A DNA stretch of 64,000 nt from Halodesulfurarchaeum sp. (GCA_034520565.1 JAXHNL010000002.1:1504001-1568000); one strand, 5' to 3'; shown: positions 1 to 64,000, numbered from the stretch's first letter. The notes: generated by a model from the sequence alone, not told the origin. Numbers and translations are program-made.

Positions 1-280
1 ACAACACGAGGGCCGTCGCGACCGTCCAGGAGATCTCGAGAGCCCTGTTTTCTCCGGTCGGTTTTGGCTCCTCGTTTTTCCGGAACCTCAGGACCGTATA
101 GAGCAACAGGGCCGTCATGAAGACGCCGATGGGAACAGCCAGCAGCAGGAGGTCCCGATTCAGGTCCATGATGAGGTCTCTCGTCGTCGACTGGGCGGCG
201 GCCGGCGCCGCGAACACGACAAGACTTCCGAGTGCGATCGCCGTGGCTGTGCCGACCTTGCGGATGACTGAACGGATCAT
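1..280 (-). CDS. coxB: Cytochrome c oxidase subunit II, N-terminal part (runs off window start)
   Basis: Not in ORF track. Manual translation from ATG at 280: MIRSVIRKVGTATAIALGSLVVFAAPAAAQ...LLLAVPIGVFMTALLLYTVLRFRKNEEPKPTGENRALEISWTVATALVL; signal-like N-terminus, TM helix and LEIxWT motif of CoxII; ATGA overlap with coxA stop. Confidence 0.88.
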   Translation of the reverse strand, partial: MIRSVIRKVGTATAIALGSLVVFAAPAAAQSTTRDLIMDLNRDLLLLAVPIGVFMTALLLYTVLRFRKNEEPKPTGENRALEISWTVATALVL

Positions 281-2010
281 GATTGTTCCTCCCGTGATGG
301 GTTTGCTTCGGACTCCTCGGTACCACCGTCGGTCAGCGGTTTCACGCGATTCTGCTCGAACCACTCCCAATCCGGGGTTTTGAGCCCGTCTGGCTCCAGG
401 TCCCAGGGATCGCCGGTACGGACTCGATCCCCGTACAGCCAGGAGAGGATCACGTTCACGAGACCGATGACCATCCCGATCGCGATGATGTACGCGCCGA
501 GGGTGGAAAGCACGTGCATGTCGAAAAACTGCGGCAGGTAGGTCGCGTACCGTCTGGGCATGCCACCCCAGCCCATGATCATCATGGCGGTGAACGTGAG
601 CTGCGTGCCGACGAAGGTAAACCAGAAGTGGATCTTCCCGGTCACCTCGTCGTAGTACCGTCCGGTAAAAAGCGGGAACCAGTAGTAGAAGCCAGCGAAC
701 ACCGCGAAGACGGCACCGCCCATCAGCATGTAGTGGAAGTGACCGACGATGTAGTAGGTGTCATGGACGTAGATGTCGACGGGGATTGCACCGAGGAAGA
801 CGCCGGTGATTCCACCGACGATGAAGTTAAAGATGAATCCGAGCGCAAACAACATCGGCGTTTTCAGACGGATCCGGCCGTTCCACAGGGTGGTAATCCA
901 GTTGAATGCTTTCACCGCACTCGGCACCGCGATGGCCAAGGTCACTGCCATGAAACTCGCCCGAATACGGGGGTCGATTCCCGTCGTGAACATGTGGTGG
1001 GCCCAGACGCCGAAGGAGAGGACGCCGATCGCGAGCGTCGAGTAGACGACGAACTTGAAACCGAACAGTTTACGACCGGAAAACCGCGGTATGACGAGGC
1101 TGATGATTCCCATCGGTGGGAGGATGAGGATGTACACTTCCGGGTGGCCGAAAAACCAGAAGAGGTGCTGCCAGAGGATCGGTGAACCGCCCTCGATGGC
1201 AAAAAACGTCGTGCCGAAGTTTCGGTCCATGATCAGCATGATGAGTGCGGCCCCCAACATTGGAAACGCGAAGACGATCTGTCCGGCCTGGGTGAGGATG
1301 GTCCAGGAAAAGATGTCGAGTTCGCCCCAGGAGACTTCCCGTTCGGTAAAGACGGTCGTGATGAAATTGATTCCACTCAAAATCCCACTCACGCCGATCA
1401 GATGTTGACCGAGCAGGAAGAGGTCCACGCCGGCATTCGCCGATTGGGAAGCCAACGGCGTGTACATCGTCCACGCAGTCGCGGAGGGTTCGATTACGGG
1501 CAGGAAAAAGCCGGCCCAGATGAGGAGCGCTCCCGGAGGGAGTAGCCAGAATGCGATCGCGTTCACGCGCGGGAACGCCATGTCGTCCGCGCCGAGCAGG
1601 AGGGGGAGGAAGTAGTTCGCAAAGGCCGCCAAAATCGGGGTCCCGAAGACGATGAGCATCGTGGTGCCGTGGGTCGTGAGCAGCGTATTGTACGAATTGA
1701 GGCTAATGATCGTTGCATCGGGGGTCAAAAGCTCCGTTCGCATGAGCAAGACGGATACTCCTGCCCACGCGAAGGCGAAGAAGGCGTAGGCACCATACAT
1801 CAATCCGATGTCCTTGTGATCGACGGTCGTCAACCATCGAAGGATGCCGGCCGGTTTCTCCTCGTGGCTATACACGTCTTCGTGGGCCCCTCGGACACCG
1901 CCGTCCGGGATCAATCGGCTTACCGGTCGATCCCGGGCAAGTCGTGTGGCAACCGCTAGAAGGACCACCCCCATTCCGGCCGAGAGTGCAACGTTCGTGA
2001 TGCCCACCAT
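277..2010 (-). CDS. coxA: Cytochrome c oxidase subunit I (A1-type heme-copper oxidase)
   Basis: DHKDIG, DMAFPR (D-channel), WFFGHPEVY, WAHH, VGHFH, GMPRRY motifs. Confidence 0.97.
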   Translation of the reverse strand: MVGITNVALSAGMGVVLLAVATRLARDRPVSRLIPDGGVRGAHEDVYSHEEKPAGILRWLTTVDHKDIGLMYGAYAFFAFAWAGVSVLLMRTELLTPDATIISLNSYNTLLTTHGTTMLIVFGTPILAAFANYFLPLLLGADDMAFPRVNAIAFWLLPPGALLIWAGFFLPVIEPSATAWTMYTPLASQSANAGVDLFLLGQHLIGVSGILSGINFITTVFTEREVSWGELDIFSWTILTQAGQIVFAFPMLGAALIMLIMDRNFGTTFFAIEGGSPILWQHLFWFFGHPEVYILILPPMGIISLVIPRFSGRKLFGFKFVVYSTLAIGVLSFGVWAHHMFTTGIDPRIRASFMAVTLAIAVPSAVKAFNWITTLWNGRIRLKTPMLFALGFIFNFIVGGITGVFLGAIPVDIYVHDTYYIVGHFHYMLMGGAVFAVFAGFYYWFPLFTGRYYDEVTGKIHFWFTFVGTQLTFTAMMIMGWGGMPRRYATYLPQFFDMHVLSTLGAYIIAIGMVIGLVNVILSWLYGDRVRTGDPWDLEPDGLKTPDWEWFEQNRVKPLTDGGTEESEANPSREEQS

Positions 2011-2278
2011 ATAGGTGGTTCCTGCTATGGCTTCACACTAAAATTGGTTTCTGGTACAAATGCCGAAAACGAGAGTTATTTGCGGAAGAACTGGCGAGAA
2101 AAAGAAATCGAGGATCGGACGGAAATTGAGTTTTGTCCCACCATACCGGGGGCACGTGGGTGAGTTTCGTGACGGATATCCTCCGTCGAATCGGCGTCGA
2201 CGTCTCGACCGTTCTTTCGTTCGTGCCGAATTCGATTCGAGGTTTGCGCCAGAATACCCTTACTCGGTCCGCTAACAG

Positions 2279-2626
2279 GTGACAATGACGATGGTCGTCG
2301 AAGCGGTGACGGTTACCGAAAATCCGGTTTTTGCCGGGGTCGTTATCCTTTCCGCTATCGTATCCCTTCCCCTCGCTCTGTTCGGTATTCTCGCGTACAG
2401 ACGCCGCCGAACGACCTCGTATTTGTTGGTTGCGTCGGCCTTCGTGGCGTTTTTCTTGAAATCGGTGGTCGGGATTTTCACGCTCGTCGGGGTCGTTTCG
2501 GTGGAGAGTCATCATCTCATCGAGCACGGGCTCGACATCCTCGTGGTCGGCCTGTTGATCGGGGCCGTCTACCTAGCGAGGGACGCGAACCGATTCGAAG
2601 AGCTTCCGTTCGACGAAGTATCTTGA
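2279..2626 (+). CDS. Small haloarchaeal multi-TM membrane protein
   Basis: 115 aa, three to four hydrophobic helices, HHLIEHGLD motif; start could be 2279, 2285 or 2291. Confidence 0.7.
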   Translation: MTMTMVVEAVTVTENPVFAGVVILSAIVSLPLALFGILAYRRRRTTSYLLVASAFVAFFLKSVVGIFTLVGVVSVESHHLIEHGLDILVVGLLIGAVYLARDANRFEELPFDEVS

Positions 2627-2778
2627 GGGGATTCGAACTGTCGGTGGTTCGGCGGCGATCGCGAATCAATATCGCGTGGTTTCGCCGCTGGTCTCGCCCC
2701 AAAACCCGGCAGAAGCCACCGCGTATTCGAGTCCCCTACCAGAAGGTGTTTTCCCGAGTCACGCGTAACCGTTCGTGT

Positions 2779-3297
2779 ATGAAAAGACGTCAATACGTCC
2801 GGTCGATCGGTGGACTCGTGGGGATTGGAATGCTGGCGGGCTGCAGCGGCGGCGGTTCGAACGATGACGAATCGGAAGAGGCCGGTCCGACCGTCGACAT
2901 GGTGACCGACGGTGGGGAGTACTACTTCGATCCGATCGGACTCTTCGTCGAGCCGGGGACCACGGTAACGTTCAACAACCACAGTGGGTCACACTCTGCA
3001 ACTGCCTACGTCGACGGTCTCGAGGAGGCCGAAACGACGCGAATCCCGGACGGTGGCCCCGAGTTCAATACGGGCATTTTGACTCAAGAAGGGGCCACCG
3101 AAACGGTCACCTTCGATACCGAGGGGACCTACGATTACTACTGCATTCCCCACAAGACGTTGGAAATGGTCGGGCGAATCGTCGTGGGATCGCCAGGGGG
3201 GCCAGCCGAGGGAAGTATGCCCCCGGACGGGGACGTCCCGGATAGCAGCACTATCGTCGATTCGGAATCGATTTCCTACACAGAGTTCCAGGGTTGA
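2779..3297 (+). CDS. Halocyanin-like blue copper lipoprotein (plastocyanin/azurin family)
   Basis: MKRRQY Tat signal, LAGC lipobox, type-1 Cu ligands HSATAY...YYCIPHKTLEM; start reassigned to ATG 2779. Confidence 0.9.
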   Translation: MKRRQYVRSIGGLVGIGMLAGCSGGGSNDDESEEAGPTVDMVTDGGEYYFDPIGLFVEPGTTVTFNNHSGSHSATAYVDGLEEAETTRIPDGGPEFNTGILTQEGATETVTFDTEGTYDYYCIPHKTLEMVGRIVVGSPGGPAEGSMPPDGDVPDSSTIVDSESISYTEFQG

Positions 3298-3453
3298 TCG
3301 CGGTGATCCGGGACATCGGACCGTCATCTGGCAATCGTTTTCTTCCGTATATCGTGGCGTTTCGACACACTTGTAGGCAATCCGGACAATTGCGTTCCGT
3401 CAAACGGACGACTTTTCCACCCGGCGATCGCGTCTCGACCTGAAAGCCCCATC

Positions 3454-4074
3454 ATGACGCTTTCCAAACGGCTCGCTGGCTCCGCTCGCGCCCATCCGGT
3501 TGGAGTAACGGCGCTTTTCAGCGCGATCGGGTATGCGGTCGTGATCGGGTCATTCGCGGATCTCGTGCCGGTACCGCGACTCGAGTACGGGACGGTATTG
3601 CTGTTCGGGGATCTGATCGCGGTAATTAATACGTTCGCTCTGTTCGCACTGCTCGCCGGATGGTGGTTTATCAGGCACGATGCGGTAGAAAAGCACAAAG
3701 CCGCCATGCTCACGGCTTTCGGGCTCATTTTGCTATTCCTCGTCCTCTACGTCTGGAAACAGGCCGGTGGCTTTACCAAGGAGTTCGCCGTCAGCCAGGG
3801 GCAGTTTCTCGCGGAGTACGCCACGCTGGTCACCTACGCCTACTGGGGAATGTTGGCGATCCATATTTTCCTCTCGGTCGTCGCCGTCCCCGTGGTGATT
3901 TACGCGATCGTCCTCGGGCTCACACATTCGACCGCCGAACTGGCCGCCTCTCGACACCCGCAAGTCGGTCGAGTGGCCGTTTTCGTCTGGTCGATTAGTC
4001 TGGGACTGGGTATTCTCACGTATCTCCTGTTGAATCACGTCTATGGGTGGGACGGTCTCCGGCTCGCCGGGTAG
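3454..4074 (+). CDS. DUF420 (CtaM-like) membrane protein
   Basis: HKAAMLTAF, FLVLYV, LAIHIFLS, HPQVGR...W pattern of DUF420; sits in cox cluster. Confidence 0.85.
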   Translation: MTLSKRLAGSARAHPVGVTALFSAIGYAVVIGSFADLVPVPRLEYGTVLLFGDLIAVINTFALFALLAGWWFIRHDAVEKHKAAMLTAFGLILLFLVLYVWKQAGGFTKEFAVSQGQFLAEYATLVTYAYWGMLAIHIFLSVVAVPVVIYAIVLGLTHSTAELAASRHPQVGRVAVFVWSISLGLGILTYLLLNHVYGWDGLRLAG

Positions 4075-4189
4075 GTTGAATAACGGGCCTCAGGGTAGCT
4101 GCTTTCCCGACTGACACCGGAATACCGGATTGCCCCTCCAATTTTCCCCGATGAAAACCACGGCGAGCAAACCGGTCCGAGCGGCGACG

Positions 4190-4630
4190 TTAGAGCGCAG
4201 CGAGGAGACCGGCATCGACGAGCAGCAACAGCGCGACCGTTCCAGCAGCGTTGAATCGGTCTGACGCCACTCCCACTGCATCGCCTGGGGCATCCGTGGC
4301 GAGGGCGTCTGTGAGTGTGCGGGCCGCCAGCTCGACGAACCCGATAAGCAACAGCCACAGGACGGCCATTCCGAGGACGAGATACCCGCCCGTCGTGTTC
4401 ATGATCGCGTCCCCGTACCGGCCTGCCATCATCCCTCCGGAGACGAGAAGGACCGCTGCACTCGCGCGAGAAAGTGTTACCAATCGTGACACGATCGTCG
4501 AAATCGCCGAGGTTTCGAGGGAGCCATTACGGGCGACCGGAAGCACCCCCCAGGTGACAAAGACGACACTCCCGGTCCACAGTGCGGCGAACACGATGTG
4601 CAGAAACGCCATCGCCGAAACGAGGTTCAT
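4190..4630 (-). CDS. CopD-like membrane protein
   Basis: MNLVSAMAFLHIVFAALWTGSVVF (H-x5-W-x-G pattern), four TM helices; start reassigned to ATG 4630. Confidence 0.65.
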   Translation of the reverse strand: MNLVSAMAFLHIVFAALWTGSVVFVTWGVLPVARNGSLETSAISTIVSRLVTLSRASAAVLLVSGGMMAGRYGDAIMNTTGGYLVLGMAVLWLLLIGFVELAARTLTDALATDAPGDAVGVASDRFNAAGTVALLLLVDAGLLAAL

Positions 4631-4777
4631 ACGAGCGAGGTGCACCCTCGTGGTAAAGAAAGTACGCCCACCGGCACGTTCGATAGGGGGCCACCGAATT
4701 GTTCCCCGCATCTGGGACCTCACGGCGGTATCCGCTTCAGGACCAACCTTCATAGCCGGGGAACGCAAGGTGAAGGC

Positions 4778-5716
4778 ATGACTGCGGTGATCAGCGCGGC
4801 CGACGTCTCGAAACGGTACGGCGAGACATGCGCGCTCGATGGCGTCACCCTCGAAGTCGGTTCAGGGGAGGTGTTCGCACTCGTCGGACCAAACGGGGCG
4901 GGAAAAACGACGCTGGTCCGGACGCTCACCGGGACCGAACGTCCCGACGAAGGCTCGATTACCGTTCTCGGGACTGCTCCACTCGAAATCGATTCGGCAC
5001 GAATCGGACTTTTACCCCAGTCGTTCGCTCCACCCCAACGGCTCACCCCTCGAGAATTGATGGTCTATTATGCGGGCCTGTATGACGATCCCCGGTCGGT
5101 CGAAACGGTCCTCGCGGACGTCGGGATGGTCGATTCGGCGGACACCTGGTATGCGAACCTCTCGGGCGGGCAAAAACGTCGGGTCTGTGTTGGGATCGCC
5201 CTGATCAACGACCCCGAAATCCTCTTTCTGGACGAACCGACGACCGGCATCGATCCAGTCGGCCGACGGGACGTCTGGTCACTCCTTCACGGGCTGACCG
5301 CGGGCGGTACGACGATCTTTCTGACGACACACGACATGGGGGAGGCAGCGGAACTCGCCGACCGTGTCGGGTTTCTCGATTCAGGGCGTCTTCTCGCAAT
5401 GGGATCTCCGAACTCTCTCGTCGAGCAATACGCCGGCGAAACGACACTCCGGATCGAGACCGAGTCCCGGCCCGCGGAGGGGACAATCGAAGGATTCGGG
5501 GACGCAGTCGAACGCGACGACTCGGGATTGTCGGTTCGGAGCGTCCAACCCAGTGAAATCGGTGCCATTGTCGAGCAACTCGAACAGACGGGAATCGGGT
5601 ATGGCGCGATCACGTGGACGGAACCGACACTCGAGGACGCATACCTCAGTTTGACCGAGCAGGTCGCTGAAGAACCACCGAGTACAACTGAAAACCCGAT
5701 TTCCGGGCGGAACTGA
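4778..5716 (+). CDS. ABC-2 type transporter ATP-binding protein
   Basis: Walker A GPNGAGKTT, LSGGQ signature, FLDEPTTG, TTH switch. Confidence 0.95.
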   Translation: MTAVISAADVSKRYGETCALDGVTLEVGSGEVFALVGPNGAGKTTLVRTLTGTERPDEGSITVLGTAPLEIDSARIGLLPQSFAPPQRLTPRELMVYYAGLYDDPRSVETVLADVGMVDSADTWYANLSGGQKRRVCVGIALINDPEILFLDEPTTGIDPVGRRDVWSLLHGLTAGGTTIFLTTHDMGEAAELADRVGFLDSGRLLAMGSPNSLVEQYAGETTLRIETESRPAEGTIEGFGDAVERDDSGLSVRSVQPSEIGAIVEQLEQTGIGYGAITWTEPTLEDAYLSLTEQVAEEPPSTTENPISGRN

Positions 5717-6462
5717 TGTCGAGAAACAGCCGCATTTTGGCTGCGACGCGGGCCGCCACGTATTCGTTTCTCCGCCGACGGACGGCCATGTTTTTCACCT
5801 TTGGATTCCCCCTCATTCTGGTCGGGATTTTCGGCGTAATCGTCCAAACGAATCCGACAGGCGGGGGCCTCTTCGGAAATCCGGTTGGCTATTACGTCCC
5901 CGGCTATCTTGCCGTCGTGGTCGTTTTTACGCCCCTGTCCCGTGTTGGAAGCACCATCGCGCGCTACCGGGAGCAGAATCGGTTCGAGAAATTGGCGACC
6001 ACGCCACTGGGGAAAACCGAGTGGCTCCTCGCGGAAACGATCGTCAATACCGGGATTATTTTGGTCGCGAGCGCACTCCTCATCCTCACCATACTGCTTT
6101 TCACCGACGCGACGATCCACCTCTCGTTCCTGCTAATCCCGCTTATCGTCGGTGGCGTGGTCGTTTTCGTCGGCATCGGAGCACTCATCGGTCGGGTGGC
6201 GAAGTCCCAGGACGGCGTTATCGCTGCCAGCAATGCCGTGGCACTTCCCGTGGTTTTTCTCTCGGATACCTTCGTTTCACCGGGAATGCTTCCGGCCTGG
6301 GTACAGGGTGTGATCGAACTCTCTCCGCTGACGTACTTCGCCCGCGGTGTTCGAAACGTGACCTATCTACAGGAACCGGCCGGACACGAATTACTCGTCC
6401 TGCTCGGTCTCGCCGTCTGCTTTTTTGCACTCGGAGCGCTTGCGGTCCCACAGCGGGAATGA
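5716..6462 (+). CDS. ABC-2 type transporter permease
   Basis: Six TM helices, LPAWVQ..LSPLTY motif, coupled to ATPase gene. Confidence 0.92.
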   Translation: MSRNSRILAATRAATYSFLRRRTAMFFTFGFPLILVGIFGVIVQTNPTGGGLFGNPVGYYVPGYLAVVVVFTPLSRVGSTIARYREQNRFEKLATTPLGKTEWLLAETIVNTGIILVASALLILTILLFTDATIHLSFLLIPLIVGGVVVFVGIGALIGRVAKSQDGVIAASNAVALPVVFLSDTFVSPGMLPAWVQGVIELSPLTYFARGVRNVTYLQEPAGHELLVLLGLAVCFFALGALAVPQRE

Positions 6463-6522
6463 GAAAGGGGAGGCTGCTGCTGTAATCCGGGGATTCATAC
6501 GATCGAACTTGGAAACGCCATT

Positions 6523-7185
6523 ATGGGAGGGGTCACCATTGGGCACGTCCGCTTCGACGACGTTCCGACCCCGACGACTGCAGAAATACTGGCCTACGTC
6601 GTCATTTTCGAAATCGGGCTGGTGGTCTCATACGTCCTCGCGACGGACGCGATCATTACGGATCCGCTCGTGCTGATCTATCCCTTCGTCTGGATCGACG
6701 CGAGTCTGCTGGCTTTCCTGAAGACGGATCGGCCGGTTGGATCGACCCGTGGGAAACTGACCGCCGCGTTGGTGGCACTCGGGTATTTCGGCCTGCTCGG
6801 ATATTTCGGTGGCCTGTTTAACACCGGTGTCGAAGTGATGGCCCCTCATTTCAACTGGGGGCCGCCGCCGGGGTACGCACCGGCGTTCATCTACGACAAC
6901 GGCCTGTTCAACCTCGTTCTCGAGCCGTTCAAGGTGGTCGGGTACCTGACGCTCGCGTATTTCGTCTATGCGACGGTGCTCGACGCTGCAGCCGGAGCGA
7001 TTCCCGGGCTCCTCGGACTGTTCTCCTGTATTTCGTGTAGCTGGCCGATTCTCGGGACCATAGCCACCTCGATTTTCGGGAGCGGCTCGGCCGTGACGGC
7101 GTTCGCGTTGAGCCAGTCATACGGGATCGGAACCGTCGTGTTCGTCTCGGCACTCGCACTTCTGTACTACCGGCCGCTCTACTGA
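6523..7185 (+). CDS. Haloarchaeal membrane protein with CxxC motif (unknown function)
   Basis: Multi-TM; IYPFVWID, PPGYAP and LFSCISCSWP motifs. Confidence 0.75.
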   Translation: MGGVTIGHVRFDDVPTPTTAEILAYVVIFEIGLVVSYVLATDAIITDPLVLIYPFVWIDASLLAFLKTDRPVGSTRGKLTAALVALGYFGLLGYFGGLFNTGVEVMAPHFNWGPPPGYAPAFIYDNGLFNLVLEPFKVVGYLTLAYFVYATVLDAAAGAIPGLLGLFSCISCSWPILGTIATSIFGSGSAVTAFALSQSYGIGTVVFVSALALLYYRPLY

Positions 7186-7222
7186 TCCCGAAATTGGGGC
7201 TGCAAAGCGAGCGAAAGCGGAT

Positions 7223-7272
7223 TTCACCTGGGGTCGATGACGTGAACTTCACTTGGGGTCGATGACGTGAAC
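7223..7272. repeat. 25-bp tandem duplication (2 copies, 1 mismatch) spanning the halocyanin stop codon
   Basis: ttcacctggggtcgatgacgtgaac (7223-7247) followed by ttcacttggggtcgatgacgtgaac (7248-7272). Confidence 0.9.
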
Positions 7273-7794
7273 GTTCCCCATCATGCCGGCGGTTTCGTGG
7301 GGGATGCAATAGTAGTGATACCAGCCGGGTTTGTGAAAGGTATGGGCGTACTGCTCGCCCGGTGGGATCGCACCGCCCCCGTTAACGCGTTCGAAAAAGT
7401 CCTTCACGGCCGTGATTTCGTCCTCGAAATCCCCGGAGGCGAAAAAGGTATCGGGGGCAGGCAGTCGGGGGACCGCCGCTTCGTGGTGCCCGTCATCGTC
7501 CGTCGGGCCGAGCATCGCTTCTGCCTCCGGGTGTCGCTCGGTGGCTGCAGTCACCGTATGGATTCGGGAGTCTGTGTTCTCCCATACGAGCGGATCCCCG
7601 ACCCGGACCTCGACGGTCGGGTACTCTGCTGAAACCCAGTCCGGCACATTCTCGGGTATCTCGACAGTCGAGGCGGGGACGAATGCGTTCGAGACCATTC
7701 CCACGTCGTATCCGAGTCCCTCGCCGCTCGCACAGCCGGCAAGCGTCGTGCCCAGCACGGCGGCACCGGTGGCCAGAAACTCGCGCCGGTTCAT
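7249..7794 (-). CDS. Halocyanin-like blue copper lipoprotein
   Basis: MNRREFL Tat signal, LAGC lipobox, IHTVTA...YYCIPHETAGM Cu ligands. Confidence 0.9.
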   Translation of the reverse strand: MNRREFLATGAAVLGTTLAGCASGEGLGYDVGMVSNAFVPASTVEIPENVPDWVSAEYPTVEVRVGDPLVWENTDSRIHTVTAATERHPEAEAMLGPTDDDGHHEAAVPRLPAPDTFFASGDFEDEITAVKDFFERVNGGGAIPPGEQYAHTFHKPGWYHYYCIPHETAGMMGNVHVIDPK

Positions 7795-7881
7795 ACCCGA
7801 GACAGGCAACTGCTCACCAAAAACCTTCGGACCGTCGAATGCCGGTATCGGGAACGACTAAATGGGTTCATCCGATACCGA

Positions 7882-8808
7882 GTGACAATGCAATCGCCTA
7901 CGGACCGATTCGCCGTACCGACCGTGTTTCACCGACCGATCCGGTTCTTGCTCGATCACGCCCGCGAATTCGCCGGGTTGACGGCCGCCTTGACGTTTCT
8001 TCTGGTGCTCGTCGGCGAGTTCACGGCCGCGGCCGGAGCCGGAGCGACGTGTAACTTCACCTATCCCGGCTGTGCGGGGCAACTTTCGCCGATCGGGCTC
8101 ACTATCCCGCAGTTCATCGAGTGGTTTCACCGCTTTTTCGCGATGCTCGTCGGGATCGTCATTCTCGTGAACTCCCTCGTTCTCTGGTACCGGTACACCG
8201 GAACCCGGATCTCGTGGGCCGGGTGGCTCGCCACCCTCTTACTGCCAATCCAGGTATTTTTAGGCGGCGTCACGGTCACATTCGCAACGCTCTTTCCGGA
8301 GGGATATACTCCCGCAGTTCAACTGACTCACCTCGCTACTGCACTGGCCCTTTTCCTGTCGCTGGTCGCTGCATTCGCGTGGATCGATTTGCGCGAAAAC
8401 AACGGCGCGAGTCCGAACCGACTGTATCTCCTGGGATTGATCGGGGTCGGGCTGACGGGACTTCAAACCGTTTTCGCCCCGGGGCTGGTCTATACGTTCT
8501 GGCCGTCAGTGCAGATGGGCTATCACTTCTTCGGTCATCTGGTGGTCGCGACGTTCCTCGTTTCTACCCTCTTTGCACGGTCGCTCGATCTCGTCGACGC
8601 CGGTATCGTCGGTGGAATCGGGACCGTTCTCGGGCTTGCGAACACGTTTCTGGTGATCGGCCTGTTCCTCGTTTCCGAAGGGGTACGGGTGATGGTGTAT
8701 CTCCTGCTTTTCGTGCAGCTTTTCCTCTTTGCCTGGCTGGTCGTGATCGGCTCACGGGCAGACACAGGATCGGAAACCGTCGGTCGTGAAGCAGCAACTC
8801 GGCCCTAA
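7882..8808 (+). CDS. ctaA: Heme A synthase-like protein (COX15/CtaA family)
   Basis: GATCNFTYPGCAG Cys pair, IEWFHR, QVFLGG, THLA heme-ligand pattern. Confidence 0.82.
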   Translation: MTMQSPTDRFAVPTVFHRPIRFLLDHAREFAGLTAALTFLLVLVGEFTAAAGAGATCNFTYPGCAGQLSPIGLTIPQFIEWFHRFFAMLVGIVILVNSLVLWYRYTGTRISWAGWLATLLLPIQVFLGGVTVTFATLFPEGYTPAVQLTHLATALALFLSLVAAFAWIDLRENNGASPNRLYLLGLIGVGLTGLQTVFAPGLVYTFWPSVQMGYHFFGHLVVATFLVSTLFARSLDLVDAGIVGGIGTVLGLANTFLVIGLFLVSEGVRVMVYLLLFVQLFLFAWLVVIGSRADTGSETVGREAATRP

Positions 8809-10216
8809 ACGAGCATCGTATCGAGGACGACGGCAAACAGGAGCGCACCGAGGTAGGCGTTGGCAGCGACGAAGGTCCGCCTTGCTGCCTTGTCCGTCCC
8901 GATCTGATTCAGTTGGACGGCGGCGATAAGGAATACGCCACCGAACACGACGGCGACGCCGGCATAGAGGGGGCCGAGTCCTGTCATCATTCCCAGGAGC
9001 ACTGCTGCAAGCATCGTCGCGCCGAGAAAGCTGGCGATATGCCGTCTGGTGGTCCGCTCCCCGCGAACCACCGGCAGCATCGGAAATCCGGCCCGTGCGT
9101 AATCATCCTTGTAGAGGATCGCGAGATTGTAGAAGTGCGCCGGCGTCCAGAGGAACACGACGACCCCGAGAACGATCGCGGGGACGCCGACGGTCTCGGT
9201 GATCGCCGCCCAGCCGATCAACGCAGGGAGTGCTCCGACAGCCCCTCCGATGACGGTATTCTGGTCCGTGTGGGGCTTCAGTAGCATCGTATATACCACG
9301 CTGTAAAACAGGATGGCGAGCAGTCCCAGCGCCGCTGCGAGCACGTTGACGAATTCGAGGAAGACGACCATTGACGCGACGAGGAGGACGACACCAAACG
9401 CGAGGGCGTGGCGTGGGGGGACGATGTCGGTGACGATCGGCCGATCGTTCGTCCGCTGCATCAACCTGTCACGGTCGCGTTCGTAGACGTTGTTGAACGT
9501 CGCGCTCGCACCGATGGCGAAAATCCCGCCCGCGAGCGTTGCGACTGTCGTTTTGAGGGGTGGAACACCACCGGCAGCGAGGCCCATACTCGCGAGGGCG
9601 ACCAGACTGAGAAGCCACCAGAGGTAGGGCTTCGTCAACCGAACATAGGCCCGCACCCGTTCGACCAGTGTCGGTTGCGGGGTGGAATGACCCGCCCAGC
9701 CGGTTCTTGGGTGGGTGGTGTCCGAAACGACGACGCAGATTCCTGTCGATCGCGATTCGGATTTGCCTGCGCTTCGAGCTGCCAGATCAGCGCCGCCATG
9801 AGTCCCGTGAAAATCGTCATGGCGGTCACCAGATGGACCGCGCCGACCGTGGTCGAAACGCCTGCAACGGCAGCCCTGGCACCCAGAACGACCTGGATGG
9901 GGTACAAGACCGCGGCAGCCACCACTGCCCATTGCACCCGGACCGTGGCGTGTTGAAGCACCGAAATCGTGGTCGCAATAAGGATGAGGCCGACGAGAAG
10001 GGCCGCGAGCCGGTGGCCGATGACGATCGCCGTTGCGGGCGACTCGAGCCACGGCCCGTGACAGAACGGCCAGCTAGAACAGGTAGCTGTCGCACCGGCC
10101 AGCGCGTTCGAAACGCCGCTCAGTACGAGGAGGTAGGTGCCGAGACTTGCCGCGACGAGCAGTGACGTTGGATCCGGATCCCGGAGTCGGGACACCCGTG
10201 GAAGTGACAGATTCAT
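8805..10216 (-). CDS. ctaB: Heme O synthase (protoheme IX farnesyltransferase) with N-terminal CtaA-like domain; frameshifted near 9680-9750
   Basis: N-part in ORF 9635..10408 (CSSWPFCHG, GHRL, QVVLGA, VHL); C-part in ORF 8805..10052 (YVRLTKP, NNVYERDRDRLMQRTNDRP, WTPAHF, DDYARAGFPMLP). Confidence 0.88.
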
Positions 10217-10521
10217 GTCCCTCGATTGTGTGGGGCTCTCGGGTTGATTGTCGTCCAGCCACTCCGCTCTAGCTGGGTGGCCGTCCCGGAGTTGCCGGCC
10301 GAATGAGTGAATTGCGCCATTGCGATGCGTGTCCGTGCCACACCCTAAGTATCGTGTGCTATTAAGTTTCGGGGCCGACGCATTCACGGTGTCGGTCTGT
10401 CGGGACACTCACAGCAATCCGCCGGCTATTCGAGTTGCCGAACCGGTGCGGCTAGCTTTACGGGTTGTCGAATTGGCACTCGTTTCGCGAGAAATCGATA
10501 GTCGTTTCGAGTGGATTGGGG

Positions 10522-10926
10522 TTACGAGGGGGTCGGCTCTTCGACTTCCGAGAGGTACGCCGTGAGGTCGGTTTTGGTAATGATTCCGATGACGATCCCG
10601 TCCTCGTCGGTCACGGGAAGGTGTGAGATGTTCTCCTCGATCATCTTGTCTGCGGCGACCTGGATGTGATCCTGGGCACCGACCGTGATCACGTCGGTGG
10701 TCATGTACCGCTCGACCGTCGTCTTTGCCTTCGGTTTGCTCTCCGCGACGATGCGGATGAAGTCGGTGTTCGTGAGGATACCCTGCAGCCCGCCCTCGGA
10801 ATCCGTGACGACGATCGACCCAATCTGGTTGTCCAAGAGCGTATGTGCCGCGTCTTCGACGAACGTGTCGGGGTCTGCAGTGATCAGGTCCGCGGTCATG
10901 AGTCGTGCGACGAAAATATCTTCCAT
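10522..10926 (-). CDS. CBS domain pair protein
   Basis: Two CBS repeats (GSIVVTD..GILTNTD; SHLPVTD..GIITKTD). Confidence 0.9.
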   Translation of the reverse strand: MEDIFVARLMTADLITADPDTFVEDAAHTLLDNQIGSIVVTDSEGGLQGILTNTDFIRIVAESKPKAKTTVERYMTTDVITVGAQDHIQVAADKMIEENISHLPVTDEDGIVIGIITKTDLTAYLSEVEEPTPS

Positions 10927-11117
10927 GCAATTACCTAACACGTCGTGGTGGCATTACCTTTTTTGGTCCCGGCATCGGTCGGGCGAATCGAAACCGACGC
11001 CATTTGGGGATTTCACCCGATACGAGTCGAAGATATCCGCACGTTTCGGCCCGGTGGAAGTACTCGTGCGACCGCAGATCGTCTCGGAACCGAATCGGTA
11101 CGTGGACAGCGGTGAAA

Positions 11118-11124
11118 TTATATA
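11118..11124 (+). promoter_or_regulatory. Putative TATA box of cold-shock gene
   Basis: TTATATA preceded by purine-rich BRE-like GAAA, about 30 bp upstream of ATG 11155 (leaderless-type spacing). Confidence 0.6.
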
Positions 11125-11154
11125 CCAGGCCACCCAGATAGGAAGTGGAGACAA

Positions 11155-11349
11155 ATGGCAACCGGTACGGTCGCATTCTTCAACGAGCGGAAAGGGTACG
11201 GCTTCATCGAGAGCGACGAGTCCGAAGAGGACGTGTTCTTCCACATGGAAGACGTCGGCGGGCCCGATCTGGAGGAGGGCCAGGAAGTCGAATTCGAGAT
11301 CGAACAGGCAGACAAGGGTCCACGAGCGACGAACCTCACGCGGTTGTAG
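11155..11349 (+). CDS. cspA: Cold shock protein
   Basis: KGYGFI (RNP1), DVFFH (RNP2), KGPRA. Confidence 0.95.
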
Positions 11350-11558
11350 CCGAAGCCGCTCGTTGAGCGGTTTCTCCGACGGGGCGTTGCCCCGGACCTT
11401 CGAAACATCCCCCAGCGACGCCCCCAGGCTGCCGTATACGGTCGGCTCGTCGATTCCAGGACGTCGAGGTGGGCTGCAAAAGGCCTAAGAGCGCGAACAG
11501 CATTCGTTTAGCCAACAATGACGAACGACAACCAAGCCACGGATAGGGGGGCGGTACC

Positions 11559-12254
11559 GTGGGGGTCGAGATAGCCGAATCTCCGGTCACCGAGGAGTCC
11601 TTCGAGTCGATGGCTGCCTTCGTGTACGACTATCTGGAGGCAAGCGTCGAAAACGAAGGCGACGGTGGCCGGATGCGATGGTACCCGTGGCACTCGGCGG
11701 AGTACCGGTTCAATCACATCATGAACGTGGTGGACCTGGCCTCGGATATCGCCGAAGCCGAAGGGGCAAATGTCGACGTGGTTCGAGTGGCAGCCCTGTT
11801 CCACGACATCGCGAAGTTGGAGGCCGACCAGGACGTCCACGCCGAGGAAGGCGCCAGGGTCGCTCGCGAGTACCTCGAAAGCCGTGGGCAGGTTCCACCG
11901 TCTTTCATCGATCAGGTTTGTCGGGCAATCGAAGGCCACAGCCATACGGGCGAACTCGGCGATGTCGCCCTGGAGACCCAGTGCCTGATCGAGGCTGACC
12001 TGCTGGACAAGATCGGGGCCAACGGAATCACCCTGATGCTCCTTCGAATGGGCTACGAAGCGCGGACCCACATGGACGCCGCCGAACTCGTCCAACGGGT
12101 GCTTAACCGCGGCAAAGAAGCCAAGAAGCGCGTCGAGAGCGAGACGGCGGAGTCGATCGCCCACCGACGGCTCAAACGCGTTGCCTGGTTTCGCGAATGG
12201 CTCGAGGGCGAAGTGACAGAAATGACAGTGGACGAGGAGGCGGAGCTCAAATAA
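11559..12254 (+). CDS. HD domain metal-dependent phosphohydrolase
   Basis: H..V...ALFHDIAK, HAEEGA, EADLLD motifs. Confidence 0.9.
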   Translation: MGVEIAESPVTEESFESMAAFVYDYLEASVENEGDGGRMRWYPWHSAEYRFNHIMNVVDLASDIAEAEGANVDVVRVAALFHDIAKLEADQDVHAEEGARVAREYLESRGQVPPSFIDQVCRAIEGHSHTGELGDVALETQCLIEADLLDKIGANGITLMLLRMGYEARTHMDAAELVQRVLNRGKEAKKRVESETAESIAHRRLKRVAWFREWLEGEVTEMTVDEEAELK

Positions 12255-12891
12255 TCCCGAGCGTCGTGACGGAATCCCAGAGGAAGACGATACCGAACCA
12301 GCCCAGGACGAGGGCACTCCCATAGGCGATGACTGTCCCGAACGAACTGACCGTTTTGCCGGCTCGCAGGAGGGCGGTCGGGAAGAACGTGATCCAGAGG
12401 AGGATTCCGCCGAAGAACCCGGCGATCGTCAGCAGCCCGTTCGTGGCGAGCAACGAGTATCCGAAGGCTTCGATGGTACCCGGGTCTAGCAACCCCACGC
12501 TGGCGGTCAGCCACCACGTGATCTGGTAGGGATTCGTGATTGCGAGCGCGAAGGCCTTCCCGAAGCCGGCGCGGTCCGATCCGTTCCCGTCCTCGAAATC
12601 ACCACTTCCGATCGCTGCTCCATAGGCGAAGTAGAACATCAGGAGCCCGCCGATTCCCACCATGACGCCGCGCAGCGTCGGCGCGTCACGAATGAAGGCG
12701 ACGACCCCGGCTGCGGCAAGCAGAAAGAAGAGCGCGTCTGCACTCATCGCGCCGAGTCCGGCCGAAAAGCCTGCACGCCAGCCCCGGTTGACGCTCTCTT
12801 CGGCGATCACGGCGTTCATCGGTCCGGGCGGTGCGGCAAGAGAGAGCCCCAGTAAACCACCGGCGACCAGCGAAAGCAACGTGACCAGCAT
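12247..12891 (-). CDS. LysE family amino acid exporter
   Basis: LSLAAPPGPMN, GLGAMSAD, LAITNPY motifs. Confidence 0.9.
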   Translation of the reverse strand: MLVTLLSLVAGGLLGLSLAAPPGPMNAVIAEESVNRGWRAGFSAGLGAMSADALFFLLAAAGVVAFIRDAPTLRGVMVGIGGLLMFYFAYGAAIGSGDFEDGNGSDRAGFGKAFALAITNPYQITWWLTASVGLLDPGTIEAFGYSLLATNGLLTIAGFFGGILLWITFFPTALLRAGKTVSSFGTVIAYGSALVLGWFGIVFLWDSVTTLGII

Positions 12892-12935
12892 ATCTGGCGG
12901 CTATGAGAGGTGGGGAGAAAAGACCAACGGGCTCG

Positions 12936-14108
12936 TCATCGCGGATTTGCCCCGAGATGACTTCTGAGCAAATCGGCACCACCCGTTCCGGTACTCACCG
13001 CAACGACTGAATCGGCCGATTCGAGTCGGTCACTTTCACTGAGCTTCTCGACTGCGGCCGGCCCAGCCGCCGCGTCCGGACTCAATTCGAGACCAGATTC
13101 GCGGGCGACCTCGACCCCCATCTCGAGAATGTCATCGTCGGGAACGGCGACCATGGTTCCCTTTGTCTCCTCGATGGCTTCGAGAACCCACGCTCCGCCG
13201 TCCGGATCGGCCCATTCCAGTTCCCCACAGACGGTATCGGGAACCGCAACTGGTCGAATCGAGTCGCCGCTCCGGTGTGCATTCACTATCGGCGCACAGC
13301 CGGACGGTTGGACACCGACGAGTCTTGGGAGCTTCTGCAGAATTCCATGCGCCTCGAGAGTACACAGTCCCTCGTAAATCCCGACCAACGTGACGCCGCT
13401 TCCGGTCGGGACCACGATCACGTCCGGAGGCGTCGGGAGTTGGGCCACGATTTCGAAGGCAATCGTCGTCGCACCGAGGTATCTGAACGGGGTTTCGAAA
13501 GCCCCGATCGGGTGCCCAATATCTCCCTGTTTCCGCGCCGTCGCCAGTTCAGCCTGCACATCGCCGAGCCGCCCCTGAACGACAGTCAGGTCGATTCCGT
13601 GTACGTTGCACATCGCCTTCGTCTCGAACGGGGCTCGAGCGGGGACGTATACCGAACCATCGAGTCCAGCTCGTGCCGCGTACGCCGCGAACGACTGCCC
13701 AGCGGCTCCCGGGGCGGCCAGCGAGGCCTTTTCGACTCCTCGGCGACTGATTGCTGTGACCGTCAGCGCCAGTTCCCGATCGGCGACCGAACCCGTGGGG
13801 TTTTGCCCCTCGTCCTTGATCCAAAGCTGGTCAATGCCGAACTCCTCGGCCAGATCTGGGCTCGAAACGAGCGGGGTTCCACCTTCGCCCATCGAAACCG
13901 TATCCGGTCCGCCGAAAGGCAGCAGTCTTTCGAAGTCCCACATCGAGGTTGGCGGTTGGTCGAAGCGATTCGACGGTGGGCCGTCTTCCGGGCGGGAGGC
14001 CTGCAAAACAGCTCCACACTCCGGGCAGCGTCCGGGCAGCGAGTCCATCCCGGGTGACGCGCCGCAAGATCGACAGTCGAACCGCCCGTCCGAGTTCTCG
14101 GACTCCAT
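12936..14108 (-). CDS. Threonine synthase-like fold-type II protein lacking the PLP-binding lysine
   Basis: CxxC..CPxC N-terminus, GEGGTPL, KDEGQNPTGSVADR (canonical SFKDR), PTGSG, VQPSGCAPI. Confidence 0.8.
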   Translation of the reverse strand: MESENSDGRFDCRSCGASPGMDSLPGRCPECGAVLQASRPEDGPPSNRFDQPPTSMWDFERLLPFGGPDTVSMGEGGTPLVSSPDLAEEFGIDQLWIKDEGQNPTGSVADRELALTVTAISRRGVEKASLAAPGAAGQSFAAYAARAGLDGSVYVPARAPFETKAMCNVHGIDLTVVQGRLGDVQAELATARKQGDIGHPIGAFETPFRYLGATTIAFEIVAQLPTPPDVIVVPTGSGVTLVGIYEGLCTLEAHGILQKLPRLVGVQPSGCAPIVNAHRSGDSIRPVAVPDTVCGELEWADPDGGAWVLEAIEETKGTMVAVPDDDILEMGVEVARESGLELSPDAAAGPAAVEKLSESDRLESADSVVAVSTGTGGADLLRSHLGANPR

Positions 14109-14219
14109 AGGAGAACTGGACCGGGGACGCCTATGAAACGTTGGGCTCCGGGCCGAGCCAGTATCGACGCGTCCGATCGCCCCTCGAATTGAAAGCACTG
14201 GCACGAGTTGGGCACCCAT

Positions 14220-15557
14220 ATGACACACCGGACGGTCATTATGGGAGCGGCGGGACGGGATTTTCACGACTTCAACGTTTGCTTTCGCGGTGATCCGGAC
14301 CGCGAGGTGGTTGCGTTCACGCGGGCCGATTCGCAAAACGTCGGCGAACTCGAGAACGGACCCGAACGCGTGTATCCCGCTTCGCTCGCTGGTGAGGGGT
14401 ATCCCGACGGAATCCCGATCTATCCCGAGACCGAACTCGAGTCACTCATTCGGGACTTTGACGTCGACGACGTCGTCTTCTCCTATTCGGACGTGTCCCA
14501 CGAACACGTCATGCAACGGGCGTCGAGAGCGATCGCCGCGGGCGCGAACTTCCGGATCATCGGGACCGAAATGATGCTCGAAGCGAACGTCCCGGTCGTG
14601 GCCGTCGATGCGGTTCGGACGGGGTGTGGCAAGTCCGGCGTGTCCCGCAGACTCGCCGACATTTTGAGCGAGTTCGCGCAGGTCGCGGTCGTTCGAGAAC
14701 CCATGCCATATGGCGAATTATCGTCGACCGTCAGGCGGTTCGATTCGATCGATGCACTCGACGAGGCCGACGTGACGATCGAAGAGCGGGAGGAGTACGA
14801 GCACCACATCACGGCCGGACATGCGGTCTATTCGGGCGTCGATTACGAGGCTGTCCTCGAGCGCGCGGAAGCGGACGCCGAGGTCATCCTCTGGGACGGT
14901 GGCAACAACGAACTCCCGTTTTTCGTCCCCGACCTCCACGTGGTTCTCGCCGATCCGCTACGGGCCGGCCACGAAATTCGGTATCACCCGGGCGAAACCA
15001 ACCTCCTCCTGGCCGATTACGTCCTCATCAACAAGGAAAACTCGGCGAGTGAAGGGGCGATTCGGGAGGTCGTCTCGAACGTTCGCGATCGGAATCCCGA
15101 TGCGGGTATCATTCACGCGGATTCGGTTATCGCGGTCACCGAACCCGACCGGATCGCCGGAAAGCGAGTCCTCGCCGTCGAAGACGGTCCCACGGTTACC
15201 CATGGTGGTGCCAGTGAAGGGGCCGCGGCGATCGCTGCGCGCACGTACGATGCCGACGAGATCGTGGATCCGCGGCCAGGGGCAGTCGGATCGATTCGGC
15301 GGACCTTCGAATCGTATCCACACCTCGGTCGCGTGCTCCCCGCAATGGGCTATTCGCCCTCGCAACTCGCCGACCTCGAGGAAACGATCGCCGCTGCAGA
15401 CGTGGATCTGGTGCTTTCTGGCACTCCCATTGACCTCGGGCGGATCGTCGACGTCGACGTCCCGATTCTCGACGTCACCTACGAGGTCGAGGAGCGAGGA
15501 CATCCGACCTTGCGATCCATCGTCGAGGCACACGCGACGGAACTTGGACTCGAGTGA
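14220..15557 (+). CDS. P-loop NTPase of the cyclic 2,3-diphosphoglycerate synthetase-like / arginine synthetase (ArcE) family
   Basis: MGAAGRDFHDFN, RTGCGKS P-loop, REPMPYG, EEREEYE, WDGGNNE, VEDGPTVTHGG, LPAMGY motifs; adjacent to OTCase. Confidence 0.8.
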   Translation: MTHRTVIMGAAGRDFHDFNVCFRGDPDREVVAFTRADSQNVGELENGPERVYPASLAGEGYPDGIPIYPETELESLIRDFDVDDVVFSYSDVSHEHVMQRASRAIAAGANFRIIGTEMMLEANVPVVAVDAVRTGCGKSGVSRRLADILSEFAQVAVVREPMPYGELSSTVRRFDSIDALDEADVTIEEREEYEHHITAGHAVYSGVDYEAVLERAEADAEVILWDGGNNELPFFVPDLHVVLADPLRAGHEIRYHPGETNLLLADYVLINKENSASEGAIREVVSNVRDRNPDAGIIHADSVIAVTEPDRIAGKRVLAVEDGPTVTHGGASEGAAAIAARTYDADEIVDPRPGAVGSIRRTFESYPHLGRVLPAMGYSPSQLADLEETIAAADVDLVLSGTPIDLGRIVDVDVPILDVTYEVEERGHPTLRSIVEAHATELGLE

Positions 15558-15590
15558 GCCACCGGGGGTTTGGCTCAGTCGATCAAGCCT

Positions 15591-16469
15591 TCAGGTGTCG
15601 AAAAGCGTGTGAAGGATCGCTTTCTGAACGTGTTTGCGGTTTTCGGCCTGGTCGTAGACGATGGAGTTCTCGCCGTCCATCACGGCCGCACTCACCTCCT
15701 CTCCGCGATGGGCCGGGAGACAGTGCATGAACGCAGCGTCGTCGCTTTCGGCCAGCAACTCGGTTGTGACTTGGAACCCATCGAAGGCGGCCCGTTTGGC
15801 CTCGTCGTCGCCCATACTCACGAAGACATCGGTGTAGACAGCTTTGGCACCGGTGACCGCTTCGGCCGGATCGTTCGTGACGATCACGTTGGCGTCAGCC
15901 ACGCGTTCCCGAATCTCCTCGTCGGGTTCGTAGCCCGGCGGGGTCGCAATGCGACAGGGGATGTCGAGTGTCGCACAGAGTTGCATCAATGAGTTCGCGA
16001 CGTTGTTCCCGTCCCCGACGTACGCGAGCGGTCCGTCGTCGAGTCCGTTCTCCCGGAGCGTATAGCCATCCGCGAGCGCCTGACAGGGGTGAAGCTTGTC
16101 CGTGAGGCCGTTGATCACCGGAACGTCAGCACCCTCGGCCAGTTCGAGAAGCGTCTCGTGCTCGAAGAGACGGGCCATGATACCACCGGCATAGCGGGAG
16201 AGTACAGCCGCCGTGTCTTTGAGCGACTCACCTCTCGAGATTTGGGAGTGCTCTTTCGAAAAGTGAATCGCGTGCCCGCCGAGTTCCGTCATTCCCGCTT
16301 CGAAGGAGATGCGGGTCCGGGTCGATGGCTTGGCAAAGAGCATCACGAGGCTCTCGTTCTCGAGTGACTCGCCGAACTCGTGAGGGTCGGACTTCATCCG
16401 GTCCGTCAATTCGTACAACTCCTCGATGGTGGCTTTTTCGAGGTCGTCGATGTCGAGCAGGTGGTTCAT
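15591..16469 (-). CDS. argF: Ornithine carbamoyltransferase
   Basis: STRT, HPCQ, DVFVSMG, HCLP motifs. Confidence 0.95.
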   Translation of the reverse strand: MNHLLDIDDLEKATIEELYELTDRMKSDPHEFGESLENESLVMLFAKPSTRTRISFEAGMTELGGHAIHFSKEHSQISRGESLKDTAAVLSRYAGGIMARLFEHETLLELAEGADVPVINGLTDKLHPCQALADGYTLRENGLDDGPLAYVGDGNNVANSLMQLCATLDIPCRIATPPGYEPDEEIRERVADANVIVTNDPAEAVTGAKAVYTDVFVSMGDDEAKRAAFDGFQVTTELLAESDDAAFMHCLPAHRGEEVSAAVMDGENSIVYDQAENRKHVQKAILHTLFDT

Positions 16470-16628
16470 GTCGAATGACCTCCATGGCGACTGCGAGGGT
16501 CAGTTGCCGGAACAGTCGGGTCCATGACCCACGATAACTCCCGAACGATAAAAGCTCACAGGGAATCGGGCCGATGTCGCATATCGAAACCACAACTGCC
16601 TTTATCCGCCGGTCGCCGAGGGAGTACC

Positions 16629-17423
16629 ATGACGGATACATCGACGCGGTTCGACCGGCGGAATTTCTTGAAAGCGACAGGGGCAGTCGGTGCTGTCGCC
16701 CTCACGGGTACGGCTGGCTGTCTCGGAGGCGGCGATGATTCGGACATGTCGATCGTCGCGGGAACGGCTCCGGGTTTTCCCCCGTTCGAAATGAAGGACG
16801 GCGAAACGCTGGAGGGGTTCGACATCGACCTCCTCGAAGCCGTCGTGGCCGAGACCGAGTACGAGCTGACGGAGTGGGCGGAGTTCGGGTTCGATTCGCT
16901 CTCCCCGGCGCTTCAGAACGGAAAGATCGACGTGATCGCCGCCGCGATGACGATCAACGACGAACGGGACGAGACCATCGATTTCACGGACCCCTATTAC
17001 GACGCGAACCAGGCTGTCCTCGTGGCGAGCGACCGGGACTTCGCTCCCGGATCGATGAACGACCTCGAGGGACGGACGATCGGCGCCCAGAAGGGAACGA
17101 CCGGGGAGAGCGTCGTCGAATCGGACCTTATCGAGGCGGGAATCGTCGCCGAAGGTGATTACAACAGCTACGGAAACTACGTTCTCGCCGTCGAGGACCT
17201 CGTGAACGGAAACGTTGACGCCGTGGTCCTCGATACCCCCGTGGCGGATTCCTTCGTCGCCGAGCGTGCAGTCGAGATCGCGTTCACCAAGGAAACCGGT
17301 GAACAGTACGGCTTCGGGGTTCGCGACGGTGCGGCGGATCTCCAATCCGCCCTCAACGACGGACTTGCGACAGTCAAGGAGAACGGAACCTACGACGACA
17401 TCGTCTCGACCTGGTTCAAGTAA
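16629..17423 (+). CDS. Polar amino acid ABC transporter substrate-binding lipoprotein
   Basis: RRNFLK Tat signal, TAGC lipobox, FPPFE, GFDIDL, MTINDER, DFTDPYY. Confidence 0.93.
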   Translation: MTDTSTRFDRRNFLKATGAVGAVALTGTAGCLGGGDDSDMSIVAGTAPGFPPFEMKDGETLEGFDIDLLEAVVAETEYELTEWAEFGFDSLSPALQNGKIDVIAAAMTINDERDETIDFTDPYYDANQAVLVASDRDFAPGSMNDLEGRTIGAQKGTTGESVVESDLIEAGIVAEGDYNSYGNYVLAVEDLVNGNVDAVVLDTPVADSFVAERAVEIAFTKETGEQYGFGVRDGAADLQSALNDGLATVKENGTYDDIVSTWFK

Positions 17424-17431
17424 GGAAGACG

Positions 17432-18124
17432 ATGTCGGGTTCCATTTGGGGCGCATTGCTCTTGCAAACGGGGGACTGGCATTTCGTCCTCCAGAACCTG
17501 GACTATCTTGCCGGGGGGCTCGCCCTCACGATCGAACTGACGATCGTGGGTATTCTGCTCGGATTCCTCACCGGGTTCCCTGCCGGCATCGTCGAAGTGT
17601 ACGGAACCCAGTGGCTTCGCAAGCCAGTTCGCATCGTCGGAACTGTGCTACGAGGGACGCCGCTCGTCGTGATCCTCATATTCGCCTACTTCGTCTTCCC
17701 CATCGGAAGCGCGTTCCTCGCCGCGGTCCTCGGACTCGGGCTCCGGAGCGGGGCCTACCAAAGCCAGATTTTCAGGGGCGCGCTCGGCTCGATCGACGAG
17801 GGTCAGATGGAAGCCGCCAGGTCGATCGGAATGAGCCGATTCGAGGCGATTCGGCACGTCATCGTGCCACAGGCACTTCGGCGGTCGATGCCGGGATTTC
17901 AAAACGAGTTCACGATCGTCCTCAAGGACACGTCCCTCGCCATCGCCATCGGCTTTGCCGAACTGCTCACCCGGACACAATACCTCTTCATCCAACAGAC
18001 GACGGCCGTCCTCGAACTGATCTTGTTCGTGAGTGCGATCTACTTCGTTTTGACCTTCGCGACGAATCGGGCTCTCGACAGGCTCGAATCGAAGTTTGCC
18101 ATCCCGGACGGTGATTCATCATGA
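17432..18124 (+). CDS. Polar amino acid ABC transporter permease
   Basis: LRGTP, GQMEAARSIG (EAA), LKDTSL. Confidence 0.93.
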   Translation: MSGSIWGALLLQTGDWHFVLQNLDYLAGGLALTIELTIVGILLGFLTGFPAGIVEVYGTQWLRKPVRIVGTVLRGTPLVVILIFAYFVFPIGSAFLAAVLGLGLRSGAYQSQIFRGALGSIDEGQMEAARSIGMSRFEAIRHVIVPQALRRSMPGFQNEFTIVLKDTSLAIAIGFAELLTRTQYLFIQQTTAVLELILFVSAIYFVLTFATNRALDRLESKFAIPDGDSS

Positions 18125-18879
18125 GTGGCCCACTCCTACGGATCGACCATCTCAAGAAAAGTTACGGCGACGAGGACGTGTTGCACGATATCTCCTTCGA
18201 AATGGAGGAAGGGGACACGTACGTCCTGATCGGACCGAGTGGTAGCGGCAAGTCGACGCTCCTCCGGTGTGTCAATCGACTCACCGAACCGGACGCCGGC
18301 GACATCTATCTCGATGGCGTTCTCACCAGCGATCCGGCCTACGACGTCGACGAACTCCGTCGGCAGGTCGGGATGGTGTTCCAGGATATCAACCTGTTCG
18401 CCCACCTTACCGCCCTGGAGAACGTGACACTCGGTCTCGAGGAGGTCGTCGGGATGGATGCCGAGAGCGCGGAGGCCCGGGCGCTGGCCGAACTCGAACA
18501 GGTCGGTCTGTCCGATCAAGCCGACTCCTATCCGGCTGAACTCTCCGGCGGGCAGCAACAGCGAGTCGGAATCGCCCGCGCGCTGGCGATGGACCCGAAA
18601 CTGGTCCTCTTTGACGAACCGACGAGTTCACTCGATCCGGAACTCACGGGGGAGGTCGTCGAAGTCATGCGGGAACTCGCCCGGGAAGGGATGACGATGC
18701 TCGTGGTCACCCACGAGATGGGATTTGCACGCACGGCTGCGACACGGATGCTCTTCCTCGAGGACGGCAGACTGGTCGAACAGGGGCCACCCGAACAGCT
18801 CTTCGACGATCCTCATACCGACCGAACGGGGGAATTCCTCAAGCGGATCACGGAAGCCGAATCGACGGGGTCGCGCTGA
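18121..18879 (+). CDS. Polar amino acid ABC transporter ATPase
   Basis: GPSGSGKST, LSGGQQQR, FDEPTSSLDPE, VTHEM. Confidence 0.95.
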   Translation: MSGPLLRIDHLKKSYGDEDVLHDISFEMEEGDTYVLIGPSGSGKSTLLRCVNRLTEPDAGDIYLDGVLTSDPAYDVDELRRQVGMVFQDINLFAHLTALENVTLGLEEVVGMDAESAEARALAELEQVGLSDQADSYPAELSGGQQQRVGIARALAMDPKLVLFDEPTSSLDPELTGEVVEVMRELAREGMTMLVVTHEMGFARTAATRMLFLEDGRLVEQGPPEQLFDDPHTDRTGEFLKRITEAESTGSR

Positions 18880-18880
18880 A

Positions 18881-19780
18881 ATGGCAAGCGCCCAAGAGGA
18901 CTTCAGGACGCCGGGAATCGAGGTCTCCATCAGGGGTGGGATCGCTCTCGTCCCCTATGCCGTATTCTGGGGCTGGCTTCTCTCCCGGTGGCTGAACGAC
19001 TTCGTCTTGCCAGCGGGTGTCGGGGTGGAACCTGGGACGCCATACCTCGATCCCGCGATGTTCGAGCCGATTTCGGAATCGCTGGCATTCGCCATCACGT
19101 ATCTCCCGGAACTCGCCGCCGGCGCGTGGGCCACGCTGGTCATCACGCTTGCCTCGATCACGTTTGGATTCATCATCGCCGTGCCGGTGAGCGTTGCGCG
19201 AGTCTACGGACGATACACCGCGTGGGTGTCGCTGGTCTTTACCGAACTGATCAGGGGGACGCCACTGCTGGCACAACTGTTTGTCCTCTACTACGGCCTC
19301 CAGCTTTCCTCCTGGATCCGTGAACTTCCGCTGGTTGGCGAAGGGATCCTTCCGGGGCAGGCCTTCCTGATCGCCATCATCGGTTTCACGATCAACAGTG
19401 CGGCCTACCAGGCCGAATACATCCGCTCTGCGCTGTTGTCCGTCGACCGTGGCCAGTTACAGGCCGGGCGAGCCATCGGCCTCTCGCGGCTCGGCGCGAT
19501 TCGACACGTGGTCCTTCCACAGGCGCTCCGATTTGCGATCCCGGGATGGTCGAACGAGCTCGTCTATTTGATCAAGTACTCCTCCCTTGCGGCGTTTATC
19601 ACCGTCCCCGAGCTCTTCGAGATCGGGCGCCAAATCGCCTCCAGCAACCTCCAGCATACGGCGGTCTTCACGCTCGTCGCACTTTTTTACCTCGCGATCG
19701 TCATTACGGCCTCGAACGTCATGGGGGCGGTCGAACGGCGCGTTCGTCTCCCCGGGTTGGGTGGTGGAACGAACCGCTAA
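18881..19780 (+). CDS. Polar amino acid ABC transporter permease
   Basis: IRGTPLLAQ, SAAYQAEYIR, IKYSSL; start reassigned to ATG 18881. Confidence 0.93.
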   Translation: MASAQEDFRTPGIEVSIRGGIALVPYAVFWGWLLSRWLNDFVLPAGVGVEPGTPYLDPAMFEPISESLAFAITYLPELAAGAWATLVITLASITFGFIIAVPVSVARVYGRYTAWVSLVFTELIRGTPLLAQLFVLYYGLQLSSWIRELPLVGEGILPGQAFLIAIIGFTINSAAYQAEYIRSALLSVDRGQLQAGRAIGLSRLGAIRHVVLPQALRFAIPGWSNELVYLIKYSSLAAFITVPELFEIGRQIASSNLQHTAVFTLVALFYLAIVITASNVMGAVERRVRLPGLGGGTNR

Positions 19781-19841
19781 TCCCGCGTCGGGATTGCGAT
19801 GACCCATATTGTTTTGCGAACGCCGCGCGAAATGTGCGCTT

Positions 19842-21116
19842 ATGACCGCTACTCGAGTCGTTGTCGTCGGCGCGGGACTTGCGGGGCTCGAGACCGCACG
19901 ACTACTTGCCGCTGACGGCTTCGACGTTCAGGTTTTCGAGGCTGCTTCGACCGTCGGGGGACGAGTGCGTACGAAGCAGGTCGAGGGGTTTACGATCGAC
20001 CGGGGGTTTCAGGTGCTGTTTACGGCCTATCCCGAGGTCGCTCGCTCGCTTTCCGTGGAGGCACTCGAGTTACAGCGATTTCCGCCGGGAGCGGTCGTCT
20101 GTCGGTCGAATCATCGAAGCGTGGTTGCGGATCCACTCCGCGATCCGTTCAGGGCGATCGAAACGGCCTTTTCGCGAGATCTGACGCTCGGAGACAAGTT
20201 CCGTATTCTCCAACTTCGCCGTGCGCTGTCGGGCCGGTCCCGGGCCGAAATTTTCTCGGGCCCGGACGAGACGATCGAATCGTATCTGCGAGGCCAGGGG
20301 TTTTCGAATCGGTTCGTCGAGTCCTTTGCCGCACCGTTTTACGGGGGAATCACGCTCGATCGGTCCCTTCAGACCTCGAGCCGCGTCTTCAAGTTCACGT
20401 TCCGGATGCTCACGGAGGGGGCAGCGGCGGTCCCGGCGGCGGGGATGCAGGCGATACCCGAACAACTCGCCGATCGGGCCCACGAGTTCGGTGCGAGGAT
20501 CGAAACCGACACGCCCGTCGAATCGATCGACGGGGCTGGGCCGGTGACTGTCGACCTCGGCGGGGAATCCGTCACCGCTGACTCGGTCGTTATCGCGGCT
20601 GGACCGGCGGAAAGCAAGCGACTAACGGGGGTGGACTCGATTCCGACCACCGGGAAATCGGTCCGCACCCAGTACTTCGAGGTCGCAGCGGACAATCCGA
20701 TCGCGGAGCAACCGCGAATTCACCTCAACGCCGATGGGGGCGTGCCGAATCTGGCCGTGAGTCTCTCTGCTGTCGCCCCGTCCTACGCCCCTGCTGGGCG
20801 GGCACTGCTTGCAGCCAGTACACCGGGTGAACCGGAGCTCGATCCGGAGACCCAGGCGGATCGGACCCGACAAACAGTCGCTTCGTGGTACCCCGCGGCC
20901 TCCTTCGACGACCTTCGCCTGCTCGAAACGGTGGATGTCCCGTTCGCCCAGTACGCACAACCGCCGGGAATTCACGAGTCCCTTCCGGCAGTTTCGGCGC
21001 CCGAGGGATCGGTGTTCCTCGCCGGCGATAGCACGACCGATTCGTCGATAAACGGGGCACTGATGAGTGCCAGACAGGCAGTGAGTGAACTGCTGAGTTC
21101 AGAGGTGGGACTGTAA
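19842..21116 (+). CDS. FAD-dependent oxidoreductase (amine oxidase / phytoene desaturase-like)
   Basis: VVVGAGLAGL, VGGRVRT, DRGFQVL, LAGD..SSINGA. Confidence 0.88.
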   Translation: MTATRVVVVGAGLAGLETARLLAADGFDVQVFEAASTVGGRVRTKQVEGFTIDRGFQVLFTAYPEVARSLSVEALELQRFPPGAVVCRSNHRSVVADPLRDPFRAIETAFSRDLTLGDKFRILQLRRALSGRSRAEIFSGPDETIESYLRGQGFSNRFVESFAAPFYGGITLDRSLQTSSRVFKFTFRMLTEGAAAVPAAGMQAIPEQLADRAHEFGARIETDTPVESIDGAGPVTVDLGGESVTADSVVIAAGPAESKRLTGVDSIPTTGKSVRTQYFEVAADNPIAEQPRIHLNADGGVPNLAVSLSAVAPSYAPAGRALLAASTPGEPELDPETQADRTRQTVASWYPAASFDDLRLLETVDVPFAQYAQPPGIHESLPAVSAPEGSVFLAGDSTTDSSINGALMSARQAVSELLSSEVGL

Positions 21117-21794
21117 CTCCCCGAGCGGCGGAAAGACGAGTGGTTCCTCGTCAGTCCTCACGATGGGGCGACACGACCCGAGATCGGTTACCAGCGGCGT
21201 CATAATGTCTGCGGCGGTCCGGCCGTTAACCGTCGTTCCAACGGCCACGCGGCTAAAGGCCGGCAACACGAGCACCGAACACCCCTCGTATTGGTCGGGA
21301 CAGTTCAGATAGCAGGGGCGACGGGAGCCTTCGATGGTGATAGCCGGGTGATCGTGACCGATGATGTACCGGGAGGCTTCGGTTTCCGGGATTTCGTGGC
21401 CGTGGTGAACGACCGTTTCCCTATCGATCCGGTATCCATCGACGGTTTCGATGGACGTGACGCGATCCAGGCCCGTATCGTGATTCCCGGCAGTCACGAC
21501 GAGGTCGGCGTCACGGTCCTCGACCAGATCGACGATCTCCGCGACGGTTTCGGCGACGGTCAGTGAAACCGAATCGAAGTCGTGAACGAGATCGCCCGCA
21601 ATGACGACCTGCTCGGCGTCGTGGCGGTCGAGAAGTGCGTCGAGACGCTCGAGGATATTCGCGTGGCTCCCGATCGGGAGATCGACGCGGGAACTCCTGG
21701 CTCGGCCGAGATGGACGTCTGCCAGGACCAGTGTTCCCCGTTCGGGCAGCCACACGGCCCGGTCCTCGTAGTGAACGTCTCCGAAGGCCGTCAC
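21099..21794 (-). CDS. Metallophosphoesterase
   Basis: ADVHLG, AGDLVH, GNHD, HGH, GHDHP, LPAFS. Confidence 0.9.
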   Translation of the reverse strand: MTAFGDVHYEDRAVWLPERGTLVLADVHLGRARSSRVDLPIGSHANILERLDALLDRHDAEQVVIAGDLVHDFDSVSLTVAETVAEIVDLVEDRDADLVVTAGNHDTGLDRVTSIETVDGYRIDRETVVHHGHEIPETEASRYIIGHDHPAITIEGSRRPCYLNCPDQYEGCSVLVLPAFSRVAVGTTVNGRTAADIMTPLVTDLGSCRPIVRTDEEPLVFPPLGELQSHL

Positions 21795-21873
21795 AAGCGA
21801 AGATCGCGTTCTGGCCCAAAAGGTGTACTGTCTCGACCGGTGCAGTTTTCATCGCCGGCTTCGAGACTCCGCT

Positions 21874-22650
21874 ATGGTCGAGGTCCTTGACGACAAACGC
21901 GAGGCGACCCGATATCGGATCCTCGTGGAGATCGCCGATCGGCAACCTGCGGTGAGCCAGGGGGAGATCGCAGAGGTAGTCGGGGTAACCAGTCAGGCCG
22001 TCTCTGAGTACATCCGGGAACTCGTGACGGACGGTCTCGTCGTCAAACAGGGTCGCTCTAGATACCAGGTTACGAACGAAGGGGTCGACTGGTTGCTGGG
22101 CCACACCACCGACATCCGTCGATTCACCGAGCGAGTGGCGGACGACGTCCTCGGTGGCGTTCAGGAGGACGCCGCTATTGCGACCACGGCTATCACAGAG
22201 GGCGATACCGTCACGCTCGAAATGCGAGACGGGATGCTCCATGCCACTCCGGGCGGGGACGGCCCAGCGACGGGAACGGCGACGACGGACGCGGAGCCCG
22301 GCCACGAGGTCGGCGTCTCTGGCTTCGAGGGCGTCATCGACTTTTCTCCGGGGGCGGTTACCGTCTATCAGGTTTCACCGGTCCGCAGCGGTGGGAGTAA
22401 GCGCGTCGATACCACCGCGCTGGAGCGTGCCTGCGATGAAAGCCCGTTAGTTCTCGCAGCCGGAATCGAAGCGGTCGTCGCGCTCGATCGGATCGGACGG
22501 TCTCCGGACGGTCGGTTTGCCGTCGGCGAGGTCGCCGCGCGTGCTGCAGAACGCGGCGTGGACGTCATGGTCGTCGCCACGGCTGACGAAGTGGGACGGG
22601 TGACTGATCCACTTCGGGAGGCCGGGACCGCGTACACCGTCCAGGACTGA
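21874..22650 (+). CDS. Winged-helix (MarR-like) transcriptional regulator
   Basis: QGEIAEVVGVTSQAVSEYIREL HTH, then RYQVT..G wing. Confidence 0.85.
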   Translation: MVEVLDDKREATRYRILVEIADRQPAVSQGEIAEVVGVTSQAVSEYIRELVTDGLVVKQGRSRYQVTNEGVDWLLGHTTDIRRFTERVADDVLGGVQEDAAIATTAITEGDTVTLEMRDGMLHATPGGDGPATGTATTDAEPGHEVGVSGFEGVIDFSPGAVTVYQVSPVRSGGSKRVDTTALERACDESPLVLAAGIEAVVALDRIGRSPDGRFAVGEVAARAAERGVDVMVVATADEVGRVTDPLREAGTAYTVQD

Positions 22651-22665
22651 AAATCGTCGAACCCG

Positions 22666-23421
22666 TCAGCCGATATATCGGAGATCTTCGCCGCTCCCCG
22701 GGCTCTGGGCTTCTTCCATGTCCTGGAGCCGATTGATGACTTCTTCCATCTCGTCGGCCCGCTCGTCGAGTGCCTCGACGTCGATGTCGAAATTCAGTCG
22801 CTCCTGGAGCACGTCGAGTACGGCCCTGGCGCTTTTCGGGTCCACGAGATAGCCACTCGTTTCGCCCATCAAACAGGCAGCGTCGAGACCCCGTCGAGCG
22901 CCGAGACCGAGTAACAGTCCGCTCGTCCCGACGATGCCGCCGGTCGGCTCCTCGGATCGGAATTCGACGCCGACTGCCTCGAGATCTTCGAGAAGCGAAT
23001 CGTCGGAAACGGCGCCGAGGACGCTGTATTCTTCGATCAGTTCGCCCGTCGGAATACCGCCCAGTGAGTACACCGTGTCGGCACCGAGGCGTTCGGCCTC
23101 GTCGAGAAACGTCGACGCGAGGCGGTACTGTCCCTCGTTGTTCCCGGACTGATGATCGCCAGTCAGGACCACGAGATCCCGCCCGTTTGTGGGCACGGCG
23201 TACAGTTCCGCGTGGGCCAGGCTGGCGACGCCGTCCTCGTCGACGCCGACCTGTGGAGGGAAATATTCGGAGTAAATCTGGGCGAGGAGCGTGCTTTCGG
23301 TCTCCTCGATCAGGTGTTCGGCGACGAGCTTGCCGACGTGGCCGACGCCGGGTAAGCCCTCGACGAAAACCGGATTCTCGAGGTCGGCTTCGACGACCTG
23401 CTCTACCTCGATTTCGTTCAT
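22666..23421 (-). CDS. Proteasome assembly chaperone (PAC2 family)
   Basis: EGLPGVGHVGKL, GETSGYLVDP, C-terminal YIG; conserved position after nop10. Confidence 0.9.
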   Translation of the reverse strand: MNEIEVEQVVEADLENPVFVEGLPGVGHVGKLVAEHLIEETESTLLAQIYSEYFPPQVGVDEDGVASLAHAELYAVPTNGRDLVVLTGDHQSGNNEGQYRLASTFLDEAERLGADTVYSLGGIPTGELIEEYSVLGAVSDDSLLEDLEAVGVEFRSEEPTGGIVGTSGLLLGLGARRGLDAACLMGETSGYLVDPKSARAVLDVLQERLNFDIDVEALDERADEMEEVINRLQDMEEAQSPGSGEDLRYIG

Positions 23422-23425
23422 GTCC

Positions 23426-23608
23426 CTAGGCTTGGCGACGCTCCTTAAGAGCGCGTCGGTACTCGCCATATGGATCTGCAGGATCGAATTTCGCCGGGGC
23501 GCTGTTGACCGTTTTTGCACCGCACTCGGGACAGGAATCTTCGATCGTGTACACCGGTCGCTCGTGATTCGTTTCCCACGCTGTACAGACGCGAATATCG
23601 GATTTCAC
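23426..23608 (-). CDS. nop10: H/ACA RNP protein Nop10
   Basis: YT...CPECG, PAKFDPADPYGEYRR. Confidence 0.93.
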   Translation of the reverse strand: MKSDIRVCTAWETNHERPVYTIEDSCPECGAKTVNSAPAKFDPADPYGEYRRALKERRQA

Positions 23609-23613
23609 GGGCT

Positions 23614-24414
23614 CTACTCGTCGTCGATTCGCCGCTCGCGGTGGAACTCCCCGGAGCCGCCTGCGGATACGACGGCGTCGATGGCCCTGTCAGCGGCGGC
23701 TTCGAGTGCCGATTCGGCGGTCTTGTACGTCGGTGCCCTGACGCGAATCCGGTATTCCGGTGCGCCGACGTACGTGACTTCGAGATCGACTTCGTCGGGA
23801 ATTTCCCCGTTCCCTTCCGCCGCTTTGAGTGCATCCTGCACGTCGTCGACGCCGTCGGGATTTGGCGATCGAATATCGACGTACCCGGTTACGGTCACAT
23901 AGGGGACCGAGACGTTCTCGCGGGCGGTCTCCACGACAGCATTGAGATCGTCTTCCGGCAGGTCGATGTCGTCGAGGGCCGGTCGGCCGTGGATAGCCGC
24001 CTGTTCGAAACTGTCATACAGGCTGCCGAACTCTTCGAGAAGTTCGTCGGCCACCTCGCGGAAGCGGTCGTCCGGCATGTCCTCGCCGAACGCGAGCGTG
24101 AGCCACTTGTCGGCCTTTTGCTCGTTTTTCCAGCGCTGGATCGTCTCGGAACGCTGGTGGTCGTTCACGTCCTTGATGGAGAGATCGATCTGCTGGGAGG
24201 AGCGATCAACGTCGAGGACTTTCGCGACGACGGTCTGTCCCTCCTTTACGTGATCGGAGATGTTCTTGATCCACCCGGAGGCGACCTCGCTGATGTGGGC
24301 TAACCCGCGTTTTTCTTCGTACTCCTCGAGATCCACGAAAACGCCGAAGTCCTCGATCTCTTCGACCTTGCCGACGACGAGTTCCCCGGGATCGGGCCAG
24401 CCCTCGTACTTCAT
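23614..24414 (-). CDS. eif2a: Translation initiation factor aIF-2 alpha
   Basis: [15 protein letters not shown]1 domain, [19 protein letters not shown]. Confidence 0.96.
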
Positions 24415-24584
24415 CGTTGTTCGACGACTTCGAGTACCTCGGCGTCGAGTTCCGCGATGCCGCCGGTCGGCGTCGCGAGCGTCGTGCCACAGACGGCACA
24501 CGAGACTTCCGAGGATGCCTTCTCGAAGACGGTCTGTTCGTTCTCACAGTCCGGACACTCGACGCGGAGGAAGCTTCCTGCCAT
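24411..24584 (-). CDS. rps27e: 30S ribosomal protein S27e
   Basis: Not in ORF track (57 aa): [57 protein letters not shown]. Confidence 0.95.
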
Positions 24585-24587
24585 GAG

Positions 24588-24869
24588 TCACTCCGTCAGT
24601 TCGAGTTTCCCGGCCCGCCATCCCTCTCGAAGGTGGGCGTTGCCACACTCGCTGCAGCGGTACTTCAGGTCGGTCTTCTTCGTGGGTTTGTCCCCTCCCG
24701 GAACCTTCGAGAACTTGCCGGCGTTACCGATGGTGGATTTACCCCGCTTCTCCTGGCGGTCGGCCCACTTCATCCCGGTCTCACGACCGCGGCGGACTTT
24801 TTCGACCTCGTGCTGGGTGTGTGTATCGCAGTGCGGACAGTACGTATTGATTCGGCGTGGCATCTGCAT
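24588..24869 (-). CDS. rpl44e: 50S ribosomal protein L44e
   Basis: [14 protein letters not shown]...[16 protein letters not shown]. Confidence 0.96.
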
Positions 24870-25015
24870 GGAAATCGATCCTGTTGAAGTTGGGTTGGTG
24901 AGGGGGAGTTAAAACGCGTTTGGTTCGCCGCCCGAGTCACGCCCCGAAATCCGGGGCCTTGACCGCCCCGAGAAAGTTCGAAACGTTTACTCCCCGGTCC
25001 GACGAAGCAGACATC

Positions 25016-25282
25016 ATGAAGCGGCTCATCATCCACGGCGACCCGGGCGTGCGCAAGGACGGCATCGTCGAGGTCGACGGCGAGGAGTACACGTTGTTCC
25101 AGGTCACCCGGAACGGTGACTGGCACGGCCCGGATCGGGTCCAGCTGTGGTGTATTGCCGGGGAACCCGACGAGCAGGAGGACTTCGAGAAGCGAAACTA
25201 CATCCCCCACTTCCTCGACGTCGAAGCCGTGGACGCCGAGGCCGTCGACGTCAAAAAGCGCGCCGGCGATCTGGCCGTTTAA
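25016..25282 (+). CDS. Conserved small haloarchaeal protein
   Basis: MKRLIIHGDPG...RNGDWHGPDRVQLWC, acidic composition, typical codon usage. Confidence 0.75.
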   Translation: MKRLIIHGDPGVRKDGIVEVDGEEYTLFQVTRNGDWHGPDRVQLWCIAGEPDEQEDFEKRNYIPHFLDVEAVDAEAVDVKKRAGDLAV

Positions 25283-25351
25283 GGATCAGTTTGGGCCCGG
25301 GAGTACGTTTTCACCCCTCCGATGAATCGTGTTTACCGCATTCGCGAGTGA

Positions 25352-27691
25352 TCAGTCATCACTCGGTGTTCTTGCTCCGTTCACTCGATAGATCGTCACG
25401 TGACCGTCGTCGTAGGCAACTGAAATCCCGGGTTCGATCGCGTAATTCGGCGGGTCGTACCGCTCGTTTTCGATCGGTCCGACGTAGATGTAGGTCACGT
25501 CGTACATTTCGAGGAGGAGCATTCGGGACTCCGGCTCGTCGGTCTCGAAGATGATTTCGACGTCCTGCACCCGGTCCCAGTATGCGTTTGCCCCTCGATA
25601 CCCGACCTCGTGGGACCAGCCGGCGACGGTCGGGATGCCGGTCATGCTCGACGGGGCGTTGACCCACCGGTAGATTTCGGTTCCAGGGGCCGAGACCATC
25701 GTTGGCTGGCCACTTCGGTCCGCGAGCCACCGAATCGCAGCCGCCTCCTCCGGATGGTCCTCCTCGATATAGGCGTGGGCATCGAGCGTGGGCCCAGTCG
25801 TGCCGCTTCCGATCCCCCAGATCGTTCCCAGCACCGGGTAGATCGAAAGAGAGACAAGTAATACGAGAAGCACCACTGTCGCGAGACGCTGTTTTTTGGT
25901 GGTGGTCCAGTTTCCACGTTCGGGTCGTGAATCCGGCCCGTCTCCGGAACGCCACGAGTGAACCGTCTGTAAGACGTTTCGTTTTGCTTCAGCGAGCGCT
26001 GGTCCGGGCCCCTCCGGCCCGACGAGCCAGGCACCCATTACCCCGGCAGCGACGGCCCAGAGCGCCCAGACCTGCGCCGAGATTTTGAAGACCGTGTTCA
26101 TCCGACCGGGTCCGGCCTCCTCGATGACGTAGACGAACTCGACGAGCAAGAGGAGCCCGAGGGCCCCGACGAGCATGACGAGTTCGAAGGAGACGTCCTC
26201 GCGGGATCGAAGCAGGACCCAGCCACCGAACAGGAGCGGAACGAACAGGGCAACTGCCGGGGCTCGAAAGAACGTGGCCACTACCACCAGTCCAGCCAAC
26301 AGCACAGCAACTCCCCACCAGTCCCGGCGGTCGAATCTCGCGGCGAGATACGCGCTACCGATCCCGATGAAGCCGCCGAACACGAGGTAGCCCGCCCAGA
26401 TTACTCCGCGGGCTCGGCAGGAATCCGACCGAGCGACCACTTGCCGCCCCTGTGAGGAACGGAAATACGGAAATGGCGCCCAGAACTGCCACGACGAGTG
26501 CCAACATACCGGCTAACACCACCCGGCTGGTTTCGGTCGCGACTGGGCGGTCGGCGAGCGCTCTCTCGAAGAATTCGCGAACGCCGGCCGGAAACATCGT
26601 CCAGGGTGCTGCGGGAGCAAACACGAGTGCGAGAGCGGTCATCCCGAAGAGCGCGGGGGCACTCCACGTGTTTGTTACCACCAGCAATCCGCCGATGGGG
26701 ACGATGGCAAGGAGTCGAAGAACCCGGCCACGACGGTCAGTTTCCGGGCGCTTCCAGATGGCAAAGGCAAGCCCCACGCCCAGCAAAAGGAACACCGGAC
26801 TCATCATGTGGGCGTGGAGGTCCCCGTTGAGGAACGCGAAAAACGGAAACTCGGTGATGAGTTGCCAGTCGCCGGCCGCGTTGCCGTGGATCACCCGGCT
26901 CGCGTACCAGTAATGGAAGTTCATCGGGCCGGTTGCGAGACCAACGACTTCCAGACCGACGAGGTCCGCGAACGCCCTTCCCACGCCATCGGGGAGAATC
27001 CAGACGAGGAGCCGTGCTGGAGTCGAAAGGTTGCCGGCGAGGCCGACGAAAAACGCACCGAGTCCCCCGCCGACCCAGTACGGTCGATCGAGTTCGGCCG
27101 CGATGGCACCGGAGAGTCCCCACGCCGCCGTGACGTACGCCGCGAAGTAGCCGGCAAGCGCAGTGTTGTAGGCATATCGCGGCGCGGTGTCGGTCAGCAT
27201 CGCGAAAACAGCCGCGAGCATGTGGCCCCCGGTAGTAATACTTGGACGGTTTCCCCGGCGAACCAGCATGTCCTGTGGGGGAAGCGACGTCGCTCTCAGG
27301 AGGGAGGCCAGCAGGCCGAAGTCGAGGAATTTCTCGCCCCCGCCGGGGAACGCACCTGGCCGGAACAATCGAATGAGGATCAGGAAGAGGTATGCGAGCG
27401 TAAAGACGATCGCGGCGTTTCGAAACCGCCGGGTGTCGATGTCGACACCTCGCCGAAGCGAAAGCGCGGACAGCCCACCGAGGAACGAGCAGTGCTCCGG
27501 TGCGGCCCCAAACCGAATCGGAACTGTCCGATCCAGTAGGCGGCAAACGCGAGGATGGCGAAGGCAACGGGAATCGCGAGGCCCGCTCCACGATCCGTAA
27601 CGCTCGAAAAGAGGAGGCTCGCGAACGGGAGTGCCAGGGCTCCCAGTCCCAGGAAGAGCCCGAGCCAGACGACGATCACGCCGAGTTCCAC
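25352..27691 (-). CDS. DUF2298 (YYY domain) polytopic membrane protein, putative GT-C glycosyltransferase; several frameshifts
   Basis: Segments in ORFs 27380..27691, 26355..28016 and 25352..26440: GGEKFLDFG, YYY in a shifted frame, EFPFFAFLNGDLHAH, RMNTVFK, TGIPTVAGW, IYVGPIE. Confidence 0.8.
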
Positions 27692-27830
27692 AGGAGTGCC
27701 TTCTTCCGGATTCCCCTATACACCTTGTGGACCGGATCGGTGGGCGGGCTTCCCCCCTATCACGGCTGGTCCTGGCCTGGCGGACTCCGTATCGAATGCT
27801 TTTACACGATGTGTGGCTGAGTTCCGGGAA

Positions 27831-28610
27831 ATGACGCGGAGCGTCGGGATCGTCGTTCCCGCCTATCGGCCGGACGTGTCCGTGCTCGTGGAGTATCTCG
27901 TGGACGTCGAGCGGGAACTCGAGCCCGAAACGCTTCGGGTCGAACTCGACGCCCCGACGGACGAGACGCTCGAAGCGCTTCGGGAAACGTCGGCGACGAT
28001 CAACGCCGTCGATCACCGTCGTGGAAAGGGTGCAGCGATTACCGCGGGGTTCGAAGCCCTTTCGACGGACGTCCTCGCGTTTGCCGACGCCGATGGAAGC
28101 ACCCCTGCCGAATCGATCCGGGCGGTCGTCGATGCCGTCGAAACTGGGAACAGCGACGTTGCCGTCGGGTCACGCCGGCATCCGGATGCCGACGTTCGGT
28201 CCCACCAGACCGTCCTCAGGCAGCATCTCGGTGACGCATTCGCCTGGATCGCCCGTCGCTTTCTCGGTCCCAAGTTGCGCGATTACCAGTGTGGCGCCAA
28301 GGCCATGACTCGGGAGACGTGGCTCGCCATCCGTGAACACCTCTACGAACCGGGGTTCGCCTGGGACGTCGAAGTGATCGCCATGGCCGACGCGTTCGGG
28401 TTCGAAATCACCGAGGTCCCGGTCATCTGGATCGACCATCCCGATTCGACGGTCACGACGACGAGCGCGGTTCCGGAACTGCTGTGGGCGCTTTTTTCCG
28501 CCCGCAATCGAGCGAAAATGCTGATGCGGGGTCAACTCCACGGGACCGGGTCCGGTGGCGAGACGACAACCCCAAATGACGAGCGTCCGCTCGTGGAGCG
28601 TGAGGAATGA
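27831..28610 (+). CDS. Family 2 glycosyltransferase (dolichyl-phosphate glycosyltransferase-like)
   Basis: IVVPAY, GKGAAITAG, FADADGS, VGSR, DYQCGAK, GFAWDVE. Confidence 0.9.
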   Translation: MTRSVGIVVPAYRPDVSVLVEYLVDVERELEPETLRVELDAPTDETLEALRETSATINAVDHRRGKGAAITAGFEALSTDVLAFADADGSTPAESIRAVVDAVETGNSDVAVGSRRHPDADVRSHQTVLRQHLGDAFAWIARRFLGPKLRDYQCGAKAMTRETWLAIREHLYEPGFAWDVEVIAMADAFGFEITEVPVIWIDHPDSTVTTTSAVPELLWALFSARNRAKMLMRGQLHGTGSGGETTTPNDERPLVEREE

Positions 28611-29083
28611 CCGGGCTCGAGGAACTGATCGCTGGTATTCAGGTTCGAATCAGAGCGATTGCCTCGGGTGCGCGTATCGGCCAGTTCGTCTCCGTCGGGA
28701 TCAGCGGTGCGACCCTCGAGACGATCATCGTGTTCCTGCTGACCGGCATCATCACGATTCCGCCGCTGGCTGCCAAGGCTGTCGGGGCCGAGGCCTCGAT
28801 CACGCTCATGTTTCTTCTCAACGACCGCTGGACCTTCGCGGGCGAGGGGAGGACGGGACTCCGTGCGGTTGGCCGTAGATACCTCAAATCACACACCGTG
28901 CGGATTGGCGGGCTCGCCGTGGCATTCGCCACGCTTTACGTGTTGACGGCGTGGACTGAGATCGAACTCGTGCTCTCGGGGGCCGACTTCTGGCCGACGA
29001 TCGCCAACCTCATCGGTATCGGCGTCGGGATGACGATCAATTACGTCGCGGAGAGTCTCATCACCTGGCGGGTCCACCGATAA
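28607..29083 (+). CDS. GtrA family flippase-like protein
   Basis: QFVSVG, FLLNDRWTF, four TM helices, overlaps GT2 stop. Confidence 0.88.
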   Translation: MTGLEELIAGIQVRIRAIASGARIGQFVSVGISGATLETIIVFLLTGIITIPPLAAKAVGAEASITLMFLLNDRWTFAGEGRTGLRAVGRRYLKSHTVRIGGLAVAFATLYVLTAWTEIELVLSGADFWPTIANLIGIGVGMTINYVAESLITWRVHR

Positions 29084-29139
29084 CGGGACGTGTCGCGGGT
29101 CGGGGCGAGACGGGAAAACGAGGACACGAAAACCCCTGA

Positions 29140-29700
29140 TCAGTCCGCTTCGTCGACGATGCGTAGTTCACCGTCCTCGACCTCGACCGTGATCAGGGTC
29201 TTGACGTCATGACCGGTCTCGTCGAGTTCGTTCGGGCCGGCCTTCTTGATGACGGCGACGGTGTCGACCACGTCCGCGCCGATGTGCTCCAGGGCCTCGA
29301 TGATCGCTCGAAGTGTGCCACCCGTCGAGAGCACGTCGTCGAGGACCAGTACCCGGTCGCCGGCCTCCACGTCGTTGATGTACATCTCCTCCTCCGAGTA
29401 GCCGGTCTGCTGTGTCAGCGCGACCTCACCTTCGAGGCCGTATTGCCGCTTTCGGATGACCACCAGCGGGATGTCAGTCATGAGAGAGACGGCAGTCGAG
29501 ATGTGGATCCCCATTGCTGCGGGGGTGACGATCTTGTCGACGTCCTCGAGTTGGGCCTTTCGAATGATCTTGATGACGATTTCCCGAAGCAGCCCCGGTT
29601 TCAGCATCGGGACCCCGTCGCTGATCGGGTGGACGAAGTACTGGTAGTCCCCCTTCTCGATGATCGGCGCGGAGAGAAGTGACCGTTCGAGTTGATCCAT
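29140..29700 (-). CDS. hpt: Hypoxanthine/guanine phosphoribosyltransferase (archaeal)
   Basis: [28 protein letters not shown] motif. Confidence 0.88.
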
Positions 29701-29950
29701 GTTGCCTGTACCTGCGGTCGGGAATAAAATGTGGCGGTTCCCGGATACCGCCGCCCATCGAGCTAAAATTCTCGAGGACTTCTCGAAATATGCGCGAATT
29801 TACGCCGTACAGGGCCCCCCTATCGCTATTGTGAATCATCGGCCAACCACGGAAGCAGAACGGAAATGGTTTTGTCCCCCATTCGCAAGAGGTGGATAAG
29901 ACGATGCTCGAACGATGGAACCGATTGTCGTTACGGGCGACGAGGGATGA

Positions 29951-31108
29951 GTGATGCCAGCAGCTGGCACTGACATCCTGGTTCCGGTCAACGATTCCGA
30001 AACGTTTCGGAACACGGTGACCTACGCGGTTCGGGAGGCCCAGGATATCGCCGAGAACGAGGGGACGAAGCCGACGGTTTACTTCGTCTACCCCATCCGT
30101 TGGCGACCGATAAAAGGTGTCGACGTCCTCCCCGGCGATTCTACGGATTTGTTCGAACGAATCCACTTGTGGGCCCGGGAAGACCTCGATGAGGAGGCGC
30201 TTTCGGACGGTGAACTCCCGATCGAGATCGTGACCGACCTGATCGGTCGGGATCGATATCTGTTCTCCCCTGCCGATTATGCCTCGGTGATTCGCGAGTA
30301 CGCACATGACCACGATATCGAACGCGTCGTCCTCGATCCCGAATACCACCCGGGCGGAACCGCGCCCCTGATGGAACCGATTCTGGCGGCACTCGAACTC
30401 ACCGGGTTGACAGTCGAGGAAGCACCAGTCGAACGGGTTACCGTGCGCACGCCGGTTTCGAGTCGGGCGACGCTCGCGAAAGCGGGCCTGGTGTTCGGTG
30501 TCTCCTATGCGTTTTATTTGATCCTCGGTGGAACATTGACCTCATTCAATCTGCTAACCGGGGCCCTCGTCGCCGGACTTTCGACAGCGGTTTTTGCAGG
30601 GATCACGGCAGAACACCGGCCGGTATTCACATCACTTTTCGCTCGCGTAGCCAGATTGCTCGTCTATTTCCCGTATCTCCTCTGGGAAATCGCGAAAGCA
30701 AATCTTAGCGTCGCCTACATCATCCTTCACCCGAGTTTACCCATCGACCCGGAGATGCGTCAGTTCGAAGCGGCGGTCTGGGGCGAGTATTCGGTCACCA
30801 CGTTGGCGAACAGCATCACGTTGACTCCGGGAACCTTGACCGTGGACGTCCGTCGTGACAGTCTCTATATTCACACGTTGACACAAGATGCCCGGGACGG
30901 CCTCGACGACGGTGCCCTCGAACGAGCGGTCCGATTCGTCTTTTTCGGGCGAAATGCGATGGATATTCCGACACCGCTGGAGCGAAACGCGGTTTTGGCT
31001 CCAGAAACGGCAACTGTCAGGCGTCGACTCAGGGACGAACTGACGCGGTTTTCGGCAGACGGGGAGATCCGTGTTCCCGAACGGCCGGAGGGGTGGGACG
31101 AGGAATGA
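29951..31108 (+). CDS. mrpE: Mrp antiporter subunit E with N-terminal Usp-like domain
   Basis: C-terminal LANSITLTPGTLTVD..LYIHTL; N-terminal ILVPVNDS.....V.YA Usp-like start. Confidence 0.88.
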   Translation: MMPAAGTDILVPVNDSETFRNTVTYAVREAQDIAENEGTKPTVYFVYPIRWRPIKGVDVLPGDSTDLFERIHLWAREDLDEEALSDGELPIEIVTDLIGRDRYLFSPADYASVIREYAHDHDIERVVLDPEYHPGGTAPLMEPILAALELTGLTVEEAPVERVTVRTPVSSRATLAKAGLVFGVSYAFYLILGGTLTSFNLLTGALVAGLSTAVFAGITAEHRPVFTSLFARVARLLVYFPYLLWEIAKANLSVAYIILHPSLPIDPEMRQFEAAVWGEYSVTTLANSITLTPGTLTVDVRRDSLYIHTLTQDARDGLDDGALERAVRFVFFGRNAMDIPTPLERNAVLAPETATVRRRLRDELTRFSADGEIRVPERPEGWDEE

Positions 31109-31395
31109 TCGAACAGAGCGTAGTCACCTTCGAAACGGCCTTGCTCGGTGCCGCCACCGTGACGGTCCTTTTTGCCGTCGGATTGCTCTATCGCGTCGCA
31201 GTGGGCCCCACGATGGAGGACCGTGTGATCGCCATCAACGCCGTGGGGACGAACACGGTCGTGGTGCTCGCGTTACTGGCGGTGGCCCTCGACCGCCCCG
31301 GCTTTCTCGACATCGCGATCGTGTACGCATTGCTCAACTTCCTCGCGAGTATCGCGATCTCGAAGTTCATCGTGGAACGCGGAGGTGTCCTCTAG
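31105..31395 (+). CDS. mrpF: Mrp antiporter subunit F
   Basis: GPTMEDRVIA, LDIAIVYALLNF. Confidence 0.92.
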   Translation: MIEQSVVTFETALLGAATVTVLFAVGLLYRVAVGPTMEDRVIAINAVGTNTVVVLALLAVALDRPGFLDIAIVYALLNFLASIAISKFIVERGGVL

Positions 31396-31710
31396 ATGAC
31401 GCCCTTCGAGTATCTCGTCGTCGCGCTGGTGGCTGGAGGGGTCTTTTTCTCCTTCGTCGCGGTCGTCGGTATCATCCGATTACCGGACCTGTATACCCGC
31501 GCTCACGCGACGTCCAAGAGTGACACCCTCGGAACGATCCTTTCGCTTGCCGGGGTGGCACTCGTGCTCGGATCAGACATCGCTGCAGCCAAAACAGTCT
31601 TCCTCCTGTTGTTCATGCTCATCACCAATCCGACAGCCGCTCACGCCATCACGAGAGCCGCCTACGACCAGGACATCGAACCGTGGACGACCGAGGAGGG
31701 TGATGATTAG
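31396..31710 (+). CDS. mrpG: Mrp antiporter subunit G
   Basis: RLPDLYTRAHATSKSDTLG, TNPTAAHAI. Confidence 0.92.
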   Translation: MTPFEYLVVALVAGGVFFSFVAVVGIIRLPDLYTRAHATSKSDTLGTILSLAGVALVLGSDIAAAKTVFLLLFMLITNPTAAHAITRAAYDQDIEPWTTEEGDD

Positions 31711-32247
31711 ATGGAGCTATTCCTCTTTGCCACGCTGCTTGGGTTCGTGGTCCTCGCCGCCGGTATCTCGGTCTTGCTCCGGGACGTGCTCAGTGCGATC
31801 ATCGCGCTGGCCGGGTTCAGTTTCGGGGCTGCGATCGTGTACGTCCTGCTGAGTGCACCGGACGTCGCACTCACCGAGGCAGCAGTTGGTGCCGGCGCGA
31901 CCACTGTGCTCTTTCTGGTTACCATCGTCAAAACGGTGCGGCCGAGTGGGAAACGCGTCTTTGAACACGTCAAATGGGGACCGCTGGCGCTCGTCGGCGT
32001 GCTCCTTGTGACGTTGCTCGTGACCCTTCCGGCACTTCCCTCGATCGGTGATCCGGAATCGGCTGTCGTCGTCGGCGACGTGACGACGTATTACCTCCAA
32101 AACGCCTATCCAGAAACCGGCGTCGAGAACGTCGTCACCGCAGTTCTCGCGGCGTACCGTGGATTCGACACGCTCGGCGAGGCGACAGTCGTCGTCGCCG
32201 CCGGAATCGCCGTCTTGCTCGTCCTCAGACGGGAGGTGTACGTATGA
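31711..32247 (+). CDS. Mrp antiporter subunit B-like (DUF4040 / MrpA C-terminal part)
   Basis: APDVALTEAAVGAG, NVVTAVLAAYRGFDTLGE. Confidence 0.88.
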   Translation: MELFLFATLLGFVVLAAGISVLLRDVLSAIIALAGFSFGAAIVYVLLSAPDVALTEAAVGAGATTVLFLVTIVKTVRPSGKRVFEHVKWGPLALVGVLLVTLLVTLPALPSIGDPESAVVVGDVTTYYLQNAYPETGVENVVTAVLAAYRGFDTLGEATVVVAAGIAVLLVLRREVYV

Positions 32248-32699
32248 GTAGCTCCCGTCCGCACCGGACGTACGTCGAAAGCACGATCATTATGACGACG
32301 GTCCGGCTGGTTGCCCCCTTCGTCTTTACGTTCGGCCTGTTCGTGATGTTCCACGGGGCCGAATCCGCAGGCGGTGGGTTCCAGGGCGGGGTCATTGTGG
32401 CTGCCAGTCTCATCCTCGTCGCGTTCGCGTTCGGGATCGAACCGACCCGCGAGTGGATCACGGACCGGCCGGTGCGGCTGGTAATCGCCGGCGGGGCGTT
32501 AACCTTCGTTCTCGTCGGTCTGGGAGCGCTCGTATCAGGTGGGTTGTTCCTCCAGTACGATGCCTACGAGATCCATCACGGGACGAAATACGGCATCGAA
32601 CTCGTGGAACTGGGTATCGGGGCCATCGTGTCCGGTGTGATCCTATCGCTGTTTATGAACCTGGCCGCCGGTCTCACCGAGGGAGGTGAGGAGGAATGA
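32244..32699 (+). CDS. mrpB: Mrp antiporter subunit B (MnhB domain)
   Basis: HGAESAGGGFQGG motif. Confidence 0.88.
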   Translation: MSSSRPHRTYVESTIIMTTVRLVAPFVFTFGLFVMFHGAESAGGGFQGGVIVAASLILVAFAFGIEPTREWITDRPVRLVIAGGALTFVLVGLGALVSGGLFLQYDAYEIHHGTKYGIELVELGIGAIVSGVILSLFMNLAAGLTEGGEEE

Positions 32700-33055
32700 T
32701 CGAACTCCTGATCACCCATCACACCTACGTCGCGGCGATGCTCCTCGTGGTAATTGGGCTCTATGGGGTGATCGCCAGCCCGAACTTCGTCAAGAAGGTT
32801 GTGGGCCTGAACGTCTTCCAGGTCGGTATCTTCCTGTTTTTCATCAGCAGCGGGTACATCGAGGGAGGAGCGCCACCAGTCGCTGGGCACGGGACTGAGA
32901 CCCTCGTGAGTCCCCTTCCACACGTGCTTATCCTGACCGCCATCGTCGTCGGGGTGAGTCTCACCGCCGTGGCCCTCGCCCTCATCGTCAGGATCTACGC
33001 CGAATATGGCTCTCTCGACGAGGACGTCATCCGGGAGGTGAGTATCGATGACTGA
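32696..33055 (+). CDS. mrpC: Mrp antiporter subunit C
   Basis: NFVKKVVGL, PLPHVLILTAIVVG. Confidence 0.93.
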   Translation: MIELLITHHTYVAAMLLVVIGLYGVIASPNFVKKVVGLNVFQVGIFLFFISSGYIEGGAPPVAGHGTETLVSPLPHVLILTAIVVGVSLTAVALALIVRIYAEYGSLDEDVIREVSIDD

Positions 33056-34532
33056 CACGCTCGTCCTCCTCGTCGCGGCACCGATATTTGCCGCCCTCGT
33101 TCCGATACTGTCCGGGCTCGTGGTGGAGCGATCAGGTCGATACGTGGCACTCGGATTGGCAGGCCTCCAGGTCGTCCTCGCGGGATCCGTACTCGACCAG
33201 GTACTTCGATCCGGCCGGTTCACCTACGAAGTGGGTGGGTACGTCCCGCCCTTCGGCATCGAACTCGTGGCCGACGGCGTGTCAGCGCCACTGCTCGTGC
33301 TGATCGCGTTGACGACGCTGGGGGTCGTGGTGTACTCGTTCCGGGCCGGACCACATTCTGACGCCTTCTACAGCGAGTTGCTGTTGCTGGTCGCAGGCCT
33401 TTCCGGGCTCGTTGCGACCGGGGACGTGTTCAACCTGTACGTATTTCTGGAAATTACGGGACTCGCGACCTACGCCATCGTTGCGAGTGGACAGTCTTCG
33501 GGAGCGGCATACGCCGCACTCAAGTACCTGATCGTGGGGACGATCGGGGCGTCGTTCTACCTGCTTGGTGTCGGATATCTGTTCGTCGCGACGGGCACGC
33601 TAAACATGGCCGACCTTGCACAGTCGCTCCCTGCGGTCGGATACTCGTCGCCACTGGTGCTCGCAGGCTTCGGCTTTATCGTCGTCGGACTGGCGGTGAA
33701 GGTGGCACTCTTCCCGCTTCACACCTGGCAACCGGACGCGTACGCTGAGTCCCCGCATTCGGTCAGTGCCTATATCGCTGCACTGGTCTCGACCGCGGCG
33801 GCGTATGCACTCTTCCGGATCGTCTACGGCGTGTTCACGCTCGACTTCCTGGAGGCCGTTCCACTGGCCCGGAACGCGATCCTCGGATTTGCGACGATCA
33901 GTATCGTGGTTGGCGCCGTTCTCGCGGTCCTGCAGACTGATCTCAAACGGATGCTCGCGTACTCCTCTGTCTCGCACTTCGGGCTCGTCGTCACGGCGCT
34001 CGCGATCGGGAACGAGACTGCCGTAACCGGGGGACTCATTCACCTGGTCGGTCACGGAATCATGAAGGGTGGGTTGTTCCTCGCCGTCGGCATTTTCGCC
34101 ACTGTCGCTGGAGCCAGGCGGATCGACGACTTGGCCGGGCTGGGCACCCGTCTTCCAGTCACGAGTGCGGCATTCGCAGTCCTCGCGTTCAGCATGGTCG
34201 GTGTCCCACCTGCCATCGGCTTTCCCGGGAAGTGGAACATCGTTGTGGGCGCCGTCGAAGGGGGTGAATGGGCTGTCGCGGTGGTCGTCGTCGCGAGTAC
34301 GTTGCTCACGCTCGGCTACTTCGGCCGTCTCGTCGAGCGCCTGTACTTCACACAGCCGAATTCGACGAGCGAACGGGGGATCGAGGCCGTCGCTGATGGG
34401 GGCGAGGGAATCGACCCGTCCGCACTCATGCTCGCGGTCGTCGCGGTGACTGCAGTCGTCGCCGTCGGTCTCGGGCTCGGCGTGTCGAACTTGATCGACG
34501 CCTACGAGCCCGTCCTGGAGGTGTACTTCTGA
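33048..34532 (+). CDS. mrpD: Mrp antiporter subunit D-type
   Basis: GDVFNLYVFLEI, KVALFPLHTWQPDAY, LKRMLAYSS. Confidence 0.92.
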   Translation: MTDTLVLLVAAPIFAALVPILSGLVVERSGRYVALGLAGLQVVLAGSVLDQVLRSGRFTYEVGGYVPPFGIELVADGVSAPLLVLIALTTLGVVVYSFRAGPHSDAFYSELLLLVAGLSGLVATGDVFNLYVFLEITGLATYAIVASGQSSGAAYAALKYLIVGTIGASFYLLGVGYLFVATGTLNMADLAQSLPAVGYSSPLVLAGFGFIVVGLAVKVALFPLHTWQPDAYAESPHSVSAYIAALVSTAAAYALFRIVYGVFTLDFLEAVPLARNAILGFATISIVVGAVLAVLQTDLKRMLAYSSVSHFGLVVTALAIGNETAVTGGLIHLVGHGIMKGGLFLAVGIFATVAGARRIDDLAGLGTRLPVTSAAFAVLAFSMVGVPPAIGFPGKWNIVVGAVEGGEWAVAVVVVASTLLTLGYFGRLVERLYFTQPNSTSERGIEAVADGGEGIDPSALMLAVVAVTAVVAVGLGLGVSNLIDAYEPVLEVYF

Positions 34533-36220
34533 TGAGTAGTGTCACGTCGCTCCTGCCCCTCGCGGCAGTCGGAACGCCGATCGTCGGTATCGTCGCCATC
34601 ATCGCTGCACGCCGACAGCCGAACGTCCGTGAGGGTTTCACCATTCTCACGGCCGTCACCACGCTGCTTCTCGTGGCGAGTATGGTTCCAACCGTGCTGG
34701 CCGGGAACGTCCCGACTACTTCGTTGGGGTCGTTCGTCCCCGGCGTGGAATTCGTGCTCCGAGCTGACCCGTTGGGAATGGTGTTCGGATTGCTCGCCAG
34801 TTTCCTGTGGCTCGTCACGAGTTTCTACAGCATCGGGTACATGCGGGGACTCGACGAGCACTCCCAGACCCGGTATTACGCAGCATTCGCGGGCAGTATT
34901 GCCTCTGCAGTCGGGGTGGCGTTCGCGTCGAATCTGATCGTCCTCTACGTGTTCTACGAACTGCTGACCGTGGCGACGTATCCGCTGGTTGCCCACGACG
35001 AGACCGAGGAGGCCCGAACTGCCGGTCGGAAGTACCTCGCCTACACCTTCGGTGGCGGGGTTGCGGCACTGGCCGGGACGGCGCTCCTGTTCGTCGCGAC
35101 TGGGACGATCGCCTTCACCCCGGGCGGGATCGCGGAGTTGGGTGTCGTCGATCCGGTGATGGGAAAGGTTATCTTTGCCTTGCTCGCCGGTGGATTCGGC
35201 GTCAAGGCCGCGCTCATGCCAGTTCACTCGTGGCTCCCCGACGCGATGGTGGCGCCGACCCCCGTCTCGGGGCTGCTCCACGCGGTGGCGGTCGTCAAAA
35301 GCGGCGTATTCGCGATCGCGCGGGTCGTTCTCGACGTCTTCGGCCCGGTACAGATGTCCGAGTTCGGGCTCGGTTTGCCGCTGGCCATCGTCGCGGGACT
35401 GACGATCGTCATCGCGAGCGTGATCGCCTTGCGACAGGACAACCTCAAACGCCGGTTGGCCTACTCGACGATCAGTCAACTCTCCTATATCGTCCTTGGA
35501 CTGGCGCTGCTCTCGCCGGCCGCGCTCGTGGGTGGGTTGCTCCACATTCCCGCTCACGCGTTCATGAAACTCACGCTGTTCTTCGCTGCCGGTGTGATCC
35601 ACGTCGAAACCCACACCGACGACATCAGCGACATGGTCGGGATCGGCCGGCGAATGCCCTTGACGATGATCGCCTTCGGCGTGGCGAGCGTCGGCATGGC
35701 TGGCTTGCCACTCGTTGCCGGCTTCGTCAGCAAGTGGTATCTCCTCATCGGGAGCGTGGACGCCGGTAAAACGGTTTTCGTCCTCGTGCTCCTCACCTCC
35801 GGACTGCTCAATATCGCGTACTTCTGGCCGATCGTCTACCAGGCGTTCTTCCAGACGCCCGCAACCGCCGATTCCAAGCCGGTCATCGAGGGCCCCTTCG
35901 GCGGGAACCCCACGCGGACGGACGGTGGTTCCCCCGACCGGCCGGAGGCAGGAACCTATGCGGTCGATCGAAACCCGAGCGATATTGATCGGGACGATGG
36001 GGCTGGGGGAGACGCCGAACATCACGACGACCACCACGGCGGTGCCCCACCCGGCGGGTGGGAATCACGCTCGATTTTCACCGAGAGCACGTGGTTCATG
36101 CTTGGCCCGATCGTCGTCGCCGTGAGCGGTGCCGTCGTGCTCGGGATCGTCCCCCACGGGGCGATCTTCCTCGAGTTGATCTTTGACATCGTCGCGAACG
36201 CGACGGGGGTGGCCTTCTAA
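34532..36220 (+). CDS. Mrp antiporter subunit D/A-type
   Basis: KAALMPVHSWLPDAMVAPTPVSGLLHAV, LKRRLAYST; His/Asp-rich insert near C-terminus. Confidence 0.9.
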   Translation: MSSVTSLLPLAAVGTPIVGIVAIIAARRQPNVREGFTILTAVTTLLLVASMVPTVLAGNVPTTSLGSFVPGVEFVLRADPLGMVFGLLASFLWLVTSFYSIGYMRGLDEHSQTRYYAAFAGSIASAVGVAFASNLIVLYVFYELLTVATYPLVAHDETEEARTAGRKYLAYTFGGGVAALAGTALLFVATGTIAFTPGGIAELGVVDPVMGKVIFALLAGGFGVKAALMPVHSWLPDAMVAPTPVSGLLHAVAVVKSGVFAIARVVLDVFGPVQMSEFGLGLPLAIVAGLTIVIASVIALRQDNLKRRLAYSTISQLSYIVLGLALLSPAALVGGLLHIPAHAFMKLTLFFAAGVIHVETHTDDISDMVGIGRRMPLTMIAFGVASVGMAGLPLVAGFVSKWYLLIGSVDAGKTVFVLVLLTSGLLNIAYFWPIVYQAFFQTPATADSKPVIEGPFGGNPTRTDGGSPDRPEAGTYAVDRNPSDIDRDDGAGGDAEHHDDHHGGAPPGGWESRSIFTESTWFMLGPIVVAVSGAVVLGIVPHGAIFLELIFDIVANATGVAF

Positions 36221-37959
36221 TGGAACTCGTTTCTGTCGTGCCACCGGCCTTCGTCGTCCTGGCGGTGGCCGTCCTGTTGCCGTTTCTTCCCCGTCGGTTC
36301 GGTCACGCACTTGGGGTCATCGCGACGGCGGGCGCGTCGGTGTGGTCGCTGCTGGTTCCAGCGGGTATCCACGTCCCGATGCAGTTCCTCGGGTTCGAAG
36401 CGATCCTGTTGCAGGTCGACACGCTCTCCCGGCTCATGGGCGTCATTTTCGGCCTTATCGGGGCCGCAGCCGTCCTCTATTCGTACTCGTCGAACGCCGA
36501 GAACCGACAGACCGCGTTCGCCCTGGGCTACGTCGGGACCAGTCTCGGCGCAGTCTTCGCCGGCGACTGGCTGACGATGGTGTTCTTCTGGGAGTTGATG
36601 GCGGTGACGAGCACGCTCCTGGTCTGGGATTACGGTGGCGAGGCTGTCAGGGCGGGCTTTCGGTACGCGATCTACCACGGTCTCGGCGGGAGTTTGCTGA
36701 TGGCCGCGGTCGTGTGGCACTACACCGAAGTGGGCTCGTTCCTCTTCAGCGCGAGTGACGGAATCGTCCCCGGCGTCCCAACCGCGCTCGCGGCAATCGG
36801 CATCGGGGTCAACGTCGGATTCGTCGGGCTGCACACCTGGCTTCCGGACACGTATCCGCGGCCACACGTCGCCGCGAGTGTCTTCCTCTCGGTCTACACG
36901 ACGAAGACCGGCGTGTACGGACTCGCTCGCGCCTTCCCGGACGGCCAGATCGCGATCGCCTACATGGGCGCGGCGATGGCCATGATCGGCGTGATATACG
37001 CGCTCCTCCAGAACGACATGCGCCGGCTGCTCTCCTATCACATTCAGTCACAGGTCGGGTACATGGTCGCCGGGGTCGGGATCGGGACCGCGCTGGCGAC
37101 GGCCGGTGCCTTCGCGCACGTGTTCAATCACATCCTCTACAAGGCGCTCCTGTTCATGACTGCGGGCGTAATCATTGCACGGACTGGTAAACAACACCTG
37201 GACCAGTTGGGAAAACTCCGGGGATACCTCCCCTTCACGGCCCTTGCCTTCACGATCGCCGCACTTTCGATCAGTGGGTTCCCCGGGTTCAACGGCTTCG
37301 TGAGCAAGGGGATGATCACGGCTGCCGCTCACGAGGAACACCTCACGGTGATCTACTACTTGCTCATGGCCGCCGGCGTGGGTACCTTCATGTCGTTCAT
37401 CAAGTTCGGCTACTACGCCTTCTTCCACGACCACGGACAGACCTACGACGTCGAGTTCTCGGCGTGGGGCCAGCGGATTTCGATGCTTTTCGTCGCCGCG
37501 CTGACGATCCTCTTCGGGCTCTTCCCGGAGTACCTCTTCCAGATCCTCCCGGGAAGCACGGCCGGTGCCCATCCGTTCACGACGAGCCACATCACCGAAG
37601 GCCTGATTCTGGCAGGACTGGGGGTGCTCGGTTTCGTCCTCGTCAAAAAGCCACTTTCGAAGATCGGTCGGGTGCCGGACGTCGATCGGCTGATCAATCC
37701 GACCGCCTTCTACGGAACACGAACCGTCGTCCGCGGGGTCACTGAGACCTACGCCGCCGTGGATCGAGTCGTCGCCGGTGGTGCTTACGGCATCGCGGGG
37801 ACGCTTTCGAACCCGTATTCACTGCTCACGCACCTTCGCCGCTCGCTCACGGAAATGGAGCAACCGGTCAAGCCGGGCAGTTTCCGGTCCACCATCGCGG
37901 CGAGTATCGTGCTGCTGGTCGTCGTTCTCAGTGGTGTCTTGATCGGACTGCTTCTCTAA
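36220..37959 (+). CDS. Mrp antiporter subunit D/A-type
   Basis: FFWELMA, LHTWLPDTYP, MRRLLSYH, GFNGFVSK. Confidence 0.9.
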   Translation: MELVSVVPPAFVVLAVAVLLPFLPRRFGHALGVIATAGASVWSLLVPAGIHVPMQFLGFEAILLQVDTLSRLMGVIFGLIGAAAVLYSYSSNAENRQTAFALGYVGTSLGAVFAGDWLTMVFFWELMAVTSTLLVWDYGGEAVRAGFRYAIYHGLGGSLLMAAVVWHYTEVGSFLFSASDGIVPGVPTALAAIGIGVNVGFVGLHTWLPDTYPRPHVAASVFLSVYTTKTGVYGLARAFPDGQIAIAYMGAAMAMIGVIYALLQNDMRRLLSYHIQSQVGYMVAGVGIGTALATAGAFAHVFNHILYKALLFMTAGVIIARTGKQHLDQLGKLRGYLPFTALAFTIAALSISGFPGFNGFVSKGMITAAAHEEHLTVIYYLLMAAGVGTFMSFIKFGYYAFFHDHGQTYDVEFSAWGQRISMLFVAALTILFGLFPEYLFQILPGSTAGAHPFTTSHITEGLILAGLGVLGFVLVKKPLSKIGRVPDVDRLINPTAFYGTRTVVRGVTETYAAVDRVVAGGAYGIAGTLSNPYSLLTHLRRSLTEMEQPVKPGSFRSTIAASIVLLVVVLSGVLIGLLL

Positions 37960-39102
37960 AGAGCGCCACCGAGTGCTTCGGCGATTCGAAGCCCGAGATC
38001 GGCCTTCGACCCCTCGAAGGATTGTGTCTCCCCGTCGAAAACGAGTTCCGCGCCGGTCGACGCTGCACCCATCGCTTCGATTTCGTTCGCGACGACGAAC
38101 GCCATTTCGACCCGATTCAACAGTTCACGAGCGGTCTCGGGGAGTGCGTCCGGGTCGCTCTCCAGTTTGAACCCGACGATCGGAAGTGATGGCCGAGCCT
38201 CCCGCACGGCGTCGACGAGTTTTCTCGTTGGTTTCAGTTCCAGCGTTCGTTTCCGCCCCGAAGGCAACTTTTCTGGGGCCGTTTCAACCGTGTAATCCGA
38301 AATCGCCGCCGCCGAAACGAGTGCGTCGGCGTTCTCGACGGCATCGAGTGTCGCCGCAGTCATTTCCGCGGCCGTTTCGACCGAACGGACTGTCGCATAC
38401 GAGACCTCGCCGTCGGGATGAACGAGCGTGACGTCCCCACCCATGGCGTAGATTCCCCGGGCAACGGCCCGGCCAGTTCGCCCACTTGCGCGGTTCGTGA
38501 GGACCCGAACTGGATCGATCGGTTCTGCAGTTGCGCCACTCGTGACGACGACGTGAGACCCGGCGAGCGGAGACGGTGGAGTGGCCCTGGCGGTTTCGAG
38601 GGCGATCGTCTCCGCCGCGGCGATTTTCGCCTTCCCCTCCTCGACACGGGGTGGAATCACGGTGACGCCCCACCGCTCGAGGGTTTCGAGGTTCTCGTCC
38701 ACGCCGGGGTGGTCGAACATTCCCTCGTGCATCGCCGGGGCGAGGACGACCGGGATGCCCGCACCGAGGGCGGTGGTGACCGCCGTGGTCACCGGCGTGT
38801 CGTCGATTCCGCCGGCGATCTTGCCGATGGTGTTGGCCGTCGCCGGGGCGATCAGGCAGACGTCGGCCCAGCCGTCCTTGCCACAGAGTTCGACGTGCTC
38901 GACGTTTCCGGTGAGTTCGGTTACCACCTCCGCGTCGGTCGCGTAGGTAACCGCGTCCGGGTGAACGATCCCCCGTGCGGCGTCGGTCATGACGGCCCGG
39001 ACCGTCGCGCCGCGCCGCCGGAGTTCGTGGCGCCATTTCGACGACCGTCACGGCGGCGACACTCCCGGTAACCCCCAGTGCCACGTTCGTCCCGTCGAGC
39101 AT
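37956..39102 (-). CDS. coaBC: Bifunctional phosphopantothenoylcysteine decarboxylase/ligase; +1 frameshift near 39030
   Basis: MLDGTNVALGVTGSVAA (ORF 38284..39102) joins PATANT, PAMH, EPIDPVRVLTNRASG, VGFKLE (ORF 37956..38990) if one C is removed (EMAHELRRRG). Confidence 0.92.
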
Positions 39103-39210
39103 GATACGACGGCTTGGAGTTCGTGGGGGATAAATCTGCGCGAAAGCCGGCAGTCGACTCGGCCGAATCCGTCGGCAGGTTCTTTGGGCCCCGATCCGGT
39201 AGGACCGACC

Positions 39211-39690
39211 GTGAAACGAATCGAGGTCTCCCGACAGGTGAATCGGTCACCTGCCGTCGTTTTTGCTGCAGTTCGGGATTTCAGCACATATCCGGCGTAT
39301 TCCGACTATTTGAAAGATGTCACACCGGACGGTGACGGAGCGCCCGGGACGGAGTACGATCTCGCGGTCCACGTTTTGGGCCTCTCGTTCGACGTCCGGA
39401 CTCGACTCGACCAGTTGGAGCCACCTCGACGGATCGAATGGTCGGTTCTCGGCGATGTCGAAGCCGTCGGCCGGTGGCTCGTCACGCCGGTCGGTGATGA
39501 AACCGCCTCGAAAATCGATCTCGTTCTCGAGTACGACCCGAATTCCATCGATTCGAGCGTCGTATCGCTCCCGCTCGGAATGACTTTTTCGTGGCTCACG
39601 GACAGGGCCGAGGCGCTTGCCGAGCGAGAAGCTGGAGCCGTTCTCGATCGGCTCGTGGCCGATATCGAACGGGAAGGGGTTCGAGATTAA
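39211..39690 (+). CDS. SRPBCC (START-like) family protein
   Basis: VF..VRDFSTYPAY, PPRRIEW, GRWLV pattern; GTG start inferred. Confidence 0.78.
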   Translation: MKRIEVSRQVNRSPAVVFAAVRDFSTYPAYSDYLKDVTPDGDGAPGTEYDLAVHVLGLSFDVRTRLDQLEPPRRIEWSVLGDVEAVGRWLVTPVGDETASKIDLVLEYDPNSIDSSVVSLPLGMTFSWLTDRAEALAEREAGAVLDRLVADIEREGVRD

Positions 39691-40751
39691 CGATCGCGCT
39701 CGATGACGTAGTGGGTGAAATCGTCCAGCGAGGCTTTGACCTCGGGATCGAGGTCCAGGCCCTTGAGGTGTGATCTGGCATCCGCGGCCAGTTCCTCGGC
39801 CGTTTCGCGGGCGTGGTCGACACTGTTCGTCTCCTGGAGTAGTTCGAGAACCGCCATGATTTCGTCGTCCGTGACCGATTCGGCATCCAGCGTCGATTCG
39901 AGTCGCTCGCGGTCCCCCGGATCGGCGTTCCGGAGCGCGTGAATCACGAGCAGCGTTCGTTTTCCCTCCCGGATGTCGTTGCCGAAGGCCTTCCCGAACT
40001 CGCCGGCCTCGTCGAGCGAGTTTTTCACGTCGAGGATGTCGTCGCCGATCTGGAAGGCGATCGAGAGCGATTCGGCATAAGCCGCAAAGGCGTTTTCGAC
40101 GGTGTCGGGTTGGTCCGTGACGAGTGCGGCGAGTCGGCCGGCGATTCGCCCCAGGCAACCGGTCTTGCACGCGCTCATTTCGAGGTACTGCTCTTCACTG
40201 ATCCGGACGTTCGGCGTGTTGTGCCAGACGATGTCGGTTCCCTGTCCGAGATGTGTGCGGTTGAGTTCGAAGGTCAGCATCTCGTAGATCGCCAGCTGTT
40301 GGGTGGGTTCGAGTTCCGCCGGGTTCTGGGAGACGATCTTGAGGGGGACGAAGTAGAGGGCGTTACCCGCGTTTAGCGCGATGTCAGTCCCGTACCGAAG
40401 GTGGATAGCCTCCTCGCCGCGTCGGAGGGTGGCGTCGTCCTCGACGTCGTCGACGATGATGGTTCCCGTGTGGAGGATTTCCGGGATCGTCGCATAGGGA
40501 AGGTACTGCTCGGGATCCGCCCCGAGCGCGCGGACGAGTTCGAGAAAGAGCACCGGCCGCCACCGCTTTCCGCCTCGGTCGAGCAGGTCCCAGACCGGTT
40601 CGAAGAGGGCCTGCTCGATCGCGGTCGTGTCGTATTCGAACCGGGGCTCCCCGAACAACTCGGCCAGCTTCTCGTCGGTGATCGTCCGTGGCAGCAACGT
40701 GGCGATCTCTCGATCCACGTCCGTCCGCCACGCAGTCAACGCATCCCGCAT
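39687..40751 (-). CDS. Trans-polyprenyl diphosphate synthase, probably medium/long chain
   Basis: GGKRWRP, HTGTIIVDDVEDD (FARM), GQGTD, KTG, FQIGDDILD (SARM), DIREGKRT. Confidence 0.9.
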   Translation of the reverse strand: MRDALTAWRTDVDREIATLLPRTITDEKLAELFGEPRFEYDTTAIEQALFEPVWDLLDRGGKRWRPVLFLELVRALGADPEQYLPYATIPEILHTGTIIVDDVEDDATLRRGEEAIHLRYGTDIALNAGNALYFVPLKIVSQNPAELEPTQQLAIYEMLTFELNRTHLGQGTDIVWHNTPNVRISEEQYLEMSACKTGCLGRIAGRLAALVTDQPDTVENAFAAYAESLSIAFQIGDDILDVKNSLDEAGEFGKAFGNDIREGKRTLLVIHALRNADPGDRERLESTLDAESVTDDEIMAVLELLQETNSVDHARETAEELAADARSHLKGLDLDPEVKASLDDFTHYVIERDR

Positions 40752-40863
40752 GTCACGGAAGTGGCCTGCAGTGACCAAAAAACTTGAGTTCCCCGTTTTC
40801 CGATGTCGACTCCGTTCCCGACCGTTTCACAATTCTTTTTTGATTGGGCCGGAACTCGGGTAT

Positions 40864-41118
40864 ATGACCGTTGAAGAGGATCTCCGTGCGGAATTCGTCG
40901 CAGCGTTCGAAGACGCCGAGTACCCGGTCACGGGCCAGATGGATCTCGTCCCTGCATTGCCAAAGGGTCCGCGAACCACGTTCGAGGCCGGTGAGCGATC
41001 CTTTTCGGTTATGGAACTCGCGACGAAACTCGGCGCTCACGCCGACTTTCCCTACGACGACGTGGACTCGCTCGTCGACGATATTATGGCTGCACTCCGG
41101 GAGGAAGGCGAACTGTAG
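40864..41118 (+). CDS. MTH865-like small protein
   Basis: AFEDAEYPVTGQMDLVPALPKGPRT..FPY pattern. Confidence 0.8.
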   Translation: MTVEEDLRAEFVAAFEDAEYPVTGQMDLVPALPKGPRTTFEAGERSFSVMELATKLGAHADFPYDDVDSLVDDIMAALREEGEL

Positions 41119-41159
41119 TCCCATTCACGGACTCGGTCCGGTGCTGGCCGGATGACCGG

Positions 41160-41900
41160 CTACCAAAAGACGCCGTTTGACTGCTCCAGCACGGCGAATT
41201 CGACTGGGGAGCCCCACGCGAGTCGCAGGGACGTATTCGCCGGGATCGTTTCGACCTCCCGATCGTCGACGACGAGCGCGATCGGGACGGTCTCACGGAC
41301 GACTTCGATTTCGATCGGTGGAGCGAGCACCCATCGCGGGTGAGCCGTTCGGAACTGACCGACCGGAACGACGCTCAGGCCGTCAACTGATGGATCGAGG
41401 ATCGGCCCGTCCACTGCAGTCCCGTAGCCGGGTGTACCGCCCGGTGCGGATATCACGACGCCGTCAGCACGCACGGTATCAACGACCGTTCCGTCGCCCT
41501 TAGTCGTCCGGAACTCGGATATCCGGGCCGGCTCGGCCGTCACGGCCATCACGTCCATGAGGGCACGGAACTCTTCTTCGCCCAACGAAACGTCGATGGT
41601 AGGGATTGCAACCGACTCGATCACGCCGTTCGTCAGCGATTCGAGGCTGGCTGCGAACGCTGTTTCGGGCACCGACGGCACGCCTGCACCGATCCCCACC
41701 GGGACAATTCCCGAGTTGATACCCGCCCGAAAGACGGAGAGTAGTGCGGTTTCTCCAACCGGCAGCACGTACTCGAGTTCGCTCTCCCGTTTCACAGCGT
41801 CTTCGGCAGATTTCAGATGGACGAGTTCGGGACCGTCGGCTGTCCGACTGAAGCGATCGTGACCGGTCCGGTTTTCCGGATCGAATAGCCCGACTTTCAT
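41160..41900 (-). CDS. NAD kinase-like protein (degenerate motifs)
   Basis: ADGVVISAPGGTPGY..DGPIL resembles NAD kinase C-domain; GGDG and NE motifs replaced (VGE, MD). Confidence 0.7.
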   Translation of the reverse strand: MKVGLFDPENRTGHDRFSRTADGPELVHLKSAEDAVKRESELEYVLPVGETALLSVFRAGINSGIVPVGIGAGVPSVPETAFAASLESLTNGVIESVAIPTIDVSLGEEEFRALMDVMAVTAEPARISEFRTTKGDGTVVDTVRADGVVISAPGGTPGYGTAVDGPILDPSVDGLSVVPVGQFRTAHPRWVLAPPIEIEVVRETVPIALVVDDREVETIPANTSLRLAWGSPVEFAVLEQSNGVFW

Positions 41901-41979
41901 CAAACGCCCTCCCCGTTCATTGCTGGTGGTTTGATTCCGCCCGGCAAAAGGCTGCGGGGTGCTGTCACGTGTTGCACGA

Positions 41980-42640
41980 TCACTCGGCCTCCTCGCGTGG
42001 CGATGCCGGACAGATGTCTTCGAGGAACGCAGTCCGTACAGTCCGGCGAACGGGCCGTACAGACCGCCCGTCCGTGGGAGATCAGCCAATGGGTGAACAA
42101 CTTCCAGTCGGATTCCGGAACGAGCTCGAGGAGATCCTGCTCGATTTTTTCCGGGGTAGTCTCCTCGGTGAGCGCGAGGCGACGTGAGAGCCGCTGGACG
42201 TGGGTGTCGACGGCGATCCCCGAGGCGATGTCGTGCCCGTGTTGCAAGACGACGTTCGCCGTTTTTCGCCCCACTCCAGGCAAGGTCGTCAGCTCATCCA
42301 TCGTGTCCGGCACCCGTCCGTCGTAGTCCTCCAGGAGCCGGTCGCCGATACCGACGAGATACGACGCTTTGCTGTTGGGGTACGTGCAGGAACCGATGAC
42401 GTCCGCGACGGTTTCTTCCTGGGCGGTGGCGAAATCCTCGGGCGTTCGATACGCCTCGAACAGTGCGTCCGTGATTTCGTTCACCCGATCGTCGGTGCAC
42501 TGAGCCGAGAGCACCACCGCAATCAGTAGTTCGAATCGGTTCGAGAAATCCAGCGAAATGGTCGCGTCGGGATACGCCTCCCGCAGTCGCTCGATCACGA
42601 CGGCCGTCTGTTCGCGTCGATCGTCCAGCGGCGTGCCCAT
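41980..42640 (-). CDS. nth: Endonuclease III; +1 frameshift near 42025
   Basis: LSAQCTD, LPGVGRKTAN HhH, AVDTHV, CTARSPDCTDC; removing one base restores VLEDICPAS (fourth Fe-S Cys) and a stop at 41980. Confidence 0.93.
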
Positions 42641-42763
42641 ACCGGGGCGTGGGCAGGGGGCAACTTGAGCCGTTCGACACGGGCCACCGCCGCGGATTGT
42701 TGGTTGGAGACCGTCTGCAGCCGGGTTGGGAATGCTTAATGGGTCGGCCGGAAAAGTCCCGCT

Positions 42764-44065
42764 ATGGGACTGCGAACCGTCTTGTCGGGGTCGGCGGTGA
42801 CGAGACTCACCGAACCGGTCGACCCCAGATTCGAACTGGCCGCACTCGCCGGGAAAGACGAGTCACGTCCACTCGTCTTTGAGTCAGTGGCTGGCTATCC
42901 GGACGTCAGTGCCGTGACGAACGTGGTCTCCTCACGGGACCGGATTGCCGAGTCGCTGGAAATCGACCCGGGTACCATCATCGGGGCGTTGACTCAGGCC
43001 ACGACGGATCCTCGCCCGCTTGCAGCACCCACGGCCCCCCGGTTCGAACACGTCGCCGATTCGCCGAACGTGGCGGAGTACGTTCCGATCCCGACCTATT
43101 ACGCCGAGCACGAGCGTCAGTACGTCGCTTCCGGTATCGTCATTGCCAGGGATCCGGACACGGACGTTCACAATCTCTCCTTCCATCGGCTGATGTACGA
43201 TGGCGGTTCCGAGTTCGTCATGCGGCTGGTCGAACGCCACCTCCACGACATCCGGGAGCGGACCGACGGCCCCCTCGATGTTGCCATCGTCGTCGGGGTT
43301 CATCCGGCCGTCGAGCTCGCTGCTGCGACGTCGGGCAGCCCCGACATGAGCGAGCTGGAGGTCGCCAATGCGCTTCTCGACGGCGACCTGAAAACGACGA
43401 CGGTGAATGGCATTACCGTCCCCGCCGAGGCCGAGTGGGTGATGACCGGACGGATTCTCGACGAAACCCGGGCCGAAGGGCCGTTCGTGGACCTTTCCGA
43501 GACCTGGGACACCATCCGCCAGCAACCGGTCGTGGAAATCTCGGCGCTGCACCTGCGACCGGATCCCATCATCAGGGTCGTCGTTCCGGGCAGGCGGGAG
43601 CACGCACACCTGATGGGTCTCCCGCAGGAACCGCGCATCCATCGAATCGTCCAGAACACCGTTCCGACCGTGCAGGAGGTCGTGCTCACGCCGGGTGGCT
43701 GTTCCTGGCTCCATGGGGTCGTCTCGATCGAGAAGCGGACCGAGGGCGACGCGAAGAACGCCGGCATGGCCGCACTTGCCGCTCACCCGTCGATGAAACG
43801 CGCTGTGGTCGTCGACCACGACATCAATCCCGCCGATCCGGATGCCGTCGAATGGGCGATTGCGACACGAGTACAACCGGACCGGGACATCACGACCATC
43901 GAAAACACGAAGGGATCCTCGCTCGATCCGTCACAGGACTTCGAGACGGGTACGCTCACCAAGTGGATCGTCGATGCCACGATTCCCGAGAACCGGGATC
44001 GGGCCGATTTCGCTGAAGCGACCGTCCCGGGGGTTGAAGACGTCTCGCTCGAAGCGTACCGATGA
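42764..44065 (+). CDS. UbiD-family prFMN decarboxylase, likely anhydromevalonate phosphate decarboxylase
   Basis: NLSFHRL, RLVERHL, PAEAE, EGPFVD, GGCSWLHGVVSI, AHPSMK..VVD.DI, VEWAIATR, GSSLDPS; directly upstream of AcnX genes. Confidence 0.88.
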   Translation: MGLRTVLSGSAVTRLTEPVDPRFELAALAGKDESRPLVFESVAGYPDVSAVTNVVSSRDRIAESLEIDPGTIIGALTQATTDPRPLAAPTAPRFEHVADSPNVAEYVPIPTYYAEHERQYVASGIVIARDPDTDVHNLSFHRLMYDGGSEFVMRLVERHLHDIRERTDGPLDVAIVVGVHPAVELAAATSGSPDMSELEVANALLDGDLKTTTVNGITVPAEAEWVMTGRILDETRAEGPFVDLSETWDTIRQQPVVEISALHLRPDPIIRVVVPGRREHAHLMGLPQEPRIHRIVQNTVPTVQEVVLTPGGCSWLHGVVSIEKRTEGDAKNAGMAALAAHPSMKRAVVVDHDINPADPDAVEWAIATRVQPDRDITTIENTKGSSLDPSQDFETGTLTKWIVDATIPENRDRADFAEATVPGVEDVSLEAYR

Positions 44066-44090
44066 TACCATATTACACTCCCCACTAACG

Positions 44091-45278
44091 ATGTCAATGG
44101 ATCTCACGACCGAGGAGGAAGCACTGCTCGAATCCGACGTTCCGGCGGTTCGAAAGTCGATGGAACTGCTCGTGCGGCTCGGTGATATCTACGGGGCCGA
44201 GGAGTTCGTCGAGATCGGTTCGGCCCAGGCCTCCGGGATCTCCTACAAGTCGATCGGCGACCCCGGCGTCGAATTTCTCGAAGGATTCGCCGAAGAAGGT
44301 GCAACGGTGCAGGTCCAGACCTTCGCAAACCCGGCCGGAATGGACATCGAGCGCTGGGAGGAGATGGGCGTCAGCGAGGAGTTTGCCACCCAACAGCGAC
44401 GGATCGTTGCCGCGCTGCGGGAGATGGGCGTGACCGTCTCGTTTACCTGCACCCCCTATCTCGCGGGGAACCTTCCCGGACCGAACGAACACATCGCGTG
44501 GGCCGAATCCTCCGCGGTTTCGTTTGCAAACAGCGTCATCGGCGCCAAAACGAACCGGGAAGGAGGTCCGTCAGCGCTCGCGGCGGCGATCACCGGGCGG
44601 ACGCCGAAACACGGGCTCCACCTCGATGAAAATCGGGAGCCGACCTACCTGATCGAGGTCGATGTTCCACTGGAGACGCAGGCGGACTTCGCCGCGCTTG
44701 GCTCCTGGACCGGACGAATCGTCGAAGACGGCAAGCCGTTCTTCGCCGGCGTAAACGGGGCGACGACGGACCAGTTGAAGTCCCTCGGCGCTGCAATGGC
44801 CGCGACTGGCGCGGTCGCCCTGCACTTCGTGGGCGGCGTGACGACTGAAAAAGCCCCGCCCGAGGACGTCGAAACCCTCCAGTTCGGGGCGGCGGAGCTC
44901 GAAGGGGAGTACGGTGACCTCTCGGCTACCGAGGACACCGACCTCATCGTGTTTGGCTGTCCCCACGCCTCGGTCGACGAGATCGGGACGGTCGCGGATC
45001 GACTCGACGGCGAATCCCTCGACCGGGACCTCTGGGTCTGCACCAGCCGCTCGGTGAAATCCCAGGCCGATCGGATGGGCTACACCGAATCGATCGAAGA
45101 CGCGGGCGGAATGGTCCTCAGTGACACCTGTAACGTCGTCGCACCGATCGAGGAGTTAGGGTACGAGTCCTCTGCGACAGATTCGGCGAAAGCCGCGAGT
45201 TATCTCCCCGGATTCGGGAACCAGACGGTGCGCTTTGACGACAAGCTCTCGCTGCTCGAGGAGGCGATCGAGGAATGA
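44091..45278 (+). CDS. Aconitase X catalytic subunit, likely phosphomevalonate dehydratase large subunit
   Basis: SYKSIGD, NPAG, TCTPY, AWAESSAV, NSVIGAKTNREGGP, GCPH, DTC (three Fe-S Cys). Confidence 0.9.
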   Translation: MSMDLTTEEEALLESDVPAVRKSMELLVRLGDIYGAEEFVEIGSAQASGISYKSIGDPGVEFLEGFAEEGATVQVQTFANPAGMDIERWEEMGVSEEFATQQRRIVAALREMGVTVSFTCTPYLAGNLPGPNEHIAWAESSAVSFANSVIGAKTNREGGPSALAAAITGRTPKHGLHLDENREPTYLIEVDVPLETQADFAALGSWTGRIVEDGKPFFAGVNGATTDQLKSLGAAMAATGAVALHFVGGVTTEKAPPEDVETLQFGAAELEGEYGDLSATEDTDLIVFGCPHASVDEIGTVADRLDGESLDRDLWVCTSRSVKSQADRMGYTESIEDAGGMVLSDTCNVVAPIEELGYESSATDSAKAASYLPGFGNQTVRFDDKLSLLEEAIEE

Positions 45279-45704
45279 GTTCGGATACCGACGCCGGGAC
45301 GACCGCCGAGGGACGAACCATTGCAGAGGGCGTCGGCGAGGGGGAGGTACTCGTCTCTCCAGAGCCGATCAGTTTCTACGGGGCAGTGGACACGAAGACC
45401 GGCGAGTTCATCGAGGAAGACCACCATCTGACCGGGAAGAACATCGCCGGCAAGGTGCTCGTCTTCCCGAAGGGGAAGGGCTCGACTGTCGGCTCGTACG
45501 TCATTTACGGGCTCGGCACAGGAGGGCACTGCCCCGGCAGCGATAGTCAATCACGAAACCGAGACGATCGTGGCCACGGGGGCGATCCTCGGCGAGGTAC
45601 CGTGTCTCGACGGTATCGAGGATGCGGTCTCTCGGTTCTCGGACGGGGATCGCGTCCGGGTGGACGCGAGCGAAGGGACGATAACCAGACTCGACAATGA
45701 GTGA
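45275..45704 (+). CDS. Aconitase X swivel subunit (DUF126), likely phosphomevalonate dehydratase small subunit; +1 frameshift near 45515
   Basis: ISFYGAVD..TG, GKVLVFPKGKGSTVGSY; removing one G restores GLAQEGTAPAAIVNHETETIVATGAIL...VRVDASEG with stop at 45704. Confidence 0.88.
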
Positions 45705-46296
45705 GTCACCCCCCGAACGCGAACGTCTCGTTGTCGGCCTCTCGGGAGCCTCGGGGATCCCGCTCGGTGTCGAAACGATTCGGGCCCTGAGCGACCACTT
45801 CGCCGTGCACACGGTCGTCACGGACGGCGCACGAGCGGTTATGGAACACGAGACCGATTCGGAAGCGGCGACGATGGAAACCATCGAGGCGGCCTCGGAA
45901 CGCGTCTACGACGGCTCGGAACTGGCAGCGCCGATATCATCGGGGACAGTAGACACAGCGGGGATGGTGGTCGTCCCGGCATCCATGAAATCCGTCGCGG
46001 CGATCGCCAACGGCTACGCCGAAAACCTGCTCGTGCGGGCGGCTGACGTCACGCTCAAGGAGGATCGGCAACTGGTGGTGGTTCCCCGCGAATCCCCGCT
46101 CAACGAGGCCCATCTCGAAAACCTGCTCGCGCTCCGGAAGCGGGGAGTGGCCGTCGTTCCGCCGGTACTCGGCTTTTACTACGACCCGGCGGGAATCGAC
46201 GACGTCATCGACCGGATCGTTGGGACGGTCCTGGATCGTTTCGACGTGAATCACGATCGGTACGTGGCGTGGAATCCGGACGAGACGTCCGAGTAA
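45697..46296 (+). CDS. ubiX: Flavin prenyltransferase
   Basis: VGLSGASG, APISSG, VPASMKSVA, RAADVTLKE, RESPL, PPVLGFY. Confidence 0.93.
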   Translation: MSESPPERERLVVGLSGASGIPLGVETIRALSDHFAVHTVVTDGARAVMEHETDSEAATMETIEAASERVYDGSELAAPISSGTVDTAGMVVVPASMKSVAAIANGYAENLLVRAADVTLKEDRQLVVVPRESPLNEAHLENLLALRKRGVAVVPPVLGFYYDPAGIDDVIDRIVGTVLDRFDVNHDRYVAWNPDETSE

Positions 46297-46375
46297 TCGT
46301 TCTCCGGTCCCTTCGAAACGAGCAGCGGTTCAGGCATGCGTGATGTTTATGCGCCGTCCGCACCCCTCACCGAGC

Positions 46376-47356
46376 ATGAAGGCCACCGCCCGGGCACATC
46401 CCATTCAGGGGCTCGTCAAGTATCACGGGCTCCGGGATATGGCGCTTCGGTACCCGTATCACGACAGCATCAGCGTGGCAACTGCACCAGCCGAGACCGT
46501 TACCACCGTTTCGTTCGACACCGATCTCGACGCCTCGCGGTACGTCGTCGACGGCGAGGAACTCACGGGAGACGGCGCGTCCCGGGTAACGCGAGTCATC
46601 GACCGTGTTCGGGAGATTGCCGAGGACCCGGCTCTGGACGGACCGGTAAAACTGGTCAGTCAAAACACGATGCCGACGAACGTGGGTTTGGGCTCCTCGT
46701 CCTCGGGCTTTGCTGCGGCCGCGATGGCCGCCGTCGAAGCCGCCGGACTCGATCTCTCGCTGCCCGAAATCTCGACGATCGCCCGGTTGGGATCGGCTTC
46801 GGCTGCCCGTTCGGTGACCGGTGGCTTTTCGGACCTCCGGGCCGGAACGACGGACGAAGATTGCCGTTCGGAGCGCATTCGGTCGCCACTCGAGGACGAT
46901 CTCGAAATCGTGGTCGGAATCGTTTCGGCCTACAAGGAGACGGGATGGGCCCACGAGGAGGCGACCGAAAGCCACCTCTGGCAGTCCCGACTGGCTCACG
47001 TCCACGACCAGTTGGCCGCGATGCGGCAGGCACTCCGGGAGGGCGATTTCGGGACGGCTTTCGAGGTCGCAGAACACGACACGTTGAGTCTCGCCGCGAC
47101 GACGATGACCGGGCCCGAGGCGTGGATCTACTGGAAGCCGCGAACGCTGGAGATCTTCGAGCGCGTTCGAACCCTTCGCGAGGACGGGATTCTGGCGTAC
47201 TTCTCGACTGATACGGGGGCGACCGTGTACGTGAACACGACGAGCGAGTACGTCGATCGGGTCGAACAAGCGGTCGCGGAGGTTGGCGTCGAAACCCGCA
47301 CCTGGGCGGTTGGTGGCCCGGCGACGGTGCTTCCCAACTCGGAAGCACTCTTCTGA
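46376..47356 (+). CDS. mvaD: Phosphomevalonate decarboxylase (haloarchaea-type, GHMP family)
   Basis: MKATARAHPIQGLVKYHG, PYHDSISV, GLGSSSSGFAA, GSASAARSVTGG, FSTDTGA. Confidence 0.92.
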   Translation: MKATARAHPIQGLVKYHGLRDMALRYPYHDSISVATAPAETVTTVSFDTDLDASRYVVDGEELTGDGASRVTRVIDRVREIAEDPALDGPVKLVSQNTMPTNVGLGSSSSGFAAAAMAAVEAAGLDLSLPEISTIARLGSASAARSVTGGFSDLRAGTTDEDCRSERIRSPLEDDLEIVVGIVSAYKETGWAHEEATESHLWQSRLAHVHDQLAAMRQALREGDFGTAFEVAEHDTLSLAATTMTGPEAWIYWKPRTLEIFERVRTLREDGILAYFSTDTGATVYVNTTSEYVDRVEQAVAEVGVETRTWAVGGPATVLPNSEALF

Positions 47357-47443
47357 AAATCCGACAGTCCCTTTGCGAAGGCACGTTCGCGAACCCGCAC
47401 CGGCCCGAACGACCTTTTGCTATAGAGGTCATACGGACGCCTA

Positions 47444-48497
47444 ATGTCGTCACCGACTGCGCCCACTGAGGACATCGAGGGCGTGATGGCGACCCTCGCC
47501 AGAGATCGGGACGGTGATATCGTCGAGTGTACCGCCTGTGCCCACCGGTGCAAACTCGACCCCGGTCAACGCGGCATCTGCCGGGTTCGGCAGAACGTCG
47601 ACGGGGCATTTTGGTTGCTCACCTACGGGAAGGTGTACGATACGCCGTTCGGCCCCGCTGGAACGATCGATCCCGTGGAGAAAAAGCCGCTCTATCACTT
47701 CAAACCGGGATCTGACGTCTTGAGCTTCGGTGGAGCGTCCTGCAATTTCGCCTGTCAGTTCTGTCAGAACAATCATCTCGCGTTCAGTCCCCCGGAGGAG
47801 CTGGAACTGCGGGACGTCTCGCCCGAAGAGGCCGTCGAAAGTGCGATCGAACAGGGGGCAGACGGCCTTGCGTGGACGTACAACGAACCGACCATCTACG
47901 CGGAGTACGTTCGGGATGGCGCGAAAGCCGCTAAAGCGGCCGGGCGCTACACCGCACTTGTTTCGAATGGCTACTTCACCGAGGAGTTTCTCGAGGAAGT
48001 CGGCCCCCACATCGACGCGATCAACATCGACGTCAAGGGATTCCGGGAGGGCCCGCATCAGAAGTACATGGGAAGCCAGTTGCAACCGACCCTGGATTCG
48101 GTCGAACGGGTCGCCGAGCGGGATATCCATCTCGAAGTGACCTATCTCGTCATTCCGGACCTCAACGACGATCCCGAAGAGCTGCAGGAATTCGCCGACT
48201 GGGTACGGGGAATCGATCCCTCGATTCCGGTCCACTTCTCCCGATTCCATCCCGATCACGAGATGCGGGATCGACCACCGACGCCGATGTCGACCCTCGA
48301 ACGAGCCCACGAGATCGCGGTCGATGCCGGTCTGGAGTACGTGTACGTCGGGAACATCAGAGACCAACGATTCAACTCGACGCTCTGTCCCGACTGTGAC
48401 CAGACCTGGGTCAGGCGGGCTGGCTTCGATTCAGACGGCTGTCGTGAATCTCGACGAATCGTGTCCCTGTGGCCGGGAGATCGACGTCGTCACGTGA
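47444..48497 (+). CDS. AmmeMemoRadiSam-type radical SAM enzyme (PflA-like); +1 frameshift near 48430
   Basis: CTACAHRC..GICRVR, DPVEKKPLYHF, CNFACQFCQN, YNEP, HFSRFHP, YVYVGN; shifted tail CPCGREIDVVT ends at 48497. Confidence 0.88.
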
Positions 48498-48549
48498 TCG
48501 GCGTCTTCCCGTTCGGGTAGCCTAACAACCCGGGTGTCGTAGTGAACCC

Positions 48550-49248
48550 ATGAGCGATTCGGATCCGGACCGAGCGGCACCACACTCGGCCGCCGAACTG
48601 CGAGCAGCAGTCGTTTCGGGGCTCCCGGACCTGGCGGAGCTGACACCGGGCCGGACTGGAAACCTGAGCGTTCGGTCCGGGGCAACGATCGCGGTCACTC
48701 CATCCGGTGTTCCGTATTCCGAAATCGAGCCGAGTGACGTTCCGCTGCTCACGATCGATGGGGACCGACAAGCTGGCGCGCTCGAGCCGAGTTCCGAGAC
48801 GCCGATGCATCTCGGAATCTATCGATCACTGGCTGTGGGATCGATCGTTCACGTCCATTCCCCCTGGGCGACGACCCTGGCCGTCCTCGGCGAGGAACTT
48901 CCCCCGGTCCACTACCTGCTCGCGGCTGCCGGCGGAACGGTTCCTGTCGCACCCTATGCACCCTTCGGCTCGACGGAACTCGCCGGGAACGCGGTCACAG
49001 CAATGGAAGCTGCTGGCACGACCGCCTGCCTGCTCGCGAATCACGGGTTGATCGCTGGGGGCACTGACATCGATGACGCACTCGAGACGGCGATCGCCGT
49101 CGAATCGACGGCTCAAATGTTTCTGCAAGCCGCGTCTGTCGGCGATCCAGTCGAGTTGACCGACCGGGAGATGGAGGAAGCAATGAAACGATTCGAAACC
49201 TACGGCCAGTCCGAATCGACTCCCCAGCACGGGACCGACGTCGAGTGA
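48550..49248 (+). CDS. Class II aldolase (FucA/Ald2-like)
   Basis: GNLSVR, TPSG, PSSETPMH, HVHSP, LANHG. Confidence 0.9.
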   Translation: MSDSDPDRAAPHSAAELRAAVVSGLPDLAELTPGRTGNLSVRSGATIAVTPSGVPYSEIEPSDVPLLTIDGDRQAGALEPSSETPMHLGIYRSLAVGSIVHVHSPWATTLAVLGEELPPVHYLLAAAGGTVPVAPYAPFGSTELAGNAVTAMEAAGTTACLLANHGLIAGGTDIDDALETAIAVESTAQMFLQAASVGDPVELTDREMEEAMKRFETYGQSESTPQHGTDVE

Positions 49249-49318
49249 GCGGAGCCATTTCGCGTCGATCTCCGGTCGAACGTGTACATTGATACATGGA
49301 GGCAGGAAATTTGGGAGT

Positions 49319-50373
49319 ATGCGAACGATCTCCTGGGACGCCGACTGTGCCTGCATCGAGATGGTCGATCAGACGGCGCTTCCGGTGGACTTCAAACGGA
49401 TTCACGTCGAAACGATTCCGGATCTCGTCGAAAGCATCGACGTGTTGCGCGTCCGAGGAGCGCCTGCCCTGGGCGCTGCCGGCGCCTATGGAGTCGCGCT
49501 GTCGGCCCATCGCCGATCGGAGTCGGATCGAGCATCGCTACTTGCGGCCATCGAATCGGACGCCGAGGTGATCGCGACGGCGAGGCCGACGGCTGTCAAC
49601 CTCGAAAAGGGCGTCGAGGAGGCACTCTCGGCTGCCCGAGCAGGGACGCCCCCCAGCAGATCCGGCGGTTGGCACTTGATGCCGCCGAGGCCCTTGCGGA
49701 CCGGGACGTCGAGCGAAACAAGGCGATTGGCGAGCACGGTGCGGAGCTGCTCGGCGCCGGCGACACGGTCATGACCCACTGTAACGCCGGTGCCCTGGCG
49801 ACGGTCGACTGGGGCACGGCACTGGGGATCGTGTATTCTGCTTGCGAGGCCGGAACGGACATCGACGTCGTGGCCAACGAAACTCGACCGCTCAACCAGG
49901 GGGCGCGAATCACGACGACGGAACTGATGGAGCGGGACGTACCGACGACGTTGATCCCCGACAACGCGAGTGGCCTCCTCATGCAGGAGGGGGAGATCGA
50001 CGCGGTGGTCGTCGGGGCCGATCGGGTGGTTCTCGACGGTGGATCAACCTTCGGGGACCAGGGTGTCGTGTTCAACAAGATCGGGACGTACAAACACGCA
50101 GTACTGGCCGATCGCCACGACGTCCCCTTCATCGTCGCTGCCCCCATCGCCACCGTCGATACCGACCGGGACGCCGATGCGGTCGAAATCGAGGAGCGGG
50201 ATTCGACCGAACTCCGGAAGATCTATGGAACGCAGAACGCCCCCGAGAACGTCCCCGTGCGAAACCCGGCCTTCGACGCGACACCGATGGAACTCGTCGA
50301 TTACTTCGTGACCGAGGCTGGCGTCCATGAGCCACCGCTTGCAAAATCGCAGTTCGAAACCGAGTTGGCCTAA
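49319..50373 (+). CDS. mtnA: Methylthioribose-1-phosphate isomerase; frameshift near the C6 run at 49649-49654
   Basis: DQTALP, VRGAPALG, ARPTAVNL (ORF 49289..49774) plus THCNAGALAT, ETRPLNQGAR, GADR, NKIGTY, NPAFD (ORF 49282..50373). Confidence 0.88.
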
Positions 50374-50438
50374 TTGTTGGAAGACGAATCCGAACCGATC
50401 CCGGCAGGTACAAGGTGAAAACCCGACGAGTATGGGGT

Positions 50439-51413
50439 ATGCTCGGAAAAGTGCCGCCGGAGGCTCTCGCGGCACACGTTTTCGACCGCCACGGGGCAAC
50501 GCTGGACTCGGTTCGACAGGGCCCAGCCTACGGCGAAGACGCGGCGGCGATCCAAGTGGAGGACGGGACGTTGGTCGTCAGTTCCGACCCGCTGTCCCTC
50601 GCTGCGGATCGGGTTGGAACCCTTGCGGTCCACGTGGCCTGTAACGACGTCGCCGCTGCGGGGGGTGACCCGACGTGGTTGACGAACATCGTATTCCTCC
50701 CCGGTGATGCGGATTCGTCGGTGCTCGAGCGAATCACGAAACAGGTGGACGAGGCGGCTGCCGAGATGGGCGTCGCCGTCGTTGGAGGTCATTCGGAATA
50801 CAACCCGAGCCTCGACAGACCGCTTCTGACGATGACCTGTCTGGGAATGGGAGATCCGTTCGTTCCGACCGGGGGCGCAAATCCCGGGGACGCTGTAATC
50901 CTCACGAAAGGGGCTGGTATCGAGGGGACGGCGATCCTTGCGACGGATTTCGAAGCTGAACTCCTCGAGGCGGGCGTGAACCCCGAAATCATTGCCCGAG
51001 CAGCGGACTATTACGACGATATCGGCGTCACACCTGAGGGCAAGATCGTCCGTTCGTGGGCCACGGCCATGCACGACCCGACCGAAGGTGGGCTGATCGA
51101 TGCGCTTCTCGAACTGGCGAGCGCGTCCGACGTGGCCCTCGAGGTCGATCCTGACGCGATTCTCGTCAGGGAGCCGACAGCGACTCTCACCGACGCGATG
51201 GACGTCGATCCCCTCCGTATTTTCGGATCGGGGGCGCTCCTGGCGACGGTGCCGGAGCCCGATCTCGAGACGGTTCGCTCCGCGCTCGCTGAAGCAGATA
51301 TCGAAGCCGCCCACATCGGACGGGTCACAGCGGGTGAGTCGGGAGTGCTCACGCTTGGCAGTAAGCGGTTTACCGAACCGGTCCGCGACGACATGTATCG
51401 GCTCTGGGAGTAG
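50439..51413 (+). CDS. AIR synthase-related (PurM/HypE/ThiL-like) protein
   Basis: GEDAA, SSDP, ACNDVAAAG, GGHSE, MHDPTEGG. Confidence 0.85.
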   Translation: MLGKVPPEALAAHVFDRHGATLDSVRQGPAYGEDAAAIQVEDGTLVVSSDPLSLAADRVGTLAVHVACNDVAAAGGDPTWLTNIVFLPGDADSSVLERITKQVDEAAAEMGVAVVGGHSEYNPSLDRPLLTMTCLGMGDPFVPTGGANPGDAVILTKGAGIEGTAILATDFEAELLEAGVNPEIIARAADYYDDIGVTPEGKIVRSWATAMHDPTEGGLIDALLELASASDVALEVDPDAILVREPTATLTDAMDVDPLRIFGSGALLATVPEPDLETVRSALAEADIEAAHIGRVTAGESGVLTLGSKRFTEPVRDDMYRLWE

Positions 51414-51420
51414 CACCGCT

Positions 51421-51432
51421 GGGGGGGGGGGG
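51421..51432. repeat. Intergenic G12 homopolymer
   Basis: Twelve consecutive G just after the stop at 51413. Confidence 0.85.
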
Positions 51433-51553
51433 TGGCCACAAGCCATCGATCGAGACGGTATCCGAACTGTTCCGGGTTGGGAAGATAGATCCGGTGGATT
51501 TGCCCGAACTGTCCACCGATGTGGCTACTACTGAACAGGAGACGAGAGAGAAG

Positions 51554-51628
51554 TAGCGGGAGGTGGATTTGAACCACCGCTCTCCGGCTCATGAGGCCGG
51601 CGGAATCTCCAGGCTATCCCATCCCGCT
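51554..51628 (-). tRNA. tRNA-Met(CAT), initiator-type body with atypical anticodon arm
   Basis: AGCGGGA TG GGAT-AGCCTGGAG-ATTCC G CCGGC CTCATGA GCCGG AGAGC GGTGG TTCAAAT CCACC TCCCGCT A; full cloverleaf with A1:U72. Confidence 0.92.
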
Positions 51629-51846
51629 ATCACTTCGTATGGTGGGGGGTGGAAAGAGGGTTGTGATTTCATCCCGAGTGTGTCAGACAGACACGAGGTC
51701 GTGATTTCGACACGAATCACCCGACTGAACCCCCTCGTGAGGACTCGATACACTGATTTGTCACGGTGAACCCGGAACTGAACGCGTGGATTGACTTCGA
51801 CCGGTTTTGCACAACGACGATATACCGGGCTCACAAATCCACCGAT

Positions 51847-52359
51847 ATGGAATCGGACCCGGACGTCGACGCCTTCGAGGCGGCCGTCGAGGCTCACGAC
51901 GGGACTGTGTCCCGGTCTCTCGCGGCCGAATTTGGCGCTGCTATCGAGGCAGTGATCGAGACGCCTGCAGTGGGAGTGGCCGTGTCTCTATCGGGAGTCT
52001 CATTGACGGATTCGAACGTCGATCTCACCCCGTCGCCGTCAGCACTCGACGCGGCGAGAACCGGGATCACACCGGCGAAGTTCGGCATCGAAACGCTCGG
52101 GACCGTGTTTCTCGAATCTCGATCAGCCGGTGACGAGCCGGTGAGTCTCTTTCCGGAACGCCACATTGCCGTGCTCGCCGCGAGCGATATCGCTCCCGAT
52201 CTCGAAACGGCCTTTGATCGGCTCGAGGAGGAGTTTGCGAATGGTTCAATGAGTGGCGTTTTGGCCTCCGGACCGAGCGCGACGGCGGACATGGGAGCGA
52301 CCGTCCAGGGCGTCCATGGCCCGAGTGAGGTTCACGTACTCGTGGTGACCGATCGATGA
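51847..52359 (+). CDS. lutC: LUD domain protein (LutC/YkgG-like)
   Basis: SLFPERHIAV, SGPSATADM..VQGVHGP. Confidence 0.88.
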   Translation: MESDPDVDAFEAAVEAHDGTVSRSLAAEFGAAIEAVIETPAVGVAVSLSGVSLTDSNVDLTPSPSALDAARTGITPAKFGIETLGTVFLESRSAGDEPVSLFPERHIAVLAASDIAPDLETAFDRLEEEFANGSMSGVLASGPSATADMGATVQGVHGPSEVHVLVVTDR

Positions 52360-54579
52360 GTGGCCGATCGAGACGGGAAACCGCTGCACGAATCAGGGAG
52401 GTATTGAAAACTGAGGGGGCGGCTCTCAACGAGCAGGTCACCCATCACAACGACCAGCATTACGCGGCTATCGAGAACTTCGACGACTACGAACGATACC
52501 GCACGGCGGCTCGCAAAATCAAGGAACGGGCCATCGACCAGTTACCAGAACTGATCGAGCGGGTTCAAGCACAGGTGGAGGCAAACGGCGGTCAGGTTTA
52601 CCTTGCGGCTGACGCGGCCGAAGCGAACCGGTACGTCGAGGGAGTTCTCGACTCGACGACCGGGGAGCGAGTCGTCAAGTCGAAATCGATGACGACCGAG
52701 GAAATCGGCCTCCGCGAGCACCTCGAAGGGGGCGGCGCAGACGTCTACGAAACCGATCTCGGAGAGTTCGTCGTCCAACTGGCCGAGGAGTCGCCATCAC
52801 ACATCGTCGGGCCGGCCCTCCACAAGTCCCGCGAGGAGATCGCCTCGCTGTTCAACGAAACGTTCGATCCGGAGGAACCGCTGGAAACCCCTGCCGAACT
52901 GACGGACTTTGCACGGTCATATCTCGGTGAGCGAATCAAGGCGGCCGACATGGGCATCACTGGAGCCAATTTCGTGCTCGCGGAGAGCGGGACGATCGTG
53001 CTCGTCACCAACGAGGGAAACGCTCGGAAGTCGGCGGTCGTCCCGGACACACACGTTGCCGTCGCCGGGATCGAGAAACTCATCCCCTCGATTGGCGACT
53101 TGCATCCCTTCATTGAGTTGATCGCCCGGTCGGCGACCGGCCAGGACATCGCCCAGTACGTTTCGCTCCTGTCGCCCCCGGTCGACACGCCCAGGATCGA
53201 TTTCACCGACCCGGATACCGGCATCGGAACCGGCCACGGGACTGGGGATCGGGAGTTCCACCTCGTCCTGCTCGACAACGGCCGGATGGCGATGCGCGAG
53301 GACGACGCAACTCCGCGAGACGCTCTACTGCATCCGCTGTGGGGCGTGTTTGAACTCGTGTGCGAACTTCCAGCACGTCGGCGGCCACGCCTTCGGGGGC
53401 GAAACCTACTCCGGCGGAATCGGGACCGGGTGGGTGGCCGGGATCTCCGGAACGGCGGCGACGAAGGACTTCAACGACCTCTGTACAAGCTGCTCCCGAT
53501 GCGTGGAGAATTGCCCCGTCAAGATCGACATTCCGTGGATCAACACGGTCGTTCGGGACCGGCTGAATCGGAGGCGTGCCCCGGATGCAATCGACTCCTT
53601 GATCGACCCGCTCGTTCCTGACGAGGAACCATCGGGCATCGATCGACAGAAGCGATTTTTCGGAAACGTCGATCGGGTGCTCCGACTCGGATCGGCCCTT
53701 GCCCCCCTCACGAATTGGGCGCTTTCTGCCCCCGGTGTCGACCGTATCCTGGAAACCGTCCTCGGAATTGACCGGAGAAGATCGTTCCCTGACTTTGCGG
53801 AAGAAACCCTTACAGCCTGGTGGAACAGCCGGGACGGAAGTGAAGTGATTGACGCCCGAGAGGCAGTGACGCTTTACAACGACCCGTACACGAACTACCT
53901 CTATCCCGATCGGGGACGAGCGGCAATACGAGTGCTCGAAGCACTCGACATCGAAGTCACGTTGTCCCCGGTGCTTCCCTCGGGCCGGGCACCGCTCTCA
54001 CAGGGGATGATCTCGACCGCCGAAAAACAGGCCCAGGGTGTCGTCCAGGAACTCGACCCCGCGCTTGCGGCGAATCGGCCGATCGTCGTGATCGAACCGA
54101 GCGATATCGCGATGTTCCGGTCGGCGTACGAGCGGCTCGTTTCCGAAGAAACCGCAAAACGGCTCGCCGATGGAACGTATGAGGTACTGGAATTTCTTGC
54201 CCCGCGACTCGCGGAGGTGGCCGATCCAGCACAGTTCGACGCGTCCGACGTGCTCTTTCACAGCAACTGCCAGCAGCGAACGGTGGGTTTGGAAGCGCCG
54301 ACGATCGAGGTGTTCGATTCGCTGGGGTACGACGTCGCGACGACCGACGTCGAGTGCTGTGGGATGGCTGGCAGTTTCGGCTACAAGGAGCAGTACTACG
54401 AATTGAGTATGGCCGTCGGCGAGGATCTCGAACCACAGCTGGAACCGGTTGCTGGGGAGGACGTCGTCGCGAGTGGCACGTCGTGTGTCTCCCAACTCGG
54501 TGCCCTGTCCCTCGGTGTGGATCCGTCCCATCCCGTCGAACGACTCGACCGGGACTGGTCAGCAACTGAATCGAGGTGA
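52356..54579 (+). CDS. lutB: LutB-like lactate utilisation Fe-S protein with fused C-terminal CCG domains; +1 frameshift near 53307
   Basis: KSKSMTTEE, ETDLGE, PSHIVGPALH, TNEGN, LLDNGR; removing one base gives DDQLRETLYCIRCGACLNSC, then CTSCSRCVENCPVKI and CCGMAGSFGY. Confidence 0.88.
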
Positions 54580-54716
54580 ACCGACGCGTTTGGCGGTTCG
54601 AATCGTAGTGCTGAAGGCACGTTCCTCCATGAATCACGTCCGAACAGCATTCGGCTACCGGTGGAATCGAGTCCGAAGTTTGTATATTCACCAGTACCGA
54701 GACCTGTACACAGAGA

Positions 54717-55484
54717 ATGGTTGACGTAAGTATCATCGGGTGTGGGCACCTTGGCAGTGCCGTGATCGAGGGACTCGCGCGTGCCGATTCGCACTCGGTT
54801 ACGGCCTGTGACGTGAGCGAAGCGGCCCTCGAACGGGTCGAAGACCGCGTCCACCGGACGACGACCGACCTCGCGGTGGCCGCAGAGTCGTCAGTCGTTA
54901 TCGTGGCAGTGACACCCGACGCGGTCGTCGATGTCCTCGAGGATCTCGACTTGACGCCGGAGCAAACGCTGCTCTCCTTTGCGGCGGGGGTCCCGATGGA
55001 CGTTCTCGAGTCACGGACCGATGCGACTGTGGTCCGGGGCATGCCGAACCTGGCGGCCGAAACAGGGACGATGGCCTGTGCGATCACTGCCGGAGCCGGG
55101 AGCGACATCGAGACGTTGCTCGCCGATCTCGGCGAGTTCGTCGAGATTTCGGAGGCGCAGATGGACGTCGCGACGGCGGTCAACGGAAGCGGCCCGGCCT
55201 TCGTGTACTACCTCATCAAGGGATTACAGGAGGCCGGCGTAAACCGGGGCCTCGATGGAGACGACGCCCGGATCCTCGCGGCCCAGACGTTCAAGGGAGC
55301 CGCGGAGACGGTTTTACAATCGGAGTCGGATATCGAGGAACTCATCGATTCGGTGGCTACCGAGGGCGGCACCACGATCGAAGGAATGGAGGTGCTGTGG
55401 GACAGTGACGTAATCGAGACACTCGATGCAGCCGTCGGGGCTGCAACGATGCGGTCGGAAGCACTTGCAAAAAAATTACAATGA
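54717..55484 (+). CDS. proC: Pyrroline-5-carboxylate reductase
   Basis: [27 protein letters not shown]. Confidence 0.94.
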
Positions 55485-56344
55485 CCGAGATTTCATCAGA
55501 AGGGGCAGACGCCCCATCCGAAAACGCAGTGAGAGAGACCCGTCGACTCGCGGCCGAGGCAGATCGTGTCGTCGTGAAGGCTGGCACGAACTCGTTGACC
55601 GACGAAACCTCGAACGTCGACGACGACAAACTCGACAAACTCGTCGACGACATCATGGACCTCCGGGAGCGAGGCAAGGAGGTCATCCTCGTTTCCTCCG
55701 GTGCGATCGGGGCCGGTAAAGGCCGCGTCGATCAACCGGCGGAAACAGTCGAAGACATGCAGGCCGCTTCGACGGTGGGCCAGAGCCATTTGATGCGTCG
55801 GTACACCGAAAGCTTCGAACGCTACGACCAGAAGGTCGCCCAGATCCTGCTCTCTCAGGAGGATCTCGTCGACTCGGACCGGTTTTCGAACTTCCGCACC
55901 AGCGTCGAGACCCTTCTCGAGTGGGAGGTCGTCCCGATTATCAACGAGAACGACGCCATCGCGATCGAGGAGATCAAAATCGGCGACAACGACATGATTT
56001 CGGCGTCTGTGGCCGTGGGCGTCGAGGCGGATCTGCTCGTGACTCTCACCGACGTCGGGGGCGTCTACACGGGGAACCCAAAGGAGGATCCCGGGGCGGA
56101 GAAAATCGATGCCGTCGGCCGAAACTACGCCGAAGTCCAGCAACTCGTCGAGCGAAGCTCCAGGGCGGAGTTCGGTGGGATCCGAACGAAAGTCGAGGGC
56201 GCTCGGGAGGCTAACGAACACGGCATTCCGGCCATCATCGCCGAATCGACCGAACCGGGCATTCTGGAGAAAATCGCCTCTGAGGAGCCGGTGGGAACGA
56301 TTTTCCTCCCCGTCAACGGGGACATTCCGGACACAGACATCTAA
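55481..56344 (+). CDS. proB: Glutamate 5-kinase (no PUA domain)
   Basis: [30 protein letters not shown]. Confidence 0.95.
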
Positions 56345-56347
56345 CCC

Positions 56348-57679
56348 ATGACCGAATCCGAAACAGTTGCCAAAGTCACAGCAGCACAGGACGCGGCACT
56401 CGAACTGGTACAGACGACGGATGAGACCCGAAGCGAGGCACTGTACGCCATCGCCGAGGCGGTGCTGGAACACGAAGCCGAGATCCTCGAAGCAAACGAG
56501 AAGGACGTGGCCGAGGCGGAGGCGATGCTCGAAGCCGGGGAGTACAGCCAGGCCCTCGTCGACCGGCTGAAACTCGATCGGACCAAACTCGAGAGTATCG
56601 CCGAAATGGTCCGTAGCGTCGCCGAGCAGGGAGATCCACTCGGAAAGACGCTTTCGGCCCGCGAACTCGACGACGACCTCGAACTCTACAAGGTGGCCGT
56701 CCCAATCGGGGTCCTCGGGACTGTCTTCGAGTCCAGGCCGGACGCCCTGGTGCAAATCGCTGCACTCAGTCTCAAATCTGGAAACGCGGTCATCCTGAAG
56801 GGCGGCAGCGAGGCGCTGCATTCGAACCGCGTTCTCCACGAGATCATCGAGGACGTCACGAGCGAAATCGCCCCCGGGTGGGTGCAGCTCATCGAGGCCC
56901 ACGAGGCGGTCGACACCGTCCTCGAAATGGACGACGCGATCGACCTGCTGATGCCCCGCGGGAGTACCGAGTTCGTCCAGTACATTCAGGAGAACACGAA
57001 GATCCCGGTGCTCGGACACACCGAAGGCGTCTGTCACGTGTACGTCGACGACGACGCGGACCTCGAGATGGGTGTCGACATCGCGTTCGACGCGAAGGTC
57101 CAGTACCCGGCCGTCTGCAACGCCGTCGAGACCCTCCTCGTCCACGAGAGCGTTGCCGCGGACTACCTCCCCGAGATCGTCTCACGCTACGAAGACGCGG
57201 GCGTCGAGGTTCGCGGCGACGAAGCTACACAAGAAATCGTCGACGTGGAGCCAGCCAATGAGGCGGATTGGGAGACCGAATACGGCGATCTGATCATTTC
57301 GATCAAGGTCGTCGACTCCCTCGAAACGGCTATCGATCACGTCAACACCTTCGGTTCGAAACACACCGAGTCGATCGTTACCGAGAACGCCGACGCAGCA
57401 GGCGAGTTCATGCAGCGTATCGACGCCTCGAGCGTGTTCCACAACGCCTCGACCCGGTTCGCAGACGGCTTTCGGTACGGGTTGGGCGCCGAGGTCGGCA
57501 TCAGTACGGGCAAAATTCACGCCCGCGGTCCGGTCGGTCTGGAGGGGCTGACCACCACCAAGTACTATCTGGAAGGTGACGGCCAACTCGTGGCAAGTTA
57601 CGCCGGGGAGGACGCATTGCCGTTCACCCATGAGGAGTTCGACGGCGACTGGATCCCGGGGACTCTCTCGCGGAAATAG
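56348..57679 (+). CDS. proA: Gamma-glutamyl phosphate reductase
   Basis: FESRP, KGGSEA, VCNAVET, NASTRFADG, HARGPVG. Confidence 0.96.
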   Translation: MTESETVAKVTAAQDAALELVQTTDETRSEALYAIAEAVLEHEAEILEANEKDVAEAEAMLEAGEYSQALVDRLKLDRTKLESIAEMVRSVAEQGDPLGKTLSARELDDDLELYKVAVPIGVLGTVFESRPDALVQIAALSLKSGNAVILKGGSEALHSNRVLHEIIEDVTSEIAPGWVQLIEAHEAVDTVLEMDDAIDLLMPRGSTEFVQYIQENTKIPVLGHTEGVCHVYVDDDADLEMGVDIAFDAKVQYPAVCNAVETLLVHESVAADYLPEIVSRYEDAGVEVRGDEATQEIVDVEPANEADWETEYGDLIISIKVVDSLETAIDHVNTFGSKHTESIVTENADAAGEFMQRIDASSVFHNASTRFADGFRYGLGAEVGISTGKIHARGPVGLEGLTTTKYYLEGDGQLVASYAGEDALPFTHEEFDGDWIPGTLSRK

Positions 57680-57741
57680 CCTGCCGTTTCACCGGTGAGT
57701 GGGGACCACGAATTTTGGCTCTCCGCGGGGAACGGGTTTGC

Positions 57742-58126
57742 ATGGGAACTCCTCGTCGACACCGAAAGCCGTCTGTCCGTTCGTGACGTGACCGATCGGG
57801 TCAGGGCCGAATGACCGTCTGACGCGTCGGGAACGTCGATTGTATTCAGCCGGCACACGACGACTGCAGTGACCATCAACGAGGCCGAGGCTTGCTTGTT
57901 GCGGGATTTCGAGGACGCCCTCGAGGAACTGGTACCCGTGACGGGTTGGGCCCACGACGAGGTCGATGACAACGCCGACAGCCACGTCCGAGCGATGCTG
58001 ATCGGCCCGAGCGAGACAGTCCCCGTTCGCGACGGCGAGTTGCAACTCGGGACCTGGCAGTCGATCTCGCTTGTCGAGTGTGACGGTCCCCGATCGAGAA
58101 CGGTGATAGTCGTCGTCACCGGATGA
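57742..58126 (+). pseudogene. yjbQ: YjbQ/UPF0047 family gene disrupted by an extra G after ATG and an in-frame TGA at 57812-57814
   Basis: Restored frame reads MELLVDTESRLSVRDVTDRVRAE*PSDASGTSIVFSRHTTTAVTINE...NADSHVRAML..LGTWQSI..ECDGPR. Confidence 0.75.
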
Positions 58127-58185
58127 AAACCACGTTTGGGTCGAGTGGGCGAAGAACAAAGGCCACGCGTGCGGAAGGACTCGGT

Positions 58186-59421
58186 ATGGCGATGGAACAC
58201 GTTCGGGCCCTCGAGTGCCCGCTTTGCGGTGAGACATACGATCCCGATCGGGAGATGTACACCTGTCCGAATCACGAGGGCGTGACCGGCATTCTCGAAG
58301 TCACCTACGACTACGGCGTGATTGACGAGCGATTCGACGCCGATCTCGACGGTTCGATCGACAGTCAGTGGAAATACGAGGCGTTTCTGCCGGTCCACGA
58401 CGACGCGGACATCGTGAGCCTCGGTGAGGGTGGGACTGCGTTGCTCGAGGCCCCGAATCTGGGGGAGCAATTGGGTGTCGGGACGTTCGTCAAAGACGAC
58501 GGCCGGAATCCAACCGGCTGCCTCAAGGATCGGGCGACGAGCATTGCGGTGACGAAAGCCCGGCACGCCGGTAACGAAACCGTGACCTGTGCGTCGACCG
58601 GCAACGCCGCAGCCTCGCTTGCCGGCTATGCAGCCCGTGGTGGACTCGACGCGCGTATTTTTGTGCCCGGGGATGCACCCGTGGAGAAACTCGCTCAGCC
58701 CCTCGTGTACGGAGCCGACGTACTCGCCGTCGAGGGGAGCTACGACGAGGCGTACGACCTCAGTATGGAGGTAACCGAGGAATACGGTTGGTACAACCGG
58801 AACGCCGCGATCAATCCCTTCCAGGTCGAAGGCAAGCGGACCGTCGGCCACGAGATCGCCGAGCAAACGAGTGTCCGGGGTGGAATTCCCGACTGGGTCG
58901 CCTTCTCGATGGGCGATGGATGTACGATCGCCGGCGCGTGGAAGGGCCTTCGTGAATTCGCCGAACTCGGATACGTCGATGCGACGCCGAAAATACTGGG
59001 TGTGCAGGCCGAAGGCGCACCTGGTATTCACGACGCTTTCCACGGAAACACGGACACTTCGGAGGTGGCGGACACGCTCGCAGATAGCATCGCCGTCGGA
59101 CAGCCCAGAAATACCAGGAAGGCGGTTCGGGCACTCGAGGAGAGCGGTGGAACGAGCGTCCTCGTTTCGGACGAGGACATCCTCACAGCAGAGACGCTTC
59201 TGGGCAGCACCGAGGGGATCTATACTGAGCCGGCCGGGGCAACAGCTGTGGCCGGGGTCAAACAGGCGGTCGAATCGGGAACCATTGCATCGAACGACAC
59301 GGTCGTCATCGTTTCGACCGGATTCGGGCTCAAGGACACCGAAAGCGCACAACAGGCCACTGGTGGGGTGCATCGAATCGAACCCGAACTGAGCGAGATT
59401 CAACGCCTGTTTTCATCGTAA
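58186..59421 (+). CDS. thrC: Threonine synthase
   Basis: CPLC..CP, GEGGT, NPTGCLKDR (Lys intact), ASTGNAA, EGKRT, EPAGA, TGFGLKD. Confidence 0.9.
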   Translation: MAMEHVRALECPLCGETYDPDREMYTCPNHEGVTGILEVTYDYGVIDERFDADLDGSIDSQWKYEAFLPVHDDADIVSLGEGGTALLEAPNLGEQLGVGTFVKDDGRNPTGCLKDRATSIAVTKARHAGNETVTCASTGNAAASLAGYAARGGLDARIFVPGDAPVEKLAQPLVYGADVLAVEGSYDEAYDLSMEVTEEYGWYNRNAAINPFQVEGKRTVGHEIAEQTSVRGGIPDWVAFSMGDGCTIAGAWKGLREFAELGYVDATPKILGVQAEGAPGIHDAFHGNTDTSEVADTLADSIAVGQPRNTRKAVRALEESGGTSVLVSDEDILTAETLLGSTEGIYTEPAGATAVAGVKQAVESGTIASNDTVVIVSTGFGLKDTESAQQATGGVHRIEPELSEIQRLFSS

Positions 59422-59456
59422 TCTCCAATAACGCGCTCGATCCGCTCGACAATCGA

Positions 59457-59509
59457 CGGACGAACGTTTCGCACCGTTCAGAGCTCGGACGAACGTTTCG
59501 CACCGTTCA
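59457..59509. repeat. 24-bp perfect direct repeat, 2 copies, 29-bp period
   Basis: cggacgaacgtttcgcaccgttca at 59457-59480 and 59486-59509, separated by gagct. Confidence 0.9.
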
Positions 59510-59564
59510 AAGATCGATTTGACCCTCCAAAACCATATTTATCCGGCCGGCGCAAAGCGAGCCA

Positions 59565-60191
59565 ATGCCCTCGTTGACCCGCCGCGAGACACTCGCTGCT
59601 GCCTCGTCGAGTCTCGTCCTCCTGGCCGGCTGTGCCGGCTCCGATCGGTCCAGCCATTCGGAACCCCCGGCGGAATCCGAACCCGTCGAGTACGAGTTCG
59701 AACGTGTCCGGACGACCACGGAATCGGTGCTGTTCAGGACGGGGGACGAGACTGATCGAACCGTGAGCGAGCGCCGGGAGCGGTATGATGCCGACTTCGT
59801 TTCGCGCGAGTCGAACTTCGAATCGATCGAGTTCGCATCCACCGAGGGCGGGACCCAACTGCAGTCCTTCGCAAACGCGACCGACTTCGAAACGGAATCG
59901 GTGTTTCTGTACTCGACAGGCGTGAGTGAGTGTCACGATATTAAACTCGAATCGGTGACCCTCGACGGGAACGACGGCGATCCACATCTCGATTTCTGTC
60001 GGTTCGTTCGGCCGGCCGACGTGGAATGCGACGCGGACACGATGCATACCGTCGGCTACGCGGTTCGACTCCCAATTGACGGCCGTGACACGTCTGGTTA
60101 TGGAACCGGCATGAGTCACGGCTGTGCCGGTCGTCCGGACCCGGACGTGTTCGAAACGACGGTCACAGTCACAGGGGGTGGGAAAGAATGA
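59565..60191 (+). CDS. Hypothetical Tat lipoprotein
   Basis: LTRRETL Tat motif, LAGC lipobox, acidic, four further Cys. Confidence 0.8.
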   Translation: MPSLTRRETLAAASSSLVLLAGCAGSDRSSHSEPPAESEPVEYEFERVRTTTESVLFRTGDETDRTVSERRERYDADFVSRESNFESIEFASTEGGTQLQSFANATDFETESVFLYSTGVSECHDIKLESVTLDGNDGDPHLDFCRFVRPADVECDADTMHTVGYAVRLPIDGRDTSGYGTGMSHGCAGRPDPDVFETTVTVTGGGKE

Positions 60192-61483
60192 CGACCAGAC
60201 GCCAGTTCCTGGCCGGGTTGGGAACGGCGGCCGTCGGTTCGCTGGCAGGCTGTGGGGCACTCGACGGATCGTACGGTAACTCGGAAGACCCACTCGAAAA
60301 AGCGGATTTCGAGGGGTGGACCCCAGCGACGCTCGTGGAACCGTCCGCTCTCCCCTTTGAGCTTCCGGAAACCCTCTTCGGGTCCCTCGAAGGACGAACC
60401 CGTGATCTTCTCACGGCCGTTCCGGAAGACCCGGCGATTCCGAATGCGACGATACGACAGGAAATTCGGGCGGATCGATCACACGTTCAGAAACGGATCG
60501 AGGATGGCGTCGACGCAGACACGGCTATGGGGCGGCTCAAACGGTTGCACGGCAATCTGAGGGATGCGGCGGAACTGTTCGGTTCCTACCGGGCGGCCTC
60601 CGGACAAAACGACGGCGCCATCGTCGCCGACAGACGCGAGCGGATTCGAGAGGATCTGGCGATCTTCGAGTCGTCGATGGACTATGCGGCGCCCTCGACC
60701 CTCGAAGCAGTGCTCGTGTATGCACCCGTCGAAGACCGTCTCGAGCGGGCCAAGCACGAACTGCCGCCCCGTGAACCGTATCCCGACGACCCTGTCGCGA
60801 ACGTCGAGCAGGCGGGACGCGCCTACCAGGGGGTCGAATCTGCTGCAGCGGCACTCGAAGCGGCACGGGGAATTCGAACCGCACAGCACTCGGATCTGGA
60901 GATCGCAGAGTCGAGATGGAGCGAACTCGCGACGGCGACACGCTGGCTGGATATCTCGGTCGGCCGGACCCGAAGCTCTCGAGTTCCCTACCCGGAGACG
61001 GCCGATTCGGCGGATGTGTTCGAATTCGAACTCTCCGGGGTCAAACAGGAAGTATACCGATTCGCGCGCCGTGACACACAGCACACGATCGACTCGTTCA
61101 ATGAGGCAGTTGACACCAACCGATTCGGGACCGCTGCGGTTTTGGCCGGGCAGAGTCTGGCTAGCATCGCAGCCTTCGAGGGAGTCATCACCGCGATTCG
61201 GCAGGGCACTCTCGCGGACGAACCGTCGGTCGAATCCGTCCGAACCGCTGCTGACGGGGCCCACGAAACCCTCCAGGAGATTCCGATGGGCGAGTACCCG
61301 TTCTTGAGCGCGGCAATCGGCCAACCGGCAGTTTTCGAATATCGAAGTGGCGTTCGTTCGGCCGGCGAGGAGCTGTTCGATCCCGATTACGCCGAAGCCT
61401 CCTTCCGACACGCGGGCCTCTTGGGGGCGGCGACGAACGAGGCTGCAGCCTTCGTCGTCGAGCAACTCGAGGGGCATCCGTAA
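60188..61483 (+). CDS. Hypothetical Tat lipoprotein, probably alpha-helical
   Basis: TRRQFL Tat motif, LAGC lipobox, ATGA coupling to upstream gene. Confidence 0.8.
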   Translation: MTTRRQFLAGLGTAAVGSLAGCGALDGSYGNSEDPLEKADFEGWTPATLVEPSALPFELPETLFGSLEGRTRDLLTAVPEDPAIPNATIRQEIRADRSHVQKRIEDGVDADTAMGRLKRLHGNLRDAAELFGSYRAASGQNDGAIVADRRERIREDLAIFESSMDYAAPSTLEAVLVYAPVEDRLERAKHELPPREPYPDDPVANVEQAGRAYQGVESAAAALEAARGIRTAQHSDLEIAESRWSELATATRWLDISVGRTRSSRVPYPETADSADVFEFELSGVKQEVYRFARRDTQHTIDSFNEAVDTNRFGTAAVLAGQSLASIAAFEGVITAIRQGTLADEPSVESVRTAADGAHETLQEIPMGEYPFLSAAIGQPAVFEYRSGVRSAGEELFDPDYAEASFRHAGLLGAATNEAAAFVVEQLEGHP

Positions 61484-61782
61484 CTTTTCGAGGGAAGCGG
61501 TGTGGGGAGGGATCAAGTAGCCGGAATCGGGTTCCGAATGCGAAAACCGGATTCAGTCACCTGACGGTGAAGCTGACAGGGTTGACCGACGGCTCGTCAG
61601 AAGACGACGAGCCCGATACAGACGACGGTGAGTCGTCAAATAACGACGGGAAAGCTGGGCCTCCGGTTATCGAGCCATGAGGCCCCACCGAACACGCGGA
61701 TGGTCGATAAGAGACCCTTCCAGCACCGTTTGAACGATTCAGGTTCCGCTTCTCGTTTTCAGACCCTTGAACGGAAAACGCA

Positions 61783-61856
61783 AGCCGGTGAAGGGATTTG
61801 AACCCTTGACCTAATCCTTACGAAGGATTCGCTCTACCAGTCTGAGCTACACCGGC
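61783..61856 (-). tRNA. tRNA-Thr(CGT)
   Basis: GCCGGTG TA GCTC-AGACTGGTA-GAGC G AATCC TTCGTAA GGATT AGGTC AAGGG TTCAAAT CCCTT CACCGGC T. Confidence 0.96.
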
Positions 61857-61936
61857 GCGGACACTGCTCCGTATTCGCAGTGGATGAATAAGACTTGCGA
61901 TCGGTCGAGACCCCAAGCAGGCACCGGGATCGGGAA

Positions 61937-62933
61937 TCACCGCCCGGTTGATCGCTTCCGCAATTCGACGTCGAGGACGACGTTCAACTCGTGGGGCGCG
62001 TAGGTTCGCACCTCGTGGCGGGTCAGCACCTCGACATCATAGGTCGGTTCGGCCGCCGCTCGGATGGCCTGCTCGCCTGGCTCGAACGGGGCGGACTCGT
62101 GTTGGATGTCGTAATAGTGGAGCACGGCTCTGTCGCCGGCGAGTTCGACGGCCGTGTCGAGAAATTCGTTTGCGGAGTGTGGCAGGTTCATGACGATCCG
62201 ATCGGCCCAGTCCCCGTAGTCGAACCGCGACCGTCTCGAACGTCTCCAACGATTCCCGTCACGCGGTCTTCGACGCCGTTGCGCGGGCATTTTCCCGGAG
62301 ATACTCGATGGCCGTCCCGTTCACGTCAGTCCCGACGACCGTGGCACCCATTTGGGCCATCGGAATGGCAAACGGACCGACGCCGGCGAACATGTCGAAG
62401 ACGTGCTCGCCGGGTTCGACCTGCTTGACGACCCGGTGGCGTTCGGTGGCCAGTCGGGGCGAGAAATAGACGTCGTCGAGATCGAGTGCGAACTCCGCGC
62501 CGTATTCGCGATGAACCGTCTCCGTGGTCGATCCCCGAAGGATTTCCCAGTCGCGAGTTCGCGTCCGGCCCTTGATCTTGGAGGCGCGGTTGAGGACCCC
62601 TTCGATCGGAAGATCTGACTTCCAGAGCGCCGCGGCGATCGCTTCGGCGCGGTCCGGATCGTCCTCGTCGATGATGGCCAATCCGCCGAGTCGCTCGTAA
62701 CTCGGTTCCTCACCGAGAATATCCGCCGGCATGGTCTGTGTTTCGCGTTCGGGCGGGTCGTGAGAAACGACGGTCAAGTCGGATGGGACAGCCGTTGGAT
62801 CGGTAATCGGAATAAAGACGAACTCCTCGTCGACGTCGAGATCCCACTGCTCGGCGAGCAGATCCGCTTGTGCGAGTCGCTTGCGCGTGGACTCCCCATC
62901 CGCGCGTTCGACCCGCACGCAGGGAACCGACAT
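61937..62933 (-). CDS. trm5: Trm5/Met-10+ family tRNA methyltransferase; indels at about 62220-62290
   Basis: HREYG, VYFSPRLATER, DMFAGVGPF (ORF 62259..62933) plus DRIVMNLP, LHYY, VRTYAP (ORF 61937..62290). Confidence 0.85.
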
Positions 62934-63018
62934 GAGTCATGCTGCGGTCCGGGTCGGCTTACAAATGGCGCTTTCCCGGGGTCGAAACGCCTACCCCGAT
63001 CCCCGTCGGAGGTGAGGT

Positions 63019-63789
63019 ATGCTCACCTTCGTCGGTCTCGGCCTGTACGACGAACGGTCGGTCACGATCGAGGGCCGGGACGCGATCCGGAACGCCGACA
63101 GCGTCTTTGCCGAGTTCTACACGAGCGAACTGGTCGCCGCGACGGTCGAAGATTTGGAGGAGTACCACGCCGTCTCGATTCGGGTTCGTGATCGTGTTGG
63201 AGTCGAACAGGAACCGGAACCGATCCTCGACGCTGGAGCAACCGGCGAGGCAGTGTTTCTCACCGCGGGCGATCCCACGGTCTCGACGACGCACGTCGAT
63301 CTGCGCCTCAGGGCTTACGAACGTGGAATCGATACCCGAATCGTCCATGCTCCAACCGTACAGACGGCCGCGAGCGGGTTGACCGGCCTCCAGAACTATC
63401 GGTTCGGAAAAGCAACGACGATTCCCTTTCCCTGGGCACACGGCGGCGACGGCGTCCCCGAATCGGTAATCGAGACGATCGAGGAAAACAGGAAACGAGG
63501 ATTGCACACCGTCGCGTACCTGGACATCAAAGCCGAATCCGATGCGATGCTGAGCGGGGAAACCGCCGCGGGCCTTCTCGCCGACCACTGGCGAGGCGAC
63601 GTTCTGGGAGTTGTCGTTGGCCGGGCGGGAAGTCCCGAACCGGTCGTCCGAGCCGACCGACTCGATGAGCTCTCAGCGGGCTCGTTCGGTCCGCCGCCGC
63701 ATCTATTGGTGATTCCCGGTGACCTGCATTTGATCGAGCAAGAAGCGGTCGTCGCGTTCGGCGACGCTCCCGCGGTACTGTTCGAATAG
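63019..63789 (+). CDS. dph5: Diphthine synthase
   Basis: MLTFVGLGL, EFYTS, AGDP..STTH, GLQNYRFGK, GLHT..LDI, FGPPPHLLVIPG. Confidence 0.95.
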   Translation: MLTFVGLGLYDERSVTIEGRDAIRNADSVFAEFYTSELVAATVEDLEEYHAVSIRVRDRVGVEQEPEPILDAGATGEAVFLTAGDPTVSTTHVDLRLRAYERGIDTRIVHAPTVQTAASGLTGLQNYRFGKATTIPFPWAHGGDGVPESVIETIEENRKRGLHTVAYLDIKAESDAMLSGETAAGLLADHWRGDVLGVVVGRAGSPEPVVRADRLDELSAGSFGPPPHLLVIPGDLHLIEQEAVVAFGDAPAVLFE

Positions 63790-63802
63790 CGCCGAGTTCA
63801 AC

Positions 63803-64000
63803 TCACCGGCGGGCGACGATGCGAAGGATATCTTCGTCCTCGAGGACGTGATCCCGGCCGACCTGTTGATCGTCGTGTTTTGCACTCGGGCCGGTCACGC
63901 GAGCGAAGCGAAACCGGTTGTCGAAGGATCCACCGAGCTTCGAGAGGCCGTCGTCGACGGTCTGACCGCGACGGAGTATGAGTGGCTCCTCGTAATCGAT
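63803..64000 (-). CDS. DRG/OBG-family GTPase, C-terminal TGS domain (partial)
   Basis: Manual translation: IDYEEPLILRRGQTVDDGLSKLGGSFDNRFRFARVTGPSAKHDDQQVGRDHVLEDEDILRIVARR*. Confidence 0.85.
   Translation of the reverse strand: MDYEEPLILRRGQTVDDGLSKLGGSFDNRFRFARVTGPSAKHDDQQVGRDHVLEDEDILRIVARR

Follow-up and report, generated by a model that had tools for sequence, protein, structure and literature searches.

Genes predicted for two routes from mevalonate 5-phosphate to isopentenyl phosphate lie side by side in a Halodesulfurarchaeum genome

Results

Organization of the locus

The window that we analyzed is a 64,000-nucleotide stretch from a Halodesulfurarchaeum MAG (two contigs, completeness only 80.7%); positions are counted from its first letter. 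Between 42764 and 47356 it contains five ORFs, all on the + strand, in the order ubiD, acnX-L, acnX-S, ubiX, and mvaD. The ubiD gene (42764..44065; 433 aa) encodes a UbiD-family decarboxylase, the putative trans-anhydromevalonate phosphate decarboxylase (AMPD). Its stop codon is separated by 25 nt from the ATG (44091) of acnX-L (44091..45278; 395 aa), which encodes the large (catalytic) subunit of a predicted phosphomevalonate dehydratase (PMDh). The stop codon of acnX-L and the ATG of acnX-S overlap by 4 nt (ATGA, 45275-45278). The acnX-S gene (45275..45704), encoding the small (swivel) subunit, is interrupted by one extra G; its true stop codon (45702-45704) overlaps the start of ubiX (ATG at 45697), the gene for a flavin prenyltransferase, that is, a prFMN synthase (45697..46296; 199 aa). 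A spacer of 79 nt then leads to mvaD (46376..47356; 326 aa), which encodes a phosphomevalonate decarboxylase of the haloarchaeal type. These coordinates and the strong family matches agree with the initial annotation, which had described a tight run of ubiD, the two acnX genes, and ubiX with mvaD 79 bp downstream; the aerobic oxidase that it had also placed in the window is present as a COX1 match of 483.8 bits at 277-2010 on the − strand.

TATA-like elements on the + strand, recognized by conservation and spacing, are located upstream of both ubiD and mvaD. The element upstream of ubiD is CTTAAT (42735..42740); its TTA (42736-42738), 26-28 nt before the ATG, is invariant in all eight aligned sequences from two genera, and the surrounding intergenic DNA is variable. 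The element upstream of mvaD is GTTTATGC (46345..46352), in which TTAT (46347-46350), 26-29 nt before the ATG (46376), is invariant in 9/9 sequences, again from two genera, in a spacer that is otherwise variable. From these patterns we infer that CTTAAT is the promoter of a leaderless ubiD-acnXL-acnXS-ubiX transcript and that GTTTATGC drives mvaD separately, also as a leaderless transcript; with a conserved TATA-like box in front of each, the four-gene module and mvaD appear to be transcribed independently.

Assignment of the encoded proteins

[quoted passage not shown] The swivel domain encoded by acnX-S matches PF01989 (8e-20), so the catalytic and swivel subunits are separate products of neighboring genes, as in type IIb AcnX. 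In the portion of the published PMDh description on which we draw (PMC10040528), the cysteines that bind the cluster occupy sites A, 1, and B (Cys122, Cys297, and Cys356 in the A. pernix enzyme), with none at site C. In the acnX-L product, cysteines of the T. kodakarensis PMDh align with Cys120 (FTCTPY), Cys290 (FGCPHAS), and Cys347 (DTCNVV); two residues after Cys347, where type I has its site-C cysteine, there is none. The ranking of solved structures thus puts AcnX nearer to archaeal PMDh than to the hydroxyproline dehydratases, and phylogeny, which the initial annotation had suggested as a check, places it inside a clade of single-copy archaeal orthologues. AcnX matches the PMDh type, and its predicted substrate follows from this match.

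The UbiD protein, encoded by the only UbiD-family gene in the genome, matches all three Pfam domains (N, core, and C: PF20695, PF01977, and PF20696) as well as TIGR00148 (315.7 bits; cut-off 244.85). It is 81% identical to the Halodesulfurarchaeum formicicum homologue; the UniProt/UniRef automatic names for the H. formicicum homologues are AMPD, for UbiD, and PMDh large subunit. Its best match among solved structures is 6h6x, of the furandicarboxylate-decarboxylase type (2.9e-80), with no AMPD structure among the solved-structure matches; JGI automatically names close homologues '2,5-furandicarboxylate decarboxylase 1'. Linkage to acnX-L, a tree congruent with that of AcnX-L, and single-copy occurrence suggest that UbiD is an orthologue of the characterized AMPD; the trees do not include the A. 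pernix and M. mazei references under their names, and the case for orthology with PMDh and AMPD is built on the T. kodakarensis structure together with clade membership and synteny.

UbiX exceeds the cut-offs of TIGR00421 (194.6 bits; cut-off 108.9) and NF004685 (196.9 bits; cut-off 188); a prFMN synthase partner for UbiD is available within the same gene run. MvaD matches the equivalog NF040704 over profile positions 1-323 of 323 (543.2 bits; cut-off 475) and falls below the cut-off of the diphosphomevalonate decarboxylase model TIGR01240 (159.2 bits; cut-off 171.35). By these profiles, the mvaD product is a phosphomevalonate decarboxylase of the haloarchaeal type, with a predicted ATP-dependent activity. 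Profiles, structure ranking, synteny, and trees together support what the initial annotation had proposed, that is, an archaeal-type PMDh, AMPD, and UbiX module beside a bona fide haloarchaeal MvaD.

Distribution and gene order

Each of the 401 Halobacteria genomes sampled has MvaD; the four-gene module is present in 17 of the 400 other genomes (6/89 genera). A survey of the Halobacteria for co-occurrence, also suggested at the outset, finds the module always alongside MvaD and mostly in anaerobic genera; the named relatives that carry it belong mostly to genera that respire sulfur or are otherwise anaerobic. Of the 11 other Halodesulfurarchaeum species, 10 have AcnX-L. The mvaD gene is directly downstream of the module in 10/10 Halodesulfurarchaeum loci and in the one locus (1/1) from a sister genus, and this adjacency is limited to Halodesulfurarchaeum and that genus; one locus (G003) is an exception in that it is without ubiX. 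The gene order is not due to chance: every one of the 10 Halodesulfurarchaeum loci that we examined has it, as does one sister genus. Within Halodesulfurarchaeum the module is conserved; outside it, a minority of haloarchaeal genera, most of them anaerobic, have the module too.

Beyond the haloarchaea, ubiD adjoins acnX-L in 12 of the 20 sampled genomes from the rest of the phylum and ubiX adjoins ubiD in 9/20; the ubiD/acnX/ubiX arrangement also occurs in 8/8 DPANN-labelled loci, and the ubiD and acnX genes of M. mazei have consecutive gene IDs.

Phylogeny and origin of the module

All 24 haloarchaeal rows group in a single clade, both for AcnX-L (100/99) and for UbiD (99), and the two trees are congruent; each contains one sequence per sampled family, with several rows of deviant composition. 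Within the AcnX-L clade the haloarchaea split by family, f1 versus f2 and f6, with one f6 genome nested among the f2 sequences. AcnX-L belongs to a set of single-copy archaeal orthologues that almost the whole phylum outside the haloarchaea possesses, and it is 40-55% identical to the copies there. That the haloarchaea form one clade, divided by family, is consistent with retention and many losses.

The module might instead have been gained by horizontal transfer in hypersaline sediments, for example from DPANN-type archaea, and then have spread among anaerobic haloarchaea. The closest non-haloarchaeal AcnX-L sequences (63-68% identity) are from DPANN-labelled MAGs from hypersaline sediments; these are sister to the haloarchaea in the AcnX-L tree (support 100/100), and the unrooted UbiD tree groups the two together with 100* support. 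The patchy occurrence in so few genera of Halobacteria and the nested f6 genome are also in favor of transfer. However, the haloarchaeal copies remain a single clade divided along family lines, the next outgroup in the AcnX-L tree, an Mcr-bearing lineage, comes from within the same phylum, and the direction between haloarchaea and DPANN is unreadable from these trees; also, the deviant composition of several rows makes attraction between halophile sequences possible, as a shared acidic composition may draw them together. We regard transfer as a possible but rather unlikely origin.

The interrupted small-subunit gene

The extra G is at 45517/45518, where the window reads CTCGGCAC and three relatives read CTC-GCCC; the initial annotation was correct that the assembly contains an indel in this gene but had placed it at 45515. 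Codons 1-80 of acnX-S are in the frame of 45275, and the last 61 codons are in the +1 frame (45519-45701); the listed 141-aa ORF covers only positions 1-56 of 80 in the PF01989 profile. The sole sequencing run that holds the locus has no reads over 45475-45531.

The extra G is probably an assembly indel. Many genes in this assembly are split, the gene is whole in relatives, and purifying selection still acts on the out-of-frame part, which makes an artefact likely. Compared with a complete genome from the same genus, 9/125 orthologue-like genes are split across frames, with 4-5 clean splits (about 3-7%), and two further split genes are inside the window; with frame-splits this common, an isolated indel in acnX-S carries little weight. 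All six relatives that were read from stop to stop (6/6) have an intact acnX-S.

If the frameshift were genuine, the small subunit of PMDh would have been inactivated recently, the archaeal branch would be dead or dying, and the cell would depend on MvaD, providing a snapshot of a replacement that most haloarchaea finished long ago. The extra G does stand in the deposited assembly, and the read data, with the insertion site uncovered, are unable to contradict it; a heme-copper oxidase gained or kept in this subclade of the genus is in keeping with greater exposure to oxygen, and the module has been lost in most Halobacteria. However, the 61 codons after the insertion are stop-free in the +1 frame, and their differences from the nearest relative are synonymous at 14 codons and non-synonymous at 3, so any inactivation would be very recent. 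The remaining four genes are unbroken and evolve under purifying selection: dN/dS is about 0.05-0.13 for all five genes relative to the four nearest relatives and 0.08-0.09 for mvaD relative to the three nearest. Together with the frequency of frame-splits, this makes a genuine frameshift unlikely.

Discussion

The archaeal mevalonate route, described for Aeropyrum pernix and Methanosarcina mazei, uses a PMDh (a type IIb aconitase X), an AMPD of the UbiD family, and a UbiX-type prFMN synthase. We estimate a probability of roughly 0.7 that the locus encodes two ways to convert mevalonate 5-phosphate to isopentenyl phosphate, the module being conserved, the frameshift most likely an assembly error, and the substrates predicted from homology and gene context. 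In the first, the large and small AcnX subunits would form an oxygen-labile [4Fe-4S] phosphomevalonate dehydratase that produces trans-anhydromevalonate phosphate; the UbiD enzyme, with the prenylated FMN cofactor that it requires and that UbiX would make, would then decarboxylate this intermediate without ATP. In the second, MvaD would reach the same product in a single step at the cost of ATP.

We judge it very unlikely that the haloarchaeal AcnX, UbiD, and UbiX proteins dehydrate and decarboxylate some other hydroxy acid and that MvaD alone makes isopentenyl phosphate: the presence of MvaD in every haloarchaeon sampled does make the module dispensable for the mevalonate pathway in principle, some enzymes of the AcnX and UbiD families act on other substrates, and the JGI name points to one of these, but the haloarchaeal copies group inside the clade of single-copy archaeal orthologues, retain the cysteines of PMDh and the ubiD-acnX-ubiX synteny of the characterized system, and are directly beside mvaD in two genera.

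If the locus does encode both routes, a division of labor between them could be set by oxygen, iron, or energy state. The initial annotation had assigned MvaD to growth in air, citing the oxidase; COX1 is indeed in the window, but no COX1 match was found in two 99%-complete Halodesulfurarchaeum genomes (G001 and G010) or in the sister genus (G019), and the oxidase-based argument loses force because all three keep mvaD beside the module. A broader scenario, which we offer tentatively and hold somewhat less probable than not, is that the anaerobic haloarchaea are living intermediates in the replacement of PMDh and AMPD, which save ATP but are labile to oxygen, by PMD, which is stable to oxygen but spends ATP: both branches would be expressed from separate promoters, the archaeal branch would be the main one in energy-limited anoxia, MvaD would be a fail-safe when the iron-sulfur enzyme is damaged, and loss of the module elsewhere would track aerobic life.

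Reviews name the Halobacteria as the exception without the archaeal mevalonate route, in agreement with the premise of the initial annotation that haloarchaea use the ATP-consuming MvaD route instead. Our literature search found no paper that reports both routes in haloarchaea, although UniProt automatic names exist. The combination is not unique to this organism: the module accompanies MvaD in 17/400 other genomes, and the automatic names already read PMDh and AMPD.

Haloarchaea with both routes would represent a living intermediate for the replacement scenario, and they make testable why the ATP-saving route was abandoned, that is, the oxygen sensitivity of the [4Fe-4S] dehydratase versus energy economy; the named relatives include cultured representatives, H. 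formicicum and Halanaeroarchaeum sulfurireducens. M. mazei genes of the archaeal route have been used functionally in pathway engineering, for which the predicted salt-adapted PMDh and AMPD could be a further source. The distribution also cautions that the mevalonate route of a haloarchaeon is not inferable from taxonomy.

Relationship to known systems

With the hydroxyproline-dehydratase type of AcnX, the window protein shares the AcnX and swivel-domain Pfam families; however, those enzymes are fused single chains with cysteines at sites A, B, and C, whereas the window protein has two subunits, is without the site-C cysteine, and scores 248 bits against the 700-bit cut-off of the hydroxyproline-dehydratase AcnX model. 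With the A. pernix and M. mazei route it shares the protein families, the two-subunit dehydratase, the three-cysteine pattern, and a linked ubiX; the adjacency of ubiD and acnX is shared with M. mazei, as it is with 12/20 of the sampled relatives in the phylum. It differs from that route in that the host belongs to the Halobacteria and the module coexists with, and here abuts, MvaD. With the Haloferax volcanii-type pathway (MvaD/PMD and isopentenyl phosphate kinase), the locus shares the mvaD family that is present throughout the sampled Halobacteria (401/401). In contrast to that pathway, mvaD in Halodesulfurarchaeum directly follows the genes of the route that it is thought to have replaced, and most species of the genus have a second MvaD paralogue that has diverged (49% identity) and, at 395 bits, stays under the cut-off.

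Organization and conservation of the gene run

The initial annotation described a ubiD–acnX-L–acnX-S–ubiX run (the module) followed at 79 nt by mvaD on the same strand, and five plus-strand ORFs with strong family matches bear this out: ubiD (42764–44065; three UbiD domains; TIGR00148, 315.7 bits, cut-off 244.85), acnX-L (44091–45278; PF04412, 9e-142), acnX-S (start at 45275; AcnX swivel domain, 8e-20), ubiX (45697–46296; TIGR00421, 194.6 bits, cut-off 108.9) and mvaD (46376–47356; MvaD equivalog NF040704, 543.2 bits, cut-off 475). The gap between ubiD and acnX-L is 25 nt, acnX-L and acnX-S overlap in a common ATGA, and the true stop codon of acnX-S overlaps the start of ubiX; the 79-nt gap separates ubiX from mvaD.

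The upstream flank, on the strand opposite to the module (−), encodes endonuclease III, NAD kinase and a polyprenyl synthetase (39687–40778); the downstream flank encodes an AmmeMemoRadiSam radical-SAM protein, ribulose-1-phosphate aldolase and an MtnA-like isomerase. A distance of 2 kb separates the polyprenyl synthetase gene from the mevalonate genes, and beside the synthetase gene is a CoaBC-like gene (37956–38990, −), whose match to the flavoprotein profile begins at position 34; this gene may be truncated at its N-terminus or have a miscalled start. The window also holds a multi-subunit Mrp-type Na+/H+ antiporter run (29951–37959), with MnhE, MbhD/E, MnhB and three Proton_antipo_M subunits.

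Nei–Gojobori counting against the four nearest relatives (dS ~0.5–1.4) gave dN/dS ratios of 0.08–0.13 for ubiD, 0.05–0.08 for acnX-L, 0.04–0.10 for acnX-S (read through the frameshift described below, with one of the four pairs saturated at synonymous sites), 0.06–0.11 for ubiX and 0.08–0.09 for mvaD. A TTA at 42736–42738, 26–28 nt 5′ of the ubiD ATG, is unchanged in 8 of 8 sequences, and a TTAT at 46347–46350, 26–29 nt 5′ of the mvaD ATG, is unchanged in 9 of 9, although the spacer is otherwise variable. Judged by position and conservation only, the two elements would be TATA boxes; their presence suggests two leaderless transcription units, that is, the module and mvaD.

Two putative routes from mevalonate 5-phosphate

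In the most likely working of these genes, mevalonate 5-phosphate would be converted to isopentenyl phosphate by two alternative routes. In the archaeal route, the two AcnX subunits would form a [4Fe-4S] phosphomevalonate dehydratase (PMDh) that yields trans-anhydromevalonate phosphate; this would then be decarboxylated, with no need for ATP, by the prFMN-dependent UbiD enzyme (anhydromevalonate phosphate decarboxylase, AMPD), for which UbiX would supply the cofactor. In the haloarchaeal route, the phosphomevalonate decarboxylase MvaD (PMD) would spend one ATP. In the literature, PMDh is described as oxygen-sensitive and the archaeal route as ATP-saving; we infer that both properties are relevant to this organism.

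The frameshift in acnX-S

The indel in acnX-S flagged by the initial annotation is present in the assembly: alignment with three relatives places an extra G at 45517/45518. In the listed ORF (141 aa) the match to the family profile is confined to the first 87 residues, and the conserved C-terminal part lies in the +1 frame. A programmed frameshift is ruled out because acnX-S is plainly in frame in the relatives; the gene is uninterrupted in all six whose loci were read from stop to stop.

Two sequencing runs bear on the site. In X1, a salt pan metagenome and the only run to contain the locus, 0.94 of the sampled words are present, and its contigs match the window exactly and leave 45475–45531 uncovered; in X2, a contig of a relative (a different organism) crosses the site with one gap. 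The genome itself consists of 2 contigs and is only 80.7% complete. We extracted 297 ORFs from a 400-kb portion of a complete congeneric genome, and 125 of them have an orthologue-like match in the window's genome; among these 125, 99 are full-length, 9 are split between frames (4–5 cleanly) and 17 are partial, so indels seem to be abundant in this assembly. In the 61 codons of acnX-S past the insertion, the +1 frame is free of stops; compared with the nearest relative, 14 codon changes are synonymous and 3 are non-synonymous. Because of the low completeness, the other split genes and this stop-free frame with mostly synonymous changes, the extra G is likelier to be an assembly error than a real, very recent mutation.

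Two further genes of the window are also split: a DUF2298 gene (25352–28016, −; profile positions 39–365 and 367–488 in adjacent ORFs) and a Trm5/TYW2 gene (61937–62933, −; profile positions 1–81 and 99–163).

Distribution in Halobacteria

The survey covered 400 Halobacteria genomes (completeness 90% or higher) and the window's genome. True AcnX occurs in 19 of the 401, and 18 of these 19 carry the ubiD–acnX-L–acnX-S–ubiX run (17 besides the window's genome, in 6 of 89 genera); MvaD is present in all 401 (over the cut-off in 399). The initial annotation had proposed that this organism keeps both routes; the module coexists with MvaD in 17 of the 400 other Halobacteria as well, and hence the combination is not unique. 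Within Halodesulfurarchaeum, AcnX-L was detected in 10 of 11 other species, the single miss being a 57%-complete genome.

One surveyed genome (G356) has a two-subunit AcnX of another, unrelated type (locus L031, G356:C6:37749–41993; 357 bits) that shares 32% identity with the large subunit in the window and has no UbiD neighbor; it probably acts on another substrate. This second type was set aside as an explanation and served as an outgroup only.

The named homologues are from Halodesulfurarchaeum, Halanaeroarchaeum, Halapricum desulfuricans, Halorhabdus, Halalkaliarchaeum desulfuricum, Halococcoides cellulosivorans and a Halorientalis MAG. Most of these genera are sulfur-respiring or otherwise anaerobic, probably including Halapricum, Halorhabdus and Halococcoides. 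Halanaeroarchaeum is described as anaerobic and the group of Halalkaliarchaeum as sulfur-respiring.

In all 10 Halodesulfurarchaeum loci and the single locus of the sister genus, mvaD lies directly downstream of the module; in the other four genera it was found there in none of 13 loci, within the ~450 nt available, and in one genome (G025) it is ~8 kb from the module. In one Halodesulfurarchaeum MAG (G003; locus L043, the same as L008, 2927–4359), acnX-S is followed directly by mvaD, with no ubiX between.

Phylogeny and origin of the module

The initial annotation proposed phylogenies of AcnX-L/S and UbiD; trees were built here for AcnX-L and for UbiD. For AcnX-L, 58 sequences went into a careful maximum-likelihood analysis (one genome sampled per family, several rows of deviant composition, root on the divergent G356 copy); in the resulting tree, all 24 haloarchaeal sequences form a single clade (100/99), divided into family f1 (100/97) and families f2 and f6 (99/98). 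Their sister is a clade of 8 MAGs from hypersaline sediments that are labelled as DPANN archaea (100/100), and the following branch is family f39 of the same phylum as the haloarchaea (94/99), whose genomes have Mcr-alpha genes and lack MvaD. A quick, unrooted tree built from the 46 linked UbiD sequences agrees with this, placing the DPANN-labelled and haloarchaeal sequences in one well-supported group; the agreement of the trees therefore indicates that the module evolves as a unit.

In the DPANN-labelled loci (L047–L053 and L061; Micrarchaeota, Aenigmatarchaeota and Iainarchaeum, all from hypersaline sediments), the same ubiD–acnX-L–acnX-S(–ubiX) run is found, with 63–68% AcnX-L identity to the window. 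This likeness may stem from genes passing between haloarchaea and DPANN archaea of hypersaline habitats. The single haloarchaeal clade is compatible with one origin in Halobacteria followed by many losses; a possible alternative is one early transfer in which hypersaline DPANN archaea took part, in a direction that the trees do not reveal.

Oxygen and the retention of MvaD

The window contains a heme-copper oxidase cluster (277–10052) with COX1 (277–2010, −; 483.8 bits), two plastocyanin/halocyanin-like copper proteins, DUF420, CtaA and a UbiA-family prenyltransferase. This contrasts with the genus as described from culture, that is, strictly anaerobic and oxidase-negative: the cultured species did not grow at 0.1–5% O2 and were cytochrome-oxidase negative (PMC5437934), and that paper leaves mevalonate unmentioned.

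The initial annotation suggested that MvaD serves in air, pointing to the aerobic oxidase in the window. COX1 was detected in 2 of the 4 further Halodesulfurarchaeum genomes screened, but gave no match in a pair of 99%-complete genomes from this genus or in the sister genus, and mvaD adjoins the module in all genomes tested, with or without a COX1 match. Therefore, retention of MvaD is not limited to oxidase-bearing strains. MvaD may act as a backup during short-lived oxidative or iron stress.

A second, diverged MvaD paralogue is encoded outside the window (G000:C2:214026–215039, −; L064:1489–2505). Its NF040704 score of 395 bits falls below the cut-off of 475, and it shares 49% identity with the operon copy. 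Of 11 other Halodesulfurarchaeum species, 9 have it (it was not found in G002 or G006); the nearest outside match, in family f11, is 57% identical. Its neighbors encode a CobQ-like amidotransferase, an NAD-dependent epimerase and DUF7530.

Identity of the enzymes and comparison with the known pathway

As the initial annotation stated, the literature describes haloarchaea as relying on PMD for this step, either instead of the archaeal route or as its replacement. Our full-text search, which covered literature other than the founding paper with its supplements and distribution tables, found no report of the module coexisting with MvaD and none tying anhydromevalonate, PMDh or AMPD to these haloarchaeal genera. 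The UniRef names for the H. formicicum proteins are ‘Anhydromevalonate phosphate decarboxylase’ and ‘Phosphomevalonate dehydratase large subunit’ (NCBI names are generic), so annotation as PMDh/AMPD is already implied by rule-based UniProt names. Each enzyme by itself is known; the new elements are their combination, its host range and its link to anaerobic haloarchaea.

The best solved-structure match of the AcnX is the putative PMDh of T. kodakarensis (4.4e-100; hydroxyproline dehydratases, 1e-55). The cluster ligands of PMDh are Cys at sites A, 1 and B, and a site-C Cys is absent (PMC10040528); the window's AcnX-L has Cys120, Cys290 and Cys347 at the aligned sites A, 1 and B, without a Cys at +2. 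The genome has a single AcnX gene and a single UbiD gene. AcnX-L is close to universal across the remainder of the phylum, with a match in 166 of 201 genomes and misses mostly in Halobacteria; in a sample of 20 loci from 19 other families, ubiD immediately precedes acnX-L in 12 and ubiX adjoins ubiD in 9. The M. mazei genes for PMDh and AMPD with which the pathway was reconstructed carry consecutive gene IDs (PMC13198327); the adjacency of ubiD and acnX-L in the window matches this arrangement.
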